Below, piece by piece: positions 1 through 64,000 of a stretch of 64,000 nucleotides of DNA. Origin of the DNA: Macrostomum lignano (taxonomy: Eukaryota); contig NIVC01000099.1 of the NCBI GenBank assembly GCA_002269645.1, forward strand, positions 558,001 to 622,000. The letters run 5' to 3'. The notes beneath the pieces are model-generated. The model did no database searches. It was not told the origin of the DNA and worked only from the letters and a program-made list of their open reading frames with translations. The position numbers were made by a program, and so were the translations under genes. Positions within the stretch are counted from its first letter, which is position 1. Each line of letters opens with the position of its first letter.

Positions 1-709
1 AATTGCTCCATTCTAAAGGGATTAAATATTCGAAAAACATGCTTTTTTGCAAAGGTCAAGCAAAATTTTCGACTTGAAATGCATTGTAAGAATGCTAGAG
101 AAAAACCTGACTGACTGAATTTCAATTCTGATAAAGATTGCATCACAACAAGTTGAAAACAGTGTCGAAGAAATGCACACACGACTTGATTTAAATTGCG
201 TAGCCAATATTGCTAACTTGAACTGAGACTGATACTGGCTGACTGAGAAATTGATTATGTCATAACTTTTTACTTTAATTGACTTGCTGTAAGAATTGAA
301 TTATAAGGGCCACAATTCATGTACTCCAATTGAAAAAAGATAGCCTAGATACGAACAGATTGGACTGCCAACGTAACGACCTGGGTTCGAATCTTAGTAG
401 TGCAAAATAATTTTTTTTATCAAAACACCTTGAAAACACGAAACTGCTAAACATAAAAAAGCACAATGTCAAACATAAAAGAGGCACCATGTCAAACATT
501 ACATGGGCACCATGTAAAACATATACGTGACTCTATGTCAAACATTCAAGAGCCACCATGTAAAACATAAAAGAGTCACCATTTCGAACATTAAAGAGCC
601 ACCACGTCGAACATTAAAGTGCCAAAATGTCAAACGTAAAAGAGCCACCATGAAGAACATTAAAGAGCCACCATGCCAAACATAAAAGAGCAACCATGTA
701 AAATATTAA

Positions 710-2241
710 CCCTCGAACGTTGGAGAAAACAATTGTCGGTTTATTATATTTGGGGTCCAATGGACCCCTCTGAGTTGATGCATGTTAACAATGCTTTATT
801 GATTATTTATTGTTCAAAGCAAAAAACTACCAATACAATGGCGAACGTAATACATTAGTCGCATATTATCAAAAGCATAGCAACTTATTCATGTACTTTC
901 TAAATGAAATTAAGCAATGAAGCTGAGAGTACTGATTAGTACTAAGTATGTACATGTAGCTGCATCTTCCTCTATAGGGAAACAGCTGTTCGTCTACAGT
1001 AACAGCTTCATTAGGAAAGTAACTCTTCTGTGAGTTCTGGACAAGTCCGTCAAGCAGCAACCTCACAGCGGCAAGCTTATCTAGCTCTTTGCAGTCGCAC
1101 ATTTCGAGTGTCGCGGTTGTCAAGTCGCAGAAATTGGCGAATTAGTCTTGAAGCGCGTCAAAGACATGAAGTTCTTGAAAACCTTTCTTCCGAATTCCTC
1201 ACTCCAGAGCTCATCGATGCTCTCCATGCTTCCTTTGAATACTCCGCGAAGAATGTTTAGGCCAATGAAGGCATTGATTTCCTCTCTGGTAGTTGGATTC
1301 CAAGCATTTCCAAGAACTCTCCTAGCTTCGCGGTTGGTCTCTATCACAATTGTGTCAACCATGTCATTGTCAAAGATGACGTGGAAAGCCGACTCTTCAT
1401 CATGAATGCGTGCTGCAGCGTAAGCTGTGATTCCAGGTCTATTGCGCAAGATGTTGCAGGCTGGCTTCTGTCCAGGACGTGAAGTTTCATGGTGCGCCCA
1501 TACTTGACCACTAGGACTGTGATAACCTCTTTCAACATCACCAGCAGCAGCTGCGGCAGCAACAGGTGATGCTGGCCTTGATGAATCACTAGATGCGTCT
1601 TCAACATCGGGCAAATCAATATCTTGTTCGGCTTCAGCAATATCCGAAAGAGCCTCGTCTTCGTCCGATACTTCAGCGTCAATATGGGCTTCTGGGTGAG
1701 CAACTGGTTGGTTCACAATAACTTTAAGAGCTCTAGACTTAGCAGCTCTTACGATCATCGGTCTAGAAGAAGCCATTTTGCAAATTTTCGCAAATACTTG
1801 CTGAGTAAATGCTTGGTATAGTAGTTTTCTCTATGAATCAGCTGGAAATCGTTCGTTGTAAAGTAGCTATTTTCACAAGATTAGGGCAAGGAGGGTGCTC
1901 CTTATATACCCATCAGCTATATATGGAATATTCTAGAAATATAAAATATTAGAAAGTTTAGAAAATATTGCACCGCCCCAACCGACCTTGTGTGTGTTTC
2001 AAATATATAAATATAGAAAATTTGTTACGGGGTCCACTGGACCCCAAGAACCTCCAATATAACATAGTTCTCTTGGTAAACTCGGCTTATAAAAAATAAG
2101 AACTACGAGGCTTATACGGTTGAATACCTTCAAAAATAATAATTCTCCTAACATCTGGTTGTTTTAACATAACATTTAGTATGATTTTGTTCCAACTAAA
2201 GATACCGTTGGGGTCCAATGGACCCCAAAATCTTTCGAGGG
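710..2241 (-). mobile_element. piggyBac DNA transposon, internally deleted, nested in the Helitron minisatellite
   Basis: TTAA target duplications at 706-709 and 2242-2245; terminal inverted repeats CCCTCGAA/TTCGAGGG; subterminal palindrome GGGGTCCAATGGACCCC near both ends; transposase remnant inside. Confidence 0.92.
869..1776 (-). pseudogene. piggyBac (PGBD/DDE_Tnp_1_7-like) transposase, frameshifted and truncated
   Basis: ATG at 1776, then an acidic N-terminus and the motifs IVIETNREA, EEINAFIGLNILRG and IDELWS...MSLTRF. After frameshifts near 1140 and 1090 it reads SYFPNEAVTVDEQLFPYRGRC (first catalytic Asp). The rest of the catalytic core is absent. Confidence 0.88.
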
Positions 2242-2245
2242 TTAA

Positions 2246-2760
2246 AGAGCCAATATTTCGAACATTAAAGAGCCACCATGGCAAACATTAAAGAGCCACC
2301 ATGTCGAACATTAAAGAGCCACCATTTCGTACATAAAAGAGCCACCATTTCGAATATTAAAGAGCCACCATGAAGAAAATTAAAGAATCACCATATTGAA
2401 CATAAAAGAGCCACAATGTAGAATATTAAAGAGCCACTATGTCGAACATTAAAAAGCCACCGTGTCAAACATAAAAGAGCCACCATGTTGAACATTAAAG
2501 AGCCACCATGTCAAACATTAAAGAGCCACCATGTAGAATATTAAAGAGCCACTATGTCAAACATTAAAGAGCCACTATGTCAAACGTAAAAGTGACTTTA
2601 TGTCAAACATATCAGTGACTTTATGTCAAACATATAGGTGTTTTTATGTAAAACATTAAAGAACCACCATGTCAAACATAAATGAGCCACCATGTCATAC
2701 ATAAAAGAGGCACCATGTCAAACATTAAAGAGCCACCATGTCAAGCATAAAATATACACA
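2246..2760 (+). repeat. 23-bp minisatellite A (AAACATTAAAGAGCCACCATGTC); also about 455-705
   Basis: Direct reading; period 23. Confidence 0.9.
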
Positions 2761-3109
2761 ATTTCAAACGTAAAAGTATTGCCAGCCAATGCCAATTTTA
2801 AGTCATGCCAATTTTAAAGGAGCCACTATAAAGCTAAGGAAATTTTCACACTAGCTACTTATTGTCTGGTGGATGCTTAATATTTGGGGATACTTGCTAT
2901 CTGGGGGGGGGGGGGTGCTCGCTATCTGGGGGGTGCTTGCTATCTGGGGGATGCTTTCTATCTGGGGGATGCTTGCTATCTGGGGGGTACTTGCTATCTG
3001 GGGGATGCTTGCTATCTGGGTGATGCTTGCTGTCTTGGGATGATTTCTTTTTGCATTGCACTTCATTTGAGCAGTTTGTCGGTTTTCTTTGTGAAGGTTT
3101 TTTTGTATG

Positions 3110-4190
3110 TCGAATATTAAACAGCCACCATGTCAAACATAAAAGAGCCACCATGTCGAACATTAAAGAGCCACCATGTCAAACATTAAAGAGCCACCAT
3201 GTCAAACATTAAAGAGCCACCATGTCGAACATTAAAGAGCCACCATGTCGAACATAAAAGAGACACCATGTCAAACATAAAAGAGCCACCATGTCGAACA
3301 TTAAAGAGCCATCATGTCAAACATTAAAGAGCCACCATGTCAAACATTAAAGAGCCATCATGTCAAACATTAAAGAGCCACCACGTCAAACATTTAAGAG
3401 CCACCATGTCGAACATAAAAGAGCCACTATGTCAAACAAACACGTGACTTCATGTCAAATATTAAAGAGCCACCATGTCAAACATAAAAGAGCCACCAGG
3501 TCAGACATAAAAGAGCTACCATGTCAAATATACAAAAGCCACCATGTCAAACATAAAACAGCCACATATACGTGACTTAATGTCAAACCTTAAGGAGCCA
3601 CCATGTAAAATATAAAAGAGCTACCATGTAAAATATAAAAAAGTCATCATGTCAAACGTATACGTGACTCAATGTCAAACATTAAAGAGCCACCATGTCG
3701 AACATTAAAGAGCCACCATGTCAAACATAAAAGAGTCACCATGCCAAACATAAAAGAGCCACCATGTCAAACATAAAATAGCCACCATTTTAAACATATA
3801 CGTGACTCCATGTCAAACATTAAAGCGCCATTATGTCAAACATATATGTGACTGCATGTCAAACATAGAAGAGCCATTATGTCAAACATATAGAGCCACC
3901 ATGTAAAATATAAAAGAGCTACCATGTAAAATATAAAAGGGCCATCATGTCAAACTTTTACGTGACTCAATGTCAAACATTAAAGAGCCACCATGTCGAA
4001 AATTAAAGAGCCACCATGTTAAACGTAAAAGAGCCACCATGCCAAACATAAAAGAGCCACCATGTCAAACATATACGTGACTCCATGTCAAACGTTAAAG
4101 CCACTAGAAGAGCCACTATGTCAACATTAAAGAGCCACCTTTTTAAACATAAAAGAGACACCGTTTCAAACATAAAAGAAGTGTCATGCC
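3110..4190 (+). repeat. 23-bp minisatellite A
   Basis: Direct reading. Confidence 0.9.
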
Positions 4191-4793
4191 AAACAAAATG
4201 GAGCCACTATTAATCTAAGGAAATTGTTGCACTAGCTACTTTCTCTGGTGGATGTTTGCTATTATAAGGATGGATACTTGCTATCAAGGGGATGCTTGCT
4301 ATCGGAAGGATGCTTGCTACTGGGGTAACTTGCTATTGGGAGATGCTTGCTCTTGGGGGGTGGAGGGTACTTGCTATCTAAGAGGGCTTGCTAGATATCT
4401 ATAAGGTCTCTTTGTATCCAGGTTAATGCTTGCTATCTGGGGTTGCTTGCGGTCTGGGGGATGCTTGCTATCTGGGGGATGCTTGCTATCAGGGGTTGCT
4501 TGCAGTCTGGGGGATGCTTACTATCTGGGGTCTGGGGGATGCTTGCTATCTGGGGGATGCTTGCTATCGAGGGGATGCTTGCTATCTGGGGGATGCTTGC
4601 AGTCTGGAGGATTTCGCTATTTGGGGATCGATGCTTGAATGCTGTCTGAGGATGCTTGCTGTCTTGGGATGTTTTGTTTTTAGAGGGAATGTCTGTTGTT
4701 TCTTATGAAGGCTTTATTTCGCTGTCTATTTGTTATTTGTAAAGAACAAGGATTCTATCCAGATGTCCCCCATCGGGGGGCGAAGATTGCTAG

Positions 4794-7058
4794 TCCAATA
4801 TACTAAAAATGAAAATCTTGCTTGTTTGTTTGTACGCAATCGATTAGAGAAAAAATGGCTGGACTGATTTTCTTCGAACTTGCACTGTTCGATCAGAAAT
4901 TTTCCCGTGACGGTACATGCATCTTGGCTAAGAAATTGCTCCATGTTAAAGCAATTAAATATTCGAAAACATGCTTTTTTGCAAAGGTCAAGCAAACTTT
5001 TCGACTTGAAATGCATTGTAATAATGCTAGAGAAAAAACTGACTGGTTGAATTCTGATTCTGAAATAGATTGCATCATAACTGAATTGTAACTCCAGCTT
5101 GAATTGCGTCACAGTATTGAAAATGCAGTGTGGAAGCGTAGCACCAGACTTGATTTAGATTGCGTAACTATATTCTCAACTTTAATTGAGACTGATACTG
5201 ACTTGCCTGGGAAATTGATTATGTCATAACTGCTTCATGAGTGAGTGTTGAATTATATAAGCGCTACAATTTCATTTATAAATTCGATAAGAGCTAGCCT
5301 AGATGTGAACAGACTGGACTGCAAATGCAGCGACCTGGGTTCGAATCTTAGTAGTGAAAAGTTTTTTATTAAAAGCTTTTATTCAAGGACAAATAAAGGA
5401 CAAAAGGCGTCATGTAAAAAATCATAGAAGCGTCATGTAAACAATTATAGAAGCGTCATGTAAAAAATCATAGAAGCGTCATGTAAACCATCATAGAAGC
5501 GTAATGTAAAAAATCATAGAAGTGTCATCTAAAAATCATAGAAGCATCATGTAAACAATCATAAAAGTGTCATGTTAAAAATCATGAAGCGTCATTTAAA
5601 AAAATCATAGAAGCATCATGTAAACAATCATAGAAGCGTCATGTAAAAAATCATAGAAGCGTCATGTAAAAAGCATAGAAGCGTCATGTAAAAAATCATA
5701 GAAGCATCATGTAAAAAGCATAGAAGCGTCATGTAAAAAATCATAGAAGCGTCATGAAAAAATCATAGAAGCGTCATGTAAACAATCATCGAAGTGTCAT
5801 CTAAAAAATCATAGAAGCGTCATGAAAAAATCATAGAAGTGTCATGTAAACAATCATAGAAGCATCATGAAAAAATCATAGAAGCCTCATTAAAAACTAA
5901 TGAAAGTGTCATTTAAAAAAATAAGAAGCATCATGGTAGAATAAAAGAAGCGTCATGTCAGACATGAAAGGTGTCATATAAAAATTAAATGAAGCTATAG
6001 TGCTGGGCTAGGGAGAAAAACTGAGACGTCAAGGCTCACAGAGAATAACTGAGATTACGGGGGTGGGGTTTCTTAGATGTCAAAGCAAAAGTCAGAAGCT
6101 ACTTCAAAGTTCATGTACTTTACTCAATTTTTTTATTACATTCTTTGTTGGCTCGCCACAGGGGGGGCGCTGATAGAAGAAGAGTCATGTAAAAAATAAA
6201 AGTAGCACTATGTATACATAAAAGAAGAGTCATGTCGAAGTTAAAAGATTCCTTTGGGAATTGCTACGATGTCAAAGCTTGGTTGAAATCGTTATAGTGC
6301 TGTGATTCTTAAAGAAGGAATCACTAAAATGTCAAGGCTTAGGGGAGAAGAATTGCTGAGATTTCAAGACTTTAGGTTGGGTTAAAGTTAGGTTTAGGTC
6401 AGGTTTGGGTTGAGGGTTATATTTTATCGGGTTTCAAGGTTAACGGGGGGTTTTTAGATTTCAAGGTTTATGGAGGCCATCGCTGACATGTCAAGGCTTA
6501 CGGGTGGAATAGCTGACATGTCAAGGCTCACGGGGGTATAAATGAGATTTCAAGGCTAAAGTCAGTAGCTACATGTAGTTTATTGAAAACTTTTTATTAC
6601 ATTATTTGATGCCTCCTCAGGGGCAGTAATGTAAAAAATAAAAGAAGCTTCATGTCGAAGTTAAGAGATTCATTTGGGAATCCCTACGATGTCGAGGCTT
6701 GCAGGGAATCGCTATAATGCTGTAGTAGTGCTATAATGACTCTTAGAGAGAATTACTGAAATTTCAATGCTTTAGGGTTAGGTTAGGGTTAGGGCTAGGG
6801 TTAGGTTAGGGTTAGGCTAGGGTTAGGGTTAGAAGGTTGACAGATATTTTTAGATTTCCAAGGCTTATTGGGGGCATTGCTGAGATGTCAAGGGGGGAAG
6901 TTGATATGTTAAAGCTTGTGGGGGGGGGAATTACTGACATTTCAAGGCTTACAAGGTTTGACAGGAGATTTTTTAAGATTTCAAGGATACATGTAGCTTA
7001 TTAAAAAAAACGTGTATTGCATTTCTTTGGCTCCCCAACGGGGGGCATAGATTGCTAG
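4794..7058 (+). mobile_element. Helitron-like unit 2 (type B)
   Basis: TC start and hairpin + CTAG end. It contains the AATCATAGAAGCGTCATGTAAAC minisatellite and a TTAGGG tract, and is colinear with 13786-16381. Confidence 0.8.
6772..6832 (+). repeat. Interstitial telomere-like (TTAGGG)n tract in Helitron unit B
   Basis: TTAGGG repeats with TTAGG and CTAGGG variants. Confidence 0.85.
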
Positions 7059-7659
7059 TTTTATCTCTAAAAAATCCTATATACTAAAAATGAAATGTCT
7101 GTAACTAACTAGCTATGCGATAGATTTCAGAAAAAATGGCTCAACCGATTTTCTTCAAACTTGCACCATTCGATCAGAAATGTTCCTGGGACGGTACATG
7201 TATCTTGGCTAAGAAATTGCTCAATGTTAAAGGGATTAAATATTCGAAAAACATGCTTTTTTGCAAAGGTCAAGCCAAATTTTTGACTTGAAATGCATTG
7301 TAAGAATGCTAGAGAAAAAACTGACTGGCTGAATTACGATTGTGATAAAGATTGCATCACAACAAGGTGAAAACAGTGCCACAGAAACGCACACAAGACT
7401 TCATTGAAATTGCGTAACCATATTGCTAACTTGAATTGAGACTGATACTGGCTGACTGAGAAATTGATTATGTCATAACTTTTTACTCTAACCGACTTGC
7501 TATAAGTATTGAATTATAAGGGCCACAAGTCATGTTCTCGATTTGAAAAGAGATAGCCGGATGCAAACAGACTGGAATGCTAATGTAGCGACCTTGGTTC
7601 GAATCTTAGTGGTGAAAAATGTTTTTTTTATTAAAACACGTTAAAAAACACAAAATTCT

Positions 7660-9960
7660 CAACATTAAAGAGCCACCATATCGAAACATTAAAGAGCCAC
7701 CATTTCAAACATTAAAGAGCCACAATGTCAAACATTAAAGAGCCACCATGTCGAACATAAAAGAGCCACCATATCAAACATACAAGAGTTACCATGTCAA
7801 ACATTAAAGAGCCACCATGTCGAACATTAAAGAGCCACAATGTCAAACATTAAAGAGCCACCATTTCAAACCTAAAAGAGCCACCATGTCGAACATTAAA
7901 AAGCCACCATGTCAAACATTAAAGAGCCACAATGGCAAACATTAAAGAGACACCATTTCAAACCTAAAAGAGTTACCATGTCAAACATTAAAGAGCCGCC
8001 AGGTCAAACATAAAACAGACACCATTAAGAACATTAAAGAGCCACCATGTCGAACATTAAAGAGCCACCATGTCAAACATAAAACAGCCACCATTTCGAA
8101 AATTAAAGAGCCACCATTTTAAACATTAAAGAGCCACCTTGTCAAATATTAAAGAGCCACAATGTCAAACATTAAAGAGCCACCTTATCAAACATTAAAG
8201 AGCCACCATGTCAAACATTAAAGAGCCACCATGTAAAACATTAAAGAGCCACCATGTCGAACATAAAAGAGGTACCATGTCAAACATTAAAGACCCACCA
8301 GGTCAAACATGAAAGTGCCACCATGTCAAATATTAAAAAGCCACCATGTCAAACATTTAAGAGCCACCAGGTCAAACATGAAAGTGCCACCAGGTCAAAC
8401 ATATACATGACTCCATGTCAAACATTAAAGAGCCACCATGTCGAACATAAAAGGGCCACCATGTCAAATATTAAAGAGCCACCATGTCAAACATTAAAGA
8501 GCCACCAGGTCAAACATGAAAGTGCCACCATGTAAAACATTAAAGAGCCACCATGTCAAACATTAAAGAGCCACCATGTCAAACATATACATGACTCCAT
8601 GTCAAACATTAAAGAGCCACCATGTCGAACATAAAAGGGCCACCATGTCAAATATTAAAGAGCCACCATGTCAAACATTAAAGAGCCACCAGGTCAAACA
8701 TGAAAGTGCCACCATGTAAAACATTAAAGAGCCACCATGTCAAACATAAAATAGCCACCATATGAAACATATAGGTGACTCCATGTAAAACATTAAAGAG
8801 CTACCATACCAGACATATACATGAATCCATGTCAAACATATACGTGACTCCATGTTAGACATTTAAGAGCCACCATGTCGAACATTAAAGAGCCAACGTG
8901 TTAAAAATACAAGAGCCACCAGGTCAAACATATATATGACTCCATGTCAAACATTAAAGAGCCACCATGTCGAACATAAAAGGGCCACCATGTCAAATAT
9001 TAAAGAGCCACCATGTCAAACATTTAAGAGCCACCATGTCAAACATATACATGACTCTATGTCAAACGTTAAAGAGACACCATGTCAAACATTACAGAGC
9101 CACCATGTCAAACATTTAAGAGCCACCAGGTCAAACATGAAAGTGCCACCATGTAAAACATTAAAGAGCCACCATGTCAAACATATACGTAACTCCATGT
9201 CAAACATTGAAGAGACCCCATGTCAAACATTAAAGGAGCCACCACGTCGAACATAAAAGAGCCACCATGTAAAACATATACGTAACTCCATGTCAAACAT
9301 TGAAGCGACACCATGTCGAACATAAAAGAGCCACCATGTCGAACATAAAAGAGCCACCATGTCGAACATTAAAGAGCCACCATGTCGAACATAAAAGAGC
9401 CACCATGTCAAACATAAAAGAGCCACCATGTCAAACATAAAAGAGCCATCATGTCAAACATATAAGTGACTTTATGTCAAACATTAAAGAGCCACCATGT
9501 CTAACATTAAAGAGCCACCATGTCCAACATTAAAGAGCCACCATGTCAAAAATTAAAGAGCCACCATGTCTATCATTAAAGAGCCATCATGTCAAACATT
9601 AAAGAGCTACTTTGTCTAACATTAAAGAGCCACCATGTCAAACATTAAAGAGCTACTTTGTCTAACATTAAAGAGCCACCATGTCAAACATTAAAGAGCC
9701 ACCATGTCAAACATTAAAGAGCCACCATGTCAAACATAAAAGAGCCACCTTTTTGAACATTAAAAAGCCACTTTGTCAAACATAGAAGAGCCCCCATGTC
9801 AAACATAGAAGAGCCCCCATGTCAAACATAGAAGAGCCCCCATGTCAAACATAGAAGAGCCACTATGTCAGACATTGAAAAGCCACCGTATCAAACATAA
9901 AAGAGTTACCATGTACGAGCGTAGAACATAAAAGAGCCACCCTGTTAAACATAAAAAGAT
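7660..9960 (+). repeat. 23-bp minisatellite A (about 100 units)
   Basis: Direct reading. Confidence 0.92.
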
Positions 9961-10044
9961 ACACAATTTCAAACGTAAAAGTAAGCGAATTTTAAAGGAG
10001 CCGCTATAATGCTAAGGAAATTGTCGCACTAGCTACTTATTGTC

Positions 10045-10530
10045 TGGTGGATGCTTGCTATTTGGGGATGCTATCTATCTTGGGGATGCTTGCTATCTGG
10101 GGGATGCTTGCTATCTGGGGATGCTTGCTATCTGGGGGATGCTTGCTATCTGGGGGATGCTTGCTATCTGGGGATGCTTGCTATCTGGGGGATGCTTGCT
10201 ATCTGGGGATGCTTGCTATCTGGGGGATGCTTGCTATCTGGGGGATGCTTGCTATCTGGGGGATGCTTGCTATCTGAGGGATGCTTGCTATCTGGGGGAT
10301 GCTTGCTATCTGGGGGATGCTTGCTATCTGGGGATGCTTGCTGTCTGGGGGATGCTTGCTATCTGGGGGATGCTTGCTATCTGAGGGATGCTTGCTATCT
10401 TGGGGATGCTTGCTATCTGGGGGATGCTTGCAATCTGGGGGATGCTTGCTATCTGGGGGATGCTTGCCATCTTGGGGATGCTTGCTATCTAGGGGATGCT
10501 TGCTATCTGGGGGATGCTTGCAGTCTTGGG
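10045..10530 (+). repeat. 17-18-bp G-rich minisatellite (CTGGGGGATGCTTGCTAT); also about 2885-3050, 4250-4660 and 13225-13655
   Basis: Direct reading; it generates the spurious GGCLLS/GDACYL/GMLAIW ORFs. Confidence 0.9.
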
Positions 10531-10667
10531 ATGATTTCTTTTTGCAATGCACTTCATTTGAGCAGTTTGTCTGTTGTCTTTTTGAAGGATTTTTGGCTGT
10601 CTTTTTGTTACTTTAGAAAACAGAGATTCTATCCAGATGTCCCCCATCGGGGGGCGAAGATTGCTAG

Positions 10668-13600
10668 TCCTATATACTAAAAATGAGTTGTCTGTGGGTA
10701 TGCGATAGATTTCAGAAAAATTGGCTCAACCGATTTTCTTCAAACTTGCACCATTCGATCAGAAATTTTCCTGGGACGGTACATGCATCTTGGCTAAGAA
10801 ATTGCTCAATGTTAAAGGGATTAAATATTCGAAAAACATGCTTTTTTGCAAAGGTCACGCAAAATTTTCGACTTGAGATGCATTGTAAGAATGCTAGAGA
10901 AAAAACTGACTGACTGAATTCCGATTGTGATAAAGATTGCATCACAACAAGTAGAAAACAGTGCCGAAGAAATGCACACACGACATGATTTAGATTGCGT
11001 AACCATATTGCTAACTTGAAGTGAGACTGATACTGGCTGACTGAGAAATTGATTATGTCATAACTTTTTACTCCAATTGACTTGCTGTAAGAATTGAATT
11101 ATAAGGGCCACAATTCATGTTCTCCAATTGAAAAGAGATAGCCCTGATGCGAACAGACTGGAATGCTAATATAGCGACCTGGGTTCGAATCTTAGTAGTG
11201 CAAAAAGATTTTTTTATTAAAACACCTTAAAAACACAACAAAACTGCTAAACATCAAAGAAGCGCAATGTCAAACATAGAAGAGCCAACATATCGAACAT
11301 AAAAGAGTTACCATGTCAAACATAGAAGAGCCACCATGTCAAACATAAAAGACCCACCATGTCAAACATAAAAGAGCCACCATTTCGAACATTAAAGAGC
11401 CACCATTTCGAACATTAACGAGCCACCATTTTGAACATTAAAGAGCCACCATGTCAAACAATTAGGAGCCACCATGTCAAACATTAAAGAGCCACCATGT
11501 CGAACATAAAAGAGCCACCATGTCGAACATAAAAGAGCCACCATGTCAAACATATATGTGACTTTATGTCAAACATTAAAGAGCCACCATGTCGAACGTT
11601 AAAGTGCCACCATGTGTAACATAAAAGAGCTACATCATGAAGAACATTAAAGAGCCACCATGTTAAACATAAATCTGGCATGATGTCAAACATTAAAGTG
11701 CCACCATATCGAACATTAAAGAGCCACCATGTCAAACATAAAAGAGCAACCATGTCGAACATTAAAGAGCCACCATGTCGAACATTAAAGAGCCACCATG
11801 TCAAACATTAAAGAGCAACCATGACAAACATTAAAGAGCCACCATGTCAAACATTAAAGAGCCACCATGTCAAAAATTAAAGAGCCACTACGTCAAACAT
11901 TAAAGAGCCACCATGTCGAACATTAAAGAGCCACTATGTCAAACATTAAAGAGCCATCATGTCAAACATTAAAGAGCCACCACGTCAAACATTAAAGAGC
12001 CACTATGTCAAACATTAAAGAGCCATCATGTCAAACATTAAAGAGCCACCACGTCAAACATTAAAGAGCCACCATGTCGAACATAAAAGAGCCACCATGT
12101 GAAACATACACGTGACTCAATCTCAAACAGTAAAGAGCCACTATGTCAAACATAAAAGAACTACCATGTCAGACATAAAAGAGCCACCATGTCAAATTTA
12201 CAAAAGCCATCATGTCAAACATAAAACAGCCACATATACGTGACTTAATGTCAAACCTTAAGGAGCCACCATGTCAAACATTAAAGAGCCACCATGTCGA
12301 ACATTAAAGAGCCACCATGTAAAATACAAAAGAGCTACCATGTAAAATATAAAAGAACCATCATGTCAAACGTGTACGTGACTCAATGTCAAACATTAAA
12401 GAGCCACCATGTCGAACATTAAAGAGCCACCATGTCAAACATAAAAGAGTCACCATGCCAAACATAAAAGAGCCACCATTTTAAACATATACGTGACTCC
12501 ATGTCAAACATTAAAGCGCCATCATGTCAAACGTATACGTGACTCAATGTCAAACATTAAAGAGCCAAATGTCAAACAACTTAGCCACCATGTCAAACAA
12601 AGAAGAGACACCATGTCAAACATAAAAGAGCCACCATGGCGAACATTAAAGAGCCACCATGTCAAACATAGAAGAGACACCATGTCAAACATAAAGAGCC
12701 ACCATGTAAAATATAAAAGAGCTACCATGTAAAATATAAAAGGGCCATCATGTCAAACATTTACGTGACTCAATGTCAAACATTAAAGAGCCACCATGTC
12801 GAACATTAAAGAGCCACCATGTTAAACATAAAAGAGCCACCATGCCAAACATAAAAGAGCCACCATGTCAAACATATACGTGACTCCATGTCAAACATTA
12901 AAGCGCCATCATGTCAAACATATATGTGACTGCATGTCAAACATAAAAGAGCCACCATGTCAAACAACTAAGCCACCATGTCAAACAAAGAAGAGACACC
13001 ATGTCAAACATAGAAGAGCCATCATGTCAAACATAACAGAGACAACATTTCAAACGTAAAAGGGCCGCCATGGTAAACATAGAAGAGCCACTATGTCAAC
13101 ATTAAAGAGCCACCTTTTTAAACATAAAAGAGACACCGTTTCAAACATAAAAGAAGTTTCATGCCAAACAAAATTTAGCCACTATAAATCTAAGGAAATT
13201 GTTGCACTAGCTACTTTCTCTGGTGGATGCTTGCTATTTAAGGATGGATACTTGCTATCAAGGGGATGCTTGCTATCGGAAGGATGCTTGCTACTGGGGT
13301 AACTTGCTATTGGGAGATGCTTGCTCTTGGGGGGTGGAGGGTACTTGCTATCTAAGAGGGGGCTGCTAGATATCTATAAGGTCTCTTTGTATCCAGGTTA
13401 ATGCTTGCTATCCGGGGTTGCTTGCGGTCTGGGGGATGCTTGCTATCTGGGGGATGCTTGCTATCAGGGGTTGCTTGCAGTCTGGGGGATGCTTACTATC
13501 TGGGGTCTGGGGGATGCTTGCTATCTGGGGGATGCTTGCTATCTGGGGTTGCTTGCTATCGGGGAGATGCTTGCTATCTGGGGGATGCTTGCAGTCTGGA

Positions 13601-13785
13601 GGATTTCGCTATTTGGGGATCGATGCTTGAATGCTTTCTGAGGATGCTTGCTGTCTTGGGAGGTTTTGTTTTTAGAGGGAATGTCTGTTGTTTTTTATGA
13701 AGGCTTTATTTTGCTGTCTATTTGTTATTTGTAAAGAACAAGGATTCTATCCAGATGTCCCCCATCGGGGGGCGAAGATTGCTAG
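10668..13785 (+). mobile_element. Helitron-like unit 4 (type A2)
   Basis: CTAG|TC junctions at both ends; the 3' part is colinear with about 3110-4793. Confidence 0.8.
11265..13160 (+). repeat. 23-bp minisatellite A
   Basis: Direct reading. Confidence 0.92.
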
Positions 13786-14399
13786 TCCTATATACTAAAA
13801 ATGGTCTGTCTGTGTCTATGTGATCGATTAGAGAAAAAATGGCTGGACCGATTTTGTTCGAACTTGCACTGTTCGATCAGAAATTTTCCCGTGACGGTAC
13901 ATGCATCGTGGCTAAGAAATTGCTCGATGCTAAAGGCATTAAATATTCGAAAAACATGCTTTTTTGCAAAGGTCAAGCAAACTTTTCGACTTGAAATGCA
14001 TTGTAAGAATGCTAGAGAAAAAACTGACTGGTTGAATTCTGATTCTGAAATAGATTGCATCATAACTGAATTGTAACTCCGACTTGAATTGAAAATGCAG
14101 TGTGGAAGCGTAGCACCAGACTTGATTTAGATTGCGTAACCATATTGTTAACTGATACTGACTGACTGAGAAACTGATTATGTCATAACTGCTTCGTGTG
14201 ATTTACTCTATGCTTGGATTTTAAAGTGTTGAATTATATAAGTGCAAAATTTGATGTTATCAAAACGATGAGAGCTAGCCTAGAGGTGAACAAACTGAAC
14301 TGTTAAATGCAGCGACGATGGTTCGAATTTTCATAGAGTATAATTTTTTAATTAAAGCTTTTCAACGTCAGGAAAACTAAAAGACTTTTTAAAAAGAAT

Positions 14400-15175
14400 C
14401 GTCATGTAAAAATCATAGAAGCGTCATGTAAAAAATCATAGAAGCGTCATGTAAACAATCATAGAAGCGTCATGTAAAAAATCATAGAAGCGTCATGTAA
14501 ACAATCATAGAAGCGTCATGTAAAAAATCATAGAAGCGTCATGTAAACAATCATAGAAGCGTCATTTAAACAATCATAGAAGCGTCATGTAAACAATCAT
14601 AGAAGCGTCATGTAAACAATCATAGAAGCGTCATATAAAAATCATAGAAGCGTCATGTAAACAATCATAGAAGCGTCATGTAAACAATCATAGAAGCGTC
14701 ATGTAAACAATCATAGAAGCGTCATGTAAACAATCATAGAAGCGTCATGTAAAAAATCATGGAAGCGTCATGTAAACAATCATAGAAGCGTCATGTAAAC
14801 AATCATAGAAGCGTCATGTAAACAATCATAGAAGCGTCATGTAAACAATCATAGAAGCGTCATGTAAAAATCATAAAAGCGTCATGTAAAAATCATTGAA
14901 GCGTCCTGCAGAAATCGTAGAAGCGTCATGAAATAATCATAGAAGCGTCATGTAAAAAGCATAGAAGCGTCATGTAAACAATCATAGAAGCGTCATGTAA
15001 ACAATCATAGAAGCGTCATGTAAACAATCATGGAAGCGTTATGTAAAAAAATCATAGAAGCGTCATGTAAAAAGCATAGAAGCGTCATATAAACAATCAT
15101 AGAAGCGTCATATAAAAAATCATAGAAGTGTCATGTAAAAATCATAGAAGCGTCATGAAAAAATCATAGGAGCCT
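14400..15175 (+). repeat. 23-bp minisatellite B (AATCATAGAAGCGTCATGTAAAC); also about 5405-5900
   Basis: Direct reading; period 23. Confidence 0.92.
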
Positions 15176-16089
15176 CATTTAAAAACTAATGAAAGTGTCA
15201 TTTAAAAAATTAAGAAGCATCATGGTAGAATAAAAGAAGCGTCATGTCAGACATGAAGGGTGTCATGTAAAAATTAAATGCAGCTATAATGCTGTGCTGG
15301 GGAGAAAAACTGAGACGTAAAGGCTCTCAGAGAATAACTGAGATTACGGGGGGGGGGGTTCTGAGATGTCAAAGCAAAAGTCAGAAGCTACTTCAAAGTT
15401 CATGTACTTTACTCAATTTTTTTATTGCATTATTTGTTGGCTCGCCACGGATGGGGCGCTGATAGAAGAAGAGTCATGTAAAAAATAAAAGTAGCACTAC
15501 GTATACATAAAAGAAAAGTCATGTCGAAGTTAAAAGATTCATTTGGGAATTGCTACGATGTCAAAGCTTGGTGGAAATCGTTATAGTGCTGTGATTCTTA
15601 AAGAAGGAATCACTAAAATGTCAAGGCTTAGGGGAGAAGAATTGCTGAGATTTCAAGGCTTTAGGTTGGGTTAAAGTTAGGTTTAGGTCAGGTGTGGGTT
15701 GAGGGTTATATTTTATCGGATTTCAAGGTTAACAGAATAACAGGGGATTTTTTAGATTTCAAGGTTTATGGGGGCCATCGCTGACATGTTAAGACTTACG
15801 GGGGGAATATCTGAGATGTCAAGGTTCACGGGGGTATAAATGAGATTTCAAGGCTAAAGTCAGAAGCTACATGTAGTTTATTGAAAACTTTTTATTACAT
15901 TATTTGATGCCTCCTCTGGGGAGGGATCGCTGATAAAAAAAGCGTAATGTAAAAAATAAAATAAGCTTCATGTCGAAGTTAAGAGATTCATTTGGGAATC
16001 TCTACGATGTCGAGGCTTGCAGGGAATCGCTATAATGCTGTAGTAGTGCTATAATGACTCTTAGAGAGAATTACTGAAATTTCAATGCT

Positions 16090-16157
16090 TTAGGGTTAGG
16101 TTAGGGTTAGGGTTAGGGTTAGGGTTAGGGTTAGGGTTAGGCTAGGGTTAGGGTTAG
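16090..16157 (+). repeat. Interstitial telomere-like (TTAGGG)n tract in the second unit B
   Basis: Same position in the unit as 6772-6832, with a longer perfect run. Confidence 0.88.
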
Positions 16158-17167
16158 AAGGTTGACAGATATTTTTAGATTTCCAAGGCTTATTTGGGGC
16201 ATTGCTGAGATGTCAAGGGGGGAAGTTGATATGTTAAAGCTTGTGGGGGGGGAATTACTGACATGTCAAGGCTTACAAGGTTTGACAGGAGATTTTTTAA
16301 GATTTCAAGGATACATGTAGTTTATTAAAAAAACGTGTATTGCATTTCTTTGGCTCCCCAACGGGGGGCGTAGATTGCTAGTAACTGCTAAAAATGAGAG
16401 ACCTACGGTGTCAATGGGATCCTTGAGATCAAACTTAGTGTCAGATTTATCCATATAAACTGACAACTAATCGTATCCTTCCCTATCTCTTCTATCATTC
16501 CATGTAACTTTTTGCGTGTGGTGGCCCCCAATTGGGCCGTTTTATTTTGTTCTAGTGTGTGCACAATCTATTTAGAGCGGTTCGTATATTAGTTGCAAGA
16601 TCGATATCTCAAGCCTCTACGAGGGCGAGGCGCACGAAGAGGCCCAGTTCTTTTAATTTCAAATATACGAGCTAGCCTGGATCTCGCCTCGGTTTATACT
16701 ATCCCTTCCGACTTTTACGACCGTTTTAATAATTTGTATTACAGATTTAAACGCAGTCAACAGATAAGACCGTCTGTTGCTAAATTTAGCATTAAGAGTT
16801 AGCTCATTCTTAGTTAATTCTTCCCACTGGCAATTGAACACTTGGTGCTTTTAACTATCTAAGTTTGCTTTTAATATTCTAAGCCTCTTAACGAAGTAAG
16901 AACGCAATCACATTTGCTTTTCGCATCTATCCTAATTTTTGTCTGAGGTAGGATTCTTGACTTGTGCCGATCTGACATTTCTGGTACAGCCAAGGGTACA
17001 TTGAGTGTGTAGCACTATGTTGTTATTAAAACTGCATGAAATGACGAAAGATGCTTAGCGGTAGTATTTAATAGATAAAGAATCCTTCAATCTTTGTTCA
17101 ATCTCAGGGTGCAAAATTGTGTTAATGAAGGCAATCTCAAGAAGTCACGACCTCGTTGATTCTTTAG

Positions 17168-17517
17168 GTCCGGCTCAGCTCGACAAACTCAGCCAGTCGC
17201 CAGCCGGTCTCGGCCGCTACATGCCGGCAGCCTGGGCCATCCCCAAGTCCACAGTAGCGAACCAGGGCCAGAACTCCCTGATGCTGACTGCCACAGCCTC
17301 TGGGCCCTTCATCCAGGGTGCTTACCTGACAGAGATGCCCGTGTGGATCTACTTTCCATTCGACTTCAACGTCACCGGCTTTCTGGTCTATGGCAACATG
17401 TCTCGTTCGACTAGTCCGGCAGGACGGGTGACCAGCTTCAAGGCGGGCTACTCAACCACGAAGTCCTACCTGACCTCAGGCTCCACCGTGTACATCATGG
17501 GAGGATCCGGCTCGCCT
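17168..17517 (+). CDS. Exon, F5/8 type C (discoidin)-like domain
   Basis: tttag acceptor and gtgagt donor; reads VWIYFPFDFNVTGFLVYG...VTSFKAGYS; in frame with 18458-18611 (CVLQLDLVGYP). Confidence 0.75.
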
Positions 17518-20500
17518 GTGAGTAAAAGTTTCTAGTCGGCCACAAGCTAGGAACTTACTTATGATTAATAATTTCTTACCCTCAGCCTTCCACTAATTAT
17601 AATCTTCCTCAGACAAACATATTAGCGATTAGATTTTGAATAAATGAGTGATACATGTAGCTCTGTATAAATATATTTAGTAGTTGCAAGCAAGCTTAAA
17701 CAAAACAAGCAAGCAATATTGAATAATAGATGATAAATCATCGCGTTTTAATAACCCCCACGCAACCCCTTCAAAATGTCCACATCAACGGAATGCGCCG
17801 TTCCCAGGCTCGCGATTCTCGCCGATTCCCCGATTCTGGCCGATTTAGTTGAACCCCCGCCTAACATAAGACATTTACAAAACGCTTTAAAGAGGAAGCA
17901 GACATTTCGGGTGGCCTGCCCTCACCATTTAAAATGCCGTCATCAAGCACTTGTGGCTTTTTGTTTTGTAAGAGTAGTACAGTTGTCCAAAACTGCTACT
18001 CACCTCTCACTGAACTTTTGAGAGGATCGATGAGAGGATCGACTGTAGGGGTGAAGCAGCTCCACGACCCCTGGTTGGGTTCCGTTCGCAGCTACAATAA
18101 TTTAATTGGGGCTTGTGCACGAAAATTAGCCGGGGGTCGTCGTGCGATGCAAAACTATGAGAGCCGACCCCCAAGGCACAGAGTCGACATGCCAGACATA
18201 CTAGACATACTAGACTACTAGACATACTAGACATACTAGACATACTAGACATACTAGACATACTAGACATACTAGACATACTAGACATACTAGACATACT
18301 AGACATACTAGGTAGCAGACACCATGTGCTAACATAAGCTAGCAAATATAGCTAAGCCAGTTGGCATATAATAGAGAACATCACTTGAGAAGTTTTTCTG
18401 CCATTTCAAGTCAGTTATTATGCTACAAAGGTTTTACATTTGCATGCTTTCTTTCAGAAAACCTTTTCTGTTTTCTACGCCGATGCCAGCACTCCAAGTT
18501 TTGTGCCCTTGGAAGTGTCCATGGTAACCCAGCTGGCGCTCTTCGAAGTTGCGACATGCCAGACGGCCTGCGTCCTGCAGCTGGATTTGGTCGGGTATCC
18601 GAGTACTACAGGTAATGCTTTTGCTACCGGAAAGTTTGCTACAGCTTTTCAGAACAAAATTTTATGACTGCATCTAGAAATCATTTTTGTGTGATTAAAT
18701 CACTCACAGCCTGCCCCGGCATCCCGACTGCTGAGTACACTTCGTCGATTACCAAGACCGCCCAGGAGACGCTGGTGACGCTGAACTTCACTCGAATTTA
18801 CTACCTGACCAGCTTCGTACTGCGAGGTCTATCGGCTGAGCCAAACTTCTGGCTATCCTATCAGAAAGTGCTCGGAGAGCCAGCCGAGAATCTGACTCAC
18901 GCTTGGAACTCCAGCCTCTATCTGGTATGTTTCTGCTGCATTTTCCTAAAGATTGGGGCTTCGAAAGATTTGATGGTGGGGCTGAATAAGCGCGCGTGAC
19001 ATTAGAGCGCATGTGTCTCTTTTTGCTAGTTGGTACAGAAGCGCGCACTGGCATAAGCGCGCAGGCAATTTTACGGGTGAAACAGAAGCGCATGATGGAC
19101 CGATAAACGCGGGACAGTGCAGGTCTGCGCTGCTCCCGACAGGCCGACCGGCACTGACCCCAGAACCTCGACAGCACTGGCGATCTCAACCTCAGGCAAC
19201 AAAGGTGGGGCCAGAAGCTTCAGCAGCCACTGTGTTACTCTCTGGTCCAAAGGACTGCGGCTGATGAACGGCTGAAGACCACTGCATGTCAGACCACTGC
19301 ATGTCAGACCACTGCATGTCAGACCACTGCATGTCAGACCACTGCATGTCAGACCACTGCATGTCAGACCACTGCATGTCAGACCACTGCATGTCAGACC
19401 ACTGCATGTCAGACCACTGCATGTCAGACCACTGCATGTCAGACCACTGCATGTCAGACCACTGCATGTCAGACCACTGCATGTCAGACCACTGCATGTC
19501 AGACCACTGCATGTCAGACCACTGCATGTCAGACCACTGCATGTCAGACCACTGCATGTCAGACCACTGCATGTCAGACCACTGCATGTCAGACCACTGC
19601 ATGTCAGACCACTGCATGTCAGACCACTGCATGTCAGACCACTGCATGTCAGACCACTGCATGTCAGACCACTGCATGTCAGACCACTGCATGTCAGACC
19701 ACTGCATGTCAGACCACTGCATGTCAGACCACTGCATGTCAGACCACTGCATGTCAGACCACTGCATGTCAGACCACTGCATGTCAGACCACTGCATGTC
19801 AGACCACTGCATGTCAGACCACTGCATGTCAGACCACTGCATGTCAGACCACTGCATGTCAGACCACTGCATGTCAGACCACTGCATGTCAGACCACTGC
19901 ATGTCAGACCACTGCATGTCAGACCACTGCATGTCAGACCACTGCATGTCAGACCACTGCATGTCAGACCACTGCATGTCAGACCACTGCATGTCAGACC
20001 ACTGCTGACGACAGCCTGGCAGAAGTAAAACCAGCAGCCTCGGGCTTCGGCATAACCCTGCCAGCCAAAAAGTGGCACACTCGACGCACCCTATTGTTAG
20101 AAGTCCCCAACCACCCAGCGCTAACTGCACTGACTTGATGGGAGAGCTGAAAAAAGCGGTTGCTTCTTATTCTAACTTTAAGCTGCAGTATTCAGATACG
20201 CGCTTGTGTCACTGACAGCTGTTTATAAATGCGCGCTTGTGTCACTGACAGCTGTTTAAAAAATGCGCGCTTGTGTCACTGACAGCTGTTTATGAATGCG
20301 CGCTTGTGTCACTGACAGCTGTTTATAAATGTGCGCTTGTGTCACTGACAGCTGTTTATAAATGCGCGCTTGTGTCACTGAGAGCTGTTTATAAATGTGC
20401 GCTTGTGTCACTGACAGCTGTTTATAAATGTGCGCTTGTGTCACTGACAGCTGTTTATAAATGCGCGCTTGTGTCACTGACAGCTGTTTATGAATGCGCG

Positions 20501-23500
20501 CTTGTGTCACTGACAGCTGTTTATGAATGCGCGCTTGTGTCACTGACAGCTGTTTATAAATGCGCGCTTGTGTCACTGACAGCTGTTTATAAATGCACGC
20601 TTTTGTCACTGACAGCTGTTTATGAATGCGCGCTTGTCTCACTGACAGCTGTTTATGAATGCGCGCTTGTGTCACTGACAGCTGTTTATAAATGCGCGCT
20701 TCTGTCACTGACAGCTGTTTATAAATGCGCGCTTGTGTCACTGAGAGCTGTTTATAAATGCGCGCTTGTGTCACTGACAGCTGTTTATAAATCCGTGCTT
20801 CTGTCACTGACAGCTGTTTATAAATGTGCGCTTGTGTCACTGACAGCTGTTTATAAATGCGCGCTTGTGTCACTGAGAGCTGTTTATAAATGTGCGCTTG
20901 TGTCACTGACAGCTGTTTATAAATGCGCGCTTGTGTCACTGACAGCTGTTTATAAATGCGCGCTTGTGTCACTGACAGCTGTTTATGAATGCGCGCTTGT
21001 GTCACTGACAGCTGTTTATGAATGCGCGCTTGTGTCACTGACAGCTGTTTATAAATGCGCGCTTGTGTCACTGACAGCTGTTCATAAATGCACGCTTGTG
21101 TCACTGACAGCTGTTTATAAATGTGCGCTTGTGTCACTGACAGCTGTTTATAAATGTGCGCTTGTGTCACTGACAGCTGTTTATAAATACGCGCCTATGT
21201 CATGCTTCCCGCATTATATACATGTACCAATATACAAAACTTCCCCTAAGAAATGCACTTCAGTTCGATGTTTCACATTGCAAATACGCACTTTGTTCCA
21301 GTTTCCCGTCACTTACGCGGACGAACGCTTTGTCGTGCCGTTTATTCTAACACCCGTGCAGCTACAGATCCACCTGTCTCCGACATCGGCCGTGACTGGA
21401 ATTGACAGTCTGACTGGCTGCGCCATAGAGAGTAAGTTCAGAATTGACATGCCCTTTTTGCTGGGAGAGTACTGTTGAGCTTGCATCAATTATCTTTGCC
21501 TTCACGTTGCTAGTGAAACAATTTAACCCATGTAGCGTAATTAATCCGGTAGAATCCTCATCTCTAAACTATTCGTTGGATTTTTAGCCAGAAGCTAATG
21601 TCGGATAGGCTGATTGGTGGTGATTCCTAGGCCGGGGTCTTGCAGCCTAGTTGATGCTGCAAGCACTCACTCAAATCATGCATTGGCGCAGCCATGCAGC
21701 AGCAAGTGCTCTGCCAGCCGTCGATGGCACTGAATGGGGTCAGACCAGTTGCAGTTACTTAATTGCAAACGTATGAGTTGGGCCAAAGGTGCAAATTAAA
21801 CCAGGGGAGATTCAGTCACACGATTCATGCTGGCTAACTTTTTGTTCCGCACCTTCTTAAACAAGAATAAAGTCGCCAGCTTCCGGACCGTCGAGATATT
21901 CAACGATTCTGCCAGAAGGTCGGATTTTTCCCATAAGCGCTAGCGTATTCATTACACCCATACGCCCCAGTGCAGCCTTGCGAAGCCTTCAAATTTCATC
22001 AGCACGTTGACCACATGTGTCTGCATCAGCTCTGACTTCGTTGTACACTGGCCTTCACCCAGGCGGAGCATATGGACATTCAACAGGTGGCACCAGGTTA
22101 CTATGGACAACCCTGACGCGAATTTCGCTAGTTTCGCCGATCAAGCCTCGACAGTGGACAAACCTCAACTGCTGGACATACTCAGCTAGTCTCTCAAGCA
22201 TTCCGTTATCACTCCGACGCCGTTAGCATCTTCAGACCCCCCCCCCCTCGGTAGTTCTACGGGCGGAAAAATGGCCTTGTATTCCTTCCTATGGTCTGTG
22301 CCATAAGCGGCTGGCAGAGCACCTGCTGCTGCAGATCTGCACCAATGCATGATTAACCTCTACCCTCGCCTCCCTCTACCGTCCCAGAAGTGATGAACGG
22401 ACCACACCTCGAAAGCAAGTAACTGATATGGACTGTAGAATCCACTGGTCATATGCTAGCCTACCTGCCAGAGTTTTTAACTCAGCTACCTCACTGTACT
22501 CGTATCTGGAAGCAGTCGCAGAGGCCCCAGATTTTTCCACCAATTAATCCAAATTACTGTTGAGCTTTAGAGCAGAGCAACCCGATGGTTTTGCATACTG
22601 TATCTCCTAGGATCTGACACTGTCTATCAGAACTGCACGATTGCACATCGCTAGACTAGTAAATAAGCAATCAGATCAATACACCTATTTTCAACTTGTT
22701 TTCAGCCTGCCCGCCTGGCTGGATGCGGGGACTGACAGGCTTTTGCTGGCACCGAGAGGAGTCAGAAGTCGCTTGGTCAGAAGCTGATCAGTTCTGTACG
22801 TCTGGCCTCGCTTGGGGAGGCTGGCGTGGTCGGCTGCTGCTTGGCAAGACGGTGGTGGAGAGAAACATTCTGATGAACGGGTGAGCAAACGGGTGAAGCT
22901 TCACCAGCTGATCTCTGCTATTTAAAATTAAAAATACAGGTTTATAACTAGCTCGTATTAATGTTGTTTACAAGAACTCCGGACGCTATATCTGAACGGA
23001 TTTCGTGCATCAGGTGCATTTATTCTACTTGGAGAATACTGTTAGAAGGCCTACAAATATCCATATTCACGCATCCACCAGCTAGCAAAATCCAAAGGCC
23101 CAGACACCCAACATTCAAGAAAATAAGGCTTATTAAATATCAAAAGATTTAAAATCTTGGTCTCTATACACACCGCTAGCTTGTGTCGTCAGAAATGATC
23201 CAAACGCAAACTTCCGTTTGCAAACGCAGGACGTACCTTGACTGAGATGCTGCCCAAAGTATATAATAACCAAATCACTGGTTTAGGTTTACGCTCGTTT
23301 ATAAACTTTGGTGCTGTTCAAACGCTTGGTGTCTTGGCATTGTTTCACAGTGCCTTAATAGAAATGCATTCACAGATCACAGTTCTCGACTTTTGGTAGC
23401 TAAAAGCTTATTCGCATCGCCATCAAATAAGGCCAAATTTTGATTGCTCACACGACTAACACTTTACAGAGTGGTGAGAGAGCCAAGTACAAAAGCTTGG

Positions 23501-26500
23501 CCTACAAGGGTCTTGAGAGTCATTCTGCAGCAAGACGGAAAAAGCAAACATGTTATATTGTTAGGGCGTAGTTGGCATTCGTACTGCAACATCACTCCTT
23601 CAAAATCGGCTTAAGATCATTAGTAAAAAAGCTTCGCACAATTTTTCCTTCTTCACTATAAAAGCGCTACCATTGAGTCCTCATTCGGCACATACCACGT
23701 CGGACTTCGGCGCAATTCAACGACAAACAAGTGGCTCTGGAGTGACGGCACACAGCCGGAGGCGGGCACCTACTACATGGCCAGGCCGCCGCCCGACTGC
23801 GCCGCCTTGGACAGCAGCAAAGCTGCAGTTGTCACCGTGCCCTGCACATCAAAGCTGCACTTCATCTGCCAGCTTGATATGTACATGGGTATGTGTTAAT
23901 GAGGCCCAGGGTAATGCAGCTCGGTTTTTTAATGAACCAAGAAAAGGAGCAAATTCCGTACTATCGTTATCTCGCATCAAACTTCAGTGCTTTGCTTTAA
24001 GCTTCTTTCAAAACTCCGACACTCATATATCCAACACTTCATATCTCCGACACTTCATATCTTCGACACTTCATATCTTCGACACTTCATATCTCCGACA
24101 CTTCATATCTCCGACACTTCATATCTCCGACACTTCATATCTTCGACACTTCATATCTCCGACACTTCATATCTCCGACACTTCATATCTCCGACACTTC
24201 ATATCTCCGACACTTCATATCTCCGACACTTCATATCTCCGACACTTCATATCTCCGACACTTCATATCTCCGACACTTCATATCTCCGACACTTCATAT
24301 CTCCGACACTTCATATCTTCGACACTTCATATCTCCGACACTTCATATCTCCGACACTTCATATCTCCGACACTTCATATCTCCGACACTTCATATCTCC
24401 GACACTTCATATCTCCGACACTTCATATCTCCGACACTTCATATCTCCGACACTTCATATCTCCGACACTTCATATCTCCGACACTTCATATCTCCGACA
24501 CTTCATATCTCCGACACTTCATATCTCCGACACTTCATATCTTCGACACTTCATATCTCCGACACTTTATATCTCCGACACTTCATATCTCCGACACTTC
24601 ATATCTCCGACACTTCATATCTCCGACACTTCATATCTCCGACACTTTATATCTCCGACACTTCATATCTCCGACACTTCATATCTCCGACACTTCATAT
24701 CTCCGACACTTCATATCTTCGACACTTCATATCTCCGACACTTTATATCTCCGACACTTCATATCTCCGACACTTCATATCTCCGACACTTCATATCTCC
24801 GACACTTTATATCTCCGACACTTCATATCTCCGACACTTCATATCTTCGACACTTCATATCTCCGACACTTCATATCTCCGACACTTCATATCTCCGACA
24901 CTTCATATCTGAAACACATCCTCTTAACAGCAAATAAAAGGTGTAAAGATATCGTGTTACACCATAACAAATTAACGGGCTTTCAGATCACGTGACCGAT
25001 ACGCATGAAGTACTAATGGCCAAGCGCCACTTTTGTGGAGTCGGGGTAGAGGATGACGCAATCGCCCTAACTGGCTACAGCAATCTGCTAAGGCTGCTCA
25101 CACTGGACAGTTTAGTCACTGACCAGATTGAAACCACCACCAAGAATTCAGCGGCCTACTCGACCACGACTTCCACTGGCAGCTGCGAGTCGCTATTGGA
25201 CGTCTACTTCACTACCTACTACGTGTTCCCAATCCGGAAAGGTACGAAATTAGGGTATAACGACGTGTATACGTTTCAACATTTCTCTAGATACTCGTAT
25301 GCACCGGTGTTTCTTGCGAGCCAAACTATTTAACAATGCAGGTTGCGCTCTGCCGCTGTTTAACCAGAAGGACAGCCAGCTTGAGGTCCGGTTCGATGCG
25401 TCCAGCAGCAACTATCGGAGGCACGCCAACTATTCTGTGGTGGGCGCTACCCTTGCCTATGAAGGTTAGAGATTTATTTATTGTACTATGCTTTTCCATA
25501 AAGAATCATTGTCCTTAAAATTCAAATACGAGCGTACGTCGTTCAAGCGACTTCCATGCAGATTTTTGCTAAGAACAAACTGATCTTTACAACCATATCG
25601 AGTCACTTTCCCTAGTTAGAAATTTTAAACTTTTAAAACAAGGTGTTTTCAAGGATACCTGCAACATAGGTTGGGATACATTATTTTCGAAAAAAATATG
25701 TCCCCTGTCTTACCCTGTCTTAGGGGGTGCAGGCGGCCCCACCGGCTAAGCCACACAAAACAGCGCAAAGAGCCAATCAAAACCCAGCACGGGGCAGGGC
25801 GCAGCCTACGTGTCACAACAGGGCCTGTCGCAGCCAACCAGAGCAGAGAACGAGGCAGGGTGCACGGCCGAGGGGCACATCAAAGCCCAGCAGTCATGCA
25901 TGCCAACTCCCCATCCAGCCAGACCCTAAGCTAAGTGAACCATGCCCTGACTGACCGACAAGAGCACAGGGACTACAATAACTTTGGCAAATCTAGTAAC
26001 TGTTCAAGCCAAATAGTCTATGACCTCAAGAAATCAAACTCCGTCAGTCCCAGAATCCATCCAAATGTGTGCTAGGATGTACACATTAGCACACATTACT
26101 GTTTCTAACCCGAAGTTGGAAATTACCCGAACGTAAAGGAGATAACTAACCGATGGAATCGCTTCGAATCAGCTAAAAATCTCTTGTATGCCCTCTTTTT
26201 CCTAATTGCAAATATACGATCGATACCGGATTGGTTCGTAACTGCATTAAATTAGTTGTAAGCAACCTGTTACATTCAAGATCACCTGAAGTGCACCGTC
26301 ACCGGTGATGATTACGAGTTTTACGACTACGGAGTAACGATGACCCAGTCCGGTCGAGCCTGTCAGGCCTGGACTGGAACCTACGCTGCGTACAATCGCT
26401 CCTGCATCACAGGTGGGCCAATTGTCATGAATTAACAAATCGCTCAATTTTTTATACACTTCTACTTTTTATTACTCGTGATAGAATGCTTGCTGTGATT

Positions 26501-29500
26501 TCAGTTACGCCTAATTATGCGACGAAATGCCAGGCTCAAGGCTCGGGAACAACGGAGTATTGCCAGCCGGATATCGACAGTCTGCTGTGTGGTCAGTGAT
26601 ATTCAATATCCTATAATATATCATGGCCATGTATAAAAATAATTAATATAGTCACTCGTCAACAATTGCAGTTCCCAACTTTAAGCCACTTTCGGACTTA
26701 TATGGAACTGCGGAGTTCTCCATCACGTCACAGAAGGTGTTTTACTACAACGATGTCCGCATACCCAGCCCCACATTCAGCTTGGAAAAGGTTACGCTGA
26801 ACACAGGCTCTGTCGGCGTTGACAATCCTGCTCACTATTGGAGGCTCATTGCGGATCTGAAGTCTAGTCACCAGATTCTGTCTGGGGAAATTTACTTCAC
26901 TCTATGTGAGCGCTACTGGTGTAGCTCTTAATTTTCTTTTAATATGCTTGCCTTGTAGAGCTGTAGCCTAGGTGTTAGAGCGGCGGACAAACGACTTAAA
27001 GGTCGAGGGTGCGATTTCCGATCCCACTGGAACACTTTGTGTCCTTGAGCAAGACACTTAACTCTGCATTGCTTCAGTTCACCCAGCTGTAAAATGGGTG
27101 CCACCATTAGCTGGGGTAATTGAGGGTCGACTGAAGCGACCCCTCAGTCCTTGGACTGAACAGCCGTACACAGCCTTCAGATGCGCCGCGCAATAGCTGC
27201 GGCTGAGCTGTCGGTTGCACATCTGCCCATTAGGGTAGGTGTAATCAATTAAAAAAGCTTTAAAAACTCAGTGACAAGGCACCATAGGAAGCTTTAATTT
27301 GATATTCAAATAGCATTACGAGCGAAATATAAGCCCGTATAAATATAAAAAGAGTAATTGCTCAGGAGAAAATTCTCAAACTCAGAGTCGGAGCAATTGC
27401 TCAATCGTGAGAATATTCTCTGAGTCTGAGCAAGTGCTCATCGGGGGTATGAATAAAGAATAAACTCAAACTCTGAGAATATTCTCCGTAGCTTGAGTAA
27501 ATGATCAGAATGCTTTTGGCCACAGACAAAAATCGTTCATACGGCTTTTCGCCGTTAGTACGGCTTTTTACGGCTTCGTAGGGCTTCTTACTTACGACTG
27601 CTTTTTCTCTCGCTTCTCACTTTTGGGAGTTTACATGCGCTAAGCTTAAGTTCAGAAGCAAACATCTAGCTTTTTTGTTCCTTACGGAGACTTCCAGTCG
27701 TACGACTTCTTTGGGCCACGATGAACGGAAATGACGCCGAAGACGAGTTGTTCGTAAAAGTTGTCTCTCGCTACCCCGTCGTCCTCGACAAATTTAGTTT
27801 ATGGAAGTAGTTTTATTCTTATTGACCTGAGTAATTGCTCAATCTCAGAGTATTTGCTCATGAGCAATTTCTCAGTTTATTCATACAGGCCCGAGTCAAT
27901 GCTTGAGTTGGAGCAGTTGCTCATTTTATTCATATGGCCTATAATTTCACTGGTTTCAGCACTGAACAACTTCACTGTGAAAGTCAGCAGAGATTGGAAC
28001 TCCAGCCTCGGCGAGCTCGCATTCGAGGCCTGGCCCCTCTGCTACATCTACAACCTGCCGGAGCAAGCTTCATCACCGCTGAAGTTCTGGTGCGAGAGGC
28101 CCATTGCTGGTCGCTACGTGGCCTTTCTGCAGGGTTTGGCGATAGGAAAGCTTTCCATAACTACCCTGCAACTGCATGCGGAGGAAGGTTAGTCGGCTAA
28201 ATGTATACTAAAGTAATATTCAGCAAGTACTCAAATACATAAGAGGGAACGGAAGCCTTAACGATCTTTAATATCTGTAACCTGCAGAAAATTTTGAAGA
28301 AACCGGGACATACCCGTATCTGATTCGTCGAGTGCCAGCCAAAATAATGAGCTCTGATTCTGTGCAGCGAAACAACACGCTAAAAATGTTTGCCCGCTTA
28401 AGGAATTCCGGACTGAAGCTGTGGCTGACCAATCGGTACGAGCATGCCGATGTCCTCAACTCTGTAAGTCCATGGTGAAATCATGATGTTAGTAAAGCAA
28501 ATCCATCGACAACTTAATCACTCAGGACGGTAAACTCGAAAATCATGGCGAAAAAAATTAGAGGCTCGTTTAAAAGAATTGTTCTATGGCCAAGCATCAT
28601 ATACGAATATTGAAGGCTACACGCGAATGTAGCACGTAAATAAGTGCGAGAGAAGCGAAATAAGAGCCCCACTAGCCCCACTAGCCTTTCGGAAGCCAGG
28701 AGTGTGGGGGGCAATATTCACTATGCACTATGCAAATGTATATACAAAACGTGGCTCTTTCCTATACTGTTGGTCAAGTTTCTGATATTTGCTTTGTTTT
28801 CTTAATTTTTTACTAATGTTTTAATTGTTTAAGCAATCACAGTGCAATTTAATAAAAAGTGTATGATACTTACAAATTCTATAAGGCTTAGCCATAGAAC
28901 AACGCTTTAAAACGAGCCTCTAACTTTTTTCGCCATGATTTTCGAGTTTACCTTCCTTAGGGATTAAGTTGTCCTTGCGCAAATCTACAATTACAAACCC
29001 ATAATCAGTAGATAGCATATGCAGGTAAATAGGAGACCCCTATTGGCTTCCGCTATCGCCCTTTTTTTCAACGAAACAATATTTTAGTATCCTTACCATA
29101 AGCTGGCACTTTAGTTAGTTTTACTAGTATTACCCAGAAGCGTAAATTGAAAGCAGGTACGAAGTAATCTAAATATACTAAATCTTAATATTCTAAAATC
29201 GAACTTATTCATGCAGTTATATATCGCTAGTTCAATTAGTTTTGGTCATGAAATTTCTGATTTTAAATCTGTCGCATGTGCTTCAACGGTATGAAAACAT
29301 CCCATCTACTCGCAGCCTCGCTGGGAGATCTCCATCGGCGGCAACGGCACCGCCGCATTCCTCAGCGAGGCTGCGGTTCGCACTGGAGACTCATCCAGCC
29401 CGAGCACGCTGGCCTCCATGATTCTGACGGGCGCCAGCGGCTCAGTCGCTGCCACCACCGACGACTATCAAAGTCTGCAGCTGGTCTGGACGCAGCTGGG

Positions 29501-32500
29501 AGTCGATGTCAGCATTGGTGGAGTTCTACTCGCCAACCTGACAGTTCCCAGCCCAACTAACGGGCTGCAGATCCAAACAGTGGGCTACACCACTCTGGGA
29601 GATGGATCAGACAGCACGAGGGCTCACGTAATGTTTGACATGCCCAGTAAGTTATTGAGATTTGTACTACACTGATATGAACTTGATGATGAAGATGCTG
29701 CATTCATTGTTTAAAAATTGTAGATGACAGACAACTTGGAATTTGGTCTCCAATGGTTTCACTGAACTTTCCTTCGGGGTGTGCTTCATATGACCAATAC
29801 ATTCAGGCAAGATGCTCTTTGCTAAATGCAGAATTAATTGTTTTCATTCCCCGTAAAGCTGTCTTTTCTAATTAATTTGTTATATCGAAACGAAATTTAT
29901 ACGTAGGTGTCATTTTCGAAGTCGGTCACAGCCTTTGTGCTGGCAACTCAGAGCGGAACTGACAGAGCGCTAGGCAATTTACAATACCCGAGATATTTAA
30001 TATTGTCTCACTCAACTGATGGCGAGTCTTTTGTTCCGTATCCTTTGGTAAGAAATACTAATGCTAAGTGCTCAATTTTGATTCGTTTTGTTCTAATTTT
30101 ATTTTGTTTAACAACAGTGAAAATTGTTGGTCAACAGTTCCGTAATAACATGCTTGATTAATCACCCGCAGAAAATCATCGCGGCCAGAAAACTCCGCAC
30201 AGACTCGTACACCTCTCTGCATGGCTTGTTCCCGGAACTGACTGGCAAAATGTTTCGCATGTACAGGGTTTCCTTTTACTACCGGTGGGAGTCGCGCTGG
30301 ATGCTGTACGGCTGTCTGTCAAGTATGAGCTATCTACAACTATAACTATATATAAATATTAAAAGTTACTCAAAAAGTTCGCAGTCTAATTTTTGCTTCT
30401 TCAGATCGAACAGCCTACGATCCGGCACCTGTGCTCATGTCCCGCTATTTACCTCTGGTCAGCAGCGACATGTCCTCCGCCAAGTATATCACTGACGCAA
30501 GTAGAAAACCTTTCGCATCAACTTGGAATGTCGAAAGCGCAGGACCTTGGATTGCTGTTGACTTTGTGTCGCTGAGATACATCGAATTTGCCCTGATATT
30601 CGGCTACAACTTTTACCACTACAGTAAGCATTGCTTATCCTACAATTGGGGTTGTAGCCTAGTGGATAGAGCGTCGGACTCACGACTTGAAGGTCGGGGT
30701 TCGATTCCCGATCCCACTGGAAAAATTCGTGTCCTTGAGCAAGACACTTAACTCTGCATTGCTTCAGTTCACCCAGCTGTAAAATGGGTGCCAGCACCAG
30801 CTGGGGTAATTGAGGGTGTGTGGCGACCCCCCAGTCCTTGGACTGAACAGCCGTGCGCAGCCTTCAGATGCGCCACGCAATAGCTGCGGCTGAGCTGTCG
30901 GTTGCACATCTGACCAAATTATAATAACGAATAACGAACGAATAACGAACCCATTCTGGAAATCTCTTGTGCGAATTTCATCCTAAATCTATTTGTCTTC
31001 TTTGTTTCAGACTTGGCCTCGAAAGAGAAAAATGTCTACTTAGCCACATTCGCTACCAACAAGTCGGCCTATTCGGAAGCCGATTCAGTTTTCGTCGCAC
31101 GGAACTTTTATGCCGTACTGAAGCAGCCGTGGCGAGTTAACGTTGGCATGGTGAGGGGCTCTTTTAGCTGCATAGCGGACTGAACAAACAATGCGATGCA
31201 GTATGCAGTTAAATCAGGATGTTTTACAAAGTAACTGAGTACGACTGCCTCATCAACCTGCTATATTTCTGCCCACTTAGGAGCGTCGCCACCGGGAGGG
31301 ACAGCGTCAGGGTGACATGCCCCGCCCCCCAGTAAAAGCTATGGGTGGACATTGTCCTCCCTCCCCACCTGGAGTCCTCGAGAACCGTAATGGAGATCAA
31401 TAATTTTGCTTCGGGGTGACAAAATACAGCGCCATGAATTCATGCGGCGCCAAAGTTATCGTGGCAAACAACATAAAATCCCAAAATAATGTAGAAATTT
31501 AGTCATGTAGAATTCTAGGCTTTGTCCCCCCACCATAAAATCCATGGCGACGCCCCTGTGCCCTCCAGTCGCATTTTATTCAGTTCTAATAATTTGTTCT
31601 CGGACCACACTATGCATTATTTACGACTTGTCACTTGACAGGATCGTGAAGACAATTTTTCACGATCCCACGGCTTGTGCATAATTTTTCCTCCCATTTT
31701 ACATCAGTCGGATGATTCGATGACTTGCTAGATGGCAGTGTAAAAGAGCGCGCTTGTCTTCCGAAAATCTACTCATTCGGAACTCAGGATCAGTTCAGAG
31801 CTTGCAGGAAAATTCTACAAGTTAGCGAAAATACTGGCAGTAATGGAGCCCGCTCAGAGCTAGACAGACTGTCTTTATCATGTAATATCCAAAGAGAATT
31901 ACTCAGTACCGGACCACACTAGCAAATCGCCCAGACTCCATCATCTCGAGACCAGTTGGGAAACCAGTTTACAGTAAAGTTGGCATCACAGCTAAAAATG
32001 TGAAACTGTCAACATTGACGAGTAGCGAAATCATGTGAAACTGTCAACATTGACGAGTAGCGAAATCATGTGAAACTGTCAACATTGACGAGTAGCGAAA
32101 TAATGAGGACTGCGAGATCAAAGACTAAGAGAACAAGACCTGTCCAAAGTGCCATATGGGAATAGAAAGTGAAGTTCACTTCTTGTTTTAGTGTAACTTG
32201 TAACTGTTACAGTGCTCCCTTTTATAGTGATAAATTCAAACAGGAAATTTCAGATAAAGTTTTTAATTTTAAAAACGTTACTGCAGAGGATAATGTATTT
32301 TACCTAATGAACCAAAAAGATAGAGATATACTCGTAATGGAAGTTCAGAATTAATCAACGATCTGACACAAGCCAAAGTGAAACTGCCCCAAGGGTTTAC
32401 GGTGGTACCGAAAAGATATGCTCGAGCTGACTCTCGAATAAGCTGTTTGCGTTATTCGTCTCACTGCTACTAAAATATTAATACTAAATAATTCTGGGAA

Positions 32501-35500
32501 TCTTGCCTATCAAACTTTTGCATTTAAGGTCGCTCGAATGCTGGGTTTGGCTAAGACAAACACCAGTCTCTGCACTCCAGACTGTACGTTGAAAATTACT
32601 GAGCTCGAAATCTACGGAAATCCGCTAAGTGAGCCTCTAAAACATTTTTGTCCTTTATCGCCCTGCGTACTAATAAAATACGAGTTCGTATATCGTAACC
32701 TCTAATTGTAACAATTCTTGGAAGCAGGATATTGCTTACGGAAATATCACGAGTCTTTCGAACTAGGTCAGACGCATAACAATAAGATGCTTAATTTAGG
32801 CGAAGAAATCGTTCATTGAATTCCTTAATCTACAAGCGTACCTTGGATGGATCTCAAAAGAAACCTTTTCTTAGTATTGAGATTATTGAGCTCAAATTCA
32901 ATAGTATTCAGCATCCCGGAAGCAATAAAGAGTCCAATTAAAACCCTGCGCATGAGAAACAAAGCATTTTTGTGATTCTTCTAATGCCCCGCCACCGTGC
33001 CAGATGTCACAGACTCCAACATTCCCAAAGCATACGACGTGGCAATCGGTTTTGGAAGCCGTTTCCCCTCAACCGGTGTTCAGCATGCCGACGTCGACAG
33101 CGTGTGCAACTACTGCGCGGACATGTACTCGCTGCCGCTGGATTTTCCAGGCGACGAAAGCTTCCACCATGCCTTCATTGACCCTGTCAGCGATTGGCTC
33201 TCTCTGTACCTGCCTCACACGTATGCACTGACTGGCTTGCTGATTCGGGGCGGCTACAGACGATTCGATAGTCTGCACGGCATGGTCACCAGCTTTCAGG
33301 TGTTCTATTCGGCTGATCGAAACAGTGAAAAACTTGTGCCTTTCACAGATCTGCATGACGGTTCCACGGTAAGTGGTGGAAATCAATATTTCATCTATCA
33401 GTTGTCAATTTTCAATCTGAAACCGGCTGTTCATCAGCAAAATGGAGTTCACTAAAACAGCGCAGTAGTAATAATAACAACAAAGTTGAGAAATCATAGC
33501 ATTCGTCCTAGGCCTCGAACTAGAGCTGCTAATATACCAGTTTCGTCTGCAGCTCGGGAGTGGTTGAAAACTGAAATGATTTCTGCCAGCTCCTTTTGCT
33601 GCTAAGAGTTCGTGAGCCAGCGATAAAGTCAGGATTGGGAGGTAGTCGCATATAGTCGAAGAGCTAGATCGGAGGGTTAGCGACGCTTTATCGAAGAAAC
33701 TTGGGGTAGTGGTGCTATTTTAAGTGGCTGGATGGCAGAGTGAAACGCGTCCTATTCTCGAGCCAGAGTCCACGGGCTCGATTCCACGTGCGGTCACAAA
33801 ATTTTGTGATTGGTGCTGGGCAATTGGTCTGGGGCTTCTCGTGCCAGTCAAGGCCATGGGCTACATTGCCAGTATTTCCCGACGATGTGAAATTCACTGC
33901 CGCAGTAATCGGGACCCATGGCAACGAAAGTGAACCCCCGAACTAATTGGGGAAGCTGTTTTGAGAAGTAAACACTTTAAAGAACCTTGAAAGATGCAAT
34001 TTCATTGTAAACTTTACATTCTTTTCTTTCCTCTTTCTATCCAAACTTAAAATAAGAAGTAAAAATAGTGCTCAAGTATGCGTTCTGAATTTGTTAGTTT
34101 GCAGAAGGGCTGCGGGCACTGCCGCAAATCAGACGACAGTCGACCCGCAGTCATGCGCAGTCCGCTGACCTCTGAGCACGCACAAGGATGCGTGCGCATG
34201 TACACGCTCGTACCGAGTGTACAACGGACCTAACTGTCTTATTGTCAGACGTGTGCACACTCTGTATCTAAGAGATTTACCACCGTGGGCGTAAATCGCA
34301 TGACAAGCCACATGATGAGTTTGAACGCACTTTAGGGCGATAACCAGACGCGTTGCAGTGGAGCTATTCTGCATCCCCTCAAGACTGCGTTGGGATCTTT
34401 TAGCTGAGAAATACTCCAACTCATTTGTAAAGTGTAGCCAGAAGACTTCCACTTAAACTTAACATTTAGGTGTCATTTGACGGGCCAAAAGTCTACGTAG
34501 AGACCGCCAGAGTCAATTTTCAACGGTCCATACTGGCCAAGTTGGTCCAAGTCAAAGTGACAGGCAGCTGTGGAAGAAGGCAGCTGAAAATTGACTTAGT
34601 TGGCTATCCTAATGAGCCAGGTGAGTCAAAATATTTTTGACGCAATGATTCATCAGAATATATTGATTGAATTGTATTACTTGACAGACTACAAGTATAT
34701 CCAACTTTTTTAGCAGCCGAAATTTTCAGCGATGCGATTGCTCACCTAGAGGGGACCTCGACTCTATCTGTGACGTTTAGTTCATTCTACCACCTGAGCA
34801 GGATATCGGTAAACAGAACTACCAGCTCTCTCCTAAGCTTCTACATTACTTACGTTGAAGTTGATGGAGAGCCAAGTGCGACACTCCAAGTACAGGGAGA
34901 CATATGGATGGTAAGATCTTCACCTCTGCTACTATGCAAATTGCTGGTGTAGCCAATTCTACGTGTAGCACAGTAAAGCTGCAAAAATTGCGCTTTCAGT
35001 TCGAAACAAGAGCCCTGCAAGCGAACTTCGAGTTCCCGATTCTTCTGGCGCCGATCGAATTAAAAATTCACTTCACCAACGGCTCTCTGCAGCAGCACGA
35101 GGTCACCTTCTTGGGCAAGCAGTCCGACCCTTGCCCGCCAGGATTCGTGCCCATGGGTGACACCTGCCTGCACCTGAGCCCCGTGCTGGCTCTCAGAGAC
35201 TCGGCTCGAAGAGTCTGTCGTTCGTTTGTGTGGGCCGGCACCCGAGGCGACCTGCTCATGCCGAAGGATGCATCTGTGCTGAGCTACTTGGCTGTTTGGT
35301 GAGCTTTCCAAGTACTGAGAGTCCTTACAGATATTTATATGATAGATTCCCACAAATTTGCACTGGCAATCAACTTAGTCGAGAATACTTATATTGTTTG
35401 CGTGAATTCGCACTGAAAAAACTAACTTGGTCAATTGTTGTCTACGAGTATTCATTAAGAGAATTCCGTTACCACATGCCAGAGCCATAAAATAGTGTTT

Positions 35501-38500
35501 TGCACCGAAAATGACAATGCTTATCTTTTTAAAAGACCAGAAATCTGTCTTAGAAGCGCTGTAGGAGCGTTAAAAAGCTGATTTGCCAGCACAAATAGTA
35601 CTCAATACGTCATAGCACTCGTTCTTTTGTACCCTAAATGCATTAGTGAAGGGGAGGCAAAGACAAGACAAACCGAGTGTGGCGATGGCGAGGCAGCGAA
35701 AAGCCAGAGGATGCAACCCTCAGACGATCGTATTTATTTCATGACTTGTTAAAACGAATTAAACTGATTAAAAATTATAATTAGCGAGGAAAAAAAATTC
35801 AACCGCGAGCAACCCCGCGCAGCCACAAAGGTGGCGGCCTAAATAGGCACGCGCACGCACCAACGCACCCACCACCCCACCAGACAGCCAGCACCCAAAC
35901 AGCCCCCCCCCCTTGCACTAACAGCGGTTAGCCCTCGCGGGCTCGCGCAAACCGATGCATTAGTGAAGGGGAGGCAAAGACAAGACAAACCGAGTGTGGC
36001 GATGGCGAGGCAGCGAAAAGCCAGAGGATGCAACCCCAAGGCCAAACAAACAAATGAATTAACGAAGGAGAGAATTTACGAAACGGCGGAAATAAGGCTG
36101 GGGATAAGAACGGAAATAAAACTTTGAACACAAGCAAAAGTTACTCAAAGGCAACTCTCGTTAAAAGCACCAGCAAAACGCGAACCAGCCCGCACAGAAT
36201 CAGCAGATGGAAGGTAGGCAGTCACAGCATCACTTCGCCAGTCACCGATGCACTTCACCTCCTGAACAGATAGTCTGAGACGGTAGGCCCAGGTGGCACC
36301 ACCTCTGCGCAGGCTGTGCGCTGAGAAAGAACGAGCGTCCTGCTCAGCAGTTGCTAGGCAGCGCTTGAGGAACCTGTCGAATCTTGAGGCAGACAGGACA
36401 ACAGAGGATCCGCTCGCCAACTGGTAGGAGAACACAGGCTGCCTGCAGCCAAGCTTGCTGACACGGAGGTGACCCTCTAGCGCAGCCACTGGGCAAAGCG
36501 GATGTCATTCTTTTAGCCTTGGAAGCAACACCCGGTGCAGCTTCGCGCCGAACTGATTCGTCTTGCCATAACTGACAGAGAGCACAACCCCCTTCGGGTG
36601 GCGTTGAAAGGCTGAGACGGAAATCGGTGAAGCGGACTGCTGACTGGGCAGGAGACTGGAGCGCCGAAACATCCCCCACCAAGCAATAAGCGTCACAAGC
36701 CAGCAGACTCTGTCAAGCGAACTGCTCGAGTTAAGCCGGTTTTTCACAGACAGCAGCATCGCAGGCGAGATCGGCAGCTTCCGTCTTGGTCGCTGGCCCA
36801 TCCTCCGTTTCGCGCCGCGAACGAGCAGTGAGACCAGGTGGTGTTTTGTTAGGTCCTCAGCACCACAGGCTTTGAACCAGCTGGACAGTGCACTGACATG
36901 GACACGCAGACTGTTGAACGATCTCAGGCGGCATTCGACCAGGTGAGCCAGGTAGTTGAGTAGCACCGACCGGTCAGATCGAGCCGGGTTGGTCCCGTTC
37001 TCGTTGCAGAAGCTGTGCCAGGACCGGACGGCCGATGAGATCGCCCTGCGTGACTGCGGTGCGTATGCTGCGGCGAGGAGGCTGGAGGCGGCGGCGCCGA
37101 GGGTCGGCGTTGCAGGGAGGCGGCCTGTGAAAATAAAAAACGGGAGGCAAAAACAGAAAACGCGTGATCCGAAAACTCCACAGGGCAAACTGGTACAGAC
37201 CCGTAAACACGGAAAATAAAATTAAGCAACTCATGACGCGAGTGCAGGCGGGACCCTGCATCAGCAAACAGCTGATAAGCACCAGGAACGTGAAAGACCT
37301 CAAATTCAATGTCAAAACGCAGACAGAGCAACGCCACAGACTGCAGCAACCACATCAGACGCGAGTCCTTGGAGACACCTCGCCTTAGAATCCAACACGC
37401 CGTCTCATTGTCGCAGTACACAGCAAGCCGACAACCAGCCAAGGATTGGCCCCATCTCAAAACAGCCAGCAATATAACCACAGCCTCCTTGTAATTGATG
37501 CAGTAATTCTGAAAAACACCATTTGCGTCGATCTGCCAGTCAATAAAGCACCAATCACGAATCCCATCACCGTCACGGAGCACCGCCGCGGCGCCTGAAG
37601 ACGACGAGTCAGTCTCTATGGCAACACAAGCCCTCGGCGAAGTCCACAGGCCAACACCGATGCGATGCTGCAAAGCCAACCGCCACCAGGAGAGGTGGTG
37701 CACCACGGAGGGACTAACAAGAACCCTGTCATGAGGCCGATGCAGCTTGTTAACAATGTCGATAAGAGGTCGGAGGAAAACTCTCCCGTGCCGAACAACT
37801 TGCGACGCCCAGTTTAACTTGCCGATCAACTTCTGCAAACACGACTTTGACAGCCTTTTCTTCGAAGAGCAGAGGGATAAAACATGCAACAAGTCTTGGA
37901 CTTTTTCGGCAGGAAGAGACATCTGGCCTGCCACGCTATCAAATAAAATGCCCAGAAAGGTCATCCGCGTTGTCGGCGGAACACACTTGCTACGGTTAAC
38001 GGTGAAGCCTAGCCGCTCGAGCAGATCGATGAGATGGTTGTAGAACTTCCAGCAGGACTCCAGATCTCCACAAAAGGCGAAGTCATCCATGTAGGCCTCC
38101 ATAGCGTAGAAACCATGCTTCAACATCATAAAACGCACAGCTTGGCTCAGCTCGTAAAAGCAGAAGACGGAAGCCGAAGCACCAAACGGGAGCCGCGTGT
38201 CGTACAGGTACACTGGCTGGCCCTCGCCTTGGAGCTGAATCTTCATGCCTGTGACCCGGTGGTCATCAGGGTGCACACCACATGAACGATATGCTTGCGA
38301 CAGATCCACTTTGCACATGTACGCGCCGCTGTACAGCTTCGAGGCAAAGTTGCTGGCCGAAGTAAAACGCAACTTCCGTTTCGACTCAAAGAAATCATTC
38401 ACAGAGGCGCCAGTTGGCAGGCTGCAGTCGTGAATAAGGCGGATGGAAGACGAATCCGCCTTAGGGATCGCACCAAGTGCACTAACGATGAGCGGCCGGT

Positions 38501-41500
38501 TGCCTGCCTGGCAGCGCCTGTAGCGGTCCTGCTTGAGCTCCTGGCGCACCTGGGCCTCAACAGCTTGCTGGTGAATGGTAGCTGATCTGTGATTTGCCAT
38601 CTCAGTGTGGTTCTTACAATCCATCACTTTATTAGTAATTCGAAAGCCATTCTTCACACCATCGAGCACGAACCTGACACGGTCCTCCGGCATCTCGGTC
38701 CCAGCCAGCTCTTCCCGCCAAACCGCAAACACAAGGTCGCTCGACAACTCAGTTGAACTCGGGTCACATAGGGGGAGCTCCCCCGTGGGGGCACAGGAGG
38801 GCGACCCGACGGCAGACATTGAGTCCTGTGCCCCCACCTCGCACGCTAGTTTTTTGAAAATTGGCCCGGGTCCCCATCAGCGTGGGCTCGGGCTTCAGAG
38901 TGCGGCTGTGAGCACCTGCGGCACTGATGGGCGAAGCGGCAGTGAGTTCTGTTGCAGCCGCTAAGACTGTTGAAGTCGAAACAGACAGGTGGCTGCGTTC
39001 GCTTTTTAGGCGCTGTTGCGTTTATCATTTTTGTTGGTGCCATCAAGTGTGTTGCCACCAGACCCAGGTCTGCGCTAACAGCGCTCCACCGCGTTCCATC
39101 ATGCTGGAGAAGCCGACATTCGTCATCATATCTCATGACTTTAGTGCGATCGAAGCCTAAATCTAGCAGGTCACCAATTCTAGCGTTATGTCGGAGATGA
39201 TCGATCAACTCGGATGAATCGATTCTGCCATCAACAATGCGCAGCAGTTTGCCATCACGCAGCATTTGCACCAGTAAGTTACAGCTACCGGAGATGAAAT
39301 CGCCAAACGACAGTGACTCGGGACTGACGTGTCTCAACCTCTCTGGCCTTGCCGCTCCCACAACAGACTGGCTTCCTTGTCTCCGCTTACGCTCACTGAT
39401 AAAATCAACGACTCTGTACACCGCCGGCGCCTGAGCATGCGAAGTTGCAGCCCCAGCCTGCCCGAGTATACACTCGCCAACCAAATCATGCCACTCACCG
39501 GGAGTCTGATCACGTTCTCTCGCAGCCGCCGTGCCACTGTGACGCGCTTCAGCGAGCTCGGCTTCGAGCTGAGCCTCTCTTTTTTCCAGGTCCAGCAGCC
39601 GAATGCGCAGTTCAGTCTCTCGCAGCTGATCCTCGAGACCGCCTCCCGTCGCCGCCCGACCCTCGGCCGAGGCGCCCACCGCCGGTAGCATCTCGTCCTC
39701 AGGTGGAGCCAGACTTAGCTCGGGTGCGCCCGCATTCGTCGGTGATGTCTTGTCATCTTGAGCACGACGAGATGAGCCTCTGTCCTGCTCCAACGCCTGC
39801 CGCTCAAGCTCCTTGGCAATGCTGAGTTTTAGACGACTTGTTAGCTCTTGCTTATTGCCATTAGTAGGCAGGCCGCGCTCACTAAGGGCTTCTCGTAGCG
39901 CTTTGTTAGTTGCGGGCAGTACAAGGCTATCTGCCATGATTCAGCAAAAAAAAATTCAACCGTGAGCAACCCCGCGCAGCCACAAAGGTGGCGGCCTAAA
40001 TAGGCACGCGCACGCACCAACGCACCCACCACCCCACCAGACAGCCAGCACCCAAACAGCCCCCCTGCACTAACAGCGGTTAGCCCTCGCGGGCTCGCGC
40101 AAACCGATGCATTAGCTAACATGTACAAAGCATATCAGCAGCCAGACCATTGTTATGAGTTGGACCACTACTAACGATTCACCCCAATGTCTACATGCTG
40201 TGAATCCACAGGGTTGACTACCTGATTCACGTGGGAATTGTGAGAAGCGGTTCCGTCTGGCAGTGGCTCGACGGCACCCCAGTGCCCAGCAGCCACTGGA
40301 AGCTGGGCCAGCCGGGAGATGTCTATGGCCTGTGGAGCACCAGTCAGGCAGCGCTGGTGGCAGCGGCTGATGGTGAAAAGCAAATGTTCGCGTGTCAACT
40401 GGCGCAGGCGCAGCAAGGGTCCGGTACGAAAACCCAATGCAAGCATGATATTTTACCTTTCATCTTTAGCCACATTGAGCTATCAATACAAACTTGCTCT
40501 ATATGGCTTATATATGTTTATAGTTACTATTATAATTATTTAGCTCTTAAACTTGATGAAATTTTACTCAGGCAATAGTCGAACGCTGCAGTTGGGTCAC
40601 GTAGCATTTGCCGATGAAAGACCGAGTTACGGAGGAAGTTTCACGTCGGCCTGCGTAGCCCACGGAAGCCCGAGCACCAGCCGGTCCAAACAGCTGCTGT
40701 ACAATCGGCTGCACTTGATGGATGAGTCTCTTGGCCGATTTAGCATCAGCCACACGCAGAGCAGCTCGACCGCAATCTTTGCCTGCAGCGTCACCAGCGA
40801 CCTGCTCAGCGGAAATGCCGACTCAAGCATCCGATCCGTCTCTGTTGTCACAGCAAATAAAGGTTCATCAGGGTGTTGTTCTTGCAAGTGTTTTTATAGA
40901 AAACATATAAAAATATTTTTTTCCAGACTGCTTGAAACCCCTGCTTGGCCAAGACGGTTTAGCTCAGACGTCCAGCTTCCCATTCTCGGCTTCGTACTTC
41001 GATGCCGAAAGCTCTCATTTGGGAAGTGGAATGCGGCTGAGAGGTACGTTTCACTCGAGAACTTAGAATTTGACAAGAAATTTATGATGTGCAATAAAAA
41101 GAGTAATTTCGAGTCAGTTTTATGGAACGTTTTACAAGTACCATTGCAACAATGCGCACTTTGTCCAAAAACAGCCAACTGCCTGATAGCCCAAGGTGAC
41201 AAGGAAAACTACGTCTACCCAGTGAACGTCACAGCCTACGGTCGCGTGTGTCTGAGTACAGCCTCTACAGGAAATAAGAGAGACTATAAGAACTACTGTA
41301 TAAGTAGTGAGTAGAGTCTGTTGATTATTGTGGTTTTATCTAACCACTGTTGAAGGTACCTGACAACGGATCTTCAAAAATGGCAAGAAAAATTTTACTC
41401 TTTGCAGCAACGTTGACGGAAGCGCCATTTTGTTACGTCGACGTGTCCAACACGAAACAAAGTTGCATACTGCACAATTGTTGTAAGGATAATCTTTCTC

Positions 41501-44500
41501 TGACAATTAATGGATATTTCTGAGTTCTACTTTTAATTTACACAGGTAATTATTGAGGCAGGTATCCACAGTAAATAATTACCTCATTAATTACCTTTGA
41601 AATTCTAGTGCACAACTACAGTCCATGGAGCGCCAGCTCGCGAATGTCCCACAACATCGCCTATTTCAAAACCATCTACTTCAACGGCCAAAGGCTGCAG
41701 AATCTGAGCAGGACCAACCAGGGCTTCCTGCGGGTCATGACCGGCTCGCTGGCACCCGCTGTCGGCTCGCAGCTCCACAGTTTGGTTGTAGACTTCAAGA
41801 GCCTTCACTTCATCAATGGAGTGGACTTGATAGCAGGTTGGTGGCTTTTTCAAATAACTGGCTGCATTGTGATTCTGGATGTTTGCTATTCTGGGAAACA
41901 TTTCCCAACAACGTTATCTTGATACATGCGGTCAATTTCGAAGGGAATAATTCCAAAGGAATGCCAAAACCACTTGAAGCTATGGTAAAGCAGGACAGGA
42001 CGCTTTAGTTTCACTGAATTTTTCTCCAGGCCGTTTTAGTTGCAAGATGCACTACTGAGATAGACGTCCATGTTGCGTGTATTGAACTTAAGATGCATAG
42101 CACTCCATTTTCATAAGGGACCTTTTCATTTGATACAATCTAATAGCCAGCCCCGATGCACTTACAGCCGGCCTACAGCCCGGCCTCAGACTTTACGTGG
42201 GCAACTCTTGGCAGGCGTCTCTCGGTGACGTCACCTATGCTGACTGGCCCCAGTGCGGAGCAGCTGAGGTGCCGCAGCTCAGCACCGACTACAGCATCGC
42301 CTGCGTGACAGGCAGCCGGCCGTATCGATTTCTAGCTCTGATCCGTCGACGGGAGCTGGGATCGCTCAACATCACGGCGCTCATGGTGTATGGCAAAGAG
42401 TGTGAGTAACTTTAAAGCCGAATGCTTTGACAGGTCGTCGATTAGATGGTCTCATTTGTTGAAGTTGAAATTTGTGTAACAGCACAAAGTTTTTCTACGT
42501 CTTTGACGGGGTCCGCAAGCACCGCACCTAAATTGATGTCTAAACGTATTTCTAATTGTAGCTTTAGCCATTGAAAGAGTCTACTTGATTTAAACCCAAA
42601 AGAAGAATCAAAAGCAGCATTGGCAGGAAAGGGAATGCGCGGAAGCAACCCCATAAAAGCAACAGCTCGAATTAAAAGTGTATTTGGCATCACGAATGCA
42701 AACAGCGATGAAAGAAAATTGGAAAAATAAAAGTTTAAAGAAAAAAATTTGAGCTCACGCAGGCAGCCAAAAAACGCAGAGTCAACTGAGCGAGACGCCA
42801 ATTAAAGGGGTGACGGCGCAGAGGCTGAAGCCCAGCACCACCCCACGCACGCAGAGCCAAGCACCCCCACACAGCGCGGACAGAGGGAGAGAGAACGTAG
42901 GCAAAGCGACACAAGGCAGGGCAGAGGAGAGGGGTTTAAAACTTGTTATTGACTAGTCAAGACCAGTCACAAACCAACGCAATATCCCGAGATGTCACCT
43001 AACTTGATTAAAAAAGTTTTTTTTCTGCATTTTATGTTTACCAGGTATTGCATATAGGCCAGTGTATTGTTGATAGGAGCTATGCTTCGAGGCTCAACTG
43101 GTTGTCATCATAGAGCCGACATCAATTATTGAAAAAGTCGGCTGGGGTGTGCTGGGAAGATGGGTGGAAAACTTCCGCGGGGTCATAATTGATCGTTATT
43201 GCTGCTGCAGAGTAAGCCACTGGAATGGTCAGGCTAAGCCACTACAGTCAGAAAAAAGTTAGCGATAATTCACTGTTAGTGGAGGTTGATGGCTTTCCAG
43301 CTCTGCCGCTAATCAACGCGGGAGTCAGTCTATAGTTAGCAAGGGGCAAATTGTCAAGCCCATTTTGCTGATCCCTGTGCTTTGCGGGGGAGTTGGTCCT
43401 CATTGTCGTCAAGCGCTTCTAGATACGTATACAGAAGGAATGACTTATTGATTGTAGATTGGTACACGTGTTTGTGTCGTAATCAAGAACTATTCAGTTT
43501 AGGCTCGTAGTAGGACACTACATGCATTGAACATATTTATTTATTATATTATTATTGTGACGTATTAATGTGGCGGCCTCGAGAATAATCAGCGAAGGCA
43601 AATGAGTACGGCAGAGGCAATTTTGTAGCGGTAGCACTTGGCAATAATATCAGTTAATGCGACCAATGGCCACAGACTTAGTTTATTGGAACAGTTGTTA
43701 TTGTCAACAGAGAAAGGTCAAAATACAAGTTGGATTCGTAACGATGCACTGGCGGCTACACAACAATGAGTTAGATAGCTTAGGTAGTAGAAGTGGCGTG
43801 ACTGAGAGTGGCAGAGGCGTGGCCTAGGGCCGTGGCGTAGTGAGGCAGGAAGAGAAGGCAACCAAACAAGAGTGCCGGGCGGCAAGGGTCTACAGGCGGG
43901 GACGCAAAGCAAGGATCCAAGATAACCCCGAGCGCACGGCCAGATAGAACTGATAAAGAGCGGGCTGGGGGTGGGCGCTCGAGGAGAACTTTGTATAATT
44001 AATGCGCGGCTTTTCTATTGGCCGGCTGAGAAAAACAGAAAACAGAAATTATCGATCGCGCACTGTACGAAGGCTTTACAAATGTACGCAGCTTTTTAAA
44101 ATTCTTTGGGCACTACTTTAAGCAGACGCGAGAGAACGAAACTAATAATATTATAGATTGGTACCGTATGTCAAAACCGCCCTTGGCGGGGCTACTTAAA
44201 CTGACAACGTCACAGTATCTAATTATATTGACTATTCCTTTTAAGAGGCATGAACTTAAAATTCCGAAAAACAAAGGCAATTCAGGTATTGTAGTCCTAT
44301 TCTTGTACTTTTAACTTATTGATTTGGCAGTTATTTACTCGCAAATGAGGTATTTTGTGACGGTCCAACATGTAACATGCAAGGACCACTGTATATGGTC
44401 TAGTTGTGGTCTAGTGGTCCTTGTGTGTAGTGATCCTCACAATAGAACTTGGTGAAAATCATCGCTGGCTCCAGATCAGGTCCATTATTAATTTTACAAT

Positions 44501-47500
44501 TTTTTTTTCAAATCCGTCTGGCAAAATTGAATGAGCTGAGCAAGGAGTTTGGACGCTTTTCACACATTTATGGTCTATTCCCATCTGAATTTCAGACTAC
44601 TCCCTGGACGAGCGCGTGCAGCTTCGGCCCGAGTGGCTGCCGAACTCAGTGGTGGACACCTGTCGATCGGACAAGCCAGCTTCAATGCTTGACTGAGGCA
44701 GCAAACTCTGAAGGTGTGGCTCACCAACCAGACAGGCTACGACTTAGCCATGCTCAATGTAAGTGCCAATGCAGTCTTAGCAACTATATCTACCAGTGTA
44801 GTCATAATTGACTATATAACTAACTAAATCATTATCAAACACCTTCCAGAAGCGCTACATCGTCCACTTGTCTGGCAACGGAAGCAGCATCCGCCTGTCC
44901 AACTGCACCGTCGAGCACAAGGACTACGGTCAGCCTGACTTCGTCCTCACTTCACTACCGATGAACTTCACTGGAACCTCGAATCCGATTGTCTTTAACA
45001 CTGACGAGTTCGCCAACCTGAGAGTCACATGGGAGATGGATGAAGTCAGTGGAGCTATGAAAATATTCACCTTTATCGAGGGCCAGTTGCTAGGCGGCTG
45101 CTTTGACAGCGACTACAGGATCGCCGTGAGCCGAGTGGGCTACTCGGGACTGCAGGTTCCAACGGATCCCTACGCGACTGCGGAAGCATCTCCACAGGTT
45201 TGGTTTAACCAGACCGATTCCAGCACCATGGGGGCCTTCTCACCCAGCCTTCTGAGTTACCTGACCGATGGCCCCAGCTCCACGAGCAAAGTATTTATTC
45301 AGGTAAATGCGTGAAAATTGAAGCATTTTAAAATTGAAGTGACAAATTAATACAAAATTACTTGGAACGTCCCCTTCACATAATAAAGGCGCTTTTTCGA
45401 CAACGAATGCGAATATTCTCCGTTGCCTTGGGCGGTGGAGCTGACGTCACACAAGTTAGTGGCGCATCTAGCAGTGTGACAGAGTTCTCCGTGGCCACCA
45501 GCGAGGAAGGCAGCTTCTGGGAGATGTACCGTAGGGTTAGTTCTTACTTTTTGACAACAATAGTGTTTCAATATGAAGTGAGCGGTTTGAATAAATGTTT
45601 TTCAAGGCGATCATTCAAACTTTTAGTATTTTAGTATTTACAAGGACTTCAGTAAAACTCCAAAACATCAACAAAATTCTCGATTCCAATGATTCTAGAC
45701 TTTGCCAGGAGTCTTCGTTTCGCATCACGTGACGAAGTACCGCCTGCTGCCAGAGCCGACTGTGAAGGGCGTTCGCCTCTACCCGCGAAAGTGGCAGAAC
45801 GGACTCGAACTTCGCTGGCAGCTCTACGGATGTCAGGACGCTAGCAGCGGTGCGCACCATCGTGATCTTGCTGTCATGCATACGATCGATGCCTTAGCAA
45901 ATTTTATTTCATTCATGCCTTTAGTCCTAAATCCTTCAAAGTAATTATTTGAATGATTAAATCGCAATTCAAACTCTTCAGTACCATCGAGTCCGGTTTT
46001 GCTGTCTCGTTGGCACCCGACTGGGTCCAACAACATCACTCTGGGTAGTGCCGGACTGACCGTCGACGGAAACTTAACCAATCACGTGCTCTCAGGACTG
46101 TGCATCCGCGCGTCACCCACAGCCGGCCTGCCGTACGTGCATTGGCTGGTCAGCCTTGGCGAGCAGAAAATAATCAGCCACATTTTCATTGTTGACATGG
46201 TCGAGAGCTTGGGTTAGCTGAAATCTGTGTTGTTGTCCATTGTTAAACTTATTATCTACTCAAAGCAAATAAAAGAAAGTTAAGCAAAATCTATGCTTTA
46301 CTAATAAATATTTCAGCGAGTGTCCAGCAGACCATCGAAGAGATGCAGTCAGTCAGCGTTTTCGTCGGTAACAGCACCGACACTTCTTTAGCCAGCATTG
46401 TTGAAACATGGACCGGCGGATTTATGAAGAGCCACATTTGGAATGTGGAAGTTGATAGAGTGAGTGATGAACCAAATTTCCTGACTTTACACAGACGAAA
46501 CGAATTCTTTATTACAACTATTTCCGGCTAAAATCTATAGATTGCATCGGTTGCCGGTCTCCTAAAGCCGGCAACGCTTGGAGGCTTCTCGTTCTGCGAG
46601 TTTGAAGTCTACGGCTATCCAAACATCGGTGAGTAGCCATTTTGAACAGAGACGTGTTATTGAATCTTGAAATCAACCTGGTTAACTTAGGTTAACTTAA
46701 ACTTAAACTTTAAGGTTAACTTAAAAAATTGAATTTTAGCCGCGTACTACTATATCAACTCTGCAATCGGACTGGAGGACGGCAGAGTCCAAGTCACTCA
46801 GCTGGGAGTCGGACAGACCGCTCCAGTCAGTCCCTTTGACGGCTTCAGCCACCCGACTCCTTTCATGGCGGCGCTGAACCGACCGATGCTCGGCGGTCTG
46901 CCACCCGCCGCTTTCTTTCCTACCGATGAGAGCCGTTAGGCTTGGGATCCCTGGGATTTCTATAGTTTGGGGTACCAGGGATTTCTGCAGCTTGGGATGC
47001 CTGGGAATTCTATAGTTTGCGATCTCTGGGATTTCTATAGTTTGTGATCCCTGGGATTTCTATAGTTTGGGATGCCCGGGATTTCTTTATTTTGGGATGC
47101 CCGGGATTTCTATAGTTTGGGATGCCCGGGATTTCTATAGTTTGGGACGGCTGGGATTTCTATAGTTTGGGATGCCCGGGATTTCTATAGTTTGGGATGC
47201 CCGGGATTTCTATAGTTTGGGATGCCCGGGATTTCTATAGTTTGGGATGCCCGGGATTTCTATAGTTTGGGATGCCTGGGATTTCTGTACTTTTTCCTAG
47301 AAACGAACTCTGGCGACTGAAAATGCGCAAACGTTTCAGTTGGAACAACTGAGATTTTCCTGGAGGTTCAGCTGGACGTCACTCACATGATCTGCGGTCT
47401 GGTTTGGCAGGGCAGTGGTGTTTTCAGCGACCTGGCCGCCAACGGAACCAACAGCTACAATGCATTTGTTGCAACCGCTGAAATTTTTTATGGCAACTCG

Positions 47501-50500
47501 ACCAACTCGCTACAAGCCTACTCAGTGTACGGAGCGCTGGGACTCAGCACTGTGAGTTTTATTGCTCATTGCCCTCGAATCTTGCCAATTTTTAAACATG
47601 TGTTATAATATGCTTAGTGCAAATTGGTGTTCAAATACAATGAAGTTTATAAAATAATTCATTTGTTTGCAGACCATCGGCACAGGTCTGACAGACAGCA
47701 TCACACCCCATCGAATGTCACTCAGCAGCCCTTTTCTGGCTAAGGTTGTTCGGCTGTTGCCGAAGGCCTCCAAGAATCTACGGTTGCTTCGGTTTGAGCT
47801 TCTTGGCTATCCGGAAGGTGAGTGAGGCTGTTAAACTCAATAACCTATCAAGTGCTCATAAATCTGTTTCCCATTTGCTAGCTTTTATCCCGAGCTGTGC
47901 ACAGAATTATCGCATTAAAATTTAGACTGTAACTGGCTGGACTCATCAGAGGCAACAGTCAGTGCTGTGTCTTCCAACTCTGCTCAAATACTGCTATCCA
48001 GTCCTCACGTTGTGACGGGTTGGAGGCTTACCGGCGGCTCGGGAAATGCCACATTCAGCTTGAGCTTCATCAGCTTGCGAAATGGAAGTCTTCAGACCGT
48101 GAGAAGCGGTGATGCACCAAACGTAATCAAAGCTCGCTATCTATTGCATTCAGTTTCATACCTTATTGGCTCAATTTAATCTATAAGCGTTTTAAATGCT
48201 CCAGGTGTTCAACTGCAGTCTGGGCAGCGAGCAGTACCTCCCGCTGGCTGTGTACACCACAAAACTGTTCATCAATTTCTCAGACCCAGCTCAGCTAAGC
48301 ACTGCAATCTCGCTTCGCGGCTGTCGAATGGCAGGTAGGAAAACTAGTAGCTAGCTCCCACGCATACCCCGTTAATCCGAAGTGCATGGAGTACGCTCGT
48401 ACATGACTGTCTAAACAACTCACAGGGCGCTGCAACGCTCATATGCGACGTATCAAGTATCAATAAATGCTAATTCGAAATTATATCAAAATTTAAGAAC
48501 TCTGCGAAAACAAATATTTTAGCAAAAACCTGTTTAATAACAGCATTTTCTGGTAGAAATTTAAAAACATTTTGAAAATTAGGTTGCAATTATATTTTTT
48601 GCTAGCTTTGCTGCAGATCAGCTAGCTATACAAGCATGTCTCATGCAGATCAGCTAGATATGCATGCATGTCTCATGCAGATCAGCTAGATATACATTCA
48701 TGTCTCATGCAGATCAGCTAGCTATACATTCATGTCTCATGCAGATCAGCTAGCTATACATTCATGTCTCATGCAGATCAGCTAGATATGCATGCATGTC
48801 TCATGCAGATCAGCTAGATATACATTCATGTCTCATGCAGATCAGCTAGCTATACATTCATGTCTCATGCAGATCAGCTAGCTATACAAGCATGTCTCAT
48901 GCAGATCAGCTAGCTATACATTCATGTCTCATGCAGATCAGCTAGCTATACATTCATGTCTATACATGCAGATCAGCTAGATATACAAGCATGTCTCATG
49001 CAGATCAGCTAGCTATACATTCATGTCTCATGCAGATCAGCTAGCTATACATTCATGTCTATACATGCAGATCAGCTAGATATACAAGCATGTCTCATGC
49101 AGATCAGCTAGATATACAAGCATGTCTCATGCAGATCAGCTAGATATACATGCATGTCTCATGCAGATCAGCTAGATATGCATGCATGTCTCATGCAGAT
49201 CAGCTAGATATACAAGCATGTCTCATGCAGATCAGCTAGATATACAAGCATGTCTCATGCAGATCAGCTAGATATGCATGCATGTCTCATGCAGATCAGC
49301 TAGATATGCATGCATGTCTCATGCAGATCAGCTAGATATGCATGCATGTCTCATGCAGATCAGCTAGATATGCATGCATGTCTCATGCAGATCAGCTAGA
49401 TATGCATGCATGTCTCATGCAGATCAGCTAGATATACATGCATGTCTCATGCAGATCAGCTAGCTATACATTCATGTCTATACATGCAGATCAGCTAGCT
49501 ATACATTCATGTCTCATGCAGATCAGCTAGATATGCATGCATGTCTCATGCAGATCAGCTAGATATGCATGCATGTCTCATGCAGATCAGCTAGATATGC
49601 ATGCATGTCTCATGCAGATCAGCTAGATATGCATGCATGTCTCATGCAGATCAGCTAGATATACATGCATGTCTCATGCAGATCAGCTAGCTATACATTC
49701 ATGTCTATACATGCAGATCAGCTAGATATGCATGTCCGTGATACATGCATGTCTATTTTCCAACTTCTCTACCTGAGGTCAGCACAGGGATTCTCACATA
49801 GCCACTCGGCGAGTAGATTGGTTTGTTTATTATAACGCGAGTTGACAATGCGTGGGAGTAATTTCTGCCTCAATTTTCTGCGTACTACAACAAAAATGAG
49901 CCTTCCATCGCCTTACAAATGTTTCACAGAATGCCCGACAAATTCGCTACGCCACGGCCGCTTCTGTTACTGGGCGCCGTTTTCGGACAGCAACCGGCCG
50001 CACACGGTGGCAAACAGGCGGGTGGCTCAGAGCATCTGCCAGTCCGCCAGCTGGCTGGGCGCAGGTCAGCTGGCGCGCATGACAACCGAGACCGAGCTGC
50101 AGCTTTTCAGCTTCATTTTTAGGCAGCTGCAAAATAGGTTTGTAAATACGAACACTTTCAAACTGGCGTGCATGACTTTTTGATGTTACCTGTACATGGC
50201 GATATAATTTGTACTTGCGATCGCTTCAGGTCAGGGTCGGTTCGCATCAATCGATAAGCAAACATCAGAGCAAACTGGATAGACCTCCAAACCCCAATAT
50301 GTGAAATTATTAGCCAGGAGGTCGAAGGGTGTTAAGTAACAGGAGGGCGTAGCCAGGACTTTTCAATTAAAGGGCCTGTTTCTATCTTTGTCAAGCGCCA
50401 GCATCCCTGGGGACTGCGTAATGCGGCAAATAAAAATTTTTATCGCAGCTTTTGTCGAATCCATCGATTCGTGCCAGCCATTGGAAAAGGTAATCTATAT

Positions 50501-53500
50501 TCCATAAATCCCAATGTTTTAAGCTCGATCCCAGCGTACAAGATCGTGCACATTGACGGCCAGCGCAGCAACAGCACAGGTCAGTTTGAGTCCTACACTG
50601 GCCAGGCCGTAGCTGCTCACCTGAACAATTGGGCGAGTGCCAACGAGTCGGGCGACTGTCTAGTAGCCGAGATTGGCGAGCGGATGCAGTGGCGCACGGT
50701 GCCCTGCGACAGCGAGATCGCGGTGCACCCGTTTCTGTGCGAGCTTCCCGCAGCTCCGGGTCAGTGCCCTACTGTGACTATTTATGTTCTTTAAACATCT
50801 CCTACATCATCCTAGTTGCTGCAGGAATATTGGACTAAAATATATTTCTTTTCATTTCTAAAAATATAAATTTTACGGGCAAATGCGATTCCAGGCACTC
50901 GATGCGACACCAAAATTTATCTGCCAGCCCTGAGTCCGTCTGCTTTGACAGAGATAAATCTGTACCAGAGTGCTGAGCCGACAGGCAAGTCACTGTTGGA
51001 CTGTCAGCTGAACGCCACGAGAAACTGCAGCGCAGTGCGGCTGTCGGGCCCAGTTGCCACATGCACCGTGGATTCAAGCGATGCGTCGCAGAAACTGCCA
51101 CTGGCAGCCCTCAACAGCACCGTTCGGTTCTCTTGCTACGGTACGATGTTCTTTCGAATTGCACCTCGGTTATGTATTGCTTTAAAAAAATTCCAAATCA
51201 CGTCCGACGTGTAGATTCGAACTGCGACAGCGCACTAATCAGCCGCGATCCGGCGGACAATCGGTCGGTGGAAATTGCTGGCATCACTGCCAAGTCGAGT
51301 CTGGCTGGATTCGCTCCCGAGCGGATTGCGTTTAACTATATTGCAAATGGCAAGTGAGATTTGTGCTTATCGAGCACCATCTGCTGCTATAAATTCATGT
51401 AAATATGTATGTATCCGGCAGTAAATCAAGGCGAAAGTCAACCTGAAGGAAGTACGCTCGTACGAGCATGCAGGTACGCACTTGCAGTGTGCACAGCATC
51501 CCTGACTTTCTCCTATCTTCAGGCATGTGCGAATTTTTGTGCAAAATTTTGCCCTTAGAAACTGGCTTTTCCAAACGAAAATTCCACGGTCACCCTTAGA
51601 TCAATTTGGGTGCACCATTGGTGATTCAGAGTCATTACTGGTTTGCTATTCAGCCCTAACTCAAACTGAAACTTATAAATCATTGCAGATTCAAGCGTTG
51701 GAACATACGGGTTCTTCAGAGCAGCCAGCAACAGCTTGGAAGAATGGCTACAGGTGGATTTTCTGCATAAAGTGACCGTACAATCTGTTGCTATGTCAGG
51801 AGTCTACTGCTTGCCTGGCCTGGAAAGGGAAGCTGTGACCAGCTACATCATTTTGTACTCGCTATCCGGACTTTACTGGGGCCTTGCACCAGGAGTGAGT
51901 GAGCCTGTAGAGACGCAGAAAAGTACCAGATTATCAGTAAAAAAAACAGAATCTTTGAAAAGTGATGATTAAATCCATCATATATAATCCATCAATAGAT
52001 TATGCGAGGTCCCGCCGGCTATCCTCAAAGCTGCATCTCAACGGTGGAGCGCCTCTCCAGTCCCATTGTGGGTCGGAGCTTCCGCCTCTATCCACTGCAC
52101 CTGACTGGCAGGCTGGCCGGCAAACTCGAGCTATTCGGCTGCTCAGCTCAGGTGTCGCTGGAAGCTCCAGCAGTGCCAGTGTGGCCCCACCAGTTGACGA
52201 TCAGAACGCAGCATTCATCGGCTGGCGCTGCCACCAGCTGGCCTGATGGTCCCGCGTCGCTTCTGCTGCCCCTAACGGAGGCAGTTGGCGCCCTGGCTGG
52301 AAACTTTTACGAGCTGCCAGTGAATGCCTCGGTTCGGCTGACTTTTCCTGTGCCGCATCGGGTGTTCAGCGTGATTACAGCAGGCTACAACGGGTCGTAC
52401 ATCAGCTCATATGACCTCCGGTACGGCCAGACAGACGACACGCTGCCTATCGATGTACCGCGAGCAAACATGCCGGATCGCACGCTTCTTGGCAGCGTCA
52501 TTTCCCAGCTGAAGTTCACTGAGGACCTGCCGAGCTCTTTGGTAGTGAAATATCTTGAGCTGACGCCAAGGCACTACTATGGCGATGCGAGGCTTCAGTT
52601 TGCCGTTCTGGCATTTCCTGTTGGTGAGTTCGTGAGAGTCAAGTTTTTCCTATTGTAGTTTCTATTTTTACTAGAAGCAACCGAATGTTTCACCAACAGA
52701 ATGCCCTGCACTGACCAACGGTTCATTCAGCGTGGTTGAGAGCGCTCCCCCAGGCCAGGTGCAGATCTCATTTTCGCTGCACAATATGAGCTATCTCACC
52801 AATGTAACGGTCGATGTTCGACTGGCACTCGGAGTTGACAAAGGTGTTGTTCTTTTCAGGGTCACTGGCAGTCCAGAGGAGCAGGTGTGAATCTTTAAAG
52901 TATATATTAATTACTAGTAGCTTGGGATATTTTACGAAGTACGCTGCTAATGCTGAGGAATAATAAAAAACTCAAATCCAACACTGCAGACAATAACTGT
53001 GAACAATGGAACAAACCGTGTGTGGCTAAATCGCACATTTGCGGCAAAGTCCGGATACCTGCAGGCCAATTCATCGGAAATTGTCAGTCTCAGCATCCTG
53101 AACATCTACGCTTGCGCAAGTGGAGGTAAGTTCTTACTCAAGAAACATTTTGAAGTTTTGGGCTTAGTTTTGCTCCTTTGAGCTCTGGTTAATAAAATTG
53201 ATGCATTGTGCTTCAAATTTGTTGCCGAACGTGAGCTTAAGTATGATGAGCTGTCATTTGGAAAGTACTTTGAAGTATGGTGTGAAATAACTCAAAAGTT
53301 ATCCTTAAAAATGCCATTTTACATTAGCTTGACTTACTTGACTTAGCAGGGGCTCCGGGAATCAGGATGTAGCGGGGAGGCGTTGACGACCATTCCGCTA
53401 ACCCCTGTCGACCGCGGGCAGCTGGTGTGAGATTAGGTGGTGCTGGTGTCTGCAGTGCGGTCCCCCCTCCGGATAGTATATGACGTGGATGGTCGCTCGC

Positions 53501-56500
53501 CCGGTAGCCCTTAGGTAGCGGACGAGCTGGTGGCAAAATAAGACCTATCTCACCAATGTAACGGTCGATGTTCACTGGAGTTGACAAAAGATTCTCGGGC
53601 CTGAAAATCCTGGTAGGTCCGGGTTTGGGCCGAGGTAGGTGAGCCTGTCCTGAGTAAATACGGGACATTCACAGATGAAGTGCCCGCATTCTCGACACCG
53701 GAGAGGCAGAAAGGGCTTTTTCCTCACTGCAGATTTTCCCTGGAGGTAGCGATAGCTGGTAAAACAGCTGCGGCCTGAGGGAGCCATGGGTACCGCCCTG
53801 ATGTCCCTGCAGTCGAGTCCAAGCAGGGCCCTGCGGAGGGTGGGGTTTCCATCTGCTTTAATGCAGTTGTTTTCATCAAACCTCGTACAAATGCTTTCAA
53901 CAGACTGTCCAGTGAACTTCTATTATTATGAGGGCGCCTGCCGGCACCACCTTGCCGATGGCATCGGCGGCATCCCTCGCTCTGTTGCTGAGGCCTACTG
54001 CAAGAGCGTTCACTGGCTGAAGTCAGGAAGCCTGTTCCAGCCAACCAGCTACTATGACTATGCAGCTTTGCGACTGGCCTATGTTGACTTGTCACTGTGA
54101 GTAAAATAGCTCTCTTTGTCTCTAGCTGGCTGGTGTAAAGCACTCTCTACTACGCCTTCCTCATATTATCTGTCAAATTGCGCCTTAGTGTTTCTGAAAG
54201 CGCTAACTAAAAATTCCTCCCGACAGGAACGTCTGTTTCGAAAATTGTTTTATTTGACGCTCCAAATCGTATTTTAAATAGTCAGTTGGCTTGCTTCGAC
54301 ATTTAAAGCAAAGAACTAAAGATGTGTTGTTTAAGAACCTCAAATTGGTCCTTCCAATGTTAAAAGTAGCGCCAACGTGTGATGTAAAGACTACAGCAGC
54401 AGAATTACCTCTTTTCACAAATTTCTGCAGAAAATCTAATCAAAGCCAGCAGCCACTGCGCCGCGACGTCAGCTTTCACATGGACGCCAGACAGCGCCCA
54501 TCCGACGGTCAGTGGGTCACGAGTTCGAACTCCAGCCTGGCTTGGAGCCACTGGGCGCCCAGCCAGCCAGCGGTCGGGTCCTGCGCCACCTCGCGTCTCA
54601 CTGAAGAGGCCTGGACTTCTGTTGATTGCGACTCCAGCCGAGCCCACGTCATCTGCCAGATCGAGGCTGGTCAGTGTTTTTTGCTGCGGCTTCAATTAGT
54701 GCTCGATCTTGGATCGAAGCAGTGTTTTTCCGGAGCCCGCAAAAAAAATTTAGGGCACGAATCTTAATCGCTTTGTTGTGGGAAGACCATACATAGGAAG
54801 CATCGAGTCCTTACTTCAACTCGGGGGTTGGAGAGAGGGAAGAGAAGGGAGAGAGTAGAGAGGAGAGAGGAGAGAGGAGAGAGAGATGAGAAAAGAGCGA
54901 AGAAGGGGGAGGGAAGAGAAGAGAAAAGAGGAGGGAGATGGAAGAGAGAGAAGGGAGAGAAGAGAGGAGAGGGAAAGCGATAAAGGGGCGAGAGAAATGA
55001 GAAAAAAAAGGAGAGGGGTGAGAGAGAGGAGAGAGGAGAGAGGAGAGAGGAGAGAGAGGGAGAGAAGAGAGAGAAGAGGGGAGAGGGAAGAGAGAAAAAG
55101 AGAAGAGGGGGAGAGGGGAGAGGGAAAAGAGAAGAGAGGAGAGATGGGGAGAGGGGGGGGAGGGAAGAGAGAAAAGAGGAGAGAAGAGAGGAGAGGGAAG
55201 AGAGAGAGGAGAGAGGAGAGAGGAGAGAGGAGAGAGGGAGAGAGAAGAGAGGAGAGAGGGGGAGAGGGAAGAGAGAAAAGAGGAGAGAGGGGGAGAGAGA
55301 AGAGAGGAAAGAGGGGAGAGGAGACAGAGAGAGGAGAGAAGAAAGCTGAGAAGAGATGAGAAGAGACACCAACCTCAAGCGGGCTGGATTGCTATTGAGA
55401 GGTTTCAAAGGCCCCGCGGGAGGGAGTTCTCCGACCCTAATCTAACTAGTCCATTCTCATTTGTAAAGAATGCCTTCCAATCTGAGTAGGCTTTGCTTGT
55501 GTTTTTTCAGTCTACACCAGTGCGGTGGGGTTCTTTGATTATTAAACGCCACTAACAATTTTTTTAAAGAATTTTTTGTGATTATATTAACTTGCTGATG
55601 TTTCAGTCACAGCTTGAAAAAAGTCTTTATTTTTTCTCCTAGACGAGAATCAGCATCTGGACTGCAGCAGGCCGTTCTACAATGTGATTTTCAACTACTC
55701 GGGAAATGCAGAGGGCAAGCGGGCACTTTACTATGGCAGCGTTCAGTCTGCACTCGTTAAGTGCCAGGCCGGCGCCTGCAACAGTCTTCAAGCCGGTGTT
55801 GGAGAGCCAGCCATCTACAGCTCAACCGTGCACTCGCGTTCCATTGGCTTTCAGCCCAGCTGGCTGCAGAATCAGTTCTTCATCGAACACATCTGCCGAA
55901 GTAAGCGCGAACGGCTCCGATAAATTAAGTTTCGGTATTCAGATTAAATAATTTTTCTGTGCTCCTACGACCTTATTTTACTCAATAATATACTCAATAT
56001 ATTATATAGTATATAATATTGCATTACACCTGCCCCAATTGGGCCAGATGTGCAACCGACAGCTCAGTTGCAGCCATTGCGCGGCGCATCTGAAGGCTGT
56101 TCTGGGAAGGACTGGGGGTCACCACACACACCCTCAATTACCCCAGCTGATGCTGGCACCCATTTTACAGCTGCATGGGTGAACTGAAGCAATGCAGAGT
56201 GTCTTGCTCATGAACGCAAATTGTTTCAGTGGGATCGGGAATCGAACCCCCGACCTTCAGGATTTAAGTCCGACGCTCTAACCACTAAGCTACAATCACC
56301 CTCTAAGCTACAACCCCCTAAGCTACAACCCCTCTAAGCTACAACCCCTCTAAGCTAAAACCCCTCTAAGCTAAAACCCCTCTAAGCTACAACCCCTCTA
56401 AGCTACAACCCCTCTAAGCTACAACCCCTCTAAGTTACAACCCTCTAAGCTACAGCCGCGATTATACTCAAATCAATCGGTGAAATTCTATTGACATACA

Positions 56501-59500
56501 TCATTTTGGTATCGGTAACAAAGTATTTTTAGAAGTAAAACGGGAAAAAGTAGCTTTTCAAAGAAGTAACAATTGTTAAATTATAGTAAATAATAACGAG
56601 TGACTTACTGAACACTACCAATCTACCACTAGCAGAAGACTGCTGGCACAGCCTGACTTCTGCCATGTCCAACGTGAGCGCAACGCTGTTGACAAACGCC
56701 ACGAATGGCAGCGATTCGCATTCGTTGATATCGTACACGACTCTGAGTAGCTCGAACGGAGTTTTCAACGGATACTTCTTGACGGTGCGCATCCGGTCAA
56801 TTCAATTTCAAGGCTTCTCTGAGATTGGAGCATTAGTAAATTTATTGGCATAACCAATATTCAAAACCCGCAGATCACATTTAATAAGCAAGTTCGAGTG
56901 ACCGGTTTCGGCTTCATGGGTGCGGGCAACAATTTAAGGATTGGAGACGAACCGATTGCCTACGCAGCCGTGAAGCTGCTGTTCTTCGAAGCGGAAGCGG
57001 CTGCGTGGGTCAGTGCAGCAACGGCGCTAAGTCTGAACAAGGTACGAGTGGTTTCTAAAGGACTAATTGACTTTTAACAGTAGAAAGACCACGCTATTTT
57101 TCCCCATGGGAAAAGACCACGGGGATGTATTACAAATACATACAACCCATTTCACGATAGCTCGCAAACGGAATTACCGATTTTCGTAAAATTCCACCAT
57201 GTGGATCAAAATTTTCCGCCCTTTTCGACGAACTAACTTTCAAAGTTATCCGACATCAGCATCGTCAAGATATTCAACGATTCTTGTCGAAGACACTGGT
57301 GGCAAGGACAACCAACACTACACTCTATAAACCTTTATGATGAAAAATGTGTGTATTTGAAATACACCCCCATGGTCTTTCTACTGTTAAGTGATGGGAA
57401 CGGAACTACTTTAAACATCTTGTTATGATTTCCTGTAGTTCATCATTTCTTTAAAACAGTTTTACAGCACCTCTGAAATGGCTGATGATTTTTTATGTTG
57501 CCGTTTTTAAAATCTGCTGACAAAAATTACTCTTAACTTGAATCATTATGCAGAGTCTCGGACTATCCATGGAACCAGAAGACATGCTGAATCAGGCAAT
57601 GATTTTTCACACAAGTTTCGCTATCGTGACGCAGCAGTTGCGGATCATGCCAGCGCAGTACCGGGGAGCGGCCGCATTTAAGTTCGACGTATTTGGATGC
57701 GTCCTTAGTAGTAAGTTGCGTGAATTATTTGATAAATCAATCCAGCAATCAGAATACTAGTATCGTGGAAATCTACTGTCTATATTCACACGAGAAGGTG
57801 GTAAGCACGCTAGAATCACACAAACACGCATACTACTTTGCAGTTCCAACATGCGTTGGCAAAAACAGCCTCCAGTTTGGTGGAATGGCAATCGGCTGCG
57901 AGCACGACTGGATGATCGTCTACCGAAATCTTAACACCACAGCCTCAATGAACTTGTCAATCGTAAACTACCAGGCTGGCTTCGAGTTTGAGAACCTCAC
58001 CTGGCCGGGCCTACAAGTCCTCAGCGATTTGACAAATGTGGAACAACTATCGCTTAGATTCGATGCCTGGGTGTCTGACGGCAGCTTCAGATACATGGAA
58101 TGCAGACGCATCAAGGTTGCGCCCGCATACCTCAAATTCGGCCTACATGTCGAAGACTGTTCCAGCGACTTCGGCGATCAGCATCTGTTTGAGGCGCTCA
58201 ATGCGTCGACATTCTCGAATTTTGACTTTGGCTATCAGACATCCTGCGCTAGCGCTGGCGGCAGCGGCTGGTGGTACACTCCGGGCTGCGACGGACTGAA
58301 GCTGACGGGCTGCGCTGGATGCGCCGGGAGCGATGCCATCAGGTGGTCGTCAAGCACCAGCGCCGGGGCTCAAGTTGTGATGAGGCTAATAAACAAAAAC
58401 TACTTCCACCCTGGTAAGTGATGAAAATTTTATAGGAATATTTCTACTAGTAAACTTAACGGTATTTTTTCTTCCGATAAACACCCTGCAGCAAAAGCTA
58501 TCGGGGAGGCCTGCAATGCTGACGCATCCTGCTCACTCACTGGAGATACAGTGTGCCTGTCTTCGGGCCAGCTGCTGGACACCAGGTGCTCCTGTCGAAA
58601 AGGATTCGTGCGAGTTGGAGTGGAATGCAAATCATGTAGGCTAATTTTTCTGTTATCATATTGATTTATACTGTTGTTGAGCTACATATATCGAAATATC
58701 TGTGTTTTATATATTCGATATGAACACGAATCAATTTCGTAGAGGCAGTTTCCACAGACTCGAGATGCACCCGTTGCTCTAAAAAATTCGCTAATTTTGG
58801 TACTTATTTTTGTAGTGATCGACAGCTCCGTGCAGTCCCTGTCTCTGCCTTCGCCGTTGACACTGGTGCGAAATGTCCCCACAAACTTATCGATTGGAGT
58901 GCACATTCGCATTCTGAACGGCACCGCCAATTTAACCAGCGCAGCGGCATCGGGAACAAACTTCAACTTTGGTGCACATCTGAGAGGAGAGAGCCTCAAC
59001 GGTACTATTGATTCCATCATGGTTATTGGCGGAGACCCAGCTGCAGCTCGAAGCATCGGGGAAGACTTTGAGATCTCCCTATTACTGGAGATCAAGATTC
59101 CTCCCGGCAGCGCTTGCTTGCGTCTCAACGAAGTTTGTATTTTCGCTCAACCTGGTGACACCTCCAGGTTCGTTGACTACCAGCTAAATAACAACGAGGT
59201 GTGCATCGGCATTGTAAAGCTCTGCCAGCCTCAGCTAAAAGTTGATGCCTCTGTGAGACTACAGAGTCCGGAGTTCGTGACCCGCTCTCTACCTGCTCTG
59301 ATCACATTGGAGACTTCGCTGACACTCGACTCCACCAGCGCTGTCAGCGTAGCTGCAGTTCCGCAACCCGAGGATAATTTTATAGTAAGAAAGCGCAAAA
59401 ACCTTGACATCAGTATGTGTGTAATAAATGTACTATAGCTTTTAGTCGATGCTTTATGCTCTCATAACTGCTTTCTATAGAACTAAGAGCTATAAAGATT

Positions 59501-62500
59501 CTATAGGTTTGCCTAAGTACTTTTACTATGTACAATATTCGCTAACGTGCAATTGTGCAATAAAGTTGTAGTCTAGTACTTAGAGCGTCGGACTCAAGAC
59601 TTGAAGGTCGGGGGTTCGATTCTCGACCCACTCCGAACAATTTGTGTCCTTGAGCAAGACTCTTACTCTGCATTGCTTCAGTTCAGCCAGCTGTAAAATG
59701 GGTGCCAGCATTAGCTGGGGTAATTGAGGGTGTGTGGCGACCCCCAGTCCTTGCCAAAACAGCCGTAGGCAGCCTTCAGATGCGCCACACAATAGCTGCG
59801 GCTGAGCTGTCGGTTGCACATCTGGTTCAATTGGGGCAGGTTTAATCAAATATATCAGTAATATAAACTAAAATATTTAATTATTGTTGGTACTAACCAA
59901 TTACATTATATCACTGCTTTCAGCTCAGCAACGTGCTACTCTGCTCAGAAAATTGCTCGAACAGCAGCGAATGCCTCATCGTCTCCTGCCAGCCGCCAGT
60001 TTACTGGACTTCTGCTGCCTCAAGGGAATCTGTTCCTGTGGGTGGATCCACCATCATTGTGTCGAACGCATCGAACACATTCAACCTGTCTGCTTGTGAG
60101 TCATACAGCTTTGTCTGTGCCCAGGTCGCAACTGGGCCCAACTCGAGTCTGGTTTTCGCTAACGCTAGCGTCAGGATTGCCTGCACCACGCTGCCACGAA
60201 ATTGCACGCCGCATGCTGATGTAGAGATCAGTCAGGTAGCCTTCGCCGTTGATAATGCAACTTGGATCAGGCGATATCCAGCAAGCCTTACAGTCTCACA
60301 CTTTCTGCACCTTCGTTCGGGACTTCCGATCGAAGAGGTACCCCCGCCTCGGACCAACTTTCAGCCCATGGCCTTCTTAGCGTCGGAAGACTTGGCTGTC
60401 AGTGAGATGTCAACTTTCACCAAATGCGATCAGGGCTTACTACGACAAGGCCTTCAAAATAGCACCCAATTCGATTGCTTGTACATGTTTAACGTGACTG
60501 CTGATGCATGTCCAAGTCTAAAAAAGCTTTGCGTAATCTTTAACAACAGCACCAGCCCCTCCTATACAGAGAGCGATATTTCGAACAATGTTGGCTGCGT
60601 TGCACTGCTCAATAACCTATCATGCGCTGAGGTTTCCGTTCTCAATGCCAGTTGTCAAGTTTCAGCATCTCTGCTGACACCAAACGATACCCTTACAGTC
60701 ACTGCGGCTTGGCTGCGGGGCTCCGCTGTGCAATTTTCAGTTTCTTTCAGCAACAACCGCTCGTTGGCTTGGGACTGGCTTACGGCAGGTCATACAGCAA
60801 ATTTTGAGTCCCACTCTGCTATGCTTAAAATAGTCTTTGGAGCAGATGTAGGACGCTTCAACTTCACTTGCATCGTTGGCAATGCTGCGGGAAACTGGCA
60901 GACAGCAGACAGCATTGATGTGGTGCCTCAACTGAGCGAGTTTCTGCGACTTTCGATGACTTACATTCCAGAACCTGTGCCATTGAATGTTACTCTGAGC
61001 TTTGAAATGGTGAGTGACGTTTTTAATATTCGATGCATAGTTGATGCACCAATGTAAATAAACAAAACTAAATCATAACGCGTGGTTTTTTAATTATTCT
61101 AGGTTCGAGGCAGCCCGATATCGAATTTGCCCATCTCGTGCTACGCAAAGCTACAGCCAAATTCGCACAGAAACTTAAGCAAGACTCGGCAGCCCGTGGG
61201 AATCTTCAACGAAATCCTAACATTCAGCGAAGACTCGCCGTTTGCATTGGCCAACGTGACCTGCTGGAACCAGCTGTCAAGTATTACCGCAGCTTACTAT
61301 GTCATTTTACAGCAGAACATTACTAGTTTATGGTTCAACTCCAGTCAGACCGTTGTACCAACAAATCATACATTCCAATTGGAATTCTCTGTCACTACAG
61401 GAAGCCACGTTACTTATCAAATTAATTTGGGAAATGGGAGTACTTCTTCTGTCACAGATGGGCAGATTTTGGCTTGGAAAGTGTCACGTTATTTGATGTT
61501 GGCCGTGACCCTTAAAAGGGCCGTTTTAGTCCCAAAATAAGTTGAAGTCAACTTATGCGAAGTGGTTGGTGTAGCGGAGCACTTGGCAATAAGGGCAGGA
61601 AACTGCCGTAGTCGGTTTTTATTATCAATATAAATAGTAAGTTGGTTGTCACTGGCAAATAACAAACTATGGCTTTCTGGGCACTGGCGGCTGCAACAAT
61701 GGTTTCTTTTAAGATAAATTGGATGTGAGTTCAAGCGACAGACGAGTGATGTAATGGCGACGTAACGTGATGATCAATGGCAATGAGTACAGAAGAGGCA
61801 GTGAGACGTAGTAGGCAGATGAGCAGTGGCGAAGTTGGCGTCAGTCGTGGCGTGAGGCAAGGAGGCTCGAGGCAGCCAGACAGAGAGAAGGAAAACAAGG
61901 CCGTAAAAACACACACAAGGCCAAGGACAGGCCGGGAGGAAGAGAGAAGCACAGATAAGGACAGGAGTGAGGAGTGCCCGCCGCCAGGCGGGGGTTTAAT
62001 AAAGGAGCGCAGAGGGGGGGTAGCGCGAAGCACGAGTGATTTCATTGGCTGGCGAGAGAACTTAAAATTATCGATCGTGCCAATTTTATACGGTCGCGAG
62101 AGAGGATAGCAAAATATACAGTGAATTAGAAATTGCCACAAAATCGTTGGGCATTACTACAAGTAAACGTCGCAATAAACGAATGGAAAAGTTTAGTTGA
62201 AACGGTGAAACTGAAGGGTTGAAACTATAGAGAAACAGCAGTCCAACGGCCCTTTTCGGGACCACCTTAAACTGACAACGTCACAGAAAGCATCTGAATC
62301 ACTGAATCTCTCTTATGAATCTCCTGGCCTGTACGTGATAACGAATGTTGCATCAAACTTTCACACTCAGTCTGAACGTCGTAGCCTGAGTGTACTAGTG
62401 CAAAATCCAGTTCGACAGCTGATCTTACTAGCACCTAAATTTGTTGAGCTATTTTCTGTCAACTCAAGCTTTGAATTCTTTCATCCCGATCCTCAACCCA

Positions 62501-64000
62501 CTAACGCAACATACCGGATAAAGTTTGGGAATATGACTGTTACAAAAAATCTTTCGGTGGAACCAGTCTGGCTGCCAATACGATGCTACCGGGATCTTTT
62601 ACTGGAACCAGAGCTTGTGGAATTAACTTGTTGGAACTTGGTTTCTGCGAGGAATGTATCTAACGCCACTGTTCATTGCCAGGAAGCTGTGAATGGTCTT
62701 GCCTGGTCGGGGCCTCTGGCTCTTCGGCGAGCAGAAGCCGGTTTTTATGTATTATCCGTGTTGTCCGGATCCTCTCTTCGGACTGGCATTGACTGCGGGG
62801 ATGGTCGAATTCAATATCCTCCGAACGCGACAGGAAATATTTCTGTTCAGTATCCATCTGTAGGAAATTTTACCACCACCGTGTCTGTTTGGAATGACGT
62901 CAGCAATAAGTCTGTCACTTTTGGTCCGATTGTTGTGCAGGAGGCTGTTCGAGGCCTAGTCCTAGAGTACAACTCCACCGTGCTTTACACACCCGCGGAG
63001 GTGCAGTTTCGTTTATCCAGCTCAGAGGTAGATTTGAACAACCTACACTGCGTGTTCAGCTGGGCCCAGTTCGGCTCTCGATACTTGTATGTGAGCAGCT
63101 TAAGCACTGTTGGCGAAGTGACACTTGCTCAAGTATTCACTAGAGCTGCATTGGGAGTGAGAAACTTCAGTCTGAACTGCTCTAATCTGATCTCATTTCA
63201 AAGCATTCCGATCACAGTTGACATTGTCCTTGACGCTGTGATCATCGGCAGCTTCCGAACCAATGGAACTACTTTGCTCTCCAACGCGACATACTTTTTT
63301 CTTAATATCACTCGCTTCGGCACAAACGGCTGCTTTGTGGTTGACTTTGGAGACTCAACAAATATCAGCTTTGGCGTGCCTGCATTATGCCAGCCGTACT
63401 CAGCATCACGTGGAATCAATTTCACTGCTATCTCCTATGAGAACATGTCGATCTCTTTCAGTCACATTTACCCACACCTCGGTGGGTTTTCTGCTACCGT
63501 GTTCGCCTTTAATCACGTGAGCAATGACACAGCCGAGACTCTGGCGACTATCATGGACTGGATGTGCGAGGCCCCACAGCTAAACTTCTCGCATTTCGGC
63601 GTCCAACTGGCCCAGTGGGACCCCAGCATGCCTTTGCAACAAATGAGATCGCAAGAAGTTCTAGTTAGCGGATTGCCTGAGCTGAACTGTTCGAAAACCG
63701 GTGCTACAGTGCGACGATGGCGAGTGGAAACTGTGACTGGCACCGTGACGAATCTCAGCTTCCCGGACTTACTCAGCTTTCGACTTCCGCCGCGCTCCCT
63801 CTGGTACGGCCTGTATAAGGTTGTGTTGAACTTGTCCATGGCGGAAGTGACACCTCCGGTTTCTGCAGAGTTTGCTTTCTATTTAAACATAACAAAAACA
63901 CCGATAAGCGTCAACTTTAGCAGCAGTTCACCTGTGTCTGTGGCTTATAATCGAACTGTTAGATTTGAACTGGACGCGCGTGATTGGGATGTAGAGGCCG
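17168..64000 (+). CDS. Giant multi-exon polycystin-1 (PKD1/REJ)-like gene, ectodomain portion, partial at both ends
   Basis: Dozens of GT-AG exons. I checked phase compatibility by hand for runs such as 17168-17517, 18458-18611, 18710-18924, 21302-21431, 22706-22880, 23665-23888, 24987-25241, 25342-25464, 26281-26412, 26505-26591, 26672-26905, 27960-28187, 28288-28463, 29316-29646, 29724-29806, 29907-30047, 30172-30322, 30405-30623 and 31011-31150. Domains are F5/8C, CTLD, kringle-like, F-type lectin-like, FReD, EB/EGF, PKD and REJ. Some exons were not resolved. Confidence 0.8.
18192..18311. repeat. 9-bp tandem repeat (CATACTAGA)n
   Basis: Direct reading. Confidence 0.9.
19276..20005. repeat. 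Perfect 15-bp tandem repeat (AGACCACTGCATGTC), about 49 copies
   Basis: Direct reading; no variant units seen. Confidence 0.97.
20195..21195. repeat. 33-bp minisatellite (GCGCGCTTGTGTCACTGACAGCTGTTTATAAAT), about 30 copies
   Basis: Direct reading. Confidence 0.95.
22706..23888 (+). CDS. C-type lectin domain 1 (exons 22706-22880 and 23665-23888)
   Basis: CPPGW...FCW...W.EADQFC, then YHVGLRR...KWLWSDG...DCAAL...VPCTSKLHFICQL; phase 2 joins correctly. Confidence 0.9.
24015..24910. repeat. 16-bp minisatellite (CCGACACTTCATATCT), about 55 copies
   Basis: Direct reading. Confidence 0.95.
26281..26591 (+). CDS. Kringle-like segment (exons 26281-26412 and 26505-26591)
   Basis: Reads C...DY...YGVTMTQSGRACQAW, matching the kringle pattern Y.G....T.SG..CQ.W. 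The second half is degenerate. Confidence 0.6.
26958..27245 (+). mobile_element. tRNA-derived SINE, copy 1
   Basis: A/B-box-like head; central GTGTCCTTGAGCAAGACACTTAAC...CCCAGCTGTAAAATGGG segment resembling conserved SINE core domains; shared with three other copies. Confidence 0.85.
27960..28187 (+). CDS. Exon, F-type lectin (fucolectin)-like domain
   Basis: LNNFTVKV...LCY...FWCERPIAGRYVAF...LSITTLQL; a similar exon lies at 42168-42401. Confidence 0.6.
28508..28973. mobile_element. MITE-like element with about 70-bp imperfect terminal inverted repeats
   Basis: Left end GACAACTTAATCACTCAGGACGGTAAACTCGAAAATCATGGCG matches the reverse complement of the right end. No clear TSD; superfamily undetermined. 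Confidence 0.75.
30648..30912 (+). mobile_element. tRNA-derived SINE, copy 2
   Basis: A box TAGCCTAGTGG and B box GGTTCGATTCC; same body as the other copies; short AATAACG tail. Confidence 0.9.
31278..31558. mobile_element. MITE-like element, possibly hAT
   Basis: TIR TAGGAGCGTCGCCA / TGGCGACGCCCCTG (12 of 14 match); flanks TGCCCACT and TGCCCTCC may be a decayed 8-bp TSD. Confidence 0.55.
33004..33369 (+). CDS. Exon, F5/8 type C-like domain
   Basis: DWLSLYLPHTYALTGLLIRGG...VTSFQVFYSAD; ag acceptor and gtaagt donor. Confidence 0.75.
35000..40423 (+). CDS. C-type lectin domain 2, split by the intron holding the Ngaro element (exons 35000-35298 and 40212-40423)
   Basis: CPPGFVPMGDTCLHL...ARRVC, then TG|G joins to WVDYLIHVGIVRSGSVWQWLDG...HWKLGQP...FACQL (phase 2). 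Confidence 0.85.
36145..37124 (-). CDS. Ngaro ORF3: tyrosine recombinase with one in-frame TGA at 36507-36505
   Basis: Motifs WGMFRRS (R), GKTNQ (K), HPLCPV, HSLRRGGAT (H-x-x-R), GDW.S..V..YL (W, Y). The two track ORFs lie in the same frame, separated by E-TGA-HPLCP. Confidence 0.88.
36924..38855 (-). CDS. Ngaro ORF2: reverse transcriptase + RNase H (in the -1 frame relative to gag)
   Basis: SALGAIPK...RLIHDCS, DLSQAY, LPFG, YMDD, FLG; RNase H motifs TDSS, NYKE, CDN, HVPG...ADAGSR. The track start at 38837 is GTG, and the frame stays open back to the slippery site. Confidence 0.93.
   Translation of the reverse strand, partial: KKLACEVGAQDSMSAVGSPSCAPTGELPLCDPSSTELSSDLVFAVWREELAGTEMPEDRVRFVLDGVKNGFRITNKVMDCKNHTEMANHRSATIHQQAVEAQVRQELKQDRYRRCQAGNRPLIVSALGAIPKADSSSIRLIHDCSLPTGASVNDFFESKRKLRFTSASNFASKLYSGAYMCKVDLSQAYRSCGVHPDDHRVTGMKIQLQGEGQPVYLYDTRLPFGASASVFCFYELSQAVRFMMLKHGFYAMEAYMDDFAFCGDLESCWKFYNHLIDLLERLGFTVNRSKCVPPTTRMTFLGILFDSVAGQMSLPAEKVQDLLHVLSLCSSKKRLSKSCLQKLIGKLNWASQVVRHGRVFLRPLIDIVNKLHRPHDRVLVSPSVVHHLSWWRLALQHRIGVGLWTSPRACVAIETDSSSSGAAAVLRDGDGIRDWCFIDWQIDANGVFQNYCINYKEAVVILLAVLRWGQSLAGCRLAVYCDNETACWILRRGVSKDSRLMWLLQSVALLCLRFDIEFEVFHVPGAYQLFADAGSRLHSRHELLNFIFRVYGSVPVCPVEFSDHAFSVFASRFLFSQAASLQRRPSAPPPPASSPQHTHRSHAGRSHRPSGPGTASATRTGPTRLDLTGRCYSTTWLTWSNAA
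38846..39937 (-). CDS. Ngaro ORF1 (gag-like): N-terminal SAP-like motif, coiled coil, C-terminal CCCH/CCH zinc fingers
   Basis: Real ATG at 39937; ALREALSERGLPTNGNKQELTSRL; CFDFNSLSGCNRTHCRFAHQCRRCSQPH. Confidence 0.88.
   Translation of the reverse strand: MADSLVLPATNKALREALSERGLPTNGNKQELTSRLKLSIAKELERQALEQDRGSSRRAQDDKTSPTNAGAPELSLAPPEDEMLPAVGASAEGRAATGGGLEDQLRETELRIRLLDLEKREAQLEAELAEARHSGTAAARERDQTPGEWHDLVGECILGQAGAATSHAQAPAVYRVVDFISERKRRQGSQSVVGAARPERLRHVSPESLSFGDFISGSCNLLVQMLRDGKLLRIVDGRIDSSELIDHLRHNARIGDLLDLGFDRTKVMRYDDECRLLQHDGTRWSAVSADLGLVATHLMAPTKMINATAPKKRTQPPVCFDFNSLSGCNRTHCRFAHQCRRCSQPHSEARAHADGDPGQFSKN
43556..44214 (-). mobile_element. Solo LTR 1 (intronic)
   Basis: TGTGACGT...ACGTCACA termini. 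One end shares an identical 20 bp with solo LTR 2. CCAAT and AATAAA occur on the minus strand. No matching TSD. Confidence 0.7.
46936..47287. repeat. 25-bp minisatellite (GGGATTTCTATAGTTTGGGATGCCC)
   Basis: Direct reading; starts right after an exon donor. Confidence 0.9.
48604..49735. repeat. 32-bp minisatellite (ATGCAGATCAGCTAGATATGCATGCATGTCTC), about 35 copies
   Basis: Direct reading. Confidence 0.95.
49930..50759 (+). CDS. C-type lectin domain 3 (exons 49930-50137 and 50524-50759)
   Basis: CPTNSLRHGRFCYW...AQSIC, then NNWAS...GDCLV...QWRTVPCD...PFLCEL; phase 2 joins. Confidence 0.85.
51999..52624 (+). CDS. Exon with F5/8 type C C-terminus and another F5/8C-like repeat
   Basis: PIVGRSFRLYP...KLELFGC and VKYLELTPRHYYGDARLQFAVLAFP; gtgagt donor. 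Confidence 0.75.
53325..53860 (-). mobile_element. Possible decayed gag-like retroelement fragment
   Basis: GC-rich intronic block with a knuckle-like C..C..GHFICEC peptide on the minus strand; ends undefined. Confidence 0.35.
53904..54669 (+). CDS. C-type lectin domain 4 (exons 53904-54096 and 54431-54669)
   Basis: CPVNFYYYEGAC...AEAYC, then GQWV...WSHWAPSQP...CAT...WTSVDCDS...VICQI; phase 2 joins. Confidence 0.85.
54826..55362. repeat. GA-rich low-complexity tract (AGAGG-like)
   Basis: Almost pure purine on the + strand. Confidence 0.95.
56023..56300 (-). mobile_element. tRNA-derived SINE, copy 3
   Basis: Reverse complement of the same family. Confidence 0.88.
56298..56455 (-). repeat. 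16-bp tandem repeat derived from the SINE 5' head
   Basis: The unit reverse complement GGGGTTGTAGCTTAGA matches the SINE start GGGGTTGTAGCCTAGT. Confidence 0.8.
57078..57386. mobile_element. TTAA-flanked MITE (piggyBac- or Kolobok-like)
   Basis: TTAA at 57074-57077 and 57387-57390; perfect 14-bp TIR CAGTAGAAAGACCA; subterminal GGGG.TGTATT..AAATAC inverted match. Confidence 0.75.
57844..58413 (+). CDS. Exon, fibrinogen C-terminal (FReD)-like domain
   Basis: WMIVYRN...YQAGF...WPGLQVLSDLT...LRFD.W..DG...STFSNFD...CASAGGSGWWY..GC; phase 1-1 exon. Confidence 0.85.
58492..58635 (+). CDS. Exon, EGF/EB-module-like Cys-rich repeat
   Basis: IGEACNADASC...TVC...RCSCRKGFVRVGVEC. Confidence 0.7.
59563..59846 (+). 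mobile_element. tRNA-derived SINE, copy 4
   Basis: Same family; B box GGTTCGATTCT. Confidence 0.88.
59924..61009 (+). CDS. Large exon (362 codons) ending in a PKD-like domain
   Basis: Open frame with many N-x-S/T sites; ends GRFNFTCIVGNAAG...; gtgagt donor at 61010. Confidence 0.8.
61103..61480 (+). CDS. PKD-repeat exon, 5' part (upstream of the solo LTR)
   Basis: ttctag acceptor, phase 0; reads NVTCWNQLS...SVTTGSHVTYQINLGNG...ILAWK. Confidence 0.85.
61482..62285 (-). mobile_element. Solo LTR 2 (804 bp) inserted in a coding exon
   Basis: TG...CA termini (TGTCACGTT/AACGTCACA); perfect 5-bp TSD GAAAG at 61477-61481 and 62286-62290; CCAAT and AATAAA on the minus strand. Confidence 0.92.
62287..64000 (+). 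CDS. PKD repeats and start of the REJ domain (exon 3' part; runs off the window)
   Basis: Hand translation gives about 571 stop-free codons: YESPGLYVITNVASN, YPSVGNFTTTVSVWNDVS, VVDFGDS, YPHLGGFSATVFAFNHVS, then REJ-like CEAPQL...LNCSKT...FRLPPRSLWYGLYKVVLNLSM. This frame is not in the ORF track. Confidence 0.88.

What the first reader, a model, noticed from the sequence alone, without database searches (positions are those of the whole stretch)
38757..38857. Retrovirus-like -1 ribosomal frameshift signal with a predicted three-stem pseudoknot in a Ngaro element
Seen on the minus strand: gag ends TCA AAA AAC TAG, placing the heptamer A_AAA_AAC (38855-38849) in gag phase immediately before the stop. 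The RT ORF is exactly in the -1 frame and open from this site (L-A-C-E-V-G-A-Q). Eleven nt downstream is a perfect 14-bp stem, GTGGGGGCACAGGA/TCCTGTGCCCCCAC (38837-38824 with 38798-38785). Its loop carries TCGGGTCG (38809-38802), complementary to downstream TGACCCGA (38766-38759). A GGGGG-AGCT-CCCCC hairpin (38784-38771) lies between them. Known: A_AAA_AAC is the MMTV gag-pro type slippery site, and downstream pseudoknots stimulate -1 frameshifting. Inference: a Gag-RT fusion is made by programmed frameshifting. I do not know whether this architecture is described for tyrosine-recombinase retrotransposons. Caveat: the 11-nt spacer is longer than the usual 5-9 nt.
Basis: partly seen in the sequence, partly recalled or inferred. 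Interest (0 to 1): 0.85.

Follow-up and report, generated by a model that had tools for sequence, protein, structure and literature searches.

The report
Frameshift signal in Ngaro retrotransposon
A tyrosine-recombinase (Ngaro-type) retrotransposon, probably in the flatworm Macrostomum lignano, carries a classic "slippery seven plus RNA knot" signal that lets ribosomes slip from gag into the reverse-transcriptase frame; the mechanism is ordinary for retroelements, but I found no earlier description of it for this element class.

Summary
On the minus strand, gag (39937-38846) ends TCA AAA AAC TAG, which puts A_AAA_AAC (38855-38849) in gag phase. The RT/RNase H frame is -1 and is open only from 38876. 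A perfect 14-bp stem lies 11 nt downstream; it is the longest perfect hairpin stem in the 64 kb.

Split direct repeats (A1-ORFs-B1-A2-B2), RT/RH and a tyrosine recombinase, with no methyltransferase, mark the element as Ngaro-type.

- **Heptamer:** relatives with only 35-70% protein identity keep the same in-phase heptamer at the gag end (26 loci; Fisher p=4e-22). It is often directly followed by the stop. "K-N" is the commonest C-terminus among 150 gag homologues.
- **Stem 1:** it recurs at the same position, with partly different sequence, in four lineages.
- **Stem 2:** loop-to-downstream pairing is at chance level in the window alone (p about 0.24). It recurs in all four lineages (combined p=1e-4).
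- **Stem 3:** it is specific to the window and unsupported.

Sister lineages instead have an in-frame UGA-CUAG-type stop, a +1 arrangement or a fused ORF.

Verdict: a real programmed -1 frameshift cassette. It is a new member of a known kind, of moderate interest.

The parts
35638..40115 (-). Whole Ngaro-type element (A1 - gag - RT/RH - YR - B1 - A2 - B2), about 4.5 kb
   Evidence: Self-BLAST found split direct repeats.
39947..40115 (-). Repeat A1 (5' end of the element)
   Evidence: 96.6% identical to A2 over 174 aligned positions.
38846..39937 (-). gag ORF, 363 aa, intact. It has an N-terminal SAP domain and C-terminal Cys/His motifs, and ends K-N-stop.
   Evidence: There are 543 homologues in the representative library.
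38849..38855 (-). Slippery heptamer A_AAA_AAC in gag phase, followed directly by the gag stop TAG (38848-38846)
   Evidence: It is conserved in phase in relatives.
38838..38848 (-). 11-nt spacer, which includes the gag stop codon. It leaves 8 nt between the stop and stem 1.
   Evidence: L086 has the same 11-nt spacing and L085 is in the same register.
38785..38837 (-). Stem 1: a 14-bp perfect G+C-rich helix (38837-38824 with 38798-38785) closing a 25-nt loop (38823-38799)
   Evidence: Equivalent stems occur at the same position in L001, L086 and L087.
38759..38809 (-). Candidate pseudoknot stem 2: the 3' part of the loop (38809-38801) pairs with 38767-38759 (9 bp, one G-U)
   Evidence: Chance-level in the window alone. 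The same geometry is seen in L001, L086 and L087; Fisher combined p=1.3e-4 on duplex energy.
38771..38784 (-). Candidate stem 3: a GGGGG-AGCT-CCCCC hairpin between stem 1 and the 3' arm of stem 2
   Evidence: Present in the MFE and centroid folds. Not present in relatives, whose connecting loops are 7-14 nt single-stranded.
36924..38876 (-). pol frame (-1 relative to gag), open throughout, with RVT_1 and RT_RNaseH domains. The conserved W-x-x-E-L motif starts at 38720.
36145..37188 (-). Tyrosine-recombinase gene. It overlaps the end of pol in another frame and is broken once, by one in-frame stop.
   Evidence: tblastn of P0068 aligns in one frame at 99.4%.
35955..36036 (-). Repeat B1
   Evidence: 100% identical to B2 over 82 bp.
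35790..35963 (-). Repeat A2
35638..35719 (-). Repeat B2 (3' end of the element)

Best explanation
The element is a Ngaro-type tyrosine-recombinase retrotransposon. Its full-length RNA is translated into Gag, which terminates at UAG 38848-38846.

A minority of ribosomes slip back one base on A_AAA_AAC (38855-38849). They continue in the -1 frame from CUA (38849-38847) and make a Gag-RT/RNase H fusion. The slip is promoted by a very stable 14-bp hairpin that starts 11 nt after the heptamer, which is 8 nt after the stop codon. The 3' part of the hairpin loop probably pairs with sequence downstream, giving an H-type pseudoknot.

- **Shown:** the sequence anatomy; conservation of the heptamer, its phase and its place at the gag end across deeply diverged relatives; recurrence of stem 1 and of the loop-downstream pairing in sister lineages.
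- **Inferred:** that slippage actually occurs, its efficiency, and that the structure is the stimulator.
- **Open:** whether the shift is the tandem P/A-site slip, or a P-site slip of the Asn tRNA with the stop codon waiting in the A site. The conserved adjacent stop and the 8-nt distance from the stop to stem 1 are what raise the second possibility.
For: 1. **Anatomy.** The -1 frame is open only from 38876, so any frame change must happen within 31 nt, and these hold one canonical heptamer.
2. **Heptamer strength.** A_AAA_AAC is among the most shift-prone heptamers for eukaryotic ribosomes (review PMC5009743).
3. **Conservation of the heptamer.** Of 34 related loci with pol in -1, 21 carry A_AAA_AAC in gag phase inside the overlap. 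Three others carry T_TTA_AAC, G_GGA_AAC or A_AAA_AAT. The count is 20/899 in-phase positions in overlaps against 1/11253 elsewhere in gag, Fisher p=4e-22.
4. **Heptamer plus adjacent stop.** All gag relatives of the window's own clade that have a -1 junction end A AAA AAC + stop: L001/L084, L085, L086, L087, L088, L089. Of 150 gag homologues, each under 50% identical to the others, 21 end in K-N. This is the commonest C-terminus, and 12 of the 16 listed (the first 13 new homologues plus P0001, P0077 and P0078) have it.
5. **Pol cannot start on its own.** 11 of 17 scorable loci have no ATG in the pol frame before the conserved W-x-x-E-L motif.
6. **Stem 1.** It is the longest perfect hairpin stem in 64 kb. 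Shuffle p values in six lineages combine to 1.3e-7. In four lineages the stem sits at +12/+17 to +24/+26 with loops of 19-25 nt. RNAalifold on a sequence-only alignment recovers it, with 4 pairs changed on both sides.
7. **RNA rather than protein constraint.** The pol-frame peptide encoded by this stretch is not alignable between WIN, L001 and L086. The frameshifting lineages have a linker 38-43 codons long, against 14-31 in other heptamer-bearing loci.
8. **Stem 2.** Combined p=1.3e-4 (energy) and 0.011 (helix length). In WIN, L001 and L086 its 5' arm ends 1-3 nt before the 3' arm of stem 1; in L087 a bulged 11-bp pairing abuts that arm.
Against: - No expression, ribosome or protein data were available, so frameshifting itself is unmeasured.
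- The 11-nt spacer lies outside the usual 5-9 nt (PMC5009743).
- Whole-segment folding energies are not significantly better than shuffles (z -1.6 to -2.0).
- Across the 24 more distant heptamer loci there is no general excess of downstream structure.
- Stem 2 is at chance level in the window alone. The strongest combined statistic for it ('last 12 nt of the loop') was chosen after seeing the data.
- Stem 3 is not conserved. If it forms, only 3-4 free nucleotides remain to span a 14-bp stem 1, which may be sterically tight (my inference).
- The window copy has a pol-frame ATG (38819-38817) upstream of the conserved motif, so independent initiation is not excluded for this copy alone.
- No near-identical sister copy with DNA was available for true covariation analysis.
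Confidence: 0.85

Rival explanations
1. Splicing rather than recoding. A 158-nt GT..AG intron (38915..38758) removes the end of gag, the heptamer and the whole structure, and joins gag to pol in frame. The UniProt gene model A0A1I8G0Z6 (P0068) is built this way.
For: P0068 is a Macrostomum lignano model 97-99% identical to the window. It joins gag residue ~345 directly to the pol frame. GT and AG dinucleotides are present at the implied borders.
Against: - The same model also skips all of RT/RH and joins into the recombinase. This looks like a gene predictor bridging frames.
- The donor GT lies inside the codons of the invariant C-R-R-C motif, so coding explains it.
- The intron would delete gag residues that are invariant in the family (P345, H346, E348, H352).
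- The acceptor has no pyrimidine tract.
- Splicing does not explain why A_AAA_AAC in gag phase is conserved in 26 loci, or why K-N is the commonest gag C-terminus.
- Sister lineages with an in-frame stop need no intron at all.
Confidence: 0.05
2. Pol is made separately from Gag, by initiation, leaky scanning or reinitiation at the pol-frame AUG 38819-38817 inside the stem-1 loop. The heptamer and stem would then be irrelevant or serve another role.
For: The window copy has one ATG in the pol frame between the heptamer and the conserved pol motif, and so does L001. Prokaryote-style gene callers start the pol proteins at such ATGs.
Against: - 11 of 17 scorable relatives have no ATG at all in the pol frame upstream of the conserved W-x-x-E-L motif.
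- The position of the ATG is not conserved between WIN, L001 and L086.
- A scanning ribosome would have to pass the whole 363-codon gag ORF.
- This model explains neither the conserved heptamer phase nor the K-N-stop ending.
Confidence: 0.04
3. Transcriptional slippage. RNA polymerase adds an extra A in the run of six A's, so a subset of mRNAs encodes gag and pol in one frame.
For: The heptamer contains a run of six A's. Polymerase slippage on A runs is a known route to -1-frame products (review PMC5009743, from its title and scope; details are my own knowledge).
Against: - The conserved unit is the phased heptamer ending in C, not simply an A run.
- Relatives use T_TTA_AAC and G_GGA_AAC, which lack a long homopolymer.
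- The site is fixed in gag phase (20 in phase in overlaps against 1 elsewhere).
- A strong downstream structure at a conserved distance is the hallmark of ribosomal, not transcriptional, slippage.
- Six A's is short for efficient polymerase slippage (my own knowledge).
Confidence: 0.04
4. Nothing is programmed. The window holds a decaying copy in which gag and pol fell out of frame by mutation, and the hairpin is a chance feature of a G+C-rich region.
For: The copy is not pristine. The recombinase gene carries one in-frame stop and repeats A1/A2 differ (96.6%). Whole-segment folding z-scores are weak.
Against: - gag (363 codons) and pol (637 codons) are both fully open.
- The same frame arrangement, heptamer and adjacent stop occur in independent lineages down to about 35% identity.
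- The 14-bp stem is unique in 64 kb.
Confidence: 0.02

Closest known systems
gag-pol (gag-pro) programmed -1 frameshift cassettes of retroviruses and LTR retrotransposons
   Same: - An X_XXY_YYZ heptamer in gag phase at the end of gag, with pol in -1 and a short overlap.
- A stable structure a few nucleotides downstream.
- The presumed purpose is a fixed low ratio of Gag-Pol to Gag.
- A_AAA_AAC is listed among the most shift-prone heptamers in retroviral and coronaviral contexts. A 2003 survey found pol in -1 in 28 of 51 animal LTR elements (PMC5009743).
   Different: - The host element is a tyrosine-recombinase retrotransposon with split direct repeats, and Pfam detects no protease or DDE integrase.
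- The spacer is 11 nt rather than 5-9.
- In this clade the gag stop follows the heptamer directly.
- Stem 1 is unusually long (14 bp).
- No Rfam frameshift element matches.
I had that site in mind, but no named hit came back.
Long-stem-1 and three-stemmed frameshift pseudoknots of coronaviruses
   Same: The proposed topology matches: stem 1, then the stem-2 5' arm in the stem-1 loop, then a third hairpin between the stem-1 3' arm and the stem-2 3' arm. Stem 1 spans more than one helical turn. Three-stemmed pseudoknots are documented frameshift stimulators (PMC11262651).
   Different: - There is no sequence or covariance-model similarity.
- The first loop is 11-14 nt rather than very short.
- Stem 3 exists only in the window lineage and is unsupported.
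- The relatives have plain H-type geometry with connecting loops of 7-14 nt.
Stop-codon readthrough between gag and pol (gammaretrovirus type) and the UGA-CUAG readthrough context
   Same: - Sister lineages of this element have gag and pol in one frame separated by one stop: L082 and L090 with TGA CTAG G, and L083 with TGA CTC G.
- In 20 such loci the stop is TGA in 15, TAG in 5 and TAA in none, and C follows 12 of the 15 TGA.
- UGA followed by CUAG gives efficient readthrough in mammalian genes (PMC4132726).
   Different: The window itself does not use this route. Its pol is in -1 and cannot be reached by readthrough. No strong downstream structure was seen in L082 or L083.
Ngaro elements as described in the literature (Goodwin and Poulter 2004 and later surveys)
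   Same: Gag, RT/RH and YR genes in that order, no methyltransferase, and split direct repeats A1...B1-A2-B2. This matches the descriptions in PMC9210276 and PMC7192593.
   Different: The literature I could read notes at most that ORFs overlap (PMC9210276), or says that Ngaro ORFs usually do not overlap (PMC3266345). No held paper links Ngaro, DIRS or tyrosine-recombinase elements with a slippery site, pseudoknot, readthrough or recoding. The founding paper is not held, so prior mention there cannot be excluded.

Membership tests
Programmed -1 ribosomal frameshift cassette | Canonical X_XXY_YYZ heptamer in the phase of the upstream ORF | tested here: met
   A_AAA_AAC at 38855-38849 in gag phase. 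It is the only AAAAAAC on the element's sense strand.
Programmed -1 ribosomal frameshift cassette | Downstream ORF in the -1 frame, open across the site, with a short overlap | tested here: met
   The pol frame is open from 38876 and gag stops at 38846, giving a 31-nt overlap.
Programmed -1 ribosomal frameshift cassette | Stable 3' RNA structure at the usual 5-9 nt from the heptamer | tested here: inconclusive
   The structure is present and exceptional (14 bp), but the spacer is 11 nt. The review notes a minority of stimulators at 12-15 nt and says spacer variety is under-appreciated. The spacing is shared with L086 and L085.
Programmed -1 ribosomal frameshift cassette | Shift site and phase conserved among diverged relatives | tested here: met
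   26 loci carry the in-phase heptamer at the gag end. Fisher p=4e-22. K-N is the commonest gag C-terminus.
Programmed -1 ribosomal frameshift cassette | Observed transframe product or -1-frame ribosome footprints | not testable with these tools
   No expression, ribosome-profiling or proteomic data are accessible here.
H-type / three-stem frameshift pseudoknot | Stem 1 downstream of the shift site | tested here: met
H-type / three-stem frameshift pseudoknot | Stem 2 between the stem-1 loop and downstream sequence, beyond chance | tested here: inconclusive
   In the window alone p is about 0.24 (energy) and 0.08 (helix). Across four lineages Fisher p=1.3e-4 (energy) and 0.011 (helix), with concordant geometry. 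There is no probing or true covariation.
H-type / three-stem frameshift pseudoknot | Third stem in the connecting loop, conserved | tested here: not met
   The hairpin 38784-38771 folds in the window. L001, L086 and L087 have single-stranded connecting loops of 7-14 nt.
H-type / three-stem frameshift pseudoknot | Similarity to a curated frameshift-element RNA family | tested here: not met
   No Rfam match at E up to 1 anywhere in the element.
Ngaro (tyrosine-recombinase retrotransposon, DIRS order) | Reverse transcriptase plus RNase H | tested here: met
   RVT_1 (37.6 bits) and RT_RNaseH (27.3 bits), both above the Pfam cut-offs.
Ngaro (tyrosine-recombinase retrotransposon, DIRS order) | Tyrosine recombinase instead of DDE integrase | tested here: met
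   Phage_integrase hit at 21.2 bits, below the 27.1 cut-off, E 2.6e-4, with an H-x-x-R motif in the ORF. No integrase or protease domain was found. The support is of moderate strength.
Ngaro (tyrosine-recombinase retrotransposon, DIRS order) | Split direct repeats A1 ... B1-A2-B2 | tested here: met
   A1/A2 are 96.6% identical over 174 bp and B1/B2 100% over 82 bp, in the expected order.
Ngaro (tyrosine-recombinase retrotransposon, DIRS order) | No methyltransferase domain (distinguishes Ngaro from DIRS1-like and PAT-like elements) | tested here: met
   There is no such Pfam hit. Pol ends about 140 residues after the RNase H match, and the last about 90 of these overlap the recombinase gene.
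Ngaro (tyrosine-recombinase retrotransposon, DIRS order) | RT/YR phylogenetic placement with reference Ngaro elements | not testable with these tools
   No named reference Ngaro proteins came back from any search. The relatives are unnamed metagenome or genome proteins.

The most novel reading that the evidence does not exclude
Ngaro-type elements as a group may use an old, conserved recoding module. In it A_AAA_AAC is followed directly by the gag stop, and a long stem or pseudoknot sits 8 nt after the stop (11 nt after the heptamer). The slip would then be coupled to slow termination: a P-site slip with the stop codon in the A site, rather than the textbook tandem slip. Closely related lineages have repeatedly swapped this module for UGA-CUAG-type readthrough, +1 arrangements or fused ORFs. 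That would make the family a natural series for studying how retroelements switch recoding strategy.
Probability: 0.25. Interest if true: 0.6.

Novelty: new member of a known kind. Interest (0 to 1): 0.45.

Why it matters
- **Extends a known strategy.** Gag-pol frameshifting of retroviruses and LTR retrotransposons would also apply to tyrosine-recombinase retrotransposons. How pol is expressed in that order has been left vague: "ORFs overlap" or "usually do not overlap".
- **Improves annotation.** The only public protein model of this element (UniProt A0A1I8G0Z6) bridges the frames with invented introns and loses RT/RH. Prokaryote-style gene callers start pol at arbitrary ATGs. Recognising the cassette, with the gag C-terminus K-N-stop as a simple marker, would correct such models.
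- **Offers a comparative series.** Sister lineages with -1 frameshift, UGA-C readthrough, +1 and fused gag-pol junctions allow study of the evolution of recoding signals and of an unusually long, conserved spacer.

Tried and rejected
- **Exact look-up of the window's Gag:** not on record.
- **First Gag homology search:** one hit only. It missed P0068 and the gags of L082/L083, apparently swamped by low-complexity words. Repeating it with the C-terminal half found P0077 and P0078.
- **Other collections:** scans of viral contigs and genome contigs with the Gag alignment found nothing.
- **Covariation in close copies:** no DNA of near-identical sister copies could be obtained. L085 (70% Gag identity) keeps 11/11 bases of the stem-1 5' arm, but the contig ends before the 3' arm.
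- **Whole-segment MFE z-scores:** uninformative in this G+C-rich context. I replaced them with tests on the longest perfect stem and on loop-downstream duplexes.
- **Two-layer pseudoknot heuristic:** on 25 loci it showed no general signal (mean z -0.07 against +0.13 in controls). I therefore do not claim a stimulatory structure for the distant relatives.
- **RNAalifold on four sequences:** it recovers stem 1, but the covariation term is about zero because the 3' arms misalign. I give it little weight.
- **Rfam and tRNA scans:** no family matched and there is no tRNA in or near the element.
- **Literature:** no paper in the held library links Ngaro, DIRS or tyrosine-recombinase elements with a slippery site, pseudoknot, readthrough or recoding. 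Goodwin and Poulter 2004 is not held.
- **Lower stem:** pairing the spacer with the region of the stem-2 3' arm adds only about 0.5 kcal/mol, so I rejected it.
Full report
**Observation.**
- Reading the minus strand with the ORF lists and translations confirms every coordinate of the finding.
- gag (39937-38846, 363 aa) ends TCA AAA AAC TAG, so A_AAA_AAC (38855-38849) is in gag phase and the stop follows at once.
- The RT/RNase H frame is -1 and is open only from 38876. A frame change must therefore occur within 31 nt, and this stretch holds a single canonical heptamer.
- AAAAAAC occurs once on the element's sense strand.
- Eleven nucleotides downstream lies the perfect 14-bp stem 38837-38824/38798-38785. 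The GGGGG-AGCT-CCCCC hairpin follows (38784-38771).
- A loop segment is complementary to downstream sequence. It extends to 9 bp, 38809-38801 with 38767-38759, with one G-U.

**What the element is.**
- Self-comparison shows split direct repeats in the order A1 (40115-39947), ORFs, B1 (36036-35955), A2 (35963-35790), B2 (35719-35638).
- Pfam finds a SAP domain in Gag, RVT_1 and RT_RNaseH in Pol, and a weak Phage_integrase match with an H-x-x-R motif in the third gene. It finds no methyltransferase, protease or integrase.
- This is the Ngaro architecture as described in PMC9210276 and PMC7192593.
- A UniProt protein of Macrostomum lignano (A0A1I8G0Z6 = P0068) is 97-99% identical to pieces of all three genes. 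The window is therefore probably from that flatworm.
- gag and pol are open. The recombinase gene has one in-frame stop. A1/A2 are 96.6% identical and B1/B2 100%.

**Relatives and the heptamer.**
- A pol alignment retrieved 80 metagenome loci at 33-39% identity. Protein look-ups added closer ones.
- Junction classes among 85 sequences:

| Junction type | Loci |
|---|---|
| pol in -1 | 34 |
| single in-frame stop | 20 |
| pol in +1 | 8 |
| fused, no stop | 7 |
| unclear or truncated | 16 |

- In a set of 34 loci with pol in -1 (33 of that class, L084 left out as a duplicate of L001, plus L018, whose gag is truncated), 21 carry A_AAA_AAC in gag phase inside the overlap, 0-36 nt before the gag stop. 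Three more carry T_TTA_AAC, G_GGA_AAC or A_AAA_AAT.
- The heptamer occupies 20 of 899 in-phase positions in overlaps, against 1 of 11253 elsewhere in the same gag ORFs (Fisher p=4e-22).
- In the window's own Gag clade, every lineage with a -1 junction ends A AAA AAC + stop: L001/L084, L085, L086, L087, L088, L089.
- A profile search of 1.84 billion representative proteins found 543 Gag homologues. Of the best 150, 21 end in K-N, the commonest C-terminus (the next has 6), and 12 of the 16 listed (the first 13 new homologues plus P0001, P0077 and P0078) have it.
- A_AAA_AAC is among the most shift-prone heptamers for eukaryotic ribosomes (PMC5009743).

**Pol cannot generally start on its own.** A conserved pol-frame motif, W-x-x-E-L, lies 14-43 codons after the heptamer (38720 in the window). 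In 11 of 17 scorable heptamer loci there is no ATG in the pol frame between its upstream stop and that motif. The window has one, at 38819-38817, so this argument rests on the family and not on this copy.

**Stem 1.**
- The 14-bp stem is the longest perfect inverted repeat with a loop of 60 nt or less in the whole 64 kb, where only three reach 12 bp. It was never matched in 1000 dinucleotide shuffles.
- L001, L086 and L087 have stems of 9-13+ bp whose apical ends fall at +24 to +26 and whose loops are 19-25 nt. L088 and L089 have smaller G+C-rich hairpins at +10 and +8.
- The six shuffle p-values combine to 1.3e-7.
- L085 keeps 11/11 bases of the window's 5' arm in the same register, but the contig ends there.
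- RNAalifold on a sequence-only alignment recovers stem 1, with four pairs changed on both sides, though the covariation term is about zero.
- The peptide encoded by this stretch is not conserved. The frameshifting lineages of this clade have linkers of 38-43 codons, against 14-31 in other heptamer loci. This points to selection on the RNA.
- Whole-segment energies are not significant because the region is about 70% G+C.
- The 24 more distant heptamer loci show no general excess of structure.

**Stems 2 and 3.**
- In the window alone the loop-downstream pairing is unremarkable: 24% of shuffles match its energy, and 19% of other tiles of the element do as well.
- The same kind of pairing appears in the other large-loop lineages. 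L086 has 9 perfect pairs and L001 has 7. L087 has 11 with a 4-nt bulge.
- In WIN, L001 and L086 the 5' arm sits in the last part of the loop, 1-3 nt before the 3' arm of stem 1. In L087 the bulged 11-bp pairing abuts that arm.
- Combined p is 1.3e-4 for energy and 0.011 for helix length. It is 1.3e-5 for a statistic restricted to the last 12 loop nucleotides, which I chose after seeing the data.
- I therefore regard an H-type pseudoknot as likely but unproven.
- Stem 3 occurs only in the window. If it forms, it leaves only 3-4 free nucleotides to span stem 1, which may be tight (my inference).

**Spacer.** Eleven nucleotides is outside the usual 5-9. The review notes a minority of stimulators at 12-15 nt and an under-appreciated variety of spacers. 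L086 has the same spacing and L085 is in the same register. Counted from the adjacent stop codon, the distance is 8 nt. That leaves open a slip with the stop codon in the A site (my inference).

**Rivals.**
- **Splicing.** P0068 joins gag to pol across a GT..AG interval 38915..38758. The same model also skips RT/RH. Its donor lies in the codons of the invariant C-R-R-C motif. Its acceptor lacks a pyrimidine tract. It would remove invariant Gag residues.
- **Internal initiation.** The no-ATG count argues against it.
- **Transcriptional slippage.** The conserved phased heptamer ending in C, the heptamers without a homopolymer run in relatives, and the conserved structure at a fixed distance all argue against it.
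- **Mutational decay.** Open ORFs and deep conservation argue against it.

**Known or new.**
- No Rfam family matches.
- In the held literature, Ngaro and DIRS papers mention at most overlapping ORFs (PMC9210276), or say that Ngaro ORFs usually do not overlap (PMC3266345).
- The 2016 frameshifting review does not mention tyrosine-recombinase elements in the text held.
- No paper combines these elements with slippery sites, pseudoknots, readthrough or recoding.
- The founding Ngaro paper is not held, so prior mention there cannot be excluded.
- The mechanism itself is textbook for retroelements, hence 'new member of a known kind'.

**Sister strategies.**
- L082 and L090 have TGA CTAG G and L083 has TGA CTC G between gag and pol in one frame.
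- Among 20 such loci the stop is TGA in 15, TAG in 5 and TAA in none, and C follows 12 of the 15 TGA.
- UGA-CUAG is a documented efficient readthrough context (PMC4132726).
- The family thus seems to switch between recoding modes.

**Verdict.** The frameshift interpretation is well supported by comparison, though unmeasured. Stem 1 is solid, stem 2 probable and stem 3 unsupported. Interest is moderate.

Noticed in passing
L082:1533-1545, L083:1107-1119, L090:919-931; 20 loci listed: The closest pol relatives (about 50% identity) have gag and pol in the same frame, separated by one stop in a readthrough-type context (TGA CTAG G or TGA CTC G). Among 20 such loci the stop is TGA in 15, TAG in 5 and TAA in none, and C follows 12 of the 15 TGA. 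No strong downstream structure was seen in L082 or L083.
   Followed up: partly
L009, L012, L027, L048, L052, L053, L057, L071 (pol in +1); L013, L022, L028, L038, L040, L059, L066 (no stop): Other relatives have a long gag ORF with pol in the +1 frame, or gag and pol fused in one ORF. The family therefore shows all four known gag-pol arrangements.
   Followed up: no
L004/L005/L006 (gag end about 1714-1726 in L004) and L031/L033/L042/L045: Two families with pol in -1 lack a canonical heptamer. Both have C_CCC_CAA in gag phase 3-6 nt before the gag stop. This may be a non-canonical shift site and is unexplained.
   Followed up: no
window 37125-37175 (minus strand): A long pyrimidine tract ending CAG|G lies just before the conserved part of the recombinase gene, inside the end of pol. 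The UniProt model uses it as a splice acceptor. It could be a real cis- or spliced-leader acceptor for a separate recombinase mRNA.
   Followed up: partly
P0068 (UniProt A0A1I8G0Z6) against window 36148-39928: The public gene model is a chimera: Gag residues 1-345, about 95 residues of the pol N-terminus, and the recombinase. The joins are two inferred introns, and RT/RNase H is dropped. It is probably a prediction artefact caused by the frameshift.
   Followed up: partly
window 36145-37188 (-) and the repeats at 39947-40115 / 35790-35963: The recombinase gene of this copy is broken once, by one in-frame stop. gag and pol are open. A1 and A2 differ (96.6% over 174 positions, including an indel) while B1 and B2 are identical.
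   Followed up: partly
window 38846-39937 (-): Gag combines an N-terminal SAP domain with conserved C-terminal Cys/His motifs: C-x8-C-x4-C-x3-H, then C-x2-C-x3-H-x5-H. 543 homologues exist in the representative library.
   Followed up: partly
window 449-15247, 19276-20005, 20199-21202, 24014-24910, 48612-49734: The element sits in very repeat-rich DNA. There are large arrays of 23-nt, 18-nt, 15-nt (48.7 perfect copies), 33-nt, 16-nt and 32-nt units. The other long 'ORFs' of the window (19071-21478, 23673-24995) lie within these arrays and are probably artefacts.
   Followed up: no
window 29311-29375: This is the second-longest perfect hairpin stem of the window: 13 bp, 77% G+C, with a 39-nt loop. 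It lies outside any recognised element.
   Followed up: no
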